Source of the DNA: an uncultured bacterium
GTDB taxonomy: Bacteria > Oederibacteriota > JAAXVQ01 > JAUVAV01
Length of the DNA stretch: 64,000 bases
NCBI GenBank assembly: GCA_963710755.1
Contig: CAVQBK010000004.1
Coordinates: forward strand, 1-64,000
Reading direction: 5' to 3'
A program made the translations under genes and the position numbers. The notes under the pieces were generated by a model, which was not told the DNA's origin, did not search any database, and saw only the letters and a program-made list of their open reading frames with translations. Positions within the stretch are counted from its first letter, which is position 1; the number at the start of each line of letters is the position of its first letter. Of the stretch, positions 1 through 64,000 are shown one piece after another.

Positions 1-684
1 CGACGAAGAGACTTATTTTAAAGAATTGGTTGCCTATATCCATCTAAATCCTTTTCGGGCAGGAATGGTGAAAGAAATTTCGGAATTGGATAGTTTTCCT
101 TGGAGCGGACATGGCGGGCTGGTGGGAAAAGCAAACTACCCCTGGATGGCTGTGGACGAAGTGATAGTGAGATTTGGATCGACACCAAAAACTGCCCGGC
201 AGGGCTATCGTGCGTTCTTGCGCGAACGCGCCGGCAAGGAGATAAATTTATCCGGTGGAGGTTTGATCGGAAGTGCGGGCGGGTTGCGTGCGCTTGTAGG
301 TAAAGAAGGAAAGGATAGCCAGGAATATGATTCACGACTATTGGGAGACGGCGAATTTGTAAGAAAATGTTTGGAAGGATGCGACGAGCCTATGAGAAAA
401 TTCCGGAAAAGGTTCCGGAAACAGACGCGATATTCGCGCGTGTTGTCGGAGCTTTGGGGATAAAACCGGAGACACTAAATAGAAAAGGCAGATCATCGCG
501 AAACATGGCGAAAGCCCGGAGTTTGGCCATTTATTTGGCTTGCGACTATCAGCACGAACGGCAAACAGCATTGGCCGATCGGTTAGGTATCAGTCAGCCG
601 GCCGCCAGCGGGTTATTCCGGCAAGGTGCACAGATAATCAAGGAAAACCCATCTTTGCTTCCTATTATCATTGATGGAGAATAA
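1..684 (+). pseudogene. REP-associated tyrosine transposase-like (RAYT/Y1_Tnp) gene with C-terminal DnaA-like HTH; 5' end outside window; frameshifted near 385-395
   Basis: Frame 2 encodes ELVAYIHLNPFRAGMV...FPWSGH, the YIHxNP...xPWSx motif of RAYT. It runs to ...DSRLLGDGEFV. The HTH-type tail (KARSLAIYLA...LADRLGISQPAAS) lies in frame 1 (367-684). The gene is followed by GGTGTCCCC at ~698-706. Confidence 0.8.
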
Positions 685-738
685 TTATTAAATTATAGGT
701 GTCCCCTTGTCTTACACGGCCCCAAAAGATTAAGGTTT

Positions 739-3129
739 TTATGGCTGGGACTGGCTATGCTGTTTCTGTTGGACTTCCTGGTAAAACCGATCCCACGGGG
801 CGCCGAGCACTTGAAATACAAATTGATAACACTGCATGGCTTCCAAATATTGTTTGTTTTTTTCAAAAAATAACCCTAAATTGGCCACTGCTTCCGGCCG
901 CTTGGCATTAAGGCTGATGGCTTGTTCCCAAAGGTTGCGTGCCTCTTCCCACTGGTTATGCATGGCTGCTCGTATGCCTTTGTCTACCAGCCGCGCATAG
1001 TCATCGGTCGAATCGGCTTGTAAAAATGATCTCTTGCTGGCATTGCTATTCTGGTATTTGTAGAATTCCCGGTTGATCAGGTGGTTATATTTACCAAGGT
1101 TCATGTTAATAATATATTTAAAACGTTGCAGCGAAAACAACGGGCCTTTGATGATGGCGCTTAATATTGAATAATACTTGCCCAGTTTACGATCCGTAAA
1201 TTTATCCTCGCCCGTGCGCAATGTGTCCAGATAACCTGCGGGAATGATACGACGAAAATGGCCGATGCGTGCTTTTCCTACGGAAGCAGGCAGGCGTGCC
1301 AGCAGCGGATCACATAATGCCAGATAATCCACAATATGCACCTTTGGTCCTGACAGAAATCCCAGCAACCCCATGGCACCATGGGTAATCAAAGAACTTT
1401 TTTGGCGTTCAAAAGATTTCACCACATCTAGAAGAAAATGCTGCCGGCCATTATTAAAACGGTGTTCAGGTTCTGCGGTAAGCAGGCCCGTAATGGCATA
1501 GGTCCCCCCACGTTCATCGACGATAAGATTAGGGGTGAATGACGTATTGACATAAGAAGCGTCCGATTTCCAGGGATTGTAAGGCAGCACCAGAGATAAA
1601 ATCATTAACCCCGCCAACAGGGCGGTTATTTGAGTTAATTTTAATGACCAACTATGCGCTAACACAACCACACTTATAAAGAACGGCACTGTTAAAAAAC
1701 GGCCGCTCATGTAATCCCCACCTATTTTCAAAAGGTAAACAGCATAAAATAAAATCCCCAGGGCTATTGCAATAAATTTTAATTGTTTTGAAAATACGGC
1801 GGTTATTATCGAAAAAATTATCGTTATAAGTACTATGGGATCCATATGCCAGGCATTAAGGAAAAATTGCAACCCTTGCTGGATCAAAACCAAAGCCGGA
1901 TAACCGGTATTCAGCTTGGCATAGGCTGTATTGGGAAAAAGAAACCCATAATAAAACAGAGAGAATATTTCCCATAAAATAAAGGGCGAAAAGCCCGCTG
2001 CCATTAAGCCCAATACTTTGGCGACTTTTATTTCCCTTGAGTACAGCCAAAACAGGAGCGCCAGTGACGGTAAATATAACAACAGGGTGTCCATGCGGTT
2101 GAGTGTAGCCAGCCCAGCCGCGAGAGACATCAAAAATAACTTTTTCGATGAGCGCCCGTTGGCCAAAAAAAGCCCTAAAAACCAAGCCACCAGAAAATAG
2201 GACAAAGGGTTCTCCAAACCCGATGTAGCATAGTCAACAAACGCCTTGGACGATGACAAAAGGATCAGCGCGCCCAGAAAGGTGAGGTTGGAGGCGCTGG
2301 TTTTGTTGAGAAAAAACAGGGCGCCAAAAGTGCCCAGCACCCCTACCATAATGGCAGTGTAAAAAAAATCTCCCCCTATCAATCTGGCCGCCATGATGAG
2401 CAGCATCCAAAGAGGATGGGTATAAGTCTGGACCCGCTCGCCGATATTCCAGCGCAAGCCATAGCCATGGATGAAATTGTCAATTGTCCTGAAGGTGATA
2501 AAAGCATCTTCCGCCACCCAGGCGCATTTGATTATGACAACGTATATTCCGATCAGGGCCAAAGAACTGACGACTATGTAGGGGGCGTAATTTGACTCAT
2601 CAAAAATCCCTTTTTTATAAAACAGAACATTTGCCAAGATTATTAAAAATAATGGGATGAAAGCATAGGGGTACAGTCTCAAAGGGAAAATGATCGCTAT
2701 CTGGATAATGGCAGCAGCAGCCGCCAGAACTGAAAAAATCATGGCCAGCCTGGTATTTTTTTTAATCAATAATAAATGTACAGCCGCCAATGCCATCAGC
2801 CAGTAAAGCGATACGCCGACAGGAAAATGAGCCCAGGAAAAAGAAGTGAACGTATTTCGCGGCAAGAGGAAAAGAAGCAATAAAAAGAGGAATTTTATAC
2901 CGGCCAATTTGAAATGCTCTACCTTGGCCACAACAGTTTTCTGATACTGCCGAATGTGCAGGAATAACGCTCCACCAAGGAGAAGGGCAAGAGTAGCGGA
3001 AAAGCTGTCCGCTTGCAGCATTATCTTTGCAATAGCGGTTATAAAAAAAGCCAGCGGATAAAGGGAGAGAAAGCCTTGTTGTGGCCGTGCTTTGTCAGTC
3101 ATCATTTTCTCCAAAAAAGAACCGTTCAA
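739..3129 (-). CDS. Polytopic membrane GT-C glycosyltransferase (AftB/arabinofuranosyltransferase-like) with C-terminal TPR; probable start ~3105
   Basis: Many TM helices. Motifs WVAEDAFITFRTIDNFIHGYGLRWNIGERVQTYTHPLW, SGLENPL, FPNTAYAK, GGDYMSGRF and RIGHFRR. TPR-like end (WEEARNLWEQAISLNAKRPEAVANLGLFF). Confidence 0.8.
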   Translation of the reverse strand: MNGSFLEKMMTDKARPQQGFLSLYPLAFFITAIAKIMLQADSFSATLALLLGGALFLHIRQYQKTVVAKVEHFKLAGIKFLFLLLLFLLPRNTFTSFSWAHFPVGVSLYWLMALAAVHLLLIKKNTRLAMIFSVLAAAAAIIQIAIIFPLRLYPYAFIPLFLIILANVLFYKKGIFDESNYAPYIVVSSLALIGIYVVIIKCAWVAEDAFITFRTIDNFIHGYGLRWNIGERVQTYTHPLWMLLIMAARLIGGDFFYTAIMVGVLGTFGALFFLNKTSASNLTFLGALILLSSSKAFVDYATSGLENPLSYFLVAWFLGLFLANGRSSKKLFLMSLAAGLATLNRMDTLLLYLPSLALLFWLYSREIKVAKVLGLMAAGFSPFILWEIFSLFYYGFLFPNTAYAKLNTGYPALVLIQQGLQFFLNAWHMDPIVLITIIFSIITAVFSKQLKFIAIALGILFYAVYLLKIGGDYMSGRFLTVPFFISVVVLAHSWSLKLTQITALLAGLMILSLVLPYNPWKSDASYVNTSFTPNLIVDERGGTYAITGLLTAEPEHRFNNGRQHFLLDVVKSFERQKSSLITHGAMGLLGFLSGPKVHIVDYLALCDPLLARLPASVGKARIGHFRRIIPAGYLDTLRTGEDKFTDRKLGKYYSILSAIIKGPLFSLQRFKYIINMNLGKYNHLINREFYKYQNSNASKRSFLQADSTDDYARLVDKGIRAAMHNQWEEARNLWEQAISLNAKRPEAVANLGLFFEKNKQYLEAMQCYQFVFQVLGAPWDRFYQEVQQKQHSQSQP

Positions 3130-3197
3130 AATCGAAATCCATTTGTCAAAACAATTATCACAGGTATAAATTTAAAGCACTTTAACATTAAATAATG

Positions 3198-3206
3198 TGC
3201 TATGCT
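3198..3206 (+). promoter_or_regulatory. Putative extended -10 (TGcTATGCT) upstream of the 937-aa gene
   Basis: TG-n-TATGCT ~55 nt upstream of the ATG at 3260, in an AT-rich divergent intergenic region. The same TGnTATACT style recurs at other promoters in the window. Confidence 0.4.
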
Positions 3207-3259
3207 ACTTCATTCTTACCAAGTTGATACCAATTTGATTATTTTTACGGGGAGCAGGG

Positions 3260-6073
3260 ATGAGCATAAAGCAGGTATTATGGCTGATGTTTTTTGCCGG
3301 CATTTCTATTAATGCGGCCTTTTGCAATTGGGATCTGGACGGCGGCGCGGTTAGCGCCAATGCCTCGCAAGCTTCCTCTAATCCGAGTATTGATGTTTAT
3401 AATGATACCCCTTATCTGGCCTGGCAGGAGGAGGACAACAGCACCGGCAAGCTGCAAATCTGTGTAAGCTATTATGACGGTGTGCAATGGCTGCCGCTGA
3501 GTACCAGTTTGAACATTGATCCCAATTATGATGCCCAATCACCTGTTATTCGATTGGCCAATGGCGTGCCTTATGTTGTCTGGTCGGAAAACAACAGCAC
3601 AGGCAGGTATCAGATTTATGTCAAAAAATACAATGGTGTCAATTGGGAAAGCGTTGGCGGGTCGTTGAATGTCAATCCGGCCAAAGCGGCCATTACACCT
3701 GATATAGCCTTTGATGGCACCACGCCTTATGTCATTTTTTCCGAACAAACTTTTAATCATCAAATCATGGTCAAGCATTTTAACGGCTCTACCTGGGTCC
3801 AGGACGGCGGTTACCTAAATAATAACGCCGACAATAATGCCGATTGGCCAACAATTGAGACACACTCGGGAACACCCTACGCTGCCTGGAGTGAATGGAT
3901 AGGAACTAGGACTCAAGCCTTTGTAAAATCTTTTGATGGAAATGCTTGGATAAATGTGGGCTCGGGAAATGTCATGATGGATCTTGATCATAACTCTGGG
4001 GGGATAGAATTGACGTTCATTGGAAACGAGTTGTTTGCCACTTGGGATGAGAGCAACACCATAGATAATCGGGGACAAATCTATGTGAAAAAATATAATG
4101 GCATTTCCTGGGTTCAGGTAGGAACAGGACCGCTGAACTATCAGACATCTAATATTGCAGTTGCTTCTGATATTATAGGCGCAGGCACCACGCCCTATGT
4201 TGCCTGGCATGAATATATGGGTAATGGACAATATGTTTTTATCAAATATTTTAACGGCTCTGACTGGATGCCTGAAAATGAAGTGATGAATATCGGCAAC
4301 AGCACAACAGCCCAAATGGCCAGTATCAGCGCCACGAGCAGCGGCATCCCCATAGTAGCCTGGCAGGAAAACGCCGGTTCAACTTTTAAAGTTTATGTTA
4401 AACATCCTCATGATATGGAACCCATTATAGGGGCCGTATCGCCTGATCATGCCTTGGCGGGCCGGAGTGTAACCCTAAATATTTATGGGGCACAATTCAA
4501 CACGCCTCATGATGTCAAACTCCGCGATCAGAATACGCTTCAGGAATTTCCCGGTTCCAATGTGCACTATCATACATCGCAACATATTTCGGCAGATTTT
4601 TCAATGACAGGGGCTCTAGCCGGTCAATATGTTTTAATCATCAAGGCGAATATTACGCAGGAAAAGCTGAAACAAGCTTTGCATTATTATAATCCCATCC
4701 TTCCTCCCCTGAACTGGGACCAGCAAATCGTGGCTACTATGGAAAACCCCAACCTGGCGGGCAGTTTTGGCGGCATTGCCATAGCCGATGGGGACGATGA
4801 CGGTTTACAGGAGATTTATGCGGTCAACCGCAGCAATAACCTGTTTAAATATTCAAAATCCGGCGGTTCTTGGGCCGGCCATAGCGTCTATTCGGGAGGC
4901 GCTTTTGAATATTACAGCACAATAGTGATAGGCGACGCTGACAATGATAAATCAAAAGAATTATATGCGGGGTGCCTGGATAATCATATTTATCAATTTG
5001 ATACCCACACCTGGAACAAAACGGATCTTGGAACCCTTGGCAGCAAGGTCTATAATCTGGCTTGTGGAGATGGTGACAATGACGGCTTGATGGAGCTCTA
5101 TGCAGCCTGTGCCGATGGCTTTATCTATCAAATAAAAAACAGTAATGGCCATTGGACGATCACCGCCATCGGATTAAGCGAAGAGCAAAAACCTTTTTAT
5201 CATGTCGCTGTCGGCGATGGTGACAGCGATGGCCTCTTTGAAGTTTATGGTGCCTCTTTTACGGATTCTGGTGGTGAAATTTACCAATTTAAATACGATG
5301 CCGGTTCCTGGCCCAGGTCGACTGTGGGTACCTGCAGTGGTGGCATCTACGCCATGACCATTGGCGATATTGACCACAATAATGCTTTGGAACTCTATAC
5401 GGCCGATGCCAGTGGAAAGGTATACCAATTTCAATGGCTGGTCACCAATTGGCAATCATCGGATATTTTTAATGCCGGCAGTGCAATCTATAGCCTTGTT
5501 TATGGCGACGGTGATAGCGACGGGAATGACGAATTGTATGCGGCAACCGCTGACGGCGTCATTTATAAAATTGATAAACCCGGGGGAGCATGGCATAGCG
5601 ATACCGTGATGAGCGGAAGCACGCCTCTGTACCGGTTGGCTTTAGGCGATGCCGACAACAATAATCTCTTGGAAATTTATAGTTTCGGGGAAGATAATAA
5701 ACTCCACCAAATTCAAGCCCAACATGCCCTTCCAGCGACTCCCACACCCACCATTACCATGACTCCCATCTCCGGTTTTAAAGGCGAACTACTTGACAAG
5801 CATTACGTGTATCCTGCCCCTCACCCCATACGCGGCTCGGTAGGTCATATTTATTATTACCTGGCCGAACCCGCGGATGTGGAGATTAAGATCTACACCA
5901 ACACCACTCACCGGCTGGTGATTTCCAAAATGTGGAATAACGTGCCGGCCGGGAAAAACCGTTGGGACTGGAATTGTTCCAATATGGCCAATGGCATGTA
6001 TTTGCTGCTGATCAAGGCCAACAATCAACACAAGCGCAGCAAAGTAATCCGTAACATAGCATTGATCAAATAG
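3260..6073 (+). CDS. Secreted beta-propeller repeat protein (PYVAWxE...IYVKxxNGxxW repeats plus FG-GAP-like GDGDNDG repeats) with PT linker and FlgD-Ig/T9SS-like C-terminal domain
   Basis: N-terminal signal peptide. About seven PY.AW.E...YVK..G..W repeats and about seven GD(G/A)DxDGxxE(L/I)Y repeats. PATPTPTITMTP linker, then YVYPAPHP...VEIKIY...W......ANGMYLLLI...IALIK. Confidence 0.8.
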   Translation: MSIKQVLWLMFFAGISINAAFCNWDLDGGAVSANASQASSNPSIDVYNDTPYLAWQEEDNSTGKLQICVSYYDGVQWLPLSTSLNIDPNYDAQSPVIRLANGVPYVVWSENNSTGRYQIYVKKYNGVNWESVGGSLNVNPAKAAITPDIAFDGTTPYVIFSEQTFNHQIMVKHFNGSTWVQDGGYLNNNADNNADWPTIETHSGTPYAAWSEWIGTRTQAFVKSFDGNAWINVGSGNVMMDLDHNSGGIELTFIGNELFATWDESNTIDNRGQIYVKKYNGISWVQVGTGPLNYQTSNIAVASDIIGAGTTPYVAWHEYMGNGQYVFIKYFNGSDWMPENEVMNIGNSTTAQMASISATSSGIPIVAWQENAGSTFKVYVKHPHDMEPIIGAVSPDHALAGRSVTLNIYGAQFNTPHDVKLRDQNTLQEFPGSNVHYHTSQHISADFSMTGALAGQYVLIIKANITQEKLKQALHYYNPILPPLNWDQQIVATMENPNLAGSFGGIAIADGDDDGLQEIYAVNRSNNLFKYSKSGGSWAGHSVYSGGAFEYYSTIVIGDADNDKSKELYAGCLDNHIYQFDTHTWNKTDLGTLGSKVYNLACGDGDNDGLMELYAACADGFIYQIKNSNGHWTITAIGLSEEQKPFYHVAVGDGDSDGLFEVYGASFTDSGGEIYQFKYDAGSWPRSTVGTCSGGIYAMTIGDIDHNNALELYTADASGKVYQFQWLVTNWQSSDIFNAGSAIYSLVYGDGDSDGNDELYAATADGVIYKIDKPGGAWHSDTVMSGSTPLYRLALGDADNNNLLEIYSFGEDNKLHQIQAQHALPATPTPTITMTPISGFKGELLDKHYVYPAPHPIRGSVGHIYYYLAEPADVEIKIYTNTTHRLVISKMWNNVPAGKNRWDWNCSNMANGMYLLLIKANNQHKRSKVIRNIALIK

Positions 6074-6264
6074 TGACAAAAATCACTGAAAAGAGTGAAA
6101 ATCGGTGGCTGGGCACCAAAATCACAGGGAGCATGGGAGGACAGGGAGGATTGCGATCCTGCCGGTCAGCATTAAATCTAAGTATTGTGGAATACAAAAT
6201 AGTACTTTGCAGCATCTGTTATTTTAGGTATCATCATAATTAATTATCCTGTGAGCGTATAACT

Positions 6265-6591
6265 ATGGTAACCAGAGATCAAATCTTATCAATCGTCAAC
6301 CATATTGTTGAGATTGCACATCCGGAAAAAGTCATCCTTTTTGGGTCTTATGCCTATGGCCAGCCTAACGATTTAAGCGACCTTGATTTATTAGTGGTTG
6401 TAAAAGAGAGTCATGAACCACAATATAAAAGAGCACGTGAAATTAGACGCCGGCTGGTAGGCCGGATGCAGGTGCCCAAGGATATCCTGGTTTATACATC
6501 AAATGAAATTCAAGAATGGCAGGCAGTACCGCAAGCTTTTATAACGACGGCGGTAACAAAAGGCAAGGTACTTTATGAAAAACAAGCATGA
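6265..6591 (+). CDS. Minimal nucleotidyltransferase (MNT) antitoxin-like protein
   Basis: LFGSYAYGQPNDLSDLDLLVV matches GS-X10-DxD. 108 aa. Overlaps the HEPN gene. Confidence 0.9.
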   Translation: MVTRDQILSIVNHIVEIAHPEKVILFGSYAYGQPNDLSDLDLLVVVKESHEPQYKRAREIRRRLVGRMQVPKDILVYTSNEIQEWQAVPQAFITTAVTKGKVLYEKQA

Positions 6592-6967
6592 CCTTATTAT
6601 GCTTTGGTTGAAAAAGGCGGAAAAAGATCTTGTTTCAGCCCAGCATGAAATGTCCTTTCCGGACGCTGTTAGGGAAAGTATATGTTTTCATTCTCAGCAA
6701 GCTGTTGAAAAAGCTTTAAAAGCATATTTAGTCTATCTTGACATCAATTTTACGAAGACACATGAGATTGGAGAGCTCATTTCAAATTGCACGAAAAAAG
6801 ATAAAGAAATGGCATCCCTATTCAAGGAAGCAGATAATTTGACGGATTATGCTGTACAAATAAGATATCCCGATAGTCCTGCAGAGCCCAGTCAGGAAGA
6901 CGCAACGCAAGCATTAAAAATCGCATACGGTATACTTCAATATATAAAAGAGAAAGTAAACACTTAG
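6575..6967 (+). CDS. HEPN domain protein (MNT-HEPN pair)
   Basis: WLKKAEKDL...CFHSQQAVEKALKA...KTHEIGEL...LTDYAVQIRYP are typical HEPN (PF05168-like) motifs. Confidence 0.9.
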   Translation: MKNKHDLIMLWLKKAEKDLVSAQHEMSFPDAVRESICFHSQQAVEKALKAYLVYLDINFTKTHEIGELISNCTKKDKEMASLFKEADNLTDYAVQIRYPDSPAEPSQEDATQALKIAYGILQYIKEKVNT

Positions 6968-7081
6968 TGATCTCTAAAATCTAATCCGGCCAAGCCGGAA
7001 ACATAATAGCCTAACCGCAATACTTATGTAACAGACAGCTACTGATCGAAGGCCATAGTCCAGCGAAGTCGGAAGGATAAG

Positions 7082-7169
7082 AGGTGGATTTTCGGAAGAC
7101 TGCACAACATCATGCAATTATCGATCCTGTGCTTGGATAGGCCACATTGGCCAATCCAAAAATCCACCT
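7082..7169. mobile_element. 88-bp MITE-like element with 15-bp terminal inverted repeats, at the truncation point of the DUF559 gene
   Basis: AGGTGGATTTTCGGA (7082-7096) vs TCCAAAAATCCACCT (7155-7169): 14/15 reverse-complement match. DUF559 similarity stops at this right end. Confidence 0.5.
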
Positions 7170-7397
7170 TACCCCCGCGTCGGTATAATGCTGAGCGCCA
7201 TCCAGTTCAATTACCAGGCTTGCTTTGGGACAGAAAAAATCCACGATGTAGTTGCCGATGATTTTTTGCCGATAGAATTGCAAACCGCCAATTTGTTTTC
7301 CGCGAAGCCGTTTCCATAGATGTTTTTCAGCTTCGGTCATGTTATTCCTGAGAACCTGCGAGTTTCGTTTGGGGCCGCGATGGTAGGTTAAAATCAT
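7110..7397 (-). pseudogene. DUF559 (Vsr-like) endonuclease, 3'-truncated
   Basis: LRNNMTEAEKHLWKRLRGKQIGGLQFYRQKIIGNYIVDFFCPKASLVIELDGAQHY, then non-homologous sequence. The RD..L...G..VLRF tail is missing. Confidence 0.85.
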
Positions 7398-7403
7398 TTA
7401 TCA

Positions 7404-7438
7404 AATCCCCCTTGATCCCCCTTTGCAAAAGGGGGGAA
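7404..7438. repeat. DUF559-associated palindromic end repeat (ATCCCCCT...CCCCCTTT-AAAAGGGGGG)
   Basis: Hairpin TCCCCCTTT-GC-AAAAGGGGGGA immediately upstream of the minus-strand DUF559 start. Confidence 0.7.
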
Positions 7439-7523
7439 CTTCGTTATTATACCATATCATCAAACAAAGGCTCAAAAAAGTTGGTCGCGAGGGCCACTTA
7501 CAAAACGGGGTAATCTTTACCCA

Positions 7524-7620
7524 GTAGGGGCTCGGCCTCCCTCTCGCTTCCCGATTTTACTTCAACTCCATTCTAACCTATCCTCCTGATTGGAGGTCAG
7601 ACATTATTTATACCCCTACA
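7524..7620. repeat. Degenerate inverted GTAG-type REP doublet (REPIN-like)
   Basis: Begins GTAGGGGCTCGG (7524) and ends ...TACCCCTACA (7620). The GTAGGGG/CCCCTAC ends face each other ~95 bp apart. Confidence 0.4.
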
Positions 7621-7701
7621 TTGCTTCAGCCCAACGGCCTAAAAAATATTGGAACCCTGGCACAGTTAAACCACTCCTTATTTATAAAAAAGAGGAAGAG
7701 A

Positions 7702-7731
7702 TTGAATTGAGTGGTAAAAATAGGCTATACT
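7702..7731 (+). promoter_or_regulatory. Putative sigma70 promoter for the 371-aa gene
   Basis: TTGAAT-18 nt-TATACT, with a GAGG RBS before the ATG at 7765. Confidence 0.5.
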
Positions 7732-7764
7732 TTAATTACATTTCAATCGAGGTGTAATTAGCTT

Positions 7765-8880
7765 ATGCGAAAATTAGCGTGGTTATGGTATGGTTTGGTG
7801 GTGGTTTTTTTGTGCAATCCCCTTTGGGCTCAGGACTTGATTGTTAATGGGGCTTTTTCAAGTACGGTAACTGCTTGGCATGAAGTTAATGCTTTTGGAA
7901 CACCCATCGCCTCGCCGGTGAACTGGGAGCCTGGGTTTGAAGGTTGGACAACAGCCGCATCACCTTCCAATTATATGCCGATTACCACTACAGGAGCATT
8001 TTATGGCCCAGGAGCGATAGGTGAGGGGATTACCATTACTGCATATCATGATAGTTCACCTGGAGCTTTTATAGGCAATGATGATGGGCAAATGGGTGGC
8101 GTTAACGCCAGTATCAGCCAAGCTGTAGCCATACCTGATGCCTTTGGCGCTACTTTGACTTTTTGGTATCAATGGAAAGAACCTTATTCTGGATTTTATC
8201 ATTCCGAATATGCAAGAATAAGTTTTGGCTCTTATATCCTGGTAACTAAAAGCTCTGAGGATCATCCTACAGTCGACTGGCAAGAAGTGATCTTTTACAT
8301 GCCCGTGGATAATCAAACCGGCGTGGTAACCAATAAAGGGCAGACATTGAATCTAATCTTTAGTAGCACGGATGATAACATCGCAGACGACAATTTTCTT
8401 CTGGTCGACGATGTTTCCCTGATCGTCAATGATATCGCCACTGCAACACCTACGCCCACCGTGACCCCCACCTATACGCACACCCCCACCGTCACCAAAA
8501 CCCCCACCATCACCCCTTCTTCCACCATCTCGCCCACCAACACCCGTACCCCCACCATCACCAAAACCATTACCCTGACGCCATGGTTCATCCAACAGGA
8601 GGATGTGTTGGCTTATCCCAATCCGGTCAATGGCCATGAGGTTAATTTTATCTATACTTTGCCTAATCCGGTGGATAAAGTCACCATCGAAGTGTTCAAT
8701 TTGTCCGGGCAAAAAGTAGCCACCTTGAAGGACTTTAACAAAGCTGCCGGGGTGAACCAAAAAACCACGTGGACCATTTCCGCCGTGGCGCCCGGGGTTT
8801 ATTTGTATCGACTGATTTTGGAAGCCAACAACGGCTATAAAAACCAGACCAAGTTTAAAAGACTGGTGATTGTGAAGTAG
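7765..8880 (+). CDS. Secreted protein: beta-sandwich (CBM/MAM-like) domain, Thr/Pro linker, T9SS type A/FlgD-Ig-like CTD
   Basis: Signal peptide ending LWAQD. LIVNGAFS...ATLTFWY...LLVDDVSL. TATPTPTVTPTYTHTPT linker. VLAYPNPV...TIEVFNLSGQKVATL...W....VAPGVYLYRL...KRLVIVK. Confidence 0.85.
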   Translation: MRKLAWLWYGLVVVFLCNPLWAQDLIVNGAFSSTVTAWHEVNAFGTPIASPVNWEPGFEGWTTAASPSNYMPITTTGAFYGPGAIGEGITITAYHDSSPGAFIGNDDGQMGGVNASISQAVAIPDAFGATLTFWYQWKEPYSGFYHSEYARISFGSYILVTKSSEDHPTVDWQEVIFYMPVDNQTGVVTNKGQTLNLIFSSTDDNIADDNFLLVDDVSLIVNDIATATPTPTVTPTYTHTPTVTKTPTITPSSTISPTNTRTPTITKTITLTPWFIQQEDVLAYPNPVNGHEVNFIYTLPNPVDKVTIEVFNLSGQKVATLKDFNKAAGVNQKTTWTISAVAPGVYLYRLILEANNGYKNQTKFKRLVIVK

Positions 8881-8915
8881 GGGGCGAATGTTACCCTTGG
8901 TTGTTGAATATCCAA

Positions 8916-9328
8916 TCCCCTCTCCCCAAATTATATTTGGGGAGAGGCAGGGTGAGGGGTACATCAATGAATATCAAATCCAGAGAACTCCGCCAAAATA
9001 TGACCAAAGTTGAAAAAGTACTTTGGTTTCAATTGAGGGAAAGACATTTTATGGTTGGAAAATCAGGCGGCAGCATTGTATAGATAATTTTATTGTTGAT
9101 TTCTATTGTGCCGAAAATAAACTGGTTATTGAATTGGATGGCGGCCAACATTCCTGGCAGCAAGCACACGATAAGAAGAGAATAGCACTATTGGAGTCTT
9201 TGGGGTATCGTGTCATAAGATATTGGAATAATGAGGTTTTAAAGAATTTAGAAGCCGTACTGACCAGCATTAAAGATCATTTAGGGACCCCTCACCCAAC
9301 CTCTCCCCGTCACCACGGGGAGAGGGGA
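8916..9328 (+). mobile_element. DUF559 cassette bounded by inverted palindromic end repeats
   Basis: Left end TCCCCTCTCCCC-AAATTATATTT-GGGGAGAGGCAGGGTGAGGGGT (8916-8960). The right end (9287-9328) reverse-complements to TCCCCTCTCCCC-GTGGTGAC-GGGGAGAGGTTGGGTGAGGGGT. Confidence 0.75.
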
Positions 9329-9334
9329 TGTTAA
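8967..9334 (+). pseudogene. DUF559 endonuclease, single-base frameshift at a T-run near 9047-9050
   Basis: MNIKSRELRQNMTKVEKVLWFQLRERHF in one frame. It continues YGWKIRRQHCIDNFIVDFYCAENKLVIELDGGQH...LESLGYRVIRYWNNEV in another frame. Confidence 0.85.
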
Positions 9335-9426
9335 ATATATTTACGAGACGTTATGAAGCTTGCGTATGATGTCGGGAGAGGGCATTAAGAAATAACGAAT
9401 GCATTATGCTCGAAAAGGCAGAGGTT

Positions 9427-11265
9427 ATGAAAAAAGGGTTGCTGTATTTATTATTACTGGTCATCTTCTTTGTCCCTTTATTGGCGCAGGCTGCGGACAG
9501 CGAACAGAATCAGGATTTTTCCAAGCTGGCCATGTCCGATCTGATGATCGGCCTGGGCACCCGGGCTACAGCCATGGGCAGTATGGGCGTGGCCATCACC
9601 AACGACCTCAGTAGTCTTTATTGGAACCCCGCGGGCTTGACCCATCTTCAGAGCACAGAAGTTGAATTTCTCCATAATTCTTGGATGCTTGACACCGGCA
9701 GGGAAACATTGTTGTTCGGTCTTCCCGTTACCCAGACCGGGAGATTGGCGGCAGGCATCAGTTATTTGGGGTTGGGCACGATTGAGCAAACCAAGATGGC
9801 CGGCGATGGCACCATCGAGCTGACCTCCAACACGCTTGCCCTCTGGAGCTTGGGAGCGCAAGTAGGGTGGGGCATGCAGCTAACGCCCAGCTTGACTGCC
9901 GGCGGCACAGTCAAATTTAATATGCAGGAGTTGGGCGTTACCCAGGCGATGGCCGTTGCGGCTGATGTGGGGGCTCAATATCGAATTAATAAAAATGTGA
10001 TCTTCGGATTGGCTTTGAAAAATCTAGGCCCAGGGGTCAATGGGTTCAGCCTGCCTATGGAGGCCGTTGCAGGTGCAGCCTATCAGTGGCACCTGTCTTC
10101 CCAACATCAACTCACTTTGGGTCTGGATGGGGAAATACCCATTATGGCGGTCTCCCAAACGTTGCTGCATACTGGTGTGGAATATGCCTTCGCCAACATT
10201 GTGGCCGTGCGTTTGGGGTATCAGCTTTCCGATCTTAACAGTCTGGGCGGCATCAATGGCCTCAGTGCCGGGCTGGGCCTGACTCTGGGGGCCTGGAGAT
10301 TGGGCTATACCTTTGCGCCATTTGGGGATTTAGGGTCGAGTCATCGTTTATCTCTGGGCTTAAATCTTAATGCCATGCAAAGCACTTCTGAAAAAACAAA
10401 GCATAAAAAGGTTTCGTCGTCTCGAATCACCGCCAGCGGCCAAACTCGTCTCCCTCTGCTGCAGCCCAAAATGAGTTTTAATGCAGCCAAGCCTTCGGGT
10501 TTTACAGGAGGAGGCAATGCTGTAGAAGGCATTATTAGCCAGGAAGAAGCCAAGATGCGCTCTCTGATGACCGGTGGCGTTAAGGTCGAGCCTAAAATAA
10601 GAAAAACCATGGAGGATGGCCGTCCTAGCTTTCAGGTGGAATTGAATATAAGCCGTTCTTCCGGCGCCAAGATCAGCCGCTGGTCTTTGGCAATGAAAAA
10701 CAACAAGGACAAGGTGATTAGAAAATTAACCGGCCCGGGATTACCCAAGAAAATTCTTTGGGACGGCAAGGATGGGGCCGGCAAAACCATGGAGGGCGGC
10801 ACCTTTAGTTATCAATTGGTTTTAACGGACATTAATGGTGAGAACGAGACGGAAAAAGGAAGAATCATCCTGGGCGGTACGCCCGTGTCGCCTTTGCAAG
10901 GGGCCGGCTCGTCGGCTCCCATCAGCAAAACCATGGAGCCGGTGGTATTCGAACTGAACCGAGCTGAAATCACCCCGCAGGGCGCGGCCATCATTACTGA
11001 AGCTGCACAACTCATCCGGCAACATCCGGGCGCCAAGGTGTATATTGAAGGGTATGCTGATCCCAACGACGAAACAGCGGAGGCTTTGGTGTTATCCCGG
11101 TCCCGGGCTGAAGCTGTGGCCCGGTATTTGACAGCCTACCATAAGATTTCCATGAGACGAATTCTATTGCGGGGCCGGGGCACCAAGCAACCCAAGACCA
11201 TAGCCGGCAAAGTGGACCTGCCCGGACATAACCGATTGGTCGTGATAACCATTAAAAGCAGATAA
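9427..11265 (+). CDS. PorV/PorQ-like (UPF0164, FadL-type) outer-membrane barrel fused to FlgD-Ig-like and OmpA C-terminal peptidoglycan-binding domains
   Basis: Signal peptide. IGLGTRATAMG...SSLYWNPAGL, AADVGAQY, GVEY..VAVRLGY, YTFAPFGDLGSSHRLSL. Then ILWDGKDGAG....GTFSYQL. Then VVFELNRAEI...VYIEGYAD...LSRSRAEAVARYL...NRLVVITI. The ORF is open from 9406. Confidence 0.85.
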   Translation: MKKGLLYLLLLVIFFVPLLAQAADSEQNQDFSKLAMSDLMIGLGTRATAMGSMGVAITNDLSSLYWNPAGLTHLQSTEVEFLHNSWMLDTGRETLLFGLPVTQTGRLAAGISYLGLGTIEQTKMAGDGTIELTSNTLALWSLGAQVGWGMQLTPSLTAGGTVKFNMQELGVTQAMAVAADVGAQYRINKNVIFGLALKNLGPGVNGFSLPMEAVAGAAYQWHLSSQHQLTLGLDGEIPIMAVSQTLLHTGVEYAFANIVAVRLGYQLSDLNSLGGINGLSAGLGLTLGAWRLGYTFAPFGDLGSSHRLSLGLNLNAMQSTSEKTKHKKVSSSRITASGQTRLPLLQPKMSFNAAKPSGFTGGGNAVEGIISQEEAKMRSLMTGGVKVEPKIRKTMEDGRPSFQVELNISRSSGAKISRWSLAMKNNKDKVIRKLTGPGLPKKILWDGKDGAGKTMEGGTFSYQLVLTDINGENETEKGRIILGGTPVSPLQGAGSSAPISKTMEPVVFELNRAEITPQGAAIITEAAQLIRQHPGAKVYIEGYADPNDETAEALVLSRSRAEAVARYLTAYHKISMRRILLRGRGTKQPKTIAGKVDLPGHNRLVVITIKSR

Positions 11266-11352
11266 GATTTGACGCAAGCCGCTGATTCTCTGCTGCAAGG
11301 GACAGGGCATCCGGCATGGGCCCAACAAGGAACCGGTTTACGGCAGTTCCCC

Positions 11353-12690
11353 CTATGGGTCCAAAGTTATCGTGACTTCTTTGGCAAAATGCTCTCGTGT
11401 GGAATAAGTGGCTTCTGCTTGCAGATTTATGATGACAGGGTTTTTATTAAACAGTGGTCGCGACAGCTTCCAGCTCAATTGTTGTGGTCCACTGTCCAAC
11501 AGATATTTGTTATAAATGACAGTCTCATGATTATCCTCTCTGGTACGTAAGCTGACCAAGGCCGGCTCGGTTAAAAAGAACGATAGTAGAACCGTGTGCT
11601 TGTCAGGCTGCAGCGCAGCTGCAGCCTGCTTGATATCCGTGCCAATCCAAAAATAGTGAACACTGTTTTTTTCCGCAATGAATACTTGTCCGAAATGACG
11701 GTTAAGCGCAATTCCGGTGGGATGGATAAAACGGTAATCACCGTCTCCGCTACGCCCAAAAACATCGAGTAACTGCAAGTTCCGGTTTAATTTGTAGATG
11801 CGGTCTTCTTGCGGGGAGGTCAGCCATACATTATCATAATAGTCCAGGGCCATCCAGGCCCAAGCTGTCTGACTGGAACCAACGGATTGGGTCCAGACCA
11901 CTTGCTGCGGCACACCGTCCAAAGTGCTCTTGATCAACCGTTGGCCCTCTTGATCGAGAATTAATAAAAAGGGTTGCTTGTGAAACGACCAAGGTTCATT
12001 GGCTGAAGTGACGGCTATTGCCAGAGGTTTTTCCAGACGGACCTCCGGCGATAAGACAGGGCCAATTGTCTTGATATATTGATGGGCCGCATTATAATAA
12101 GCTAGGCATTGGGTCACGGGGTCACTGACATAGCATCCACTTTGGGTGTCGCAGGCCAAACCGGAAGGATGCCAAGAAGTCCCTTCGGGGGAGGTCAGTT
12201 TGCTTTGCCAGCGTAATTGGCCATGGTCAGGACGGTAGGTCCATACGCTGCCGGCCTGGGGATCACTGAGCCACACCGTGCCGTCCGGGGCAGCACAGAT
12301 ATCCAATGGCTTTTGCAAAGGGACGTCTGGTCCGGCGCTGAGCAAAGCCAAACGGCTCAACGAAGGATTATAAATGACATTGGCCTGGCCTTGATTAACG
12401 CCGAGTACGGTGATCTGGTAGGCATTCTCGCTGGTGCCCGTGCCAAAGGATTGAAGCAAGGGCATACAGGTCATCCCTTGAGGGTGATCAAAGCGGGCCC
12501 GGTTATTGGTGAAGTAAGCCAGTTGTTCCTGGGTGCCGCGATGGAGTCCAAAGGGCGTATGCCAATAGGCGGGGTAAATCAATGTGGTCGCCTGGTTGGT
12601 GATCACCTTGACCGGCTTGCCCCAGGCTATAGAATTGAAACTTGCGAAAACCGCCAATAGTAATATTTGCCATGTTTTGGTCATGTTCAA
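11353..12690 (-). CDS. Secreted NHL-repeat beta-propeller protein
   Basis: Signal peptide. NHL-like repeats FDHPQGM, PLDICAAPDGTVWLSD, HPSGLACD, FGRSGDGDYRFIHPTGIALN...QVFIAE. Confidence 0.75.
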   Translation of the reverse strand: MNMTKTWQILLLAVFASFNSIAWGKPVKVITNQATTLIYPAYWHTPFGLHRGTQEQLAYFTNNRARFDHPQGMTCMPLLQSFGTGTSENAYQITVLGVNQGQANVIYNPSLSRLALLSAGPDVPLQKPLDICAAPDGTVWLSDPQAGSVWTYRPDHGQLRWQSKLTSPEGTSWHPSGLACDTQSGCYVSDPVTQCLAYYNAAHQYIKTIGPVLSPEVRLEKPLAIAVTSANEPWSFHKQPFLLILDQEGQRLIKSTLDGVPQQVVWTQSVGSSQTAWAWMALDYYDNVWLTSPQEDRIYKLNRNLQLLDVFGRSGDGDYRFIHPTGIALNRHFGQVFIAEKNSVHYFWIGTDIKQAAAALQPDKHTVLLSFFLTEPALVSLRTREDNHETVIYNKYLLDSGPQQLSWKLSRPLFNKNPVIINLQAEATYSTREHFAKEVTITLDP

Positions 12691-12727
12691 CTGTTAGCAT
12701 GAAGCCGCAGGTCTGGCAATGAAAAAA

Positions 12728-12906
12728 GCAGAGCAGAACGTAAGCATTCACGCATGACCCTAGGGTGCCATCTGATGCTATCAGTAAGCATCTGCCGGTA
12801 TAGGTCACCTTGATTACTACGAAAACCATCCTGTGCCCCTTGCCAAGGGAAACATAGGATCTGAGTCAACAACGCTGATCATACGGACACGGGATCAAGT
12901 CCGCTC
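12728..12906 (-). ncRNA. Structured intergenic RNA, probably 6S RNA (ssrS)-like
   Basis: About 180 nt. On the minus strand 5' GAGCGGA pairs with 3' TCTGCTC, and TGACTC pairs with GGGTCA as in the 6S stem. GGCACCC precedes GGGTCA. Internal hairpins ATCCTATG..CCCTTGGCAAGGGG..CACAGGAT and GATGCT..AGCATC. Followed by a T-tract. Confidence 0.5.
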
Positions 12907-12943
12907 CATGAGTGCTCATCAAGATTATGAAAGCAGGTACCCG

Positions 12944-13786
12944 ATGATAAGAAAGCCGGTGGTGTCCGGTTCCTTTTACGATCAGGACAGCAAGCGTTTA
13001 AACAGCCAGATCCAGCGGTGGATGCAGCCCTTTACAGAAAAAGGAGCCGAGGCCTGGGCTGCCTTGGTGCCCCATGCCGGGTATGTCTATTCCGGCGCTA
13101 TTGCCGCGCAAACACTGGCGCAGGTACAGCCGGTATCCACCATCTTTTTGCTGGGTCCCAATCACACGGGTGTGGGTGAAGCTGTGGCAGTGGACCCCAG
13201 TGAGGCCTGGCAAACCCCTCTGGGGATCATGTCCGTGGATCACGAGGCTGCTGCCCAATTGGTGGACCAATGTGTCTACGCACAATGGGATGATCTTGCT
13301 CACCAAAATGAGCATTCCCTGGAAGTCATCGTACCTTTTTTGCAAGCGCGGCATTTGACGGAACAGATTGTGCCGGTATGCATTGGCACTTTAGAATTGC
13401 CGGTCCTGGAGGCGCTGGGCCAGGCTTTGGCCAGAAGCATAGCTACCAGCCCAATGCCCACGATGATCGTGGTCTCTTCCGACATGAATCACTTTGCCGA
13501 TCTGGAGGCAACGGAGCAATTAGACCAAATGGCCTTGGACGAATTGCTGCGCCTTGATCCCCGGCGCCTACTGCAGGTGGTCCGGGCCCATCATATCTCT
13601 ATGTGCGGCATTGCGCCGGCGGCGGTCATGCTCTTGGCGTTGAGCGCTCTGGGCCCGGCGCGTGCGCGTTTGGTGCGTCACGGTACTTCGGCCGAAGCCT
13701 ATGGCGACCGCCAGCGGGTAGTGGGCTATGCCGGAGTGATCATCGAAAAACAAAAGGCGTCCGGGGAGGAACACCACCATGGATAA
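12944..13786 (+). CDS. amrB: AmmeMemoRadiSam system protein B (MEMO1 family)
   Basis: MIRKPVVSGSFY, LVPHAGYVYSG, LGPNHTG, EHSLEVIVPFLQ, VVSSDMNH, ISMCGIAP, VVGYAG. Confidence 0.92.
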   Translation: MIRKPVVSGSFYDQDSKRLNSQIQRWMQPFTEKGAEAWAALVPHAGYVYSGAIAAQTLAQVQPVSTIFLLGPNHTGVGEAVAVDPSEAWQTPLGIMSVDHEAAAQLVDQCVYAQWDDLAHQNEHSLEVIVPFLQARHLTEQIVPVCIGTLELPVLEALGQALARSIATSPMPTMIVVSSDMNHFADLEATEQLDQMALDELLRLDPRRLLQVVRAHHISMCGIAPAAVMLLALSALGPARARLVRHGTSAEAYGDRQRVVGYAGVIIEKQKASGEEHHHG

Positions 13787-14093
13787 AAGCGTTGTCTGGG
13801 TCACCGTACCTGATCATGAAACCGCTCTGAGCATTGCCCATGCCGTGGTGGATGATAAATTGGCGGCTTGCGCCAATATTTTGCCTGGTGTGACTTCCAT
13901 TTATACCTGGCAAGGTAAAAAGGAAAAAAGCCAGGAAGAACTATTAATGATTAAAACCAGAAGCACTTTGGTCGAGGCTATTATAGCTAAAATAAAATCC
14001 ATTCATCCCTATGAGGTGCCGGAAATTATTGCCATGCCCATAGCCCAGGGAAACGCTGCTTATCTGCAATGGATTGAAGAGGAAACGAGTTAA
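13779..14093 (+). CDS. cutA: Divalent-cation tolerance protein CutA
   Basis: LAACANILPGVTSIYTWQG...IKT...HPYEVPEIIA...YLQWI. Confidence 0.95.
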   Translation: MDKSVVWVTVPDHETALSIAHAVVDDKLAACANILPGVTSIYTWQGKKEKSQEELLMIKTRSTLVEAIIAKIKSIHPYEVPEIIAMPIAQGNAAYLQWIEEETS

Positions 14094-14167
14094 CCAGCCT
14101 ATGACGGGGTTCTGTTGTGCCAAATTAACCAGCTTATATGGGCAGCCTCCAGCCGGGAGGTCGGCTG

Positions 14168-16225
14168 ATGCCTAGCGCCATGACCGTGGCTGATGAAATC
14201 ATTGTAGAGGCCAAGCAACTCACTGGGGCGCTCCATGTCTGGATGGTGGAATGGTCCTCTGAAGACCGGCAACCACGATTACTGCATGCGCCCAAAAAAA
14301 TTCAAGCCCCCTTGGTGCTGCCTGACAAAGGCCTTTTAAGCTGGGTGGCCGATAAAAAAGCGGTGGTGGCTTGGTTGCCCGGCCGCCAGGGCCGTTTTCT
14401 GATGACCAGGGCGCTTAACAAACCGGCCCGGATAATGGGCGGGCAATTAAAAAAATATCTGGACGCGGATATGCTCTGGTTGGGCGGCTACCAACACAAC
14501 CGGGCTCTGCTGTTTATCCCGCTTAAGCATGACGATTCTTTGCGCCATGTGCTGGTCCTGGAAGCCAAACAATGGACGCCGAAATCCTTGCTAAGGCTGG
14601 ACCTGTTTATTCGCCTGGCCTCCCAAGCTTTGGGGGTGGTGGTAAAAAACAAGCTTTTAAAAAATCAACTGCAACAATCGCGCGCCATCTCGGAAATTGC
14701 CCAGAACATGAACGCCACCTTGGAACTCGATGTGCTGCTTCGGCTGATTGCCTTGGAGATAAACAAGGCCATGCACTGCCAAGCCGCCACTATTTGGCTG
14801 GATGATGAAAAAGGCGGGCCCATGTCTCTGCAGGTGGTAATGGGTTTGAGTGAGGAATTAAAGACTTATTTAACCAGACCCTTTCATAAATTCAAGGTGG
14901 CTGACCGAAAGGCGCCGGTTATTGTAGACCTCATGGATGACCATGTTGCCCGATCCTGGCAGGCCTTCCATAAACAAGGCTTTGAAAAAGTCATCACCCT
15001 GCCTTTGACCACCAAGAAAAAAATCATCGGCCTGGTGGAACTGCTGGTCAAGTGGCCCCGTTCGCTTTTCAAAGGCGAAGTTGATTTATTGCGTACCCTG
15101 GCTAATCTGGCCGCTACCGCTATTGAAAATACCCGCTTATACAAAGCTGCTCAGCGCAAAGCTCAGGAACTATTGGCCGTGCACGAGGTCACCCAGCTCG
15201 TCAGTGAGGTCAGCAATATGGATGCCGCCCTGGGGCATATTGTGGAGCGGGTAAGTGAACTATTGGATGTGGAGAAGGCCTGGCTCATGTTTTATTACGA
15301 GGACAGCCGCTGTCTCCGGGCCCATCCGGTGGCTTATGGTGCTGTGCAGGAACAATTGGATGCTCTGCATGTGAGCGTGGACGGGCCCGGTATTTCGACT
15401 TCCGTCTTTCACCGGGCTCAGGCCATGTTCAACAATGACGCGCAAAGTGTGGCGGGTGTCCAGGAAGAATTTGGCGGCGTGTTTGATCTTAAAAATTTTA
15501 TTGCCGTGCCCCTGCGCGCCGGAGAAGAAACCATGGGGGTGTTCCTGGTGGGAAACAAGCGTCACCATGCTTTGTTCACCGGCCATGATGTGCGTTTGTT
15601 TAAAACCCTGGCAACCGCCGCCGCTACGGTGATCAAACAAGGCAGTCTTTATGATAAATTACAGCGCAGCAATCTTTCCCTGGTCAAGGTGATTTCCAAA
15701 ATGATCGATGCCCGCGATCCTGCTACTCATGGTCATTCCCGGCGGGTGGCGCAGTATGCCTGGGCTATGGCCCGTCATCTGCAGCTGCCGGCGGCAGCCG
15801 TGGAGCATATTCGCCTGGCAGGGTTGTTGCATGATATCGGAAAATTGGGACAAGCGGAATATCTCCGTTTAAGCGCCGATGACCGGGCCCGTCAGACGCC
15901 GCATGTGCTTATTGGGGAGCAGATGCTGCAGGATGTAGATTTTCCTCAGGAAGTCAAAAAATTGGTCAGGTATCATCATGAACATGTAGATGGCAGCGGC
16001 GCACCGGAAGGGCTGCAGGGTGACGCCATACCGCTCGGAGCCAGGATTATCGCCGTGGCCGATGCTTTTGATGTGGCTGCCCGAAGACAGGCGGGCACCC
16101 CTCAGGCGGAAACAGAAGGGTTGGCGGCTTTGCGCGAGCAACAACATACGCGTTTGGATAGCCGCTTGGTGGAAGCGTTTCAATCGCTGTGGCCTATAGT
16201 TTTGGAGAAGGACATGGGCTGGTGA
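14168..16225 (+). CDS. Multi-GAF sensor HD-GYP-type phosphodiesterase
   Basis: Two clear GAF domains (LPL...IIGLV..F...EVDLLRTLANLAATAIENTRLY; AVPL...MGVF..GNK...F). Then DARDPATHGHSRRVA, LLHDIGK, HHEHVDGSGAPEGL, ARIIAVADAFD. GGAGG RBS before 14168. Confidence 0.9.
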   Translation: MPSAMTVADEIIVEAKQLTGALHVWMVEWSSEDRQPRLLHAPKKIQAPLVLPDKGLLSWVADKKAVVAWLPGRQGRFLMTRALNKPARIMGGQLKKYLDADMLWLGGYQHNRALLFIPLKHDDSLRHVLVLEAKQWTPKSLLRLDLFIRLASQALGVVVKNKLLKNQLQQSRAISEIAQNMNATLELDVLLRLIALEINKAMHCQAATIWLDDEKGGPMSLQVVMGLSEELKTYLTRPFHKFKVADRKAPVIVDLMDDHVARSWQAFHKQGFEKVITLPLTTKKKIIGLVELLVKWPRSLFKGEVDLLRTLANLAATAIENTRLYKAAQRKAQELLAVHEVTQLVSEVSNMDAALGHIVERVSELLDVEKAWLMFYYEDSRCLRAHPVAYGAVQEQLDALHVSVDGPGISTSVFHRAQAMFNNDAQSVAGVQEEFGGVFDLKNFIAVPLRAGEETMGVFLVGNKRHHALFTGHDVRLFKTLATAAATVIKQGSLYDKLQRSNLSLVKVISKMIDARDPATHGHSRRVAQYAWAMARHLQLPAAAVEHIRLAGLLHDIGKLGQAEYLRLSADDRARQTPHVLIGEQMLQDVDFPQEVKKLVRYHHEHVDGSGAPEGLQGDAIPLGARIIAVADAFDVAARRQAGTPQAETEGLAALREQQHTRLDSRLVEAFQSLWPIVLEKDMGW

Positions 16226-16289
16226 CAGGATAAGGTAGCTAAACCGGTAAAACCTGAAATGAACACCCTTTCGCGTGCATACCCTTAAA

Positions 16290-17234
16290 TTATTTATTTT
16301 TTTGGCTTATCAAAACTTGGGCCCGTTCGGCAATGGAGGCGGCGTCAATGCCGAATTTTTTAAACAACTCCGACGGTTCGCCTGATTCTCCGAATTGATC
16401 CTGAACGCCAATGCGCGCAAAGGGTACATTAACGCGGGCTTCGCTAAGGACTTCGGCCACAGCACTGCCCAGCCCGCCAATGATGGTGTGTTCCTCGGCT
16501 GTCAGAATGGCGCCCGTGTCGCGGGCAGCTTCCAGGATGGCGGCCTGATCAATAGGTTTAATGGTGGGCATATTCAGCACGCGCGTGCTAACTCCGGCGG
16601 CCTTGAGCAAGTCCGCTGCCGCCAAGGCTTCGTGCACCATGGTACCGCAGGCAATTAAGGTGAGGTCGCGGCCATTCTGCAACACCTGCGCCTGGCCGAT
16701 GACAAAAGCATGATCACTGGTAACAGAGGCCACTTTGGGACGGCCCAGTCTTAAATAGACGGGGCCCTGGAAAGCGGCAATAGCCTTGGTGGCCGCTGCA
16801 GCTTGGGGACCATCAGCCGGTACGATGACGGTCATGTTGGGCAGAATCCGCATTAGGGCGATGTCTTCCACGGCCTGATGGGAAGCGCCGTCAGGACCAA
16901 CCGAGAGACCGGCATGACTGGCGCATATCTTGACATTGGTTTTAGGAAAAGCAATGCTGTTGCGAACCTGGTCGTAAGCGCGGGCAGTGGCAAAGACCGC
17001 GAAGGTGGAGACAAAAGGAATTTTGCCGCTTACCGACAGACCGGCAGCCCAGCCCATCATATTTTGTTCGGCTATGCCCATATTATAAAAACGTTCCGGA
17101 TATTTTTCGGCAAACACATTCGTCTTGGTGGAACAGGAAAGATCGGCATCGAGAACCACTATAGAATCGTTGGTTTCTCCCAATTCCGCCAAAGCCTGAC
17201 CATAAGCCTCGCGGGTTGCAACTTTATCACCCAT
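16290..17234 (-). CDS. Transketolase, C-terminal subunit (pyrimidine-binding + C-terminal domain)
   Basis: ATREAYG, DADLSCST, NMGIAEQNM, GPDGASHQ, GPVYLRLGR, TIKPID, EEHTIIGGLG. Confidence 0.95.
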   Translation of the reverse strand: MGDKVATREAYGQALAELGETNDSIVVLDADLSCSTKTNVFAEKYPERFYNMGIAEQNMMGWAAGLSVSGKIPFVSTFAVFATARAYDQVRNSIAFPKTNVKICASHAGLSVGPDGASHQAVEDIALMRILPNMTVIVPADGPQAAAATKAIAAFQGPVYLRLGRPKVASVTSDHAFVIGQAQVLQNGRDLTLIACGTMVHEALAAADLLKAAGVSTRVLNMPTIKPIDQAAILEAARDTGAILTAEEHTIIGGLGSAVAEVLSEARVNVPFARIGVQDQFGESGEPSELFKKFGIDAASIAERAQVLISQKNK

Positions 17235-17284
17235 TTAAACCACTCCTAAAAGTCTCCGCAGGCATCGGGCCGGCGGTATCTTGG

Positions 17285-18100
17285 CTATTTCAATTCTTCC
17301 AGCATTTGGCAGACCTGTTCGTCGTTGGGGGCAACCCCATGCCAGCAGACTTGATTTTCCGTAAAAGAGACGCCCTTGCCTTTAACTGTCCTGGCAATGA
17401 TGACCGTGGGTCTCTCTTTTTCCAAAGCTGCTTCTTCCAAGGCCTGCAACAACTCATCATAGCGGTGGCCGTCTACACTAAGCACCTGCCAGCCAAAAGC
17501 TTGCCACTTGTCTGCCAAAGGATTGATGTTCATCACCTGGCATACTTCGCCGTCGATCTGCAGGCCATTGTGATCAATCACGGCGCATAAGTTGCCCAAT
17601 TGGTAATGGGCTGCGCTCATGGCTGCTTCCCAGACTTGACCTTCCTGGCATTCACCGTCGCCGAGCACAGTATAAATGCGCTGCTGCGGCAAGGCTGCGG
17701 CCATGCCGCAGGCCATGGACAAGCCTTGGCCCAAGGAGCCGGTGGACACTTCAATGCCGGCGGTTTTATTCATATCCGGGTGGCCTTGCAAAGTGGAGCC
17801 CAACCGGCGCAAGGTGTTTAAGTGTTCGGGAGGGAAATAGCCGGCTCTGGCCAAGGCCGCGTATTGGGCCGGCGCTGCATGACCTTTGGAGAGGACAAAA
17901 CGGTCGCGCTGGGGCCAGGACGGATTTTGAGGATCATGACGCATGACCCCAAAGTAGAGCACCGTAAGAATATCAATACAGGAAAGCGATCCCCCGGTAT
18001 GGCCCGATCCGGCCCTGCCGAGCATGCTTACAATATCGCGTCTAAGGGTTAAAGCCTGATCAGCCAGCTTGGAAACATCTTGAGTTAAAGGAAAAATCAC
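17285..18100 (-). CDS. Transketolase, N-terminal (TPP-binding) subunit
   Basis: SGHTGGSLS, RDRFVLSKGHAAP, LQGHP, STGSLGQG, GDGECQEGQVWEA. GTG start at 18100 preceded by GGAGG. Confidence 0.95.
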   Translation of the reverse strand: MIFPLTQDVSKLADQALTLRRDIVSMLGRAGSGHTGGSLSCIDILTVLYFGVMRHDPQNPSWPQRDRFVLSKGHAAPAQYAALARAGYFPPEHLNTLRRLGSTLQGHPDMNKTAGIEVSTGSLGQGLSMACGMAAALPQQRIYTVLGDGECQEGQVWEAAMSAAHYQLGNLCAVIDHNGLQIDGEVCQVMNINPLADKWQAFGWQVLSVDGHRYDELLQALEEAALEKERPTVIIARTVKGKGVSFTENQVCWHGVAPNDEQVCQMLEELK

Positions 18101-18237
18101 CGCAAAGGGACCTCCGCTGAAATAGGAAAAGATCGTACTAAAGCCGTCTGGCTTTGTCAAGGTCTAAAAATAAAGCCCTGGCGCCTGTATAAACCAAGAA
18201 CCTCAGCACTTGGCTTATGGGCAAGGGGGACCTGCTG

Positions 18238-18246
18238 TGGTATACT
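18238..18246 (+). promoter_or_regulatory. Putative extended -10 promoter (TGgTATACT) for the lnt region
   Basis: TG-n-TATACT ~45 nt upstream of the ATG at 18290. Confidence 0.5.
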
Positions 18247-18289
18247 TGAGCATTACTTCCAATTATTAGAATGACAAGGTCGCAAGTAC

Positions 18290-18511
18290 ATGCAGCTCTG
18301 GACCCGCGGCCGGGGATGGTGGTATGCCGTTATCTCCGGTTTCTTGTTAATGTTTTCCTGGCATAATGCTCTTTATCCCGGTCTTGCGGACTGGACCGGG
18401 GGCATAGCCTTTGTAGCCCTGATTCCCTTCCTGTGGGCCAGGTCCGTTTATCTCAAGGTCAGCAGGAAGAGGTTGGCAGTATTAAGGAGTAATCATGACC
18501 AGCACCTTTAA
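18290..18511 (+). pseudogene. Short ORF paralogous to the N-terminus of the downstream Lnt (partial tandem duplication or lnt remnant)
   Basis: SGFLLMFSWHNALYPGLADWTGGIAFVALIPF vs Lnt SGLLLMLSWQNAFHPAMAAWPGGIAFVALIPF. Confidence 0.75.
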
Positions 18512-20132
18512 AATTTGGCAAGGCCTTTTGCTATCGGCCTTTTCTGGTTTGCTGCTCATGCTTTCCTGGCAAAACGCCTTTCATCCGGCGATGGCGGCTT
18601 GGCCGGGAGGCATTGCTTTTGTTGCTTTGATTCCTTTTATCCTGGCCTGGCGTCAAACCGGCTGGAGAGGCAATGTGGTTTACGGCTGGCTGATGGGCTT
18701 TATTTATTTTATGGGCATCCTTTTTTGGCTCCAATATATCAACCGCAATACCAATCTGGACAACCGCATTGCCTGGCTCATTTTCTCATTTCTTGGGGGA
18801 TGCTATTTTGCCCTTTTTGCAGGTACTGCCTCCTGGGTTAGGGCTAAATTAAAATGGCCATCTGGTTTGGTACTGGCCTTGAGTTGGGTGGCCTGGGAAT
18901 ATGTGCGCGGCCATGTCATCGCCGGCGGCTGGCCTTGGGGCAGCTTGGGCCATACCCAATATGCCAACCCCGTAACCAGACAGCTGGCAGCAGTGACTGG
19001 CGTTGGAGGGTTATCCTTTATAATTGTGTTAATTAATGCATTAATTGTGTTTATTTATGAAAAAATAACCAAAAAAAACGTTAAAAATAACATGAATTTA
19101 AGAGAAATAACCAATAATGTAAAAAAAAGACCAATCTTATCAATGACAATATTGGTTTTTATTTTATCTGGTTTATTTTTGGTGTTTATCGACATTGCGG
19201 AGATGGTGGCTTATCACCTTGCGCCTAAGGCAGAAATCAAAGTAGCCTTAATTCAAGGCAATATCAAAACTGATCAAGCTTGGGATGACGCCTATAAAGA
19301 CAAGATCATGGAAAAAATGGCTGCACTCCATCGTGAGGCTGCTATGCACAAGCCTTACCTGATTATTTGGTCAGAATCGTGTTTTCCTGCTATTTTAAAC
19401 TATAAACCAGATGAAAAATGGGAAAAAGAGTTAAAAAAATTAATTAAATCAAACGGAATTGCTACTTTGATTACCAGTAATGAGTATATTCCCACCTATA
19501 ATCTCACGGGTCAGCGCTATCATCATTATAATAGTGCCTTTTTACTGGGTTCTGATGGAGAAGTTTTAGGCAGATATCGAAAAATAAAATTAGTGCCAGC
19601 TGGGGAATATATTCCCTGGAATTGGCTAAAGCTGTTTCTACATGCTGTGGTCAGGGAACCCATTCCTCAAGATTTTGAACCGGGCACAGATTATCATCCC
19701 CTAAATTTAGGACGTCTGCGTTTTTCGCCGCTCATTTGCTATGAAGATCATTTTGAAGAGTTGGGCTATCAATTTGCCAAAAGAGGTGCGCTTTTTTATG
19801 CAGCCCTGGCCAACAATGGCTGGTCCGGGGAGCCTACCATGGGCTTGCAGCATACGACCATGTCGGTTTTCCTGGCTGTGGAGCACCGCATGGATATTGC
19901 CAAAGCTGATATGACTGGTCCGACCTGTATAATAAATGGATGGGGTACTATGTCTCCGGCCCTGCCTTATTATAAAAAAGGTGTTAAAATAACTAATGTA
20001 AAAGTTTCTAATTTCAAACCTTTTTTTACAAAATATGGTAATTTTATTCCTTTTTTAATAACTTTATTATATTTTTTACTTATTTTGGTTTCATTGATCC
20101 CTTTTATATCGAAATGGCTTGAAAATAAATGA
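18495..20132 (+). CDS. lnt: Apolipoprotein N-acyltransferase
   Basis: TM N-terminal half with GGWPWGSLGHTQY. Nitrilase fold with VALIQGNI, WSES (E), YRKIKLVPAGEYIP (K) and ICYED (C). Confidence 0.93.
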   Translation: MTSTFKIWQGLLLSAFSGLLLMLSWQNAFHPAMAAWPGGIAFVALIPFILAWRQTGWRGNVVYGWLMGFIYFMGILFWLQYINRNTNLDNRIAWLIFSFLGGCYFALFAGTASWVRAKLKWPSGLVLALSWVAWEYVRGHVIAGGWPWGSLGHTQYANPVTRQLAAVTGVGGLSFIIVLINALIVFIYEKITKKNVKNNMNLREITNNVKKRPILSMTILVFILSGLFLVFIDIAEMVAYHLAPKAEIKVALIQGNIKTDQAWDDAYKDKIMEKMAALHREAAMHKPYLIIWSESCFPAILNYKPDEKWEKELKKLIKSNGIATLITSNEYIPTYNLTGQRYHHYNSAFLLGSDGEVLGRYRKIKLVPAGEYIPWNWLKLFLHAVVREPIPQDFEPGTDYHPLNLGRLRFSPLICYEDHFEELGYQFAKRGALFYAALANNGWSGEPTMGLQHTTMSVFLAVEHRMDIAKADMTGPTCIINGWGTMSPALPYYKKGVKITNVKVSNFKPFFTKYGNFIPFLITLLYFLLILVSLIPFISKWLENK

Positions 20133-20199
20133 TATGTATGGTGACAGCCATCATGTGATTATTTAACAGGAAAAAATAATAAAATTTTTTTACGGCTTT

Positions 20200-20228
20200 T
20201 TGACTTCCCTAAAAACCGATGCTATACT
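20200..20228 (+). promoter_or_regulatory. Sigma70-type promoter at the head of the giant-gene locus
   Basis: TTGACT (20200-20205), 17-nt spacer, TATACT (20223-20228) with extended TG. Confidence 0.7.
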
Positions 20229-20282
20229 TGCGATAGTTCAAAAAATCTTAACTATTAAAAATTTGCTACTGGGGCAGGCAGC

Positions 20283-21458
20283 ATGCTATTTAAGCAGGGG
20301 GGACAATTAAATATCAGCCTAATTCGGAAGGACTCTTCCTTTGCGATGAACAAGGCTGTGGCCTTTATGCTTGCCTTTAGTTTTACCTTTGTTTTAAATG
20401 GTTTTGATTCCATATTAAGTTTCGCTTTTACCCCAACCTCCTCTCATGCATCTAAGCAATTAATCCAGCTGAATCATGTTAAAACCACTGCGGTGTCCAA
20501 GACCTTCCCACGAGCTGCGGCAGAGGATTATGCGTCCTTGATCATGTCAACTGACCTCCATTGTATTTCTGATATGCAAGGGGAAATGACACCATCTGAG
20601 CTCCATCCGCAAAAGTCCGCATCTTTCCGGTTTGTTGATCTTAACGCTGATTTAACCGCCTATATAAAGAAAATTCATCCTGTGGTTGCCTCAACAGCCA
20701 CGTTGGAGCCGGTTACCTCATCGATGGCTTCACCTGTTCCTACCCAACGGCTAGCCGCAATCGCGCAAGATCGTTCCCTACAGATTAATCCTGTCCCTGT
20801 CATTGCCATGATCGGTCCGGCAGAACCCCATTATCAACCCATTACTGACGATGGTGCTGGATTGGATAAATTTTTAGTATGCGACTTCAAAGCTCGGACC
20901 ATCGGGCGCTCCAATTCGGATCAGACTATGCAGGATCAATTCGCTTTTCTTACCCACTTGCCCGGTTATCTTAAAAAGTCGCTTGACGGAGGTTTATCCA
21001 AAGCCCGGTTCAGACCTTTAACCCAGGAAAACAAGGCTTTGGTTCAATTCAGTCTGCCTTCCAAATCGCACAAAACCTTGCTTCAGGTAGCCGGCGGTTC
21101 TGTCTTTGAAGACCTTATCATGCATACGATGGCACCGGGCAGAACCATTAATAAGCATATGGAGAAATCACCGGTTATGTCCACCGGACCGCCTATGACC
21201 AAGGAATACAACGAGAACCATAATCCAATCCTCCATCCTTCCTTGGTATATTCCGCTTATGTCGCCATGCTTCAGCTTACAGCCGGAAAAAAGCCTCTTC
21301 ATCTGTTGGGAACAACCGGTGGAGCAGACAACTGTGTTGCCAATTATTTTTTCGACCAATCCATCCATGAATTAAATAGGGTGCCTTCAACACCATGGTG
21401 TTTAGGTATGGCCTTTTCAGTAAATGACATTAATAGTCAAACCACAATAACGGGGTGA
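20283..21458 (+). CDS. Hypothetical secreted protein; leader resembles that of the giant protein; possible start at 20346
   Basis: 391-aa ORF. KAVAFMLAFSFTFVLNGFDSILSFAF resembles KQVVSFILLVTFAFTMTGMDAIFANAF of the next gene. Its stop overlaps the next start (GTGA). Confidence 0.65.
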   Translation: MLFKQGGQLNISLIRKDSSFAMNKAVAFMLAFSFTFVLNGFDSILSFAFTPTSSHASKQLIQLNHVKTTAVSKTFPRAAAEDYASLIMSTDLHCISDMQGEMTPSELHPQKSASFRFVDLNADLTAYIKKIHPVVASTATLEPVTSSMASPVPTQRLAAIAQDRSLQINPVPVIAMIGPAEPHYQPITDDGAGLDKFLVCDFKARTIGRSNSDQTMQDQFAFLTHLPGYLKKSLDGGLSKARFRPLTQENKALVQFSLPSKSHKTLLQVAGGSVFEDLIMHTMAPGRTINKHMEKSPVMSTGPPMTKEYNENHNPILHPSLVYSAYVAMLQLTAGKKPLHLLGTTGGADNCVANYFFDQSIHELNRVPSTPWCLGMAFSVNDINSQTTITG

Positions 21459-24400
21459 GGATGATGTTAATCTACAAGCAAAAACAAGCGCAAGCGATGA
21501 GTCCTTGGGAGCGCAAGCTCTGGGGCGGCATGAAACGTTACTTTAAGCAGGTGGTTTCCTTTATACTGCTGGTCACCTTTGCCTTTACTATGACCGGCAT
21601 GGATGCCATTTTTGCCAATGCTTTTGACAACCCCAATTATTACCGCCAGGAACGCAATGATGACCTCAAAGCCCCCCTCAACCCCCTGCAATCCAATCAG
21701 CCCGACGCTTTTATATCCTATAATCCGGTTCAATCCAGTGCCACGGACACCGGTGGACAGCTGAGAGATACTACAGTCAATGTCATTAAAGCTGAGTACG
21801 GCGACTTGGTCGACACCGCAACCCTGAAAACTGCTGCGGAAAAAGCAGGCGGTTCGGTCAGTGTGGATGCCATTGTTCAGCAAATTGCCGGTGATCAGGC
21901 TCAGTCTACGGCTGCGCCCGCTGGGCAACAACAACCGCAAGCCATGCCTGCAACTCAGGACCAAAACAATCAAGCCTCTACTTCCGTCAGCCAAACCCAG
22001 AATCCCGAGACCATGGCTGATGCCGTAACTCTCGGCCAGGGACCGGTAACCCTGGCGATCGATCTCAACGGCGCCCAACCGGCTGACGCTAACACCGGCA
22101 CTCAACAGGAAACCGCCAGTCTGCCTTCCGCTATGCCCGGAGAGAAGACCTCTACGGCCGAGACCACGGAGAAGACCGATTCGCCATCAGCAAAAACCCA
22201 GGTCGCATCTTCCACAGAAAACCCCAAGGGCACCGAACAACCGGTGCAAAAGGATCAGACTCAACCAAAAGTGGCAGAACAGCCGGTCACCCCGGAAGAA
22301 GGCAGTCAGCCCAAACAAGTGGCTGCAGACCAGGGCAGTAAAAAAGATCAGCAACAAATGGTGGAAGACACCCAGCAGCCCAAAGATCAGGAAAATTCCG
22401 CAGCCCAGCAACAGCAGCAAGCCAAGCAGCAAAAGCAGGAGCCTTCCATGGTGGAAACCATGGCCAACAAAGTGATGACTATGTTGGGCATGGCTCCCAA
22501 TGAACCCAAGGAAGCCGAGACCACCACAGCCGATCAATTAAATCAAGCCCAGCAGGGTCAGACCGCGGTTCAGGCCCAAGCCGAGGAAAAACCAGTACAG
22601 GCTGCGGCCAACACCACCGATGAAGACAAATCCAGCCAGGATGTGGCCGCAGCCAGCCAGGACAAGCAAGCACAAACCATGGTCGATCAAGCTACGACCA
22701 AAGACGCGCAGCAGCAAGTGGCGAAGGATGAGCAGACCAAACCAGGTGAACAAACCGTTTCCGGTCAAGACAATGTAAAAAAAGAGGGTGAAACCCAGGT
22801 CACGGAAAAGACCAAGACCAAGGAAGCAGCTGTCAGCACTGACGATGTACTGGCCATGCTGGGTGTACAGGAAAGCGATGGCAAGAAAAAAGAGGCTGCG
22901 GCTTCAGCAGAGACCTTGAAGGTTGATGAGGGTGTACTGGCCGCGGTTGCCGAGGGCACGGAAAAAACGGACAAGCAAGAAGTGGATGTGGCTGCTTTGG
23001 TGGACAAGCCGGCTGAAAAAGAGTCGGCGCAAGAGGTTGTTTCCAAACCCAAAGAAGGAGCGGCAGTAGAAGAGAAAAAAGACAAAGAAAGCCAGGTAAC
23101 AGCGGCAGCGGTGAAGGACGGCAAAGAGCCGACGGTCACTGTGGACAAAAAGCAGCTCGAGACTGATAACAATGTGCCCCTGGTTAAAAACGCGCCTCAA
23201 ACCGGCGTGGAATCCAATGTTGCTATGGTCGGCCCGGAAATTTCTGTGGCCGATATTGACAAAGAAGTGAAGGCTGCTGCTGAGGAAGCAGACAAAGTAA
23301 GAGCGACCGTTGAAATTCCTGAAATGCCTTCGGACCTGGATTTTGGCAATGTTTCCCCGGCCTTGGTGAATACCTCCACCCACACCGACTTTGACGGCGC
23401 CATTGCCGAGGTGGATTATTCCTACAGCTTTGGGCATACCGATTCCACTGCCCTTTACACCGCTTTAAGCACGTTGATGGAGAATGGCCCTCCCACCAGT
23501 TCGCGTACCGGTTTCATGGGCAACTTGATGGACTTTGGCAATCGCAGTAGCTCTTCTTATGATGACAGCTTTGGTATCAATTTCAATAACCTCTTCTCCT
23601 CCGGCAACAACAGCGATCCTAATGCCAACAACGGGCAATATGATGCCATTTTAAATCCCGGAAGCAGTAACTTGTGGTCCGGCAGTAGTTTCAGGCTAAG
23701 TATTGCTTCTTCCTTGAATGGTGCCGACAGTGACTCCGGCACGCCCCAATATTTCACTGCAGAAGAATCTGCTAAATTAAACGATGCTTATAACGCTGTA
23801 AAAGGTTATCAAGCTGAGGCTCAAGCTATGGGCCGGCCGCTGTCTCTGACCGAAGCCATCAAGACCTATATGTACACCATGATCAATCCCAATGCCACCA
23901 TCCCTATAGTGTCCACGGTTAATAATTTCCAATCCTCCAACTGGACCGGGGAGCGTACCAGCAATTGGGACAGCGTGGCCAATGAATACGCCAACCGCTA
24001 TGAGCATCCCAATCCACCGGAAGATGACAAAAAAGGTAGTGGTGGCGGAGGCTGCGCCTCTTTCCTAGCCTCGCCCCTGGGTAAGATATTTATGTTTGCC
24101 GTTATGGTGGTCACCACCATCATGACCGTCGGTACCTCTTCGCCCGTTCTGCTGGGCATTATGCTTACCTTGGAAGCTATTCAGACCTTTATGCCCAACC
24201 TGCCCACGTGGTTGTCTTTTGGGCTTTCTATCCTGACCGTAGCCATTGGCGGGTGGATCAAGGGTCTGGAGCAAGCGGCAGCAAGTGTAGAACAAACGGT
24301 GAGTGTTTTTGTGGAAAAAGCCGAAGGACTCATGAACACCTTGAGCAACAATATTGTGAAACGAGCCATCATTAAAGCTGTGGTCAAGGCGATGGTGGGC

Positions 24401-27400
24401 AAGATCGTCATGATGCTCATGCCTGACGGCATGAATCCCATCCTGTCAGCCTTGGTCAACATGACCATGGGTGCTTTTGCTGATGTCCTGGCGGATGCGG
24501 TTGCTAATGGTGATTTCACCAATCTAGGTAAAGCCTTTATCGAAAAAATGAAGAACCTCTTTGGTTTTGGTGCAGGAGCTGACGGTTTAAGCAGTATGAG
24601 CACCATTCTTTTGTCGGATGGCGTCATCACTCTGGCTGCCGCGGCCGCAGATTGGATAGTCAAGGAAGCTATGGGTGAAGATTCTACCATGGGCAGTATT
24701 ATCGGCGGATTCGCTTCAGCCTTGGTATCAGGCTTGGGCAGTTATGCAAAAACCATGTCCACACTGCCTGCTAATACCACTTTAACCTCAGCGGAACATA
24801 CGGCTTTGGTTCTGGATAGAATCGTGGCACCTATAATTGATACCGTGATCTCACGGGTGATCACGGTATTCCTGGGTCAGGCCGCCAGTCTTAATCCTGA
24901 CCAGGCCATGAACAATCTTCAAATTCAGTTCGTGGCCGGGCAGGTAGGCCAGATTGGCAATGTCCTCCTGCCCGATGTTTCTATAAGCCAAAACGGTCAA
25001 GTCACGGTTACCGGTTTTGCCGACAAATGGAGTGCTGCCACCCAAAGCGGGGGCAGCAGTAGTTCGCCTAATTACAATACCAACAATACGTCGACCACGC
25101 AAACACCCTTCAATCAGCAAGTGGTTGCTGCCGCAGCCAATGGCACCCAACCCGGACAAGGCCCCAACGGAACGGCCGCCGGCACTGTGGGCAAACCCAG
25201 CAACACAGGCATGCAGACACCACCTACCTCGCCGGAAGGCCTCAGAGGCCAGGGCATGACCGATGGTAATAACCAGGCGGTCAATAATAATGATTCAGCA
25301 GCCAATAAACCTGATCCCATTGCTGCCGGGCAAATTAAGCAGCCTGAACAGGCGCCGATGCCCGCCAAAGATGACAGCGCCGCCAAACCTGAAGCAGGTG
25401 CGCCCATCGGCCAATCCAAGGGCAATGAAAGCATTACGAATCCGCAAGTGTCCGTTGCGGAAAACGCCGGGGCCAAAGGCATGAACAGCTCCCCGCAGGC
25501 ACCGCCGACGCAGCAGGAAAAGCCCAAGCAGGAAACTTCGGAACAGAATAAACCGGAAGCCAAACCGGAGCAGCTTCAGGCTCCATCTCAGACTAATGTT
25601 CCCGAACAGGCGCCGCAGGAAAATGCCAAGCCCAAACAAGCACAGGCGCAGGCACCCCAGCCGGAAAGGCAGGATAATGCCCAAAGCGTGCCCCAGCAGG
25701 ATAATAAAAATCAGCAGCGCCAGGAAAATGCACCACAAGCCCAGCAGCATCAGGAAACGGAAAAACCGCGCCAGGAAGTTAAAGTGGATATTGCCGACCT
25801 GCCCGGCGCCCAGCGTCGGGACGGTGAAGTGCCTACGGCCAAAAATGGTGATCAGGTAAAAGGCCAAAGCGGCAATAACAGCAATGGGGATAACAGTGGT
25901 CAAGGGGAAAACACCAATCCGACCATGAATGAAGCCATGAGCCAGATTAAGCAGATCGACAACGGCCAGTTGCCGGCTATCTATGCGGCTGCGGCCAACA
26001 GCCAGCCCCAATCCATGCTGTCCGGCGCCTCCAGCGATCAGGTTAATAAATCATCGGAAAAGGTGCAAAATCTGGTCAATGATCTGAAGAGTGCCAATGC
26101 ACCGGTGAGTGACAATTACAAAGTGGATGTGACGGCCACCACCAATAATTATGGTGCGGAAGTGCTGACCGTTAAGATGACAGGCATGAACACGGCCACA
26201 CAACAAATGGAAACCCGGGTGGCCATGTCCACCATGGTCAATGGCGAAGCTGTGACCACCACCCTGACCCAATCCACTTCTTCCGAAAATGCCACCACTG
26301 CCACAGTATCCGTCGATGGCCAGGAACTGCATAAAACAGAAATCAACAATAATCAGGCCGGCGTCAAAGTCAGCGACGTTGGATTGAGCGCGCAAAAACC
26401 ACAAGGTATTGCTGATGCCAAGCCCATCTCTTCTGAGGGCCGGCGCAGCGGGGATCAGCCCCAACCCAAGGCCGTGCCTAATCCCCTGGCTGCTGCCACG
26501 GGTGCGCCTACTGATCTCAAACCGGGCCAGGGCAAAGTTGCAGGTCAAGGGCAAGCCAGCGGCCATGGCGGCAGTCAAGGCAGTACAGCGGCCAAAGCCA
26601 AAGGCGATCAGGCCAATGGCAATGCTGCTGCCGGTAGCAGTCAGGGTGGTGGTACCTCTGCCGCGGCCACGGAAGGCCAAGCTCAGGGTGCGGGCGCAGC
26701 CAATCCTTTTGCCGGCCAGGATAAAGGTTCCGCCAATGGCAGCCAGCCTGCGCAGGGCCCGCGTCCGCAAGAAGGCGAAAAGATCACTAAAGAGGTGGAT
26801 CTGGGTAATGGTCAAAAGACGTCCCTTTCCTATAACTTCGAGCCTAATGGTAAAACCGGGACCACCACCAAGGAAGTTTTTGGCAATGGCAGTGACTGGA
26901 ACAAATACCGCGTCACCTATTCCAATACCGATGGGTCCATTGTAGATGTGCAACAGCGTGTCAGCATCAGCTGGACCCAGGCGGGTTATAAGTCTTTAGG
27001 CTCGGACCAGGTAGTGGTTAGTGACAGCGCCGGTAATGTGAGAAGCATTTATAAGCAGGACAGCCAGGGTAATCTCACCAAGACCCACGACACCTATACT
27101 ACCAGCTTCAATGGTCAGCGGTTCGGGGCTTTGATGGAAACCAGCCTGGTAGAAGGCCTGGATGAAAAAGCTCAGCAAGCTGTGATCCTTTCGGAAGCTG
27201 CCAAACCGCAAAACCTGATGAACAATGGCGCTGTCGCCGGCAATTTACGAAAACAGGGCATCATGCCCGGCAGTGCCCAATATACGCAAGCCGTGAAATC
27301 CCTGTCCCAACAAATGGCTTCAGCTGCTTATGGTCAGGCCAATGCTCTCTATACCCAGAGCCAGAGCAACAGCAGCATGTCCATGCAGGACAAGCAGCAG

Positions 27401-30400
27401 GCTGCGGCGGTCATGGCCAAGACCAGTATCAACCTTATGACCGTGGCCCCGCAGCAGGTCAACATGACTACCATGGCCGATGCAGCCATTGCCAGTAATA
27501 ATGTGGACCTCATGGTGTCGGCGGCCAACACTCAGTTGGAGGCCTTTGACCGCGCCGGTGCAGCCAAGACCATGACCGCGGCTTATCAGAAAGCAGAAAG
27601 TCTCAATATGACCGGAAGCCAGCGCGCTAGCTTGGCCATGGAAACCGTGGATGCCCTCAAAGCAGCCGGCCAAACCAAAGGCGGAGCCCAAGGGACTTAT
27701 CAGCAAGCTCTGGCAGAAGTGAATACCTATATTAAAAGCGACCTCATGGCCAAAGGAACCACACCCCAAACTATGGCTCTGGCCGCGCGTTACAACAATG
27801 CCACCGGCCGTCAGGCCTACAACACCAACAGCATGGCCAATGACGGCATGGCAACTCAGCTAAAACAAGCTTTTTCCAACGGCCAGAACGGTACCAAAGC
27901 TGTTGAAGGCCTGGGCCAAGTCACCAAAAACGGGGATACCTATCAAATCCAAGCGGACATGGGACAAGGTGGTTCAGTGACCATGAGCGTCACCATGGGC
28001 AAGGACAAAGCCACGGTCAATCAGATGACCATTACGGACCAGAATAAGGGCGTGGAAGTTTACGGTGCTTCCAAAAGCGGTCTCAAGCTGGAACAGACCA
28101 CGGTCTTGGTGCGCAGCCAAAATGTGGACGGCCAGACGGTGGATGCTCAGCGTGTCATGGTGGTGGCCGGCAAGCGTGTGGGTACCGGCTTTATACGCGA
28201 TGACCAAGGCCGGCCGCAGGCTATTTCAGTGAATATGAAAACCGGTGAGATCACGGGGATTATGAAAGCTGCCGGTCAGGATCAGCCGGCGGCCCTGGTG
28301 GCCATGAACCGGCAAAATGCCCTGGTCTTTGCGGAGAACGGCAAACCCATGGCCCTGGACGGCTCGGAAGTTAAGATTTTCCAGAATGCCCAAAACAGCG
28401 ACGTGGTCAGCAGTCTGGTGCAAGCCGGCATGAGCAGCAGTCAGGCCAAACAATTGATCAATGCTCTCAACTTGAGCGGTCAGACGGTCTACCAGATCAA
28501 CCAGACCTTGTTTATCGGTGATGCCGAATCGGGCACCTATCGCACAGCCGGAGTGAATGAGTTCGATAAAGGCAACAGTCAGGTTTATATTGCTCAATAC
28601 AAAGACGGCCAGCTCAGCCAGGCTTTCCTGGCTGATGGCAAGATCTTTGATTTTGTCAATGGAGATCCGGCCCACTTTGCCCTCACTCAGAAAAGTGCGG
28701 ACGGCAAGGCCACCCATACCGCCTACTATGAGAATGGCGAGCTCCAAGGCTCGGCCCTTTATCTCAATGAATTCAAGGATCAGAAAACCGGTCAGACCCT
28801 GAGCCTCACCTATGACAGCCAGGGCCAGCTGACCAGTGACAGTCTGAAAGCCCTGCAGAGTCAGGGCGCCTCCCTGGGATACCGCTTCAGCCAGGTGGGC
28901 GGCGGTTTTGAAATCACCTCCAACGCGGACAGCAAAGTCAGCTACCGTTTCAGCAACAGCGGCTATCGCATTTTCGAATCCAAAGATACCGGCAAGAGCA
29001 GCACTGGTGGCATGCAGGAAAGCTTTGGCTTTGACGTAAAGCAAAAAGTCACCATTTCCATGGCCAAGTACAATGATGCCAATGGCGTGCAGGTGCGCTA
29101 TGACAATGTGACGCGCAGGCAAGTCACCATTTCCATTGGTGCCAATGGTTCAGTCACGCAAGTTGCCGTGGATCGTACGGTGACTGGTACGGCCATTCAG
29201 CGAACCACAACAGTGGCGCAAGCCGGGAATATCGGGAAAATAATGTTGCAAACCGTTGAAACCGGACAGTTTAATGAAGCGGGAAAATTGGTACAGGGTC
29301 ATTCCAAATTAACCGTGGATAACCGGCCCAAACCGCCGGTAAGGCATACGCAGCAGGGTGGCAAAAGAGTTTTACAAGTCAAACAATTGCCTCATAAAGC
29401 TTCGTCTGAAAAAACAACGAAAACAGCGGCACCTAAAAATCCTGATGAGGCCAATAAATCCAAAGCAGCTGCAGCCAAGGCTGAAAAGGCCCTTGCCAAA
29501 CCGGTAACCCAGGAAGCTTCCTCAGTGGTCAAGAGCCAACTGGAAGGCTCCAATACTGTCTCCGACAAGACCATAAATGCAGCGTTAGCGGCAACACCCG
29601 GTAATACTAAAATCGAACTAACCGCAGCTGCAGCGAGCGTCCTGTCGGCGGGCACTACGGAACCAAAGTCTGAAGTGAAAGCCGCGTCGGCAGTGCCTTC
29701 CATTTCGGAAGGATCAACCGAATCGGCCAAAGTCCAGTCAGCGCCGCAAACCTATGCCGAGCAGATGCCAACGATCACTGGCATTGCCGGCATGGAAGAT
29801 GTCAAACCAGCGAGCTCGCCGCTGGATAAGACCATCGACAATGTTTTGGCCATGACATCCGGTACGCAAAAGGGATTGGCCTCACCGGCAGCACCGGTGG
29901 TTGCCGCGGGTATGCTGGGTGTGGCCTTGGCTGCACAAGCAGCACAAAAACTGGTTAACACCCAAATGGAAAAAGCCACTCTCAATACGGCCGTAGGTGA
30001 TATAACTCCTGATTCTCCAATCAATATCGATGCGCAAAAACTTTTGGAACCAAGTCAACTTGAAAAAGTGCTTTCTGAACAAGCGCCCGCCGCCCGGGTG
30101 TCGGTTGCAGGTTATCGTCCCCAAGCAGTGGTGTTATCTAACGGTAAAGAATCTATGACATTGCCGCTGAATGAGGCGCTTGCCACAGCCCCGGCCGCGC
30201 CTTTGGCTCCGGAGCTCCCCCAGGTGATGATCCAAGGCGGCCAATTAGTGGATCAATACGGCAAGCCCTTACAAAAAGTGGATAGCACGGTTTTGTCCAA
30301 TCACTTGCAGGAATCAAACGAACCCTTGAACAATAATTTCAAATCCAGTGTAGCCGCCATGGAGAACGGCGCCACGATCTTCACGACGGACCACAAAACG

Positions 30401-33400
30401 TTCTTCGCGTTGTCGACGGACTCCTTGACGGGTCACGGCAGTTATCGGGTGCTTTTCCAAGAGCCGGGAGCAAACGGCACTCCTGCGGTGGCGGAATTCA
30501 AAGCAGGACAATTGGCGCAGGTTGTTTCCAATGATGCCCATCAGAGCGTAAGAAGCAATTTCACCTACGATGATCAGGGCCAAGTGACGGGCCATGAGCT
30601 CACGCAGACCAGCCCGGTTAATAATGCGGTAGCAGTGGCCAAATATGGAAAAGGCGGCGCCATGTCCGGAGAAACCGTCTATGACCGCGACATGGGTGCC
30701 ATTTTGAAATTTGGAGCGGATAATAAATTCCTTGGCGTGGAAAAATCCGCAATTACGGACAAATCTTCCCCGCTTTATTCCGGTAATCGTTTCAAACTGG
30801 AATTGCTGTCTGACGGCAACGGTTTCAAAATGACCAACCAAAGCGGCATGGTTAAAGTCTATACCGCGGACGGTCAGCAAGTCCTGCAGAGCCCAAGCGG
30901 CAGCGGCCAAGCTCCTCAGGATGTGCAGAATTTCAATATCAAACAGCAGGAAACTTTGGTGGTGCCAAAGCTGGGAGAATTCAACAGCGTGACCGGTGCC
31001 ATTGAAAAGACGACCATGGAAATCAAGGAAGATCATTATGTCAATCGCCGGCAGGTGACCATGGCTTCCGATGATGGTTCGGTAAGCCAAGAGGTCATTG
31101 ACAGCACCCGGCTTGACGGCGTGGTGACGCAAAGAACGTTCGCCCTGGCTTCCGGGGATCAGCAGCAGGGCATGGGGTGGCAATTGACCCAGGTCAAAGG
31201 CCGGGCCATATTTTTGCAGGAAAAAGGATATGGGACCAAGGCTATGTTTCAGACCATGGCCGCCCAAAGTGACCATGTGGCTATGTTCAAGAATGCTGTC
31301 TTTAATCAAAATGGATTTTATACCTTAATGGCAACCGGCCAACCCGGCTCAGCCCAATATAATTTGATGGGTGAAGTTAATATTAAGGGCAAGGGAATAA
31401 TTAAGGTTGTAGCCGGCTTGAACGATAAAACCAAAGAAGTGCAAGTTCAGAATTTTAATGGATCTGAAGCTGCCATCGCGGCCTCTCATGTGGCGGACAA
31501 GGAATTGGCATTATTAAGCGACGGCCAGGCCCCGGTGGACGGCGTCAGTGAAGGCCAGGTTAAGTTTACCTCCAAAGATGGCACCCTGTTCATGTCCGTC
31601 AATCGCGGTTTTGACGGCGCCGTAAAAGGGTTTGAACTAAAAGGAAAGGATAGCTTTGGCGCTGAAGTCTCAGCCGCTTTAAACGATCAAGGCAATGGCT
31701 ATTTGGCCCATAGTTTTATCATTCCCGAGGGCGTTGACCATCCTGCTCTGAGAGCTGCAGCCGGCGGTCAGGCAATGGCCATCAGCGCAGGCAAAACCCT
31801 TGATATTCCGGGGGCATATGGCTCGGTTAACTTTGTGGCGGATCATAAAATCATGGTTCAAGTCAATCGTGATGAGCATGAGGTCATTACAGGCCATTCC
31901 TTACGCGGCACCGATGAATACGGGGGCACTGTAATCACGGCTTTAAATGGTAAAGGAACGGCTTTATTGGCCCAGAACATCATCGTGCCGCAAGGCTTGG
32001 ATCATCCGGCTCTGAAAGCGGTGGCCGGGAATCAAGCCGGCGCCATCAAGGCCGGCCAACCCATTGCGGTGGACGGCGCCTTCGGCAAAGTTAATTTTGT
32101 TGATAACGGCAACATCCTCCTTCAGGTCAATCATGATGGTAACGACAAGTTTACGGGCTACAGTATACGTGGTACCGACAAATACCATGGCATTGTTCTG
32201 GCCGGCGCAGATAAAGTAGGAACCCATCTGCTCGCCCAAAATATTATAGTGCCCGTAGGAGTGAACCATCCTGCTTTGACAGCATCTGCTGGAGATCAAG
32301 CCTCAGCTATCAGTCGGGGACAATTGGTCAGCGTTGTGGGCGCTAATGAAAGTGCTGTGGATTTTACCAATAAGGGCACCATCCTGATCCAGGTTAACCG
32401 CGACGATAACGGCAAGGTTAGTGGCTGGGGACTTAGGGGTGTTGATCAGTATGGGGATACCATTGTCACTGCAATAGGTAAAGGCGGCCATTTGGAAATG
32501 AAAAATGCTTTAATCCAGGTCGGCAGCCGTAATCCTTTATTGGCCCAAGCCGTTGGGAACAAGCAGGCCGGTGCTTTCCAAAAAGGCAACACAACAGTCA
32601 ATCAAATGGATGGTGTGGACGGCCCGGTGGCTTTTGCCAAAGATCACCAGATTGTTATTCAAACCAGCCGCGATGATCAGGGTATTAAATACAGTGTTTT
32701 AGCTCATTCGGTAAAAGATCCCAGCGTGATGCTTATTGCTGGCCTGGATGGCAACCAATCTCTGGGGTTATCAGCGGCTATTGGATCGCGCTCCAGTTTG
32801 ATAGGCGTAAATGCGGCGAAAACCATTCTGGACAAATTTGACGAAAAGAGCCATACCGCTGTTGTGGATGGGCAGAACCTTGATTGCCAGAATGATGAGG
32901 GCAACGTCGTGGTAAATATTGGCAAGAGCGATGGTGAAATCACTTACAGTGTCAGAACCACCTCTGCCCAAAATTCCAAGGTGACCTTCATCGTCGGTCA
33001 GAATGACAAAAAAGGTATTCAAATTACCGATGGTATGGGTTCCCAAAAAGATCTGGTGGCCCTCGGTGTTGCTGTGGCGGAATTCAAGCATGTGGATGCG
33101 GCCACGGGTACCACCGAAGCCGCCGTGATTGACGGGACTACGGGCAATAAACAGGTCTTTGAAGTGAGGGTGATTGGTGAGAACGAGCAGGTTCACGTAC
33201 GCTATGGCCGCACCAAGGACGGCGTATTGACCTACGGCTTGTTGGGAACATCCACCAAGTTTAAAGATGTCACGATCATGACCGGCATGGACAGCAAAGG
33301 CCGCAGCATGATGGTGCAAATGGCCAAAGGCAATCAAACAGATCTGGCGCTTTTGGGCATGCCCGTCAACGCACTGCTGACGGCCAATCAAAATGCACCG

Positions 33401-36400
33401 ATGGGCAAAGCTCGTCAAATTTTGGCTGATGCCAATCATGAGTATACCATTACGTTTGGTGAAGATGGGTCGCGTACCCTTAATGGTTATGCCCAAGTCT
33501 ACAGCCGGACGGACAAGGGTTATATGGGGCATCAAATCCAGGCTTTCGGAACCTTGGATAAAGACGGGAAATACACCTTTGGCGCCAAGGGAACAAACCG
33601 GGAATTGGAGGCCTTAGGGTTTGATCTCAAAGCGTTGGTGATGAAAAACCACAGTTTCGGCCGTGAAAATGCCTTGGTTTTTAACAGCCGGGTATTGACC
33701 ATGCTGGATACGGGCGATCACCAAATTCTTCAGGGCAGAACCATCAGCGGGGAAGAAGCTTCCTTGTCGTTGGACACGATTCATAACACTTTTTCCGCGT
33801 CCCGGACCATTACGCAAACCATCAACGGTCAGGAAGTGGCCATGCGGCTGGATAGAGATGAGCATGGCAGCATGGTAGTGACCATCAATGGACAACAGTT
33901 TGCCATGGCTGATGGATTAAAAATAAGTGCCGCTTCCGGGGACTATAACGGCATGATCCAGCTCGAAAGCGGCGACATGAAAAAATATATTACTTTACAA
34001 GGAGATGAAAAAACCGGGTTCATACAACGTTGGAATAACAAAATTTACGAGGCCGCCCATCAAATTGCCGCTGCTTGGAATGATAGAGTGAATAATGCAA
34101 ATTCAGGTCAATTTACATTTTTTGATAATTTAGCGGACAGTATGGCCTTTACCGGGGCTGCCTTCACAGCAGGAATAGCGATGCTGACCTCTCCCCTCAC
34201 AGGGGGATTAGATGCGGTTGCTGATAATTACTTGAAGGAACATGAGAATTGGGCAGCAGCAACAGCTTATGTGGCTTGTAAAACCGTTTCAGAACAAGCG
34301 CCCATCATTGGAGCCATACTCCTGGGACCGGCCGGTGGCACTGCTCTTATTGGTTCGGGAATATTGATGGAAATGAAGCCCGTCGTCAGCGGCGGCGGAC
34401 TTGGAGATTTTATTAAATCAGCCGGTTCATCGCTGCTGGTGACAGGTAATAATTTCTTTGTGCAACCGTTTATTATAGCCAAGGATGCCCTTGTCAATGT
34501 ATGGACCGGCCATGGCGAGGAAGCCTTGTCTTATTACGGACAAGCAGACCGTTATGTCCAACTGACCGGCGCTCTGGTACAAGTGGCGTTTGCTTTCACT
34601 ATGACCAGAAGTTATGGTAAAGCCTTGATTGATGGAACCACCATGCTGCGCTTCAGACTTTCTGAAGCGGGCGAAGCGTTTAAAAATACTGCAGGCAGCA
34701 GTGCTTTATTGGCAGCTGGTAAAGCCCTCTTCCAGGGTGTTTCTCCCGTCAATTTTTCATCAGAAGCGATGACGGCGGCCAAGGAAATTATGAAAAGCAA
34801 CCACACTTCATCTACGAAGTTTGAGGCCCTTAAGGAGTTAAGAGCCGGTAAAGATCCGGAAGCCGTGATAAAGGCAGTGGATGCCATTCAGAAGCCGCCA
34901 ACGATAATGAACAGAGTGGCCACTGCTTTGAAGCTTAATGAAGGCCCGGTGGCCAACGTCGTGGAAACGGCAGGGCGCACCGTGAGAACGGTTACCCGGG
35001 CGGTTGGCTCAAGCGTTGAAAAAGTGGTCAATGTCGTTAAGGCTGCCTTGGCACCTGTGGGTGATGGCATTGTCCATTTTGCCGCCAGCAGCAGGGACGT
35101 TGTCATCAATCAAGTCGTTAAAGTGGTTCAAGCAGTGGGAAAAGTCCAAGGTATAAGCGCGCTGGCCTCGGGCATTAAAACAGTAACTGCGGTAGTGAAT
35201 GGGTGGAGTGCGGCGCTCAGCAGCACTGCAACCCAGGTAAGCGTGGCCATTAAAGTATTCGCCATGAATGCGGCTTCCGGAATAAGCACAACCGCGGCTA
35301 ACTTAATGGCCAACTCCAACCCGGCGTTGAGCAAGATGTTATCCAATTTGTCCCAGCAATTGGAAAATGGCGCGGCAAAGATGCAGGAACAAAGCAAGCT
35401 GACCCTTGAATCCAAGACCGAAGGTCAAACCAGCCGAGCCGAAGCCGGCTTGGCGAAATCCTTTGAAGAGAAAATCACTGCAATTGAAAGCAATTTTGAA
35501 AAAGCTGGCACGATCTTTGAACTGTATGAACAAGGTGCAAAATTAAAATCCGCCATGAACGCTTATGGAAATTTCCTGGCCATGAGCGGTAATGCTGATC
35601 TGGTTCTAAATAAAGTACAGGCATTGACGGAGCAAGGCCACGGAGGCACAGCGCAAATTCTCGAAGGCGTGCTGCAAGTCCGCGCCGATATTGCCGGCAA
35701 AGTTATTGAAAGCATCAAAGGGACAGAAGCCGGCCATGCGGTTATTGCAGCCTTGGGCAAGAACATCGCTCAGAATGGGCCAATGGCGGCCGCCGTGCTG
35801 GCCAAGGAAGGCGTCTCGGAGGATATCGCCGGTGCCGTGGTCAAAGCAGCCTGTGCCAATCCCGGGAACACGGCGCAATTTGTAAAAGCCTTGACCCACA
35901 ATACGGACGCCATGGTTCAAGCCGTACGCGCAGCCGACCCGGTAAGCGCGGCCAGCATGGCTGATGCCGTATTTTCATCGGTTAAAGGCAGCACCAGAAC
36001 CACGGCGGCCATGAAACAGATGGCCAATGCCATGGCCAAGGATTCTGCGGTGGCCGGCAAGGTTGTTGATATTGCGGCCGCCGGTGACCGCGGGTTTATG
36101 CGGGAAAAAGTGATGGAGTTGTCCAAGGAAACCGCCCAATTGGAAAGCAATTTCCTCGGCGCCTTAGGCCAATCGCCCAAAGCCATGGCGGCGTTCATGC
36201 AGCAGGCAGCTCAAGGGCGTTACGGCCAGCACCGGGCGGAAGCCTTCACCAAGCAAGTGGCCAAAGATCCCCAAACCAGCCGTCAGATGGGCAAACTATT
36301 GGATTCCGCCAAAGCTAATGCGCAAGGCAGGTTGGTGAGTCCCCGCACGGCTGAGCTCTTCAGAAACACGATCGCCGATCAATTGGCCCGGAATCCGCGA

Positions 36401-39400
36401 AGCGAACCCATGCAAAACCTTTTAAAACAGTTTTCCGAATCAGGACAAAGGCAAATTTATAGGCAGTTGACCAATGATCTTGCCCGGGATCCGGTTAAAG
36501 CAGAGAATTTTAAAGACGCCGTGGTAAAAGATTTAAGAAAGGCCATGAAAGGCATAGGCGCGCCTAAGGTGGAACTTAATGCCAAAATAGAAAGACTGAC
36601 CGATCTGACACCCAAAGCCGAAGGAAATGTGAAAGCCGACGCTGCCCAAGGTCAGGGTCAAGGGAAAGGCCAGGCTGACGCCAATAACAGCACTGAACCC
36701 AACTTTGTCAACGAAGTGGTTGCAGCCTTAAAAACGGTTATTGACAACATGACAGGCAAAGCCAAAACCTTCAAGGAACCGGGTGCTTCAGGCTATAGGG
36801 CGCCATTCAGCCTGGCAGGAAGCAGAACGATGGAAGCTTTGCGAACCGATCCGCTGCAGGCTGCCTATGAATTCACCAAAACCATTTCCGGATTGCGGCT
36901 GGTGGAAGGCACGGCCAAGGCTATAGGCCAGCTTGGCAGTGGAACGGCCAAGCAATTCCGAGAAGCTTATTATAAAAATCAGCTCGAAGGATCGACGCAA
37001 GGATTACGTCAGGCTTTTGAAGCCAACAATAAAAGTTTGGAGACCCTGGATGCCCGCTTGGAGGCCATGGCTTTAAAGAATCTTCGTTCCCCGGGCGTTG
37101 ACAACCGTTTGTTTAACAAGCTTCAAAAAGGTATGGCCCAGCGGCAAGAGTTGAAAGCCCGGCAGGAACAGTTGTTAAAAGTGGCGGAGGGAAAAATTGA
37201 AGAAGCCACGTCAACCGTGGGGGAAATAGCAAGGTTAAAACTAAGCGCCCAGGAACTTCAAGCAGCCAATGAGGCAGGCCAGGCATATGATGCGGCGGTT
37301 AAAGCTCTGGAAAGCAAGGCTGAAAATTTTAAAACGATCGAACAAGCACAACGTCAAGTGGAAGAATCCGCGCTTGCTGAAAATGGCGGGCAGGCGCAAG
37401 CATTACCGGAAAAGGTGAAATCCCGGATCGATGCCTACCGGGTGTCTTTGGCGGAAGCCGCTTTTGAAGTGAATGCAGCCCGTGAGGAAGCACAAACCGA
37501 ATTAAATCAAATGTTGGCCAAGCCTGAGTTAGGCCAACGGCTGGGTGAACTAATGGTTCAAGAAAGCGTGGCCTCTTTGGGACGTCAAGCTGTTCAGGCC
37601 CAAGCACGGGTAAAAGGTAACTATGCCGAAGCTTACCGTGCGGCTGTGGCAAGGCCTGAAGAAGCGTTGACAAGACAAGCCAAACAAATTGGATCCCAGA
37701 TCGAAGGAGTAGAACGGCAAGCGCAACGCGCAGCCGGCCGGACCGAATTGAGAAGCCGGCAGCAGCAGGCGCGCCTTGAGAACCGGATGGCTTTGCAACG
37801 AGAATTGGCAGCCACCCAGGAACGTCTGGATACGCTTGACCCCACGAGCGAACAGGCTAAGGAACTCAAATCCCATCAAGACAGGCTGGAAACGCAGTTG
37901 GCGCGTCTTGATCGCGCCGACCAACGGGAGCTGCAAAGAGCCCGGCAAAAACAGCAATTGGAAAAGCGTGGGGCGCAATTGCAAACCCGGATCGCGAATA
38001 AGGATACGTCTCTTTCCCATCAAAGCCGACAGGCTACGCGGTTGATCGAGGTCAAAGCGCGGGAAGAGAAGAAGGCGCCTTTTGCCGAGGCGAGAAGCCG
38101 GCAGCAGCAGGCACGTCTTGAAAGCCGGCAGGCCCTGCAACATGAATTGGACGAAACCAAGAAACGTTTGACAATGCTTGACCCCTCCAGCCGCCAGGCC
38201 AGGGATCTCGAATCGCACCAATCCAGAATAGAAGCTCAGTTGGAGCGCCTTAATCGCGCCGACCAGCGGTATCTCCAAAGCGTCAAGCGAAACCAGCCAA
38301 TGGAAAACCGTTACAGAGAAGCTATTTATCAAGAATTGGCTGCACTGGAAGGTGCCAGGGCCCGGTTGCTGAAAAGAGCCGAGCAATTTGGCCAATTGAA
38401 GACCTTGGCCGAAACCTTGCTGTCCAAATCAGCGGCTGAATTGCAGAATCAGGATTTGTATGATTTCACGGCCAAGGTAATGGAACAACTTCCCATCAAG
38501 GATCAAACCGAATTGTTCCGGGCTGACAAGAACCATCATCTCGAAGTGATATCCCGCATGAGTTCCGAGGGCGCCCAGGCCTTGAGCCGGGCCTTGACCA
38601 AAACAGAAGCCCGGGCCTTGATGGATGCCATGCTGGAAATGGGCCGGGCTTACGACGAACAAGCCCAACAGCAATCAACGGCAATGGAACAAGGACGCTT
38701 GCGGGACATGGCCAAAACGTTTTACAGCAAAGCCGGCGATTTGTTGGCCGGCCGGCCGGCTAAGGAAATCATGCAATTAATCAATAACCCTGCCTTCAAA
38801 AAAGCCGCGGAATCAAGCAATGCCACTTCGGTTCAAGCGGCACTTATGTTGCATGGCAAACAACCTGTCTCAAGTAGAATGCTGCGCACCGTGGAATCCT
38901 TTGCCGATTACCTCCTGCAACAGCCGACCACCATGTCCTTTGATACGGTGTTGAAGAATTTTGGAGAATCCCGGTCCTGGTTCCAGCGGCTTCGCACTGA
39001 CAGCACGGAAGCCATGGTCAAAGCCTTGAAATTGGAGCCCCGAACCCTGGAGCAACAATTAACCGCACTGGATGAACTGGCTTCCGAACCGGCCAAAGCC
39101 TTTAAAAATCAACTTATGCAAGGCCGGACAGCGGAACACCAAGCCCAGTTGGAAAAAGCTGGGGCAGAAGTGGATAGGCTTAAAAGCGAGGTAGCCAGAA
39201 TTGAAAATGCCCGGCAAAAAGCGGTCGAAGAGAGAACCGCTTCGGAGGAAGCTTACCAGGAAACCTTGACTCAAACCAAGGCCGAACTGGCCCAGGCGGA
39301 AAGCAATTTGGAAGCCTTGAAGTCTAAAGAAGTGAAATTGGCTGACAGCAGCAGCGATCTGGCCAAGGCGCTCGAAGCTTTTAATGCCGAGCGGAGCAGC

Positions 39401-42400
39401 AGCGGTCAGGCCGTCTTAAGTGAAAAGGATATTTTACTTGAGAACCGGGATGAAGCGAGGGAAAACGCCATCAGTCAAGTCACCTCACAGGCTAGAATCA
39501 ACGCCCAAATGAAGCTGATGGACAACAAGGGCCGATTAAATGCTCTGCGTGCGCAATTAACGCAACTGGAAAAGGCCCAGGCATTTAAGCCCAGCCTGAG
39601 CAACCAGGTTCAGCAAAGCATTTTAAAATTTAGAATCAACAGGCTTAATCGCCAGGTTGTCAACGCTGAAAACCGCTTTACCAATTTTGCGGAATTGCCC
39701 CTGCCCAATAACTTGGAGGTACGCCGCTTAGCCAACACTTTTGCTCTGGAAACTAATCTCGATGTGGCATTGCAAATGGAAAAAATTCATAAACGTTTGC
39801 AAACTACGGCCGAAGCAGACCGGGCGGCCCTTCTGGAAAAAGAGGCAGCCATGACGCCTGAAGGTTTCAAAGAGTGTTGGCCCTATTATGAAAAAGTCTT
39901 GAATGAAGCAAGTAAAGATGCCATCAAAGACCTTAATGATGACAATCAAGCTTTTCGGCGTCAGCTCATGAGCGCTCTGCCCAAGGGAATCACCAATGGC
40001 CGGCAACTGTACGATGCCTTTAAAACCCTTCGCGAAGGTATAATCAAAAACGGGGACATTCAGGAAGGATCGATTCGTGATGCACGTCTCATACGCGTTT
40101 ACAGTGAAATTGCCTTTACCCGTGTAACTGGTTTCGATAACATCCGATTGGCCCAGAAAATAATGTTGAATTCCTTTTTCGGGCAACAAAACGTTGGGTT
40201 GGCTGCTGGCGGTGGTAAGACCAACATATTTATTATGATGCATATGCTTGGCATCATGAGTGGCGGAACCCTGCGCGGCGAAATTCTGGTTGATGATCCG
40301 GCAGCTATCGAAAAATACAAAACGGAAATGCAAAATACGGGGCTTAAACAGGGAGACTTGGCCGAAGCCTTGGGCTTGGAATTGGTCAATGGCAATGCCT
40401 TGCACAATGAAGGACGTTACCGGGAGCTGGAAGCAGCCTTGAACAGCTCCGACAAAATTGTGATCTTTGACCATATTACCCGTGCCCATTTAAGAAATGC
40501 CGAAGTCAGCAGCTCCAGTTTACGGCAGGCTTTGCAACAAAGCAACTATGTTGGGATTGATGAAGTTCATATGGCCGCGACTTCGCAAACGTCAGCGATT
40601 ATTGGCGGCGATATTGCCAAGCCTAGAGCGGCGTTGGTCCGGAAGGTAGATCAATTACTGAATGAACTGGGCTTCGAACAGTCAAATTTTAAAGCTCAAG
40701 TGGAAGCCGGGAAATTACCTCAATTGCGCAATGGATTTGAAGTGATCGACCACCGTGGTAAGGAACTGACCGATGATCAGATGGTGGAGTTCAACCGTAT
40801 GACTGGTAAAAAAATCATTTTGAGCGATGGGCAGATAAAACTTAATCTTGCAGCCCAGACGGCATTGAGAGGATTTACGGAGGGACAAATATCTTCTGTC
40901 CTGCGCACCCTTTATAGCAAGGTTGGAAAAGCCGGAGAATATATTTCCTATGCCACCCTAAACGGTAATATCTCGCCGGTCAATAGTCTGGGTAAGATTG
41001 AAGAATCCCAGATCAGCAATGATATTGCCCACCAAATTACAGCTGCGCGTATCAATGGATTGGATCCCTTTGATGCCGTGAGGGTAAATCACACCAAAAT
41101 GCAAACTTCCATGTCCGCCATGTATGCCGGCAATCACGGCGCTCACCTTGTTGGTGCATCCGGTACTATTGCCGGCATCGAAAGTTTGATGAAAAGTAAA
41201 ATAGGATCTTCTGCTCGCCACGTCAGTACTTCTATCTTTGATATCAAATCCATGATTGAAAACACGGCCATGGATGCGGATACCAAGGGGCGGCTTTTAA
41301 CGGACAGTCAAGCCGATCTTGCAATAGCTGATACAGCCCTATTTAAAGGGCTAAAACAAGGGTGGGACGGGTTTGTTGCAGAAGCCGATCCTGTCAAACA
41401 ACTGGAATTGGTCAAAGAATATGCTAAAAAAGCACAAAATCAGGGAATGGACGACACGATCATAAGCGTGATCGGTGCTGAAGGCGCGGGCTTCTATGTG
41501 CGCGCAGGTAAAGGTCATGAAATGCTGAAAAGTAAAGCTTTCCAGAACCTGTTGAAAGCAGCTGAAGTTCCGGCAGAAAATGCCCGCGAGGCTACCAGTA
41601 AAGTTCAAGGTATGGACTATATTGAAGTCAAAGATGGTATTCAAGCTGTGGTTCAAAGTCATAAAGCAACACCGGAAGCAGGTAAACAATATCTCAAAGG
41701 ACCGCAGATCACCATTGCCAATGAGCAAGCTTTTGTGGGTAAGAATTTCCAGAACAAATTTACCATGATCTTTAGAAATGTTCAGAACTATACAGCAGAT
41801 ATGATCACTCAAACCTTACTGCGTACCGGCCGGCCGGGCGGGGAAAGAGCAGATGGACGGTGGTCCACGTTGCGGTTTGCGGTGGTGAATGAAGCGGAAC
41901 TTGGCAATGTGGTGGAACAGGCCAAGAGACGTGGTAATGAAATCAAAAGTCTCCTTGACTTGAGCAAAACCAATGATGCCACCACTGCGAAAATTCTGGA
42001 TAAGACAGATCTAAACCTTGGTGAAATGCTTAAACTTGGAGCAGAATACCGTCAGTTAAAATTGGTTGGTGATGCCACCAGGTTCGCAGTTCAGGATACG
42101 TTCCGTGATTTGATATTGATCGATCCACTCAAAAAAGCATTAAGGGGAGTAACCGAAGGCAGCCAGGCCCACAAGATCCTTGATAACGAATTGTCCATAA
42201 CCTTAAACCGCAGTGCTGAAGGTGCTGATATCAAACTTCGGTTGCGTGGTAATCAATCTCCTGAAGAGCTTAACAACAAATATGTCAGTGATAATTTTAA
42301 CCGTAATTTGAGAGCTGCCAACGGAGTATGGTTTAAAATTTTAGGCAAATCAATTGTACAGGGTGCCTGGAAAACCAGTGGCAAGGCCGTGGAACAATTA

Positions 42401-45400
42401 TGGACCCAATGGCAGGCTTCGCGGGCAGTGAAAAATGGGCGGGTACCGATGCGCAACACCTCCACCAGTTTCGCCGAATATAAATCCCTGGCCGATCTTT
42501 ATCAAATAGGCAAGAACTTGATGGCCAAAGTATTATCAGAGGAAACGCAAGGCGCTGAAGCCGGTGCGCTGGGTCAACAAACCGTGACGATTGCCAACAA
42601 TGCCACCGTGACGTCCATCAGCAGCAAAGAAATGAAAACGTTAAAATCAACATGGGAACAAGCTCACAGTCAGGTCGAAAATGCATTTAAAGCGGCCAAT
42701 CCACTTGACTACTTGACTGGTAAACAAAATGGCGAAAATCCACTAGCAGCCATGTCGTTGAGTGCGGCCATGGGCATATTACATACGAACGATCAATTGG
42801 AAGCGCAAATGGCCATGGCGCCCAGCTTTAATGCGGCGTTCAATCAAATGAAAGATAATTTATATCAGCCCCTGCGGGCCCAAGCCTTGGGCGAAAAAGC
42901 TGGTATGGGAGAGCGGGTTAACTATAATCCGGCTTTGCTGCCTGAACCTTCTCAGGCGCTTATTAACCTGAATCAGTCCTCGCTGTTGTCCAGATTAGCC
43001 AATCTGCCTGGATTGGCGGGCGTGGTCACAAATTATAATAAACGGGATTTGGAAATCAATTATATTGGGGACCAAGCTACTGCAGTTTTAAATCAATATA
43101 ACAATCCTGAATGGGGTAAAGTCCATCAAGAAGAAGTTAAAGCCTACCAAACCCAATACGGTGACAACTGGCAGGCCATTGTCCTGGCCAACCAATTCGG
43201 ACCGGACATCACTTTGGTGCAGCAATACCAGCAAACCACTAATCCCTTGCGGCGGTTGTGGCTGGGCATGCAAATGCCGGCCCAGGCCAATAAGCTTTAT
43301 CAAGAACTCATGTCCGATATTGCCAAAGTCGCCGCCAAGCTCAGTGTTTTCAAGAACAACCCCAACGCGACCTTGACCTATCAGAACCGGACCATGAATG
43401 AGCAGCAAGCCCGGGCTTATATGGTGGAGCGCATGGATCAGGCTGCTTCGCTGTCAGGGCGCTATCAATTGAAAAATACCGGATTGATTAATAACTACCA
43501 GTCTGACGTGAGCACTTCTCCCCAGAAGGTGGTTCAAGCAGCGCTGAAGGAAAAGGGCAATGTGCAAAGCTTTGGCAGCAATACGCTTCAAGGTATCGCT
43601 CAACTGGCCAGCACCGTGAAGCTCACCAGCATTCCCTGGATCAAGGCTCATCCTATCCTGGCTGGCACTCTGGTGGGCAGCACGATTTTGCTAGCCGGCT
43701 TGAACCTGGCAGGGCTCACCCTGCTAACCATGACATGGGGATCATTTTTTACGGGTGGGATCACCGGTGCAATGAACAGTTTTGCAAAAGCAGAACCGGT
43801 CTCGAGAAATGCCAAGGGACCTATGGCGATAATGCAAAAATACACGTCCGGGAAAAAAGGAATGCTAGCGAAATTAATAACACCGGCGATTTTTGTAATT
43901 TCCGGTAATTATGTTGGCCTATTGGGCATTATCTTCAGTACTACGCTTAGGTTGGTCTATGATATCGGTAAGGGCAAGATTACGGCCACCCCTATTAAAG
44001 AAGACGATGTGGTGGTCAATCTGAATCCGGCTGGTGAGAACAACCAGGAAGGCCTGGAATCTCAGCAAGTGCTAAATAGCACTGCTAATATGGCCAGTGG
44101 TAAAGCTAAGACCATTATGCAGGCCTGGCAGGAAGAAGTGGCCGGCCGGGAAAACAGCGGCAAAGCCGTGGAGGCCTTGCGCGGTATCCTGCAAAACACC
44201 TTTGGCGTGGCCTTGACGGTCGGCAACAAAGCCAAGGATCTTGCCTACATGCGCCTCATAGCCGCCTTGATGGATCTGATACCGGCCATTGCGGTGACCG
44301 GCCAGGAAGCCATTCAGCCCAAGGTCTATCTGACCAAGGCTGTTAAAACCAACGGCAACCGCAAGGCCGGCTTGTGGTTCATTGCCTTTGCCGCCAAGAA
44401 ACCGGGATCGGGGGCGGAAGCCTCAGAAGTGGATATGGAAATTCCCGAATCGGAAGTGGCCATGCTCAACCGCAGCCTGGGGGACATGATGATCCGCCAG
44501 GCCTTGATCGCCGCGGTGGAAGTGCTTTTCCAGGACGGGGAGGTGGGCAGCCTGGAAACCGCGCTTATCAACTCCGATCCTTCTTTGGGTTATGCGGGCA
44601 ATGCCAACCGGGTCATTGAATTCTTGAGAAGTTACATCATGGACGGCGCCAATCTTAAACGCACTATTGACGAAATTCGCGCGGATGAAGCCGCGGGCCA
44701 CAGCCTGCGTTTCCGTGATCAACAGTTGCTTCAGGCCTTTGATATGGTGAGCGCCAAATTTGGCGGGGCCACATTCAGTGCCAATGACCTGCGCGATCTC
44801 AACCAAGCCAAGGCCGAGTTGGAAAACGAGGCGTTCGCCCAGATGGCCGTTCAGGCGCAGGCCATTGATGCGGCTAAAGCCCAAGGGAAAGATATCCAGG
44901 ACCTGTGGGGTACCTTTTATGCCCAGTTTGGCATGAGCTATGGCGACTATGAAACCATGAAAAAAGAGCCGGTGCCCCAAAAAGTACTGGAGTTCTTCTT
45001 CAATAAAGATAATCTGGCCCAAGACCTGCCTATGGCCAATGTCAAGCGGGCTGCCATGCGGTTGATTGGTTTCAGCGCGATAGGCGCCATCTTGGGAGGC
45101 GTGGTCGTGGGCTTGTTCCTCGGCACCGGCGTGGCCGTGGTGGCCGGCGCGGTTCTGGTGACCGCCGGCTTGGCAGGATTGTTTGAAGGGCTTATGGCTA
45201 TGGCCACAGCCAGTAAAATCGCTTTCCGTCTCAATCCCTCAGCCGCCGTTATGGAACAATTGGGCAATACCAGCTTTGACTCCCGCACTGTAGAAATGGA
45301 AGCCGGCCTGATGGAGGTGGAGAAAGCGCTGCCACAGGACCGGACGGCAGCCGAGGCCAAGTTCCAGCAATTGTACGGCATCAGCACCAGGGATTACGGC

Positions 45401-45832
45401 AAAGTCAATCTGATCAACCTCATGAAGAACCCGCTTTTTGTTAATGCAGTAGAGCACCTGCGGCCTGAAGGGCAGACTTTCATGATCTCTGAAAATAATC
45501 GCGATAGTGCAGTGCAGGAATTGCTGGCCTTCCTGCTCACCGCAGTGCGCAGCGATGCCAGGAAAGAATACAAGATCGCCGTGATTCAGGATGTGGCCAA
45601 GATTATGGCCTTCATGCAACTAGACATCAACGTGAGCGTGGCCAAATTCAAACCCGGGCTGGAAGTCACCTTAACCCCGGAAGTGGAACGGCTGGTCAAT
45701 CCACGGGTGGCCACACCCAAGATGGAACGGATGATTAACGGCCTCAGTGAATTCGGGATTAATATTAAGGGCTTGTTCGTGCCCTTCAACCAGCGTCATC
45801 AACGGCTCAAAGGTGCCGGTAGCGCGGCTTAA
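21455..45832 (+). CDS. Giant (8125 aa) secreted/membrane protein with low-complexity Q/A/P regions, hydrophobic helical hairpins, beta-rich repeats, coiled coils and an embedded SecA-like SF2 ATPase domain
   Basis: Uninterrupted 24.4-kb ORF with an N-terminal signal-like segment. AAGGGKT (40202-40222), IDEVH (40556-40570), GASGT (41153-41167), QTLLRTGRPG (41810-41839). Followed by an intrinsic terminator. The exact start (21455-21530) is uncertain. Confidence 0.9.
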   Translation: MRMMLIYKQKQAQAMSPWERKLWGGMKRYFKQVVSFILLVTFAFTMTGMDAIFANAFDNPNYYRQERNDDLKAPLNPLQSNQPDAFISYNPVQSSATDTGGQLRDTTVNVIKAEYGDLVDTATLKTAAEKAGGSVSVDAIVQQIAGDQAQSTAAPAGQQQPQAMPATQDQNNQASTSVSQTQNPETMADAVTLGQGPVTLAIDLNGAQPADANTGTQQETASLPSAMPGEKTSTAETTEKTDSPSAKTQVASSTENPKGTEQPVQKDQTQPKVAEQPVTPEEGSQPKQVAADQGSKKDQQQMVEDTQQPKDQENSAAQQQQQAKQQKQEPSMVETMANKVMTMLGMAPNEPKEAETTTADQLNQAQQGQTAVQAQAEEKPVQAAANTTDEDKSSQDVAAASQDKQAQTMVDQATTKDAQQQVAKDEQTKPGEQTVSGQDNVKKEGETQVTEKTKTKEAAVSTDDVLAMLGVQESDGKKKEAAASAETLKVDEGVLAAVAEGTEKTDKQEVDVAALVDKPAEKESAQEVVSKPKEGAAVEEKKDKESQVTAAAVKDGKEPTVTVDKKQLETDNNVPLVKNAPQTGVESNVAMVGPEISVADIDKEVKAAAEEADKVRATVEIPEMPSDLDFGNVSPALVNTSTHTDFDGAIAEVDYSYSFGHTDSTALYTALSTLMENGPPTSSRTGFMGNLMDFGNRSSSSYDDSFGINFNNLFSSGNNSDPNANNGQYDAILNPGSSNLWSGSSFRLSIASSLNGADSDSGTPQYFTAEESAKLNDAYNAVKGYQAEAQAMGRPLSLTEAIKTYMYTMINPNATIPIVSTVNNFQSSNWTGERTSNWDSVANEYANRYEHPNPPEDDKKGSGGGGCASFLASPLGKIFMFAVMVVTTIMTVGTSSPVLLGIMLTLEAIQTFMPNLPTWLSFGLSILTVAIGGWIKGLEQAAASVEQTVSVFVEKAEGLMNTLSNNIVKRAIIKAVVKAMVGKIVMMLMPDGMNPILSALVNMTMGAFADVLADAVANGDFTNLGKAFIEKMKNLFGFGAGADGLSSMSTILLSDGVITLAAAAADWIVKEAMGEDSTMGSIIGGFASALVSGLGSYAKTMSTLPANTTLTSAEHTALVLDRIVAPIIDTVISRVITVFLGQAASLNPDQAMNNLQIQFVAGQVGQIGNVLLPDVSISQNGQVTVTGFADKWSAATQSGGSSSSPNYNTNNTSTTQTPFNQQVVAAAANGTQPGQGPNGTAAGTVGKPSNTGMQTPPTSPEGLRGQGMTDGNNQAVNNNDSAANKPDPIAAGQIKQPEQAPMPAKDDSAAKPEAGAPIGQSKGNESITNPQVSVAENAGAKGMNSSPQAPPTQQEKPKQETSEQNKPEAKPEQLQAPSQTNVPEQAPQENAKPKQAQAQAPQPERQDNAQSVPQQDNKNQQRQENAPQAQQHQETEKPRQEVKVDIADLPGAQRRDGEVPTAKNGDQVKGQSGNNSNGDNSGQGENTNPTMNEAMSQIKQIDNGQLPAIYAAAANSQPQSMLSGASSDQVNKSSEKVQNLVNDLKSANAPVSDNYKVDVTATTNNYGAEVLTVKMTGMNTATQQMETRVAMSTMVNGEAVTTTLTQSTSSENATTATVSVDGQELHKTEINNNQAGVKVSDVGLSAQKPQGIADAKPISSEGRRSGDQPQPKAVPNPLAAATGAPTDLKPGQGKVAGQGQASGHGGSQGSTAAKAKGDQANGNAAAGSSQGGGTSAAATEGQAQGAGAANPFAGQDKGSANGSQPAQGPRPQEGEKITKEVDLGNGQKTSLSYNFEPNGKTGTTTKEVFGNGSDWNKYRVTYSNTDGSIVDVQQRVSISWTQAGYKSLGSDQVVVSDSAGNVRSIYKQDSQGNLTKTHDTYTTSFNGQRFGALMETSLVEGLDEKAQQAVILSEAAKPQNLMNNGAVAGNLRKQGIMPGSAQYTQAVKSLSQQMASAAYGQANALYTQSQSNSSMSMQDKQQAAAVMAKTSINLMTVAPQQVNMTTMADAAIASNNVDLMVSAANTQLEAFDRAGAAKTMTAAYQKAESLNMTGSQRASLAMETVDALKAAGQTKGGAQGTYQQALAEVNTYIKSDLMAKGTTPQTMALAARYNNATGRQAYNTNSMANDGMATQLKQAFSNGQNGTKAVEGLGQVTKNGDTYQIQADMGQGGSVTMSVTMGKDKATVNQMTITDQNKGVEVYGASKSGLKLEQTTVLVRSQNVDGQTVDAQRVMVVAGKRVGTGFIRDDQGRPQAISVNMKTGEITGIMKAAGQDQPAALVAMNRQNALVFAENGKPMALDGSEVKIFQNAQNSDVVSSLVQAGMSSSQAKQLINALNLSGQTVYQINQTLFIGDAESGTYRTAGVNEFDKGNSQVYIAQYKDGQLSQAFLADGKIFDFVNGDPAHFALTQKSADGKATHTAYYENGELQGSALYLNEFKDQKTGQTLSLTYDSQGQLTSDSLKALQSQGASLGYRFSQVGGGFEITSNADSKVSYRFSNSGYRIFESKDTGKSSTGGMQESFGFDVKQKVTISMAKYNDANGVQVRYDNVTRRQVTISIGANGSVTQVAVDRTVTGTAIQRTTTVAQAGNIGKIMLQTVETGQFNEAGKLVQGHSKLTVDNRPKPPVRHTQQGGKRVLQVKQLPHKASSEKTTKTAAPKNPDEANKSKAAAAKAEKALAKPVTQEASSVVKSQLEGSNTVSDKTINAALAATPGNTKIELTAAAASVLSAGTTEPKSEVKAASAVPSISEGSTESAKVQSAPQTYAEQMPTITGIAGMEDVKPASSPLDKTIDNVLAMTSGTQKGLASPAAPVVAAGMLGVALAAQAAQKLVNTQMEKATLNTAVGDITPDSPINIDAQKLLEPSQLEKVLSEQAPAARVSVAGYRPQAVVLSNGKESMTLPLNEALATAPAAPLAPELPQVMIQGGQLVDQYGKPLQKVDSTVLSNHLQESNEPLNNNFKSSVAAMENGATIFTTDHKTFFALSTDSLTGHGSYRVLFQEPGANGTPAVAEFKAGQLAQVVSNDAHQSVRSNFTYDDQGQVTGHELTQTSPVNNAVAVAKYGKGGAMSGETVYDRDMGAILKFGADNKFLGVEKSAITDKSSPLYSGNRFKLELLSDGNGFKMTNQSGMVKVYTADGQQVLQSPSGSGQAPQDVQNFNIKQQETLVVPKLGEFNSVTGAIEKTTMEIKEDHYVNRRQVTMASDDGSVSQEVIDSTRLDGVVTQRTFALASGDQQQGMGWQLTQVKGRAIFLQEKGYGTKAMFQTMAAQSDHVAMFKNAVFNQNGFYTLMATGQPGSAQYNLMGEVNIKGKGIIKVVAGLNDKTKEVQVQNFNGSEAAIAASHVADKELALLSDGQAPVDGVSEGQVKFTSKDGTLFMSVNRGFDGAVKGFELKGKDSFGAEVSAALNDQGNGYLAHSFIIPEGVDHPALRAAAGGQAMAISAGKTLDIPGAYGSVNFVADHKIMVQVNRDEHEVITGHSLRGTDEYGGTVITALNGKGTALLAQNIIVPQGLDHPALKAVAGNQAGAIKAGQPIAVDGAFGKVNFVDNGNILLQVNHDGNDKFTGYSIRGTDKYHGIVLAGADKVGTHLLAQNIIVPVGVNHPALTASAGDQASAISRGQLVSVVGANESAVDFTNKGTILIQVNRDDNGKVSGWGLRGVDQYGDTIVTAIGKGGHLEMKNALIQVGSRNPLLAQAVGNKQAGAFQKGNTTVNQMDGVDGPVAFAKDHQIVIQTSRDDQGIKYSVLAHSVKDPSVMLIAGLDGNQSLGLSAAIGSRSSLIGVNAAKTILDKFDEKSHTAVVDGQNLDCQNDEGNVVVNIGKSDGEITYSVRTTSAQNSKVTFIVGQNDKKGIQITDGMGSQKDLVALGVAVAEFKHVDAATGTTEAAVIDGTTGNKQVFEVRVIGENEQVHVRYGRTKDGVLTYGLLGTSTKFKDVTIMTGMDSKGRSMMVQMAKGNQTDLALLGMPVNALLTANQNAPMGKARQILADANHEYTITFGEDGSRTLNGYAQVYSRTDKGYMGHQIQAFGTLDKDGKYTFGAKGTNRELEALGFDLKALVMKNHSFGRENALVFNSRVLTMLDTGDHQILQGRTISGEEASLSLDTIHNTFSASRTITQTINGQEVAMRLDRDEHGSMVVTINGQQFAMADGLKISAASGDYNGMIQLESGDMKKYITLQGDEKTGFIQRWNNKIYEAAHQIAAAWNDRVNNANSGQFTFFDNLADSMAFTGAAFTAGIAMLTSPLTGGLDAVADNYLKEHENWAAATAYVACKTVSEQAPIIGAILLGPAGGTALIGSGILMEMKPVVSGGGLGDFIKSAGSSLLVTGNNFFVQPFIIAKDALVNVWTGHGEEALSYYGQADRYVQLTGALVQVAFAFTMTRSYGKALIDGTTMLRFRLSEAGEAFKNTAGSSALLAAGKALFQGVSPVNFSSEAMTAAKEIMKSNHTSSTKFEALKELRAGKDPEAVIKAVDAIQKPPTIMNRVATALKLNEGPVANVVETAGRTVRTVTRAVGSSVEKVVNVVKAALAPVGDGIVHFAASSRDVVINQVVKVVQAVGKVQGISALASGIKTVTAVVNGWSAALSSTATQVSVAIKVFAMNAASGISTTAANLMANSNPALSKMLSNLSQQLENGAAKMQEQSKLTLESKTEGQTSRAEAGLAKSFEEKITAIESNFEKAGTIFELYEQGAKLKSAMNAYGNFLAMSGNADLVLNKVQALTEQGHGGTAQILEGVLQVRADIAGKVIESIKGTEAGHAVIAALGKNIAQNGPMAAAVLAKEGVSEDIAGAVVKAACANPGNTAQFVKALTHNTDAMVQAVRAADPVSAASMADAVFSSVKGSTRTTAAMKQMANAMAKDSAVAGKVVDIAAAGDRGFMREKVMELSKETAQLESNFLGALGQSPKAMAAFMQQAAQGRYGQHRAEAFTKQVAKDPQTSRQMGKLLDSAKANAQGRLVSPRTAELFRNTIADQLARNPRSEPMQNLLKQFSESGQRQIYRQLTNDLARDPVKAENFKDAVVKDLRKAMKGIGAPKVELNAKIERLTDLTPKAEGNVKADAAQGQGQGKGQADANNSTEPNFVNEVVAALKTVIDNMTGKAKTFKEPGASGYRAPFSLAGSRTMEALRTDPLQAAYEFTKTISGLRLVEGTAKAIGQLGSGTAKQFREAYYKNQLEGSTQGLRQAFEANNKSLETLDARLEAMALKNLRSPGVDNRLFNKLQKGMAQRQELKARQEQLLKVAEGKIEEATSTVGEIARLKLSAQELQAANEAGQAYDAAVKALESKAENFKTIEQAQRQVEESALAENGGQAQALPEKVKSRIDAYRVSLAEAAFEVNAAREEAQTELNQMLAKPELGQRLGELMVQESVASLGRQAVQAQARVKGNYAEAYRAAVARPEEALTRQAKQIGSQIEGVERQAQRAAGRTELRSRQQQARLENRMALQRELAATQERLDTLDPTSEQAKELKSHQDRLETQLARLDRADQRELQRARQKQQLEKRGAQLQTRIANKDTSLSHQSRQATRLIEVKAREEKKAPFAEARSRQQQARLESRQALQHELDETKKRLTMLDPSSRQARDLESHQSRIEAQLERLNRADQRYLQSVKRNQPMENRYREAIYQELAALEGARARLLKRAEQFGQLKTLAETLLSKSAAELQNQDLYDFTAKVMEQLPIKDQTELFRADKNHHLEVISRMSSEGAQALSRALTKTEARALMDAMLEMGRAYDEQAQQQSTAMEQGRLRDMAKTFYSKAGDLLAGRPAKEIMQLINNPAFKKAAESSNATSVQAALMLHGKQPVSSRMLRTVESFADYLLQQPTTMSFDTVLKNFGESRSWFQRLRTDSTEAMVKALKLEPRTLEQQLTALDELASEPAKAFKNQLMQGRTAEHQAQLEKAGAEVDRLKSEVARIENARQKAVEERTASEEAYQETLTQTKAELAQAESNLEALKSKEVKLADSSSDLAKALEAFNAERSSSGQAVLSEKDILLENRDEARENAISQVTSQARINAQMKLMDNKGRLNALRAQLTQLEKAQAFKPSLSNQVQQSILKFRINRLNRQVVNAENRFTNFAELPLPNNLEVRRLANTFALETNLDVALQMEKIHKRLQTTAEADRAALLEKEAAMTPEGFKECWPYYEKVLNEASKDAIKDLNDDNQAFRRQLMSALPKGITNGRQLYDAFKTLREGIIKNGDIQEGSIRDARLIRVYSEIAFTRVTGFDNIRLAQKIMLNSFFGQQNVGLAAGGGKTNIFIMMHMLGIMSGGTLRGEILVDDPAAIEKYKTEMQNTGLKQGDLAEALGLELVNGNALHNEGRYRELEAALNSSDKIVIFDHITRAHLRNAEVSSSSLRQALQQSNYVGIDEVHMAATSQTSAIIGGDIAKPRAALVRKVDQLLNELGFEQSNFKAQVEAGKLPQLRNGFEVIDHRGKELTDDQMVEFNRMTGKKIILSDGQIKLNLAAQTALRGFTEGQISSVLRTLYSKVGKAGEYISYATLNGNISPVNSLGKIEESQISNDIAHQITAARINGLDPFDAVRVNHTKMQTSMSAMYAGNHGAHLVGASGTIAGIESLMKSKIGSSARHVSTSIFDIKSMIENTAMDADTKGRLLTDSQADLAIADTALFKGLKQGWDGFVAEADPVKQLELVKEYAKKAQNQGMDDTIISVIGAEGAGFYVRAGKGHEMLKSKAFQNLLKAAEVPAENAREATSKVQGMDYIEVKDGIQAVVQSHKATPEAGKQYLKGPQITIANEQAFVGKNFQNKFTMIFRNVQNYTADMITQTLLRTGRPGGERADGRWSTLRFAVVNEAELGNVVEQAKRRGNEIKSLLDLSKTNDATTAKILDKTDLNLGEMLKLGAEYRQLKLVGDATRFAVQDTFRDLILIDPLKKALRGVTEGSQAHKILDNELSITLNRSAEGADIKLRLRGNQSPEELNNKYVSDNFNRNLRAANGVWFKILGKSIVQGAWKTSGKAVEQLWTQWQASRAVKNGRVPMRNTSTSFAEYKSLADLYQIGKNLMAKVLSEETQGAEAGALGQQTVTIANNATVTSISSKEMKTLKSTWEQAHSQVENAFKAANPLDYLTGKQNGENPLAAMSLSAAMGILHTNDQLEAQMAMAPSFNAAFNQMKDNLYQPLRAQALGEKAGMGERVNYNPALLPEPSQALINLNQSSLLSRLANLPGLAGVVTNYNKRDLEINYIGDQATAVLNQYNNPEWGKVHQEEVKAYQTQYGDNWQAIVLANQFGPDITLVQQYQQTTNPLRRLWLGMQMPAQANKLYQELMSDIAKVAAKLSVFKNNPNATLTYQNRTMNEQQARAYMVERMDQAASLSGRYQLKNTGLINNYQSDVSTSPQKVVQAALKEKGNVQSFGSNTLQGIAQLASTVKLTSIPWIKAHPILAGTLVGSTILLAGLNLAGLTLLTMTWGSFFTGGITGAMNSFAKAEPVSRNAKGPMAIMQKYTSGKKGMLAKLITPAIFVISGNYVGLLGIIFSTTLRLVYDIGKGKITATPIKEDDVVVNLNPAGENNQEGLESQQVLNSTANMASGKAKTIMQAWQEEVAGRENSGKAVEALRGILQNTFGVALTVGNKAKDLAYMRLIAALMDLIPAIAVTGQEAIQPKVYLTKAVKTNGNRKAGLWFIAFAAKKPGSGAEASEVDMEIPESEVAMLNRSLGDMMIRQALIAAVEVLFQDGEVGSLETALINSDPSLGYAGNANRVIEFLRSYIMDGANLKRTIDEIRADEAAGHSLRFRDQQLLQAFDMVSAKFGGATFSANDLRDLNQAKAELENEAFAQMAVQAQAIDAAKAQGKDIQDLWGTFYAQFGMSYGDYETMKKEPVPQKVLEFFFNKDNLAQDLPMANVKRAAMRLIGFSAIGAILGGVVVGLFLGTGVAVVAGAVLVTAGLAGLFEGLMAMATASKIAFRLNPSAAVMEQLGNTSFDSRTVEMEAGLMEVEKALPQDRTAAEAKFQQLYGISTRDYGKVNLINLMKNPLFVNAVEHLRPEGQTFMISENNRDSAVQELLAFLLTAVRSDARKEYKIAVIQDVAKIMAFMQLDINVSVAKFKPGLEVTLTPEVERLVNPRVATPKMERMINGLSEFGINIKGLFVPFNQRHQRLKGAGSAA
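31718..32790 (+). repeat. Tandem 88-aa (264-nt) repeats within the giant protein
   Basis: HPAL/HPAL/HPAL/NPLL anchors at 31739, 32003, 32267 and 32531 (exact 264-nt spacing). Each unit carries AGxQA.AI..G, V.F...G.I..QVNRD and GxSLRGxDxYG. Confidence 0.85.
37750..38269 (+). repeat. Internal direct duplication (~178 nt, 342-nt offset) in the coiled-coil region of the giant protein
   Basis: GAGAAGCCGGCAGCAGCAGGC...CTTGACCCC...ATCGCGCCGACCA at 37750-37927 and 38092-38269. Protein RSRQQQARLE..LDP.S...SHQ.R.E.QL.RL.RADQR occurs twice. Confidence 0.85.
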
Positions 45833-45867
45833 ACATTATCATTGGTACTTGTGGTAAAGACAGTTTT

Positions 45868-45900
45868 AAAAGCCCGTCCTTCATTGGGACGGGCTTTTTT
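45868..45900 (+). terminator. Rho-independent terminator after the giant gene
   Basis: AAAAGCCCGTCC-TTCATTG-GGACGGGCTTTTTT. Confidence 0.9.
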
Positions 45901-46026
45901 ACTTTGGTGACAAGGCTAAGAGGAATCGATATAATTAGACTCTGTGGCGAAAAGGGCATTATGCCGGTAGATCTTGGTCGAGCGCGTGGGGTCGGCCCTA
46001 CTCAAGCAACGATTTGTTAGGATGAA

Positions 46027-46647
46027 TTGATGATGAGGATTTCCAGGCAATGGTGTTATCTTTTTGTAATCACAGCAAGTTTTGGTCTGGTGGGATTGAG
46101 CCATGCCCAAAATGATCAAGCCTGGATTAAAAAACACCTGAAAAATAAAACCTGGGAGTACCTGGCCAACCAAACCTCTTCCACGCTGGTCACTGCCCAA
46201 CGCTTGCTCCTACAGTTAAACCAAGCCAAGGATGTGGCTGCAAAAAAACGGCATCCAACCCGGCAGCTGAGCCATGGTGATCAGGAAACCTATCATTACA
46301 GCCGGTCCGGCCAAGAGGTATCGGTTTGGGTTACCGGGCCCGATCAAAAAATGATCGAAGAGCGAACCTATAGCGAGCAGCGTCTCGTCTCCATTCTATA
46401 TGCGGATGGCACCTTAAAAACATTTCAATATCCTCCGGAGCAAGGCGACCGTCAGTCCTCCTTAGCCTGCACCATTGTGGTCTATGCCGATGATCAGACC
46501 CGGTTGTTTCAATACGATGGGGAAGGCCAATTACGCCAGGCTTTTCAGGCAAACGGCGATTCTATACCCTTGGGCAATTTAATGGACTTTCATACGCTCA
46601 ACAATCTGGTGGACCCTGCCTGTCTTCGCCTGGGGGGCACTCCATGA
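46027..46647 (+). CDS. Secreted hypothetical protein with YD/RHS-like beta-hairpin repeats
   Basis: Signal peptide (LVGLSHA-Q). ETYHYSRSGQ, RTYSEQRLVSILYADGTLKTFQY, RLFQYDGEGQL. ATGA overlap with the next gene. Confidence 0.65.
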   Translation: MMMRISRQWCYLFVITASFGLVGLSHAQNDQAWIKKHLKNKTWEYLANQTSSTLVTAQRLLLQLNQAKDVAAKKRHPTRQLSHGDQETYHYSRSGQEVSVWVTGPDQKMIEERTYSEQRLVSILYADGTLKTFQYPPEQGDRQSSLACTIVVYADDQTRLFQYDGEGQLRQAFQANGDSIPLGNLMDFHTLNNLVDPACLRLGGTP

Positions 46648-49181
46648 ACCGCCTACTGACCATTAACTTTTTGGCTTTAATGTTGGCAGCTTCGGCTTTG
46701 GCCGCCGGGGTTTCGGATAAGGAAAAAAATGCGGCGGTGGTGTACCATTATTTGGAGTCCCGTTATTTGATCCAAGGATATAACTTGGAGCTGGGGGATC
46801 CGCATTTTCTGGCCACCTTTACCCTTGGCAACCAAACCCGTTTACTCTACGGCAACGATGGCTCCCTGTATAAGAGGACCATGCCTTCAGGGGAACAGAT
46901 ATTTTATGATCAAGGCTTTCCTGTAAAGCGGCTTGGAAAAAAAGACGAACTGATTCAGGAAACCCAACTGACCTGGGATGAGCAGCACCATCTGCAACAA
47001 GCCCTAACCAGAGGCGCTCAGCAACGTACGCTAAGGTTTTATTCGCAGGGATATTTGACGCTGGAAATGGATTATGGGCCGCCTCATTTGCTCTTCCGTC
47101 GCGGGTTTAGCCGTTCGGCTGATAAGAAAAGTATAAGTTATTTTGAAACCGACAGTCTTACCGGTCTTACCAGCTATTTTCTGGTGCCGGAAGATAAAGG
47201 ATTGCAGATTCAGCAATGGCGGGTGACCGGAGGGCTTTACCGTCTCTGGGACAGGCCCTACCACCTTTTTATGGACTTGGTGCGCGAGGAAATTAAACGT
47301 CAGTATGGAGATTTCCAGCGACAACGCCGTGATTCCTTCAATCGCACCAGGGGCGAAATAATTGTGGCTCAAGTAGACCAAAACTTGGCCTATGGGCTGG
47401 GCCGGTTCTTAAAAGATCGGGATAGGGGCGCCATCACCTTTGATCCCCAGGGAAACTATATTGAATGCCATCAATTAATCGTGCCCTTACCCAAAGTGGA
47501 CTTGAAGGAGCTCCCCCATAAACCGCCGGTGAAGGTAATCGTCAAGCATAATCAGTTGTTTTATTGGAATAAGGATATTAAAGACTGGCAAGTTTATCCC
47601 TATAATCCCAACCAAGAAAAAATAATACCCCTGAACCCGGAGCAAGCGTTGGTGGAACCAAAGGAAATTAAAATGCAGTGGCAGGTAGTGCCGCATCAGC
47701 AGGAACAGTTGGTCCTCAGCTGCCGGCTGTTACTGACTCCGGAAATTAAACAGCGCCTGAACGCCCGGCTGCATGAGGCTGCGTTTTATGAACCCGATCA
47801 GGATGATTGCCGGCAGTTGGTCTCTGAGCTTAATGCCGGCCGGGAGGAAGCAGCCCGCGCCCGGCAGGTCCATGCGCTGGCAGGGAGCCGTCCTTGGCGT
47901 AAGGAAGACATCGATCTGATCGAGCCGCTGCAAGTTATGCTCAGCGCCAGGATTAAACAAGCCCTTTTAGTCAGGCCGGAAATGAAAATTCGCGATGACC
48001 GGCATTTGACTCAGGCCCAAGCCATGCTGGCGTCCATTGAACCGATGCGGGTGCTTAACCGTCAAAGCCTGGAGCGGCAAAAGAGGAAGATCAGGATCGC
48101 TACTCTGGGCACCTTGACCAGAATTATTTATAAAGATTTGGAAATTCAGTTGCCCAAGATGAAAAAAAACAAGCTCTTTTATTACTATAACCGCGTAAGA
48201 AAGGATAAAGGGTTTTTGCAAGTTTGGGAGGAAGACCAGGAATTGGCGGAGAAGGGGTTCTGGCGCGCCTATGTGCTTAGGCCCGACCGGGATGTGCTCA
48301 TTCAACGCCGCCATAAGATGCTTATTCGTGTGGACCAAGGCCGCTTTCTTTGGCAGGCCACCGGACAGCGGGTTACGGAGCGCCTGTCGGGTACAGTGAT
48401 TTTGGCCAACCCCAATGCCCCGGCCACGAACCAACCGGAAAAAAACCATGACCAGCTGTGGACAACACCACCTCAAGTTTTTCCTCATCAGCGGGCACTG
48501 TCTTTGCAGGCATGGTTGCCTATGCTGCTGTATAAAAACAGGAAAAAGGCAATCACAGTCACCGAGCCTAATGACGCTCGAGTGACCAGTACCACCACTT
48601 ATAATTGGCTGGGCAAGATTAAGGACGTGGTGGTGAAAAAAGAGCTGAAAGATCATAACTGGCAGATAGAGCGTTATGATCATGATCAGCAGCTGCAAGA
48701 ATTACAGAACAGCCTTGGCCAGCATTATCATTTGTTCTATCGGCAACCACAGTTGGTGGAGCTGGTGCAGCAAGAGGGTAATCAGGAAAATCATTTTTTA
48801 GTTTCGCAACGTCAATTGCAGCGCATGATTTTCCCCAAAGGGCGCATGGAGGTGACCCGGGGGCCGGGCCAAACGCTGCAGGCCGATTATCAGGATCGGG
48901 CCGGACGGCAACTTGTACGTCTGAGGTTTGATAAGCACGGTCAAATTAAAAAAATAAAACTGGCCCAAAAGACAGAAGTGATTTATACCATGCACGATCT
49001 TGACGTTACTCTGAATATCCAAAATGATCACGGCCAAGTGGCTCTGGCAAAATTTAACCGGGCAGGGGAAATGGTGTTGCAGGAAGGTGAAAAAGGCTTA
49101 ATTAACTTCGTTTTTACCAATTATCCTTTTTTTAATCCTCAACATCTTGAAAAAATTTACCGACAAATCGTTTTAAATTGA
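46644..49181 (+). CDS. Secreted hypothetical protein with N- and C-terminal YD/RHS-like repeats
   Basis: Signal peptide (LAASALA-A). LYGNDGSLYKRTMPSGEQIFYDQG, TTTYNWLGKI, RYDHDQQL, RFDKHGQI, KFNRAGEM. Confidence 0.7.
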   Translation: MNRLLTINFLALMLAASALAAGVSDKEKNAAVVYHYLESRYLIQGYNLELGDPHFLATFTLGNQTRLLYGNDGSLYKRTMPSGEQIFYDQGFPVKRLGKKDELIQETQLTWDEQHHLQQALTRGAQQRTLRFYSQGYLTLEMDYGPPHLLFRRGFSRSADKKSISYFETDSLTGLTSYFLVPEDKGLQIQQWRVTGGLYRLWDRPYHLFMDLVREEIKRQYGDFQRQRRDSFNRTRGEIIVAQVDQNLAYGLGRFLKDRDRGAITFDPQGNYIECHQLIVPLPKVDLKELPHKPPVKVIVKHNQLFYWNKDIKDWQVYPYNPNQEKIIPLNPEQALVEPKEIKMQWQVVPHQQEQLVLSCRLLLTPEIKQRLNARLHEAAFYEPDQDDCRQLVSELNAGREEAARARQVHALAGSRPWRKEDIDLIEPLQVMLSARIKQALLVRPEMKIRDDRHLTQAQAMLASIEPMRVLNRQSLERQKRKIRIATLGTLTRIIYKDLEIQLPKMKKNKLFYYYNRVRKDKGFLQVWEEDQELAEKGFWRAYVLRPDRDVLIQRRHKMLIRVDQGRFLWQATGQRVTERLSGTVILANPNAPATNQPEKNHDQLWTTPPQVFPHQRALSLQAWLPMLLYKNRKKAITVTEPNDARVTSTTTYNWLGKIKDVVVKKELKDHNWQIERYDHDQQLQELQNSLGQHYHLFYRQPQLVELVQQEGNQENHFLVSQRQLQRMIFPKGRMEVTRGPGQTLQADYQDRAGRQLVRLRFDKHGQIKKIKLAQKTEVIYTMHDLDVTLNIQNDHGQVALAKFNRAGEMVLQEGEKGLINFVFTNYPFFNPQHLEKIYRQIVLN

Positions 49182-49249
49182 AAAGGGTTGGTTGCTATAA
49201 AAACATTGATTTTAAAGGATAAAATTGTATTTGTTTTAAATTAAAGCTA

Positions 49250-49278
49250 TTGTTAGCCCTGTTTTACTATGCTATACT
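49250..49278 (+). promoter_or_regulatory. Sigma70-type promoter for the 2462-aa gene
   Basis: TTGTTA-17 nt-TATACT with extended TG (ATGCTATACTT, identical to the core at 20219-20229). Confidence 0.6.
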
Positions 49279-49364
49279 TTTACACAGACATGGCTTTATC
49301 CATGTCTTAATGCCTTCACTCCTTACGCCATCAGCAGTAATTGATTAAGGGAGCATGACACCTA

Positions 49365-52300
49365 ATGATAAGGTCTCACAACCAAACAAGAGGGCTCGTC
49401 AAAGCTACGGCCTTGGTGGTGGCGTTGACCTTTGTGCTGCCTATGGTCACCTTTGCCTTTGGTCCTGCTACCTATCCCGCGGATCCGGTGGGTGCCTACG
49501 GACTCACCCCTTTTAAAATCAATGGTCAAACCATTAAAATATCACCCCAATGGGGCATGATCACCAGCAGCTATCAAGGCCACAGCGATAAAACCGTGGT
49601 CTACATTCAAGATTTGCACTGCCATTATGAAGTGCAGGATCATATTTACCAAATGCTTAAAAGCCTGGTGGAACGCAACCACTTAAAACTCATCGGTATT
49701 GAAGGCGAGAGCAAACCGGTCGATGTCAGTCCCATCAGCACCATTGCTCGACAAAACGTCAGGCAGGAAGTGGGCGATTATTTTATCAAGCGCGGCCGCC
49801 TGACCGGTCCTGAATATTTGGCCTCCATTAGCGGGCAGCCGGTGGTACTGGCCGGCATTGAAAAGCAGCAGCTCTATGATTACAGCAAAGAAAAGCTGAC
49901 CCAGTTTTTAACCGATGAAAATCAAGGCTATGTGGAAGATCTGCGTTTTGTCCTGGAAAAGTTAAAGGCCCCGCTCTATTCCACCGAGCTGGCAAAACTG
50001 GATCATATGCAAGCTCAATTTGACGGCGAACAAATACCTCTGGAAAATTTCGTGAACTACCTCCTGGATGAGGGTGATCGCTTGGGCGTATCTTTTAAGG
50101 CGTATAGTGCACTTAACACCTATGCTGTGCACCGGCAAATGCCTTATCAAGGCAATGTGGATTATGAACGACTGCTTGACGCCGCGCGCCAGTATGATCA
50201 GACGGTGAGGGACAAACTCTATACTACCCAAGATCAACGTCGGCTTGATCATTATTTGAAATTGGTACGCATTATGGAGAGTCTGATCAATATCAGCGCC
50301 ACCGATCAGGAGCTCACTTATTACCGGGGACACAAAAAAGAATTTTCCATTACCACGCTTTTCAATTTTCTCGATGAAACCTGTTATCGCTATGCCGTTA
50401 ATCCCAACCTCGACCCCAACGCGGTGCAATTGGAAAAAGCCCTTGCTTGGGCGGCGGAATTTTATGGAGCCGCGGACCAACGTTCCCAGGCGTTCATTAA
50501 AAATCTACTCAGCCAGATGGATCAACGCGGCCAAAAATTGGCGGTGTTGGTAACCGGCGGTTTCCATGCAGCTCAGTTGGAAAAAGCTTTGCGCAGCCGG
50601 GACATGACCTACCTAGCCATTAAACCGCGTCTGACCAGGAATGATCTACCCAATCCGTATTTTAATGTGCTCAAAGGCCGTCTCAGCCCGATCGAACAAT
50701 TGATTGCCCAGCATGAAAATATTTTCGCGCCTCGCAGTATTTTCAGCAGTGCCTTGTACCGTCGCTATATCGACACGGTCAAGCAGATTGCGCTCGCCCG
50801 CGAAGCAGCGGGTGCTGCCGCGCCCCGTCAACCGGCAAAAGAGTTGGAACTCAAACCGGCATGGTCCAATCCGGCCAATAATGTTTATGTGCTGCAATTT
50901 AAAAATGACAAGGATGTGTTGGTGGTTATTCGAAATTTCGAAATCACCAATTATCCCACTATGGCAGACGCGGAGAAATTGGACGACCATACGATGTTCC
51001 AATTTGTGGCCCGTGAGGTCTGGGAAAATCCGGACTACCGGGCTAAAATTCTGGGCTCAGAAAAGTTGGCGCGCGCGGCTGGGCCGCAAAGTCAGCCTTC
51101 GGAACTGCTTGATTTTCTTTCCGGCTTGAGCCGCTATTTGGGCGGCATCAGCGCACCTCAAAGCCCGCTGAGCAAGGCCTGGTCCGCAGTTCGAACCGGT
51201 TCCAGCAGTGCCTGGGCCACCACTAAAACCTGGGCCGCCCAGGGGAAAGAACTGATGTTCAACCCGCATGTGATCATGTGGCTGGGCAGCGGACTGATCA
51301 TGGCCGGCGGGGTTTTGGGCATGATCATCACGTCAGCAACGCTTTGGCCGCTTATCGCCACGGTTGGCGCCATTATGGTGATGATCACCAGTATCGCCCA
51401 AATGCGCAATCAATCCACGCCGGTTATGATGCGGGCAGCCATGGGGTTCACAGCCATGCTCGTGGCAGGTGTGCTGATCTTCAACCTTGGTCTGGGATCC
51501 ATTGCCCCCCTGCTGGCGAAGACGGCCGATTTGGTGCCTACGCTGCAGGCTACCGGTATTTTGGATTTGGGATGGTTTGCGTTGAATTACCATAACATTA
51601 TTCCCAATCCTGAGATGTTCGCGGCTGTGGGACTGCTGGCCTCGGTTAATACCTTGGCCGGAATGTTGGCCAGAAGGCTGGGATGGGATCAAAGCGGCCT
51701 TGTCGAAGAACCGGTGGAATCAGCCTTTTACCCGGACAAGGATACATTGATTGAAAAAGCGTTGATCTACGCCAGCAGCCAATTCAATTACGGCACGGAA
51801 CATATCAGAGGAGACAACACGTTCAAGACCGATCTGGAAGAAATCATGGCCCAGACTCAAAACAGCCGGGCGTTGCAGACCTTTATCAGCAACCGTGCCG
51901 ATCGTCTGGCCTTGGCAGGCATGGCCTATCGCAATGGCCGCCTGTCCCTGACCGAAGATACGCCCACGGGCCGCCTACTGGATTTGGCCCGCGATTTTGT
52001 GGAAGGTGAAAACTTGGCCCAGGCCGTGCTTAAAGGTGATGATCTCAAGGCTTTAAAACTGGGCAACAGCCATTTAGCTCAGCTCATCAGCCATATCCTG
52101 TCGGGCAGGAAAGACCAGCTTTTTGTCTTGGGCGCTAAAGATCCTTCGGCGCCGGAACGGTTGGCACCGGCCTATTTTACCCCAACCCAGTTGGAGGCTA
52201 TTAAAAAATTGGCCGCTCAGTACCATGTGCCCATGGTGCTCTCCGGCATGAACCTCAACCCCTTGCTTGGTCTTAAGCTCGAACCGGCGCAGGTTCGAAC

Positions 52301-55300
52301 GGCTTATGCCGGACAGATGGCCATGGCCACGGCGGCCGGCATTGGACATTTGGAACTCCCACTGGTCGGAACCCAATATGCGACCATGGAGAAACCATTG
52401 GCTAAGTTGGCCAAGAAAAAGGGCCTCAGTCTGGAAGGGATGGTTCCGCAGGAGCAAGCGACCATTTGGGCTGAGAATGTAAGCGCCAATATGCGGGCGC
52501 TCATCACAGGATTGGTGCTGGACAATCCCGAAAAACTTAAAACCTTTCTTGATCCGGTGGAATCCAAAATGGCGGCCAGGGAAAATCGTGCCTGGTCTTC
52601 CAGGCAAGGCTTGCAGATCCAAGGGATTAAAAAAGTTTCTTATGTAAGTTCAGGTGCCCTCAAGCATGTTTACCGTGCAGTGGTAGCCACCGAGCAAGGC
52701 GATCTGCCCTTAAGCCTACAATTTATCCAAAGAGCAGGAGCTCTGTCCATCCCAGGTGCGCCGGTGGATAATATGAAAAGCGCGCTTACAGAAGCCCGCC
52801 GTTTTCGCGAATTGGCGGGTATGCTGGATAAGCCCCGCCTGGCCCGGCAGCTCTTTTCAACTCAAGGCCTCATGGCCAGCTTGCCCGAAGAAGAGCAAAA
52901 ACGGCTTGGCCGTCTGGCTCATGAGGAAAATGTGGACGGCCTGGTCTTGGGTTATTTCACAGAGGGCGAGACGCTGGATGCTCTGCCGGACAACCGTAAG
53001 GCAGAAGGATTCCGCAAGAGCGTGGTGACCCTGGCAAGAACATGGCAGCAGACCCTGACCAAAGAACGCAAAAAAATGCGGGGCCTGTCCACGCAAGACT
53101 TCAAACCACAGAATTTTGTTTACAATGCTGAAACCAATGAGGTCGAGCTGATCGATATGGATTTGGCCAACTACTTGACGGCCAATATGTTTCTCGATAA
53201 CCTTCAGTTGTATTTTAAAGAGGTTATTAAGAAACAGCTTTTCCCAGGATCTGAGACGGAAAGTAACAGGCTTTATGCACAGGTCCTATGGGATGGTTTG
53301 TTGGAAGCCTGGGGTCAGGAAGGCTTTGTGAACTACTTGGCGGCTTATGTTAAAGATATGAAGGGCAGCAATAAAGTTAAAACAGAATATAAAGAGAGAC
53401 TTGAAGCTTATCTGCTGGCCAAACAAAATCAAGAATTGCTTCAGCTGGCTGTGACGGCCAATCTGATCACAGCCGACAAGGCTACGCCAGGAGCACTGCT
53501 GGCTGGCGGCGAAACCAGCCCCTCGCAAATGGCCATGGCCCGGGAACGTAAACCTGAAGGCGAAGAGCAAGCCACTGAACCAACCGAGCTGGTCATGAGA
53601 TCATCGTCTGCACAGCAGAAACCTGCTGAGACGCTGATTGCACAAGCTGTGGAGCAGCAACAAGGCCGCGCTCCTCCTAGCGAAAAAACACCACTTGACC
53701 AAACTGCCACAGTATCCTCCCAAGAAAAACCTACCCAAGGCGCGCTTAAAGGTGCGGAAGGTGAATCATTATTAAAAGGAATTTTAGCAACCAGCGGATT
53801 GGTGCTACAGCCGGGTCAAGCCATTAAAGAGGTCGCGGTTAGGGCCGCCCGGGCTTTGGGTGCTTATTTCCAAGCCAAGAGCTTAAGTCCCCACCTCATG
53901 GACAGTGATCGTTGGGAAAAGGTAAAAGAAACGCTTGGGCAAATAAAATCAAATCCAAAGGCAGTCGCGATTAAGGCTGTATCCTCCACAATTGACAGGC
54001 TTCTTGAGGAAAAGATCAAAATCAACATCATCCCTTCTGCTCAAGATATAAAAGACAATGACAATGATTTGGAGCAGTTGGGTGTCTTCAACCTGAATGG
54101 CCAAGTGTACATGACCCAGAAGGTCTATGATCATGTGACCAATGATGAGCAATTGGCGGCTATATTACTGCATGAGGCATTGGAAGCAAGAGGACTAGAC
54201 CATGGCACTGTCGTGAAAATAATCAAACTATTGGGATTTGAAAATGAGGATTTGGTCGCTGCGGCGGGGTTGGGAGAACAGCCAATATTAAATATCTTAC
54301 CATCTGAAGATCTGGAGAATATGATCTATCAGGATACAATGAAAAGATATGAAGTATCGGATGAAGCAGGACACTTAGGAGATAAGCGTATAGTTTTGAA
54401 AAATATTTATGATCCAAATATTACAATAATTTTAGAAAAACCAGAAAGTGGTGAAGAAAACCTTTATCTTATTAAAGTTGTAACCCCTAATGCGGAGACG
54501 GAATTTTCATTTCAAAATAGAAGAGAATGGGAAATGAATAGATTTGGAGAAATTATTTTAAAATATTTAGTGACAAATAGCCTCCCTGAAAATTTTAGAA
54601 ATGGTGTTGCAGCTACTGTAAGTAATTTTTATCGAGCGGAAGCAGCAAGGACCCACAGTCCGGTTAGGATTTCAATCCTTAACCCAAAAATAAGAACATT
54701 TGTAAGAAGATTTTTTACGAATTACTATGATGCGACTCTTGATAATGATGGAGTTCGGCCAACGAAAAAATGGGATATTGAGTCTAATTGGGAAAAATTT
54801 CAAAATATCCTTTGGGTTTATGCAAAGGCAAAAACCACCGACGAAGTGGCTAGGGGAATACTTAAAGATATTATACACCTTGAAGTTAGCGCTAAATCCA
54901 ATTGGCCGTTATCCAATGGAGCAGAAGAAAAATTACTTCAAGTATTCAAAGACAGATTAAGTGAGTGGATCTGGATTAATACACATGATGCTCGAAAAGT
55001 GGGCTTGATTAAAATGATTTTACAATTGGTCTTTTATATGAAAGAGAAAGGGCATTCAATCGATGTAGAAGCTTTGATAAGCAAGTTCCAAGCACAATTG
55101 CCATACCTTGTTTTATCTTCTGATGTAGATAACTTGACCAATATAGTGATGAATTTAAATGAATCTGTTGGAACGAATATAAGATTAAGTGATGTTAATG
55201 TTTTTATCAATCAGATAAGCCAGAATTCTTTTTTTTCTGGGACCAATCCTACAAATGAAAGACTTGTATCAAGTTCATTTAATCGTGATAACAACCCTAC

Positions 55301-56753
55301 TCTAATTAATCAAGTTGAGGGTGTTACGGTAGAAGAAGAAGTAATTTCTGATAAAGAGTTTGAAAATTTATTTGATAAAGGAGGAGATTCCCCCGCCTCT
55401 CTCGGCTACTGGACTGCGATGGCCTTACGCAATACATGGAATTTTAAGTGGAGCGACCGGAGTATCAACCGCTTTGGCATGATTTGGGCTGTAGGAGAAG
55501 CAGCCATGCTGGCCGCTTTTGTGTCTTCCTCTACGCTCAGCCTTTCCGTCCTTTGGGCACTGGCCTTGGCCCATTTGCCGCTCATGATTATGGCCGGGGT
55601 GCGCGGTCCGCAACTATGGAAAAACTTGCGCGGCCAGTCCATCATCATTCTCGGTTATGGCGTTTTGTCCATCTTTGGATTACATGCCTGGCTTGTCGCC
55701 TGGGCCGGCGTGCATCTGCTGAAAGATTATCATGCCCTTTTTAATCCGCTGGCGCGAGCAGCAACCAATACCCGCCGATTGCTGAGTTATCTGCAAAAGC
55801 CCTTTGCTGTGCTGGTCATGATTACTGGAGCTTTGGCTCTGGCCGGCACGGTGACTTTGCTAACCTTGCAAACCATTACCGTATTGGCAGCCGCCACTTT
55901 GGCCGTGGTGGTGGCCGGGCTGATTACAGCAGGCCTATACCTTTATACTCATAGCCAAACGATCGTGCTTAGCGCCAAACACCCCGCGCCCTCCGCTGCT
56001 GAGCCATCATCCAATGCTATCTTGCAGCTCATGCGCAAGGAGCAATCCCTTGGCGTGACGCCACAGCCGGGCAGTGCCTTTAATTTTGCTGATAAGCTGG
56101 CGATCACCATGGGCCAAAGCCGTCTGGGGCGTTTCCTAATGAGGATGATCAGGCAGCCGGTGGGGATGCGTCTTTTCGAACTACTGTCTCAAAATAACCT
56201 TGGACGCCTCCTTAACACTGCCTTGGTAAGTGCGCTTTGGTCCGGCTTGGGCACCTTGCCCAATGGATTAATCAATGGCGATGAAGCCATGGCTTTTATC
56301 ACCAATGGGCTTAGCGCCACTGCTCCCGGCGCTTTCATTCGGCTGCGGTTACAGCACAATGAAGCCATCACCTCAACACAAGTTAGGGCTATTTTAACCA
56401 GCTCCGAAGTTGATACGGCCTTAATGGATCTTGAGCGTCAGTGGTCCAGGCCGCATGTGATGCAGCTGTTGAAACTATTGGTGAAATCCTTTGATCAACT
56501 GGATGCCAATGACACCACCAGCATTCGCCAATTGCTTCAGGTCATGAGCCAGATTCCAGGACCGCAGCAGCGCATTGGGTTGAGGCTTGGAAACCAGCCA
56601 GCCATGGAAATGATAGCCTTGCCCAAGATGGTTATCGAACAACCTAGCTTGTTCCTATTATTGAAGTCTTATTTCAATAATATTTATGACCAGAAGGGCC
56701 AAGCTATTGAAATAAGGCCCCGGCGGCTTAACAGCGCCGCAGGTGCAGCCTAA
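49365..56753 (+). CDS. Large modular secreted/membrane protein (2462 aa): TraB/TIKI/ChaN-like N-domain, TM segments, kinase-like domain, HExxE zincin-like motif, AT-rich module, TM bundle, conserved C-terminal domain
   Basis: Signal peptide. IQDLHC / IGIEG / RSQAF / VTGGFH. SSGALKHVY...QDFKPQN...IDMD. LLHEALEARGLDH. C-terminus ...YDQKGQAIEIRPRRLNSAAGAA. Confidence 0.85.
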   Translation: MIRSHNQTRGLVKATALVVALTFVLPMVTFAFGPATYPADPVGAYGLTPFKINGQTIKISPQWGMITSSYQGHSDKTVVYIQDLHCHYEVQDHIYQMLKSLVERNHLKLIGIEGESKPVDVSPISTIARQNVRQEVGDYFIKRGRLTGPEYLASISGQPVVLAGIEKQQLYDYSKEKLTQFLTDENQGYVEDLRFVLEKLKAPLYSTELAKLDHMQAQFDGEQIPLENFVNYLLDEGDRLGVSFKAYSALNTYAVHRQMPYQGNVDYERLLDAARQYDQTVRDKLYTTQDQRRLDHYLKLVRIMESLINISATDQELTYYRGHKKEFSITTLFNFLDETCYRYAVNPNLDPNAVQLEKALAWAAEFYGAADQRSQAFIKNLLSQMDQRGQKLAVLVTGGFHAAQLEKALRSRDMTYLAIKPRLTRNDLPNPYFNVLKGRLSPIEQLIAQHENIFAPRSIFSSALYRRYIDTVKQIALAREAAGAAAPRQPAKELELKPAWSNPANNVYVLQFKNDKDVLVVIRNFEITNYPTMADAEKLDDHTMFQFVAREVWENPDYRAKILGSEKLARAAGPQSQPSELLDFLSGLSRYLGGISAPQSPLSKAWSAVRTGSSSAWATTKTWAAQGKELMFNPHVIMWLGSGLIMAGGVLGMIITSATLWPLIATVGAIMVMITSIAQMRNQSTPVMMRAAMGFTAMLVAGVLIFNLGLGSIAPLLAKTADLVPTLQATGILDLGWFALNYHNIIPNPEMFAAVGLLASVNTLAGMLARRLGWDQSGLVEEPVESAFYPDKDTLIEKALIYASSQFNYGTEHIRGDNTFKTDLEEIMAQTQNSRALQTFISNRADRLALAGMAYRNGRLSLTEDTPTGRLLDLARDFVEGENLAQAVLKGDDLKALKLGNSHLAQLISHILSGRKDQLFVLGAKDPSAPERLAPAYFTPTQLEAIKKLAAQYHVPMVLSGMNLNPLLGLKLEPAQVRTAYAGQMAMATAAGIGHLELPLVGTQYATMEKPLAKLAKKKGLSLEGMVPQEQATIWAENVSANMRALITGLVLDNPEKLKTFLDPVESKMAARENRAWSSRQGLQIQGIKKVSYVSSGALKHVYRAVVATEQGDLPLSLQFIQRAGALSIPGAPVDNMKSALTEARRFRELAGMLDKPRLARQLFSTQGLMASLPEEEQKRLGRLAHEENVDGLVLGYFTEGETLDALPDNRKAEGFRKSVVTLARTWQQTLTKERKKMRGLSTQDFKPQNFVYNAETNEVELIDMDLANYLTANMFLDNLQLYFKEVIKKQLFPGSETESNRLYAQVLWDGLLEAWGQEGFVNYLAAYVKDMKGSNKVKTEYKERLEAYLLAKQNQELLQLAVTANLITADKATPGALLAGGETSPSQMAMARERKPEGEEQATEPTELVMRSSSAQQKPAETLIAQAVEQQQGRAPPSEKTPLDQTATVSSQEKPTQGALKGAEGESLLKGILATSGLVLQPGQAIKEVAVRAARALGAYFQAKSLSPHLMDSDRWEKVKETLGQIKSNPKAVAIKAVSSTIDRLLEEKIKINIIPSAQDIKDNDNDLEQLGVFNLNGQVYMTQKVYDHVTNDEQLAAILLHEALEARGLDHGTVVKIIKLLGFENEDLVAAAGLGEQPILNILPSEDLENMIYQDTMKRYEVSDEAGHLGDKRIVLKNIYDPNITIILEKPESGEENLYLIKVVTPNAETEFSFQNRREWEMNRFGEIILKYLVTNSLPENFRNGVAATVSNFYRAEAARTHSPVRISILNPKIRTFVRRFFTNYYDATLDNDGVRPTKKWDIESNWEKFQNILWVYAKAKTTDEVARGILKDIIHLEVSAKSNWPLSNGAEEKLLQVFKDRLSEWIWINTHDARKVGLIKMILQLVFYMKEKGHSIDVEALISKFQAQLPYLVLSSDVDNLTNIVMNLNESVGTNIRLSDVNVFINQISQNSFFSGTNPTNERLVSSSFNRDNNPTLINQVEGVTVEEEVISDKEFENLFDKGGDSPASLGYWTAMALRNTWNFKWSDRSINRFGMIWAVGEAAMLAAFVSSSTLSLSVLWALALAHLPLMIMAGVRGPQLWKNLRGQSIIILGYGVLSIFGLHAWLVAWAGVHLLKDYHALFNPLARAATNTRRLLSYLQKPFAVLVMITGALALAGTVTLLTLQTITVLAAATLAVVVAGLITAGLYLYTHSQTIVLSAKHPAPSAAEPSSNAILQLMRKEQSLGVTPQPGSAFNFADKLAITMGQSRLGRFLMRMIRQPVGMRLFELLSQNNLGRLLNTALVSALWSGLGTLPNGLINGDEAMAFITNGLSATAPGAFIRLRLQHNEAITSTQVRAILTSSEVDTALMDLERQWSRPHVMQLLKLLVKSFDQLDANDTTSIRQLLQVMSQIPGPQQRIGLRLGNQPAMEMIALPKMVIEQPSLFLLLKSYFNNIYDQKGQAIEIRPRRLNSAAGAA

Positions 56754-56964
56754 ACGGTTTAAGTTTATTATATTCAATGTTTATTAAGGATTACGTTTGA
56801 AGCGATTTTCGAGACATTGAATTTTTAAAATCGGATTTTTTATTATGAAACAACACAGCTGGAAACATTCCTAAAAAACGTTTTAAAATGAAATGGCCAT
56901 TGGAAAATGGCCAAATTTAAAGCTATATTTTATAGACTATAGTTTGTGTTATGGAGGCTCAATC

Positions 56965-64000: not shown

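Follow-up and report, generated by a model that had tools for sequence, protein, structure and literature searches.

Residues ~6190–7000, in the last quarter of a giant protein with multiple transmembrane segments from an uncultivated bacterium, are best explained as a very divergent SecA-type motor that would move polypeptide at the cytoplasmic face of the membrane, a reading to which we assign a probability of roughly 60%. The module is conserved, it retains intact ATPase motifs and its nearest fold is that of SecA; it is probably a catalytically competent superfamily-2 (SF2) ATPase. In the structure model, its architecture is that of SecA: the first lobe is interrupted, the second contains motifs V and VI, and a long stretch of helices completes the module. 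This likeness is visible only by fold search, language-model search and profile-profile alignment.

The giant protein and its ATPase module

One open frame on the + strand, at positions 21455-45832 of the window (the whole stretch of 64,000 nucleotides that was analysed), encodes a protein of 8,125 aa; it starts with GTG and has ATG at codons 3-4. The N-terminus carries a signal-anchor-like segment (aa 36-54), and no Pfam family passed the cut-off when the protein was scanned with hmmscan as two halves. Among relatives at the order level, there is hardly any conservation over the N-terminal ~5,500 aa, while the C-terminal block of ~2,550 aa (aa 5576-8125; 38180..45829, +) is conserved and comprises a helical region, the ATPase module, a transmembrane cluster and a C-terminal domain. 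For the membrane region at the C-terminus (aa 7350-8125), the ESM Atlas returned only unnamed clusters, with a best score of 0.77, and gave no lead.

Some observations concern the surroundings of the gene. An ORF of 391 aa overlaps its start; this ORF has no Pfam family and was not found in the five relatives checked. The possibility that the giant protein is a paralogue of the two large ORFs downstream was ruled out by blastp among the large ORFs of the window, and a motif scan of these two ORFs found neither Walker A nor Walker B. In a search of sequencing runs, one DNA run, labelled soil metagenome, contains a third of the sampled words, and no RNA run was listed as containing them.

The initial annotation had flagged positions 40100-42350 as a SecA-like ATPase. 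The module is real, but its conserved extent is somewhat wider than this span, at about 40022-42440; the family HMM covers aa 6189-7001 of the giant protein, and the region modelled was aa 6190-7010 (40022..42484, +). A string search found each of the seven motif strings quoted in that annotation exactly once and in SecA order (40142-41839, aa 6230-6795), all of them on the + strand. The N-terminal part of the first RecA-like lobe (40139..40621, +) contains IRLAQK (aa 6230-6235; 40142-40159), in which the glutamine at aa 6234 is conserved, and the Walker A motif LAAGGGKT (aa 6249-6256; 40199-40222), where the lysine is K6255. These are followed by DHITRAHLRN (40469-40498), the Walker B motif IDEVH (aa 6368-6372; 40556-40570) and then SQTSAIIGG.

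Between motifs II and III there is an alpha/beta insertion of ~190 aa (40583..41149, +), at the site that the preprotein cross-linking domain (PPXD) occupies in SecA. It includes the stretch of 37 aa running from YATLNG to AARING (aa 6499-6535; 40949-41059), and the patterns PV..G....QISNDI..QI and VRV.T.MQTS.S mark its conserved end. Motif III, LVGASGT (aa 6565-6571; 41147-41167), is paired by hhalign with LSGMTGT of the genome's own SecA. The second RecA-like lobe (41204..41887, +) has a variable middle and contains motif V, ITIANEQAFVGKNF (aa 6752-6765; 41708-41749), motif VI, QTLLRTGRPG (aa 6786-6795; 41810-41839), and W.TLRF (41861-41887). The spacing between motifs V and VI, ~30 aa, is that of a generic SF2 protein and shorter than that of SecA. 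Two alpha/beta lobes are visible in the secondary structure of the model, with Walker A/B and motifs III, V and VI all present. After lobe 2 there is a helical region (41891..42433, +), for which the model predicts a 43-residue helix (model residues 666-708) that includes EYRQLKLVGDATRFAVQDTFRD, and long helices at 747-780 and 783-804. This region may be the counterpart of the helical scaffold of SecA, and a low-stringency hhalign run sets the long helix of the module onto the SecA scaffold helix. Neither the wing domain nor the C-terminal tail of SecA was recognised in the module.

Conservation of the module

Among 1,835,955,588 representatives, the module has 37 homologues at E<=1e-3, nine of them at E<=1e-30. 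Residue conservation was counted over 43 distinct family rows, using for each site the rows that cover it. The Walker A lysine is kept in 36/37 rows, the Walker B aspartate and glutamate in 38/40 and 38/39, the motif III threonine in 33/35, and the motif VI arginines in 28/28 and 27/28; including the N/G of motif V and the Q/R/R of motif VI, the ATPase residues are retained in 26/28 covering rows or better. As the module has these homologues and its catalytic residues are nearly invariant, the motif strings noticed in the sequence are more than a chance match.

Relationship to SecA

The AlphaFold 2 model of aa 6190-7010 has a pLDDT of 79.2 and a pTM of 0.66. Its best Foldseek matches in the PDB are SecA and SecA2, rather than the DEAH or restriction helicases that the initial annotation had named as the outcome that would count against a SecA-like motor. 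The first 25 rows listed (ranks 1-27) are all SecA/SecA2, with E-values from 4.2e-12 to 1.6e-6 over ~830-970 alignment columns at 11-15% identity, and the first match of another kind, DinG, comes at rank 28 (E 2.1e-6). Additionally, SecA chains of full length obtain better scores than SecA-N68, which is truncated at its C-terminus (5k9t, E 3.1e-9, 707 columns). The global TM-scores to SecA are only 0.29-0.41, values that a distant relative or a flexible protein of several domains would be expected to give. Language-model neighbours in the ESM Atlas also support the likeness, the top cluster scoring 0.93 (193/256 features) and the ten best family-bearing clusters all being SecA_DEAD.

Methods that compare a single sequence or its HMM with known families detect next to nothing of this. 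Pfam reports 0 families at E<=10 for the module, and hmmscan found SecA_DEAD, SecA_PP_bind and Helicase_C, the three families in which the initial annotation had proposed to look, neither in the module nor in 20 family members. The module does not reach the cut-offs of the SecA models (PF07517 SecA_DEAD, PF01043 SecA_PP_bind, PF21090 P-loop_SecA and PF07516 SecA_SW), and the DEAD and Helicase_C models (PF00270 and PF00271) do not match it either, a compact, insertion-free core being likewise absent. Pfam scans of six further homologues and of six others gave nothing relevant. Against PDB sequences, phmmer with the module and an HMM of the family alignment both gave 0 matches at E<=10. When SecA itself was compared with the family HMM (hmmsearch) or with the module (phmmer), the matches were marginal only, with E-values that derive from a tiny database. 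A genome-wide search with PF07517 had just two matches, the canonical SecA and another helicase-like gene, and none in the window.

Profile-profile alignment requires a sufficiently deep profile: the initial 20-row family profile aligned with SecA at a probability of only 7%, and a 51-row profile was needed. Against 19 SecA sequences of the phylum, the latter reached 90.0% (E 1.7e-6, score 63.2, 377 columns), with profile positions 13-477 paired with SecA 55-464, and against SecA together with the giant SecA-like domains of relatives it reached 96.3% (E 1.8e-9, score 89.1). The alignment to the SecA of the phylum is collinear and passes through the motifs that had been proposed from the sequence, with the exception of motif V, whose proposed pairing with SecA hhalign does not reproduce. 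The aligned pairs (module/SecA) are GGGKT/GEGKT, RAHLRN/FDYLRDN, DEVH..SQTSAIIGG/DEVDSILIDEARTPLIISG, SNDIAHQ/SDGLHQ, QTSMS...GASGT/QTLAS...GMTGT and RTGRPG/RSGRQG. As controls, two other SF2 families, of ~990 and ~1,160 aa, gave 31.8% and 2.9%, while the DEAD-box family gave 89.6% (E 1.9e-6, score 60.8) over 146 columns only.

The DEAD-box control leads to the alternative that we take most seriously, namely that the module is a generic SF2 protein of the DEAD or DinG kind, working as a helicase or translocase on nucleic acid or as an ATP-dependent switch, and that its insertion is unrelated to that of SecA. The likeness to SecA would then reflect only the shared two-lobe core and the size. 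In fact, the preference for SecA over helicases that had been claimed from the sequence does not extend to the first lobe, where the DEAD-box control fits as well or better (hhalign 95.4%, as against 30-50% for SecA). Weak, sub-threshold Pfam DEAD matches were found in 2/20 family members (best E 0.007) and SecA_DEAD matches in 0/20; Foldseek also gives matches of the model to DinG, Brr2, MDA5 and Hel308 (E 2e-6 to 4e-5); and the best matches in the viral library are DUF3638 proteins and helicases. Moreover, the segment resembling the preprotein-binding domain, which was the main argument for SecA in the initial annotation, is not significant when taken alone (hhalign P 0.33-0.45; 0 Foldseek matches at E<=0.001), and neither is the helical tail (P 0.16); with motif III added, the insertion gives an hhalign P of 0.009-0.018 against SecA.

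By contrast, the complete SecA alignments, which include the insertion and motif III, extend over 377-616 columns, compared with 146 for DEAD-box proteins. The insertion sits exactly at the PPXD position of SecA, and when it is modelled alone (pLDDT 81.4), its three best Foldseek matches are SecA/SecA2, yet with E-values of 0.051-0.19 and a best TMq of 0.45 (5k9t). For the complete module, the SecA/SecA2 chains that occupy the first 25 listed PDB rows have E-values up to six orders better than any helicase, and the family-bearing Atlas neighbours argue in the same direction. Additionally, Pfam hmmscan found no nucleic-acid-binding domain in the whole 8,125 aa. We consequently regard a generic SF2 protein as unlikely, and a SecA-type motor as the better description of the module.

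Topology and proposed role

A simple hydropathy scan of the giant protein gave hydrophobic segments at aa 36-54, 865-938, 2807-2831, 4226-4305, 7398-7498 and 7865-7919. The nearest upstream of the module form a pair (aa 4226-4244 and 4281-4305; 34130..34369, +), and those downstream are at aa 7398-7429 and 7474-7498 (43646..43948, +), followed on the same strand by aa 7595-7617 and aa 7865-7919 (45047-45211). Thus, the earlier description of the module as lying between hydrophobic segments is correct in that it is flanked by them, but only loosely, at distances of ~1,900 aa upstream and ~400 aa downstream. The 3,092 aa between the upstream pair and aa 7398 are free of hydrophobic segments.

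In the proposed mechanism, this 3,092-aa stretch with the motor would lie in the cytoplasm of the producer, tethered by the flanking hydrophobic segments, and the module, powered by ATP, would take hold of unfolded polypeptide and move it. We infer the cytoplasmic location, the polypeptide substrate and the export role. The substrates could be segments of freshly synthesised giant protein or of the very large envelope proteins encoded nearby, and they might pass through SecYEG or beside the C-terminal membrane segments of the giant protein itself. A motor located at residue 6200 cannot, however, assist the cotranslational export in cis of its own N-terminal 4,200 aa. The genome (G000) has one canonical SecA (G000:C1:204807-205961, in an 880-aa frame, E 1.9e-133) and one SecY (C2:178909-179958); as both are encoded elsewhere in the genome, the module is an extra.

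A more specific version of this role, in which the C-terminal block would be a self-contained, membrane-tethered engine that acts in trans as an exporter, inserter or ATP-driven winch for the large envelope proteins of the genome, independent of or loosely coupled to the housekeeping SecA, seems to us a long shot. It was suggested by the large proteins of this genome: 12.7% of the genome consists of 53 open frames with a length of at least 1,500 aa, 26 of the 53 have one N-terminal domain of ~450 aa in common, and two of these 26 lie directly downstream of the giant gene. In two sister genomes, another family of giant SecA-like modules is found in the same open frame as this N-terminal domain.

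The charges around the membrane segments are compatible with a different orientation. K/R residues are abundant in the loop that follows aa 7429 and, if the positive-inside rule is applied and aa 7400-7429 form a single span, the motor would be on the outer side. This fits the idea of a delivered motor, in which the C-terminal block would be inserted into, or injected across, the membrane of a target, so that the ATPase would work in the cytoplasm of the target; giant proteins of related phyla are discussed in the literature as devices for predation or attachment (bioRxiv 10.1101/2023.11.21.568195; PMC12057145). Hydropathy and flanking charges nevertheless leave the predicted topology ambiguous, and K+R content, at 12.7% in the stretch around the motor compared with 8-9% in the N-terminal stretches, is more like that of a cytoplasmic protein. 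Neither Pfam, for the giant protein, nor the ESM Atlas, for aa 7350-8125, returned a domain for translocation or toxin delivery. Additionally, we know of no precedent for moving a folded region of 3,000 aa across two envelopes. Delivery to a target is, therefore, very unlikely in our opinion. Finally, although the module diverges extremely from all curated families, a degenerate, structural remnant that has lost hydrolysis is scarcely credible, since the Walker A K, the Walker B D/E, the motif III T, the N/G of motif V and the Q/R/R of motif VI are kept (26/28 to 29/29 rows) despite an identity of only 23-55% between family members.

Significance

Proteins of 5,000 to 85,000 residues pose the open question of how bacteria produce, export and anchor them, and built-in SecA-like motors, whose role is putative, provide the one recurring hint at the machinery involved. 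As whole families of such motors are missed by standard annotation, current figures understate how often giant proteins contain them. The combination found here, a conserved motor and C-terminal membrane cluster against ~5,500 N-terminal residues that change freely, is as expected of a machine with a variable payload. With its length of ~810 aa and its clear set of catalytic residues, the module itself makes a compact target for biochemical work.

Comparison with known systems

The nearest solved folds are those of canonical SecA and SecA2 (PDB 1tf5, 6itc, 5eul, 4uaq and 6sxh), with which the module shares the motif order, the large insertion that separates motif II from motif III and the collinear profile-profile alignment. 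It differs from them in its low identity in structural alignments (11-15%), in the lack of an HMM-level match, in the shorter distance between motifs V and VI and in being built into a membrane protein of 8,125 aa, while SecA and SecA2 are soluble proteins of ~900 aa. SecA2 systems employ extra SecA copies that are dedicated to very large adhesins. With DEAD-box RNA helicases (PF00270), the module has the Walker A/B core of its first lobe in common, which aligns at 95.4%, but the alignment covers only 130-146 columns, the helicases have neither an insertion of ~190 aa nor a long helical tail, and they come far behind SecA in the fold search.

Stand-alone secondary SecA_DEAD proteins that adjoin type I secretion-like genes are described in Planctomycetes, Verrucomicrobia and other groups by Kamneva et al. 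2015 (PMC4452313). These are also extra, divergent SecA-type ATPases that coexist with a housekeeping SecA in diderm bacteria and are suspected of specialised export. However, they are separate proteins in a conserved neighbourhood resembling a type I secretion system, whereas the present module belongs to a giant protein, and the window ORFs scanned gave no Pfam domain of the type I secretion kind.

Built-in motors are, as a kind, already known from giant proteins of other bacteria. In the main text of West-Roberts et al. 2023 (bioRxiv 10.1101/2023.11.21.568195), giant multi-transmembrane proteins that contain SecA_DEAD and SecA preprotein-binding domains are reported from Omnitrophota and some Actinobacteriota, and it is proposed that the motor exports the giant protein or accessory proteins. 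As described there, those systems share with ours a host protein of thousands of residues with several transmembrane regions, a very divergent motor near C-terminal membrane anchors, and a SecA of normal length and a SecY encoded elsewhere in the genome. Those domains were, however, detected by Pfam, to which the present family is invisible, and they belong to a different lineage; the word "Firestone" is absent from that main text, although the supplements may list relatives. They are also said to be without scaffold and wing, whereas here lobe 2 is followed by a 43-residue helix and two long helices of putative identity. Our literature search found no paper on SecA-like modules in giant proteins of Firestonebacteria.

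A further parallel comes from sister genomes of the same bacterial order and family, where SecA_DEAD modules that Pfam does detect are also embedded in giant open frames, of 13,678 aa (G002), 11,265 aa (G014), 9,337 aa (G003), 3,157 aa (G006), 2,007 aa (G010) and 1,773 aa (G004). By their sequence, these modules are clearly SecA-derived, as hhalign pairs them with SecA 6-817 at 99.8% (E 1.3e-28). They form a separate sequence family, which aligns with that of the window at only 26.5% (E 7e-4) and whose HMM found 0 members among the 53 longest open frames of this genome (at least 1,500 aa). G003 and G014 carry both, and one small group of genomes thus contains two unrelated-looking families of SecA-like modules in its giant proteins.

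The SecA-like module and its resemblance to SecA

The module (aa ~6190-7000; window 40022-42440) of the giant protein, the 8,125-aa product of a single open frame (21455..45832, +), is conserved and forms a P-loop motor of two lobes whose catalytic motifs are intact. It has a large insertion where SecA carries its preprotein cross-linking domain, and also a helical tail, and the fold nearest to it is that of SecA. We consider it, with a probability of about 0.6, to be a motor of the SecA type that would act on polypeptide at the cytoplasmic face, and we hold with clearly greater confidence the narrower claim that it is SecA-like in architecture. The motif strings reported in the initial annotation are each found once, in the order described there, at aa 6230-6795 (window 40142-41839), and the span flagged there (40100-42350) takes in the module core, the conserved module being slightly broader.

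In an AlphaFold2 model of aa 6190-7010 (20-row alignment, no templates; mean pLDDT 79.2, pTM 0.66), an alpha/beta lobe leads into an alpha/beta insertion (model ~200-372), resumes at motif III and is followed by another alpha/beta lobe and by three long helices, of which the first (666-708) has 43 residues and the others lie at 747-780 and 783-804. When the model was compared with 350,542 PDB chains using Foldseek, SecA or SecA2 occupied each of the first 25 rows of the listing (ranks 1-27; E 4.2e-12 to 1.6e-6, 11-15% identity, ~830-970 columns). The first other family among the matches listed was DinG (E 2.1e-6, rank 28), and Brr2, MDA5, Hel308 and CasDinG came after it at E ~1e-5. As had been anticipated, the predicted fold is thus closer to SecA than to DEAH or restriction helicases, and neither of these leads the matches. 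Global TM-scores are modest (0.29-0.41). Additionally, the C-terminally truncated SecA-N68 (E 3.1e-9, 707 columns) scores below full-length SecA chains, which suggests that the predicted helical tail contributes to the match.

The ~190-aa insertion between motifs II and III was also modelled alone (window 40583-41149; pLDDT 81.4, pTM 0.76). Its three best PDB matches were SecA/SecA2 and ten SecA-family entries were among the matches listed (best TMq 0.45, rmsd 5.2 Å, to 5k9t), yet the best E was 0.051 and none reached 0.001. The preprotein-binding domain invoked in the initial annotation finds backing in the ranking but not in the significance of these matches, and the resemblance of the modelled insertion to that domain is no more than suggestive. 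In a viral structure library, the best matches of the whole model were assorted helicases and, at E 9.5e-8, giant-virus DUF3638 proteins. In the ESM Atlas, the top cluster (score 0.93) has 193 of 256 features in common with the module, and the ten best family-bearing clusters are all SecA_DEAD, many of them also SecA_PP_bind, which provides weak independent support for SecA likeness.

Sequence comparisons

While the architecture is SecA-like, curated models do not assign the module to SecA. Pfam searches of the giant protein in two halves returned a single sub-threshold match, to DUF3991, and relaxing the limit to E<=10 brought up no family in the module. SecA_DEAD, proposed earlier as a check, was found in none of the 20 family members scanned singly, two of which matched DEAD weakly (best E 0.007). 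Neither the module (phmmer) nor an HMM of the family alignment A2 matched any PDB sequence at E<=10, and a search of the whole genome with PF07517 hit a canonical SecA, which lies on a different contig, and, weakly, another helicase-like gene, with no match in the window.

Profile-profile comparison is more sensitive than such models. Using a 51-row family profile and controls from other SF2 families, we obtained 90.0% against 19 SecA of the same phylum (E 1.7e-6; 377 columns, query 13-477 to SecA 55-464) and 96.3% against SecA combined with the giant SecA-like domains of the relatives (E 1.8e-9; query 14-488 to SecA 56-472), while an earlier 20-row profile had given only 7% probability against SecA. 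Among the controls, a DEAD-box profile from the same genomes reached 89.6% (E 1.9e-6, 146 columns), an SF2 family of ~990 aa 31.8% (E 4.9e-4, 142 columns) and one of ~1,160 aa 2.9% (E 0.016, 36 columns). The alignment with SecA is collinear, pairing (family/SecA) GGGKT/GEGKT, RAHLRN/FDYLRDN, DEVH..SQTSAIIGG/DEVDSILIDEARTPLIISG, SNDIAHQ/SDGLHQ, QTSMS...GASGT/QTLAS...GMTGT and RTGRPG/RSGRQG, and placing the family's W.TLRF on the RF/CF that follows motif VI of SecA; the motif V equivalence drawn initially is not reproduced, as that segment is not paired with SecA motif V. By parts, lobe 1 alone gave 95.4% against DEAD-box and 30-50% against SecA, the insertion alone was non-significant against SecA (P 0.33-0.45), the insertion with motif III gave P 0.009-0.018 against SecA and 0.28-0.54 against controls, and the helical tail alone had no profile match (P 0.16).

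These comparisons establish the module as an SF2 DEAD-like motor. They favour SecA in that the alignment with it is long and collinear; the scores do not set it apart. The reading of the module as a generic nucleic-acid SF2 enzyme, with which the result for lobe 1 agrees and to which the structural ranking and the collinear alignment are opposed, is unlikely.

Placement in the giant protein and proposed mechanism

The motor forms part of a giant membrane protein, in whose conserved C-terminal third it lies: by blastp, aa ~5576-8125 is the only part conserved among relatives of the order and takes in a helical region, the motor, a membrane cluster and the C-terminal domain, and the N-terminal ~5,500 aa have at most weak repeat similarity. 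Three to four tandem 88-aa repeats (window ~31700-32600, aa ~3400-3700) lie in the beta-rich N-terminal part, with an HPAL motif at aa 3429, 3517 and 3605 and again, in degenerate form, near 3693. A signal-anchor-like segment (aa 36-54) stands at the start of the protein, and hydrophobic clusters are found at aa 865-938, 2807-2831, 4226-4305, 7398-7498, 7595-7617 and 7865-7919. The module, described initially as lying between hydrophobic segments, is indeed flanked on both sides, but the upstream segment is ~1,900 aa distant, and aa 4306-7397, with the module inside, are 3,092 aa without a hydrophobic segment.

As it needs ATP, the motor should face the producer's cytoplasm. The K+R content of the 3,092-aa stretch around it (12.7%, versus 8-9% in N-terminal stretches) fits this placement weakly; the loop after aa 7429 is itself K/R-rich, which counts against a simple cytoplasmic motor and makes the motor-side topology ambiguous. 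Delivery of the motor to a target cell, for which this ambiguity leaves room and against which the enrichment speaks, is improbable. A SecA-type motor at the producer's cytoplasmic face would, by analogy, clamp and move unfolded polypeptide. Because it is synthesised after the first 6,000 residues, it could give no cis help to its own N-terminus during synthesis; it would more plausibly act in trans, either on new copies of the protein or on further envelope proteins of very large size, than in cis.

Conservation of the module

A full HMMER scan of 1,835,955,588 cluster representatives recovered 37 homologues of the module at E<=1e-3 (27 at <=1e-10 and nine at <=1e-30). At least 2,000 aa are present in 20 of them (maximum 7,195 aa), eight have 1,071-1,856 aa and nine fewer than 500 aa, and there is no normal ~900-aa SecA among the 37. 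Three (P0002, P0003 and P0006) are identical to loci fetched from relatives: P0003 (6,942 aa) lies within a 6,954-aa frame, and the others, of 1,789 and 1,451 aa, are fragments of 7,247- and 4,268-aa open frames. Homology falls in two blocks (query ~65-460 and ~600-810) around a variable middle, as expected of two ATPase lobes.

Residue conservation was counted over 43 distinct family rows, with the rows covering each residue as denominator. Walker A retains its K in 36/37 and its T in 34/37, Walker B its D in 38/40 and its E in 38/39, DExH its H in 36/39 and motif III its T in 33/35; motif V retains N in 26/28 and G in 29/29, and motif VI Q in 28/29, the first R in 28/28 and the second R in 27/28. 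Since these residues are kept despite an identity between family members of only 23-55%, the alignment argues for a working ATPase. The degeneracy of motif V feared in the initial annotation is not borne out by these counts, and it is very improbable that the module is a dead remnant.

Distribution and genome context

A SecA of canonical type (880-aa frame, E 1.9e-133) and one SecY are encoded elsewhere in the genome, which comprises 3.44 Mb in 13 contigs and is 98% complete, so the module is an extra. With the family HMM, a single copy was found among the 53 open frames of at least 1,500 aa in this genome. In the phylum, the module occurs in 6 of 99 species genomes (the window's own counted), all within its order; by family of genomes, it was found in 3/10 of f1, 2/4 of f2 and 0/84 of the remaining families. 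Every copy lies in an open frame of 1,773-8,056 aa, and one relative (G003) has three.

The 53 large frames account for 12.7% of bases, and 26 of them share a ~450-aa N-terminal domain (N-domain) behind a signal-anchor, without a Pfam family. Two carriers (49365-56753 and 56893-63483), 28% identical over 450 aa, lie just 3' of the giant gene, and in each of five relatives the N-domain has 9-18 matches, the longest frame among them reaching 12,061 aa. At G014:C2:300301-309034, an N-domain giant begins ~3.5 kb 3' of the homologous giant's SecA-like module, a spacing compatible with direct adjacency. A homologue of the window's 845-aa ORF (46644-49181) immediately precedes an N-domain giant at G009:C1:226745-278904 and G003:C3:153293-158632. 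Synteny among these three relatives and the window is partial.

A 391-aa ORF (20283-21458), with no Pfam family and no counterpart found in five relatives, overlaps the GTG start of the giant gene over 4 bases, an arrangement suggestive of translational coupling. A 206-aa ORF (46027-46647), situated between that gene and the 845-aa one, has a sub-threshold RHS-repeat match (E 0.0011). Of three ORFs at 3260-6073, 7765-8880 and 9406-11265, two carry C-terminal sorting domains for type IX secretion (in the second, the match exceeds Pfam's cut-off) and the third encodes an OmpA-family protein with weak PorV/PorP-like matches, so the organism probably has a T9SS.

A second giant family in sister genomes

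Other giant ORFs of sister genomes (frames of 1,773-13,678 aa) carry SecA_DEAD over Pfam's cut-off (E 1.6e-16 to 3.1e-10), at G002:C1:65118-65840, G014:C6:245537-246259, G003:C19:25684-26409, G006:C62:4944-5672, G004:C297:3295-4029 and G010:C13:2182-2493. The sequence of this second family, which aligns with SecA 6-817 at 99.8% (hhalign), clearly points to derivation from SecA; its likeness to the window's family is marginal (26.5%, profile-profile), and a search of the 53 longest frames of the window's genome with its HMM gave no member. The N-domain is in the same frame as SecA_DEAD at G003:C19 and G010:C13, and none was near the G014:C6 copy among the matches listed.

Comparison with known systems

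SecA-like motors in giant proteins are a kind already known. As described in the main text of a preprint (West-Roberts et al. 2023, bioRxiv 10.1101/2023.11.21.568195), full-length giant Omnitrophota genes code for many transmembrane regions, and the majority of them for a divergent SecA DEAD and a SecA preprotein-binding domain, without scaffold and wing and with a normal SecA also present; the role proposed there is export of the giant protein or of accessory proteins, and giant actinobacterial proteins hold similar domains. "Firestone" is absent from that main text, and our literature search brought up no publication on modules of this kind in Firestonebacteria. Additionally, a PF07517 architecture cluster of 20 proteins appears in a 2026 Omnitrophota preprint, and stand-alone secondary SecA_DEAD proteins adjoining T1SS-like genes are described by Kamneva et al. 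(2015, PMC4452313). What is new here is a sequence family missed by all curated models, its lineage and the occurrence beside it, in sister genomes, of a second giant SecA-like family. Unlike the Omnitrophota domains, which are without the scaffold, the window's module has a possible retained scaffold helix.
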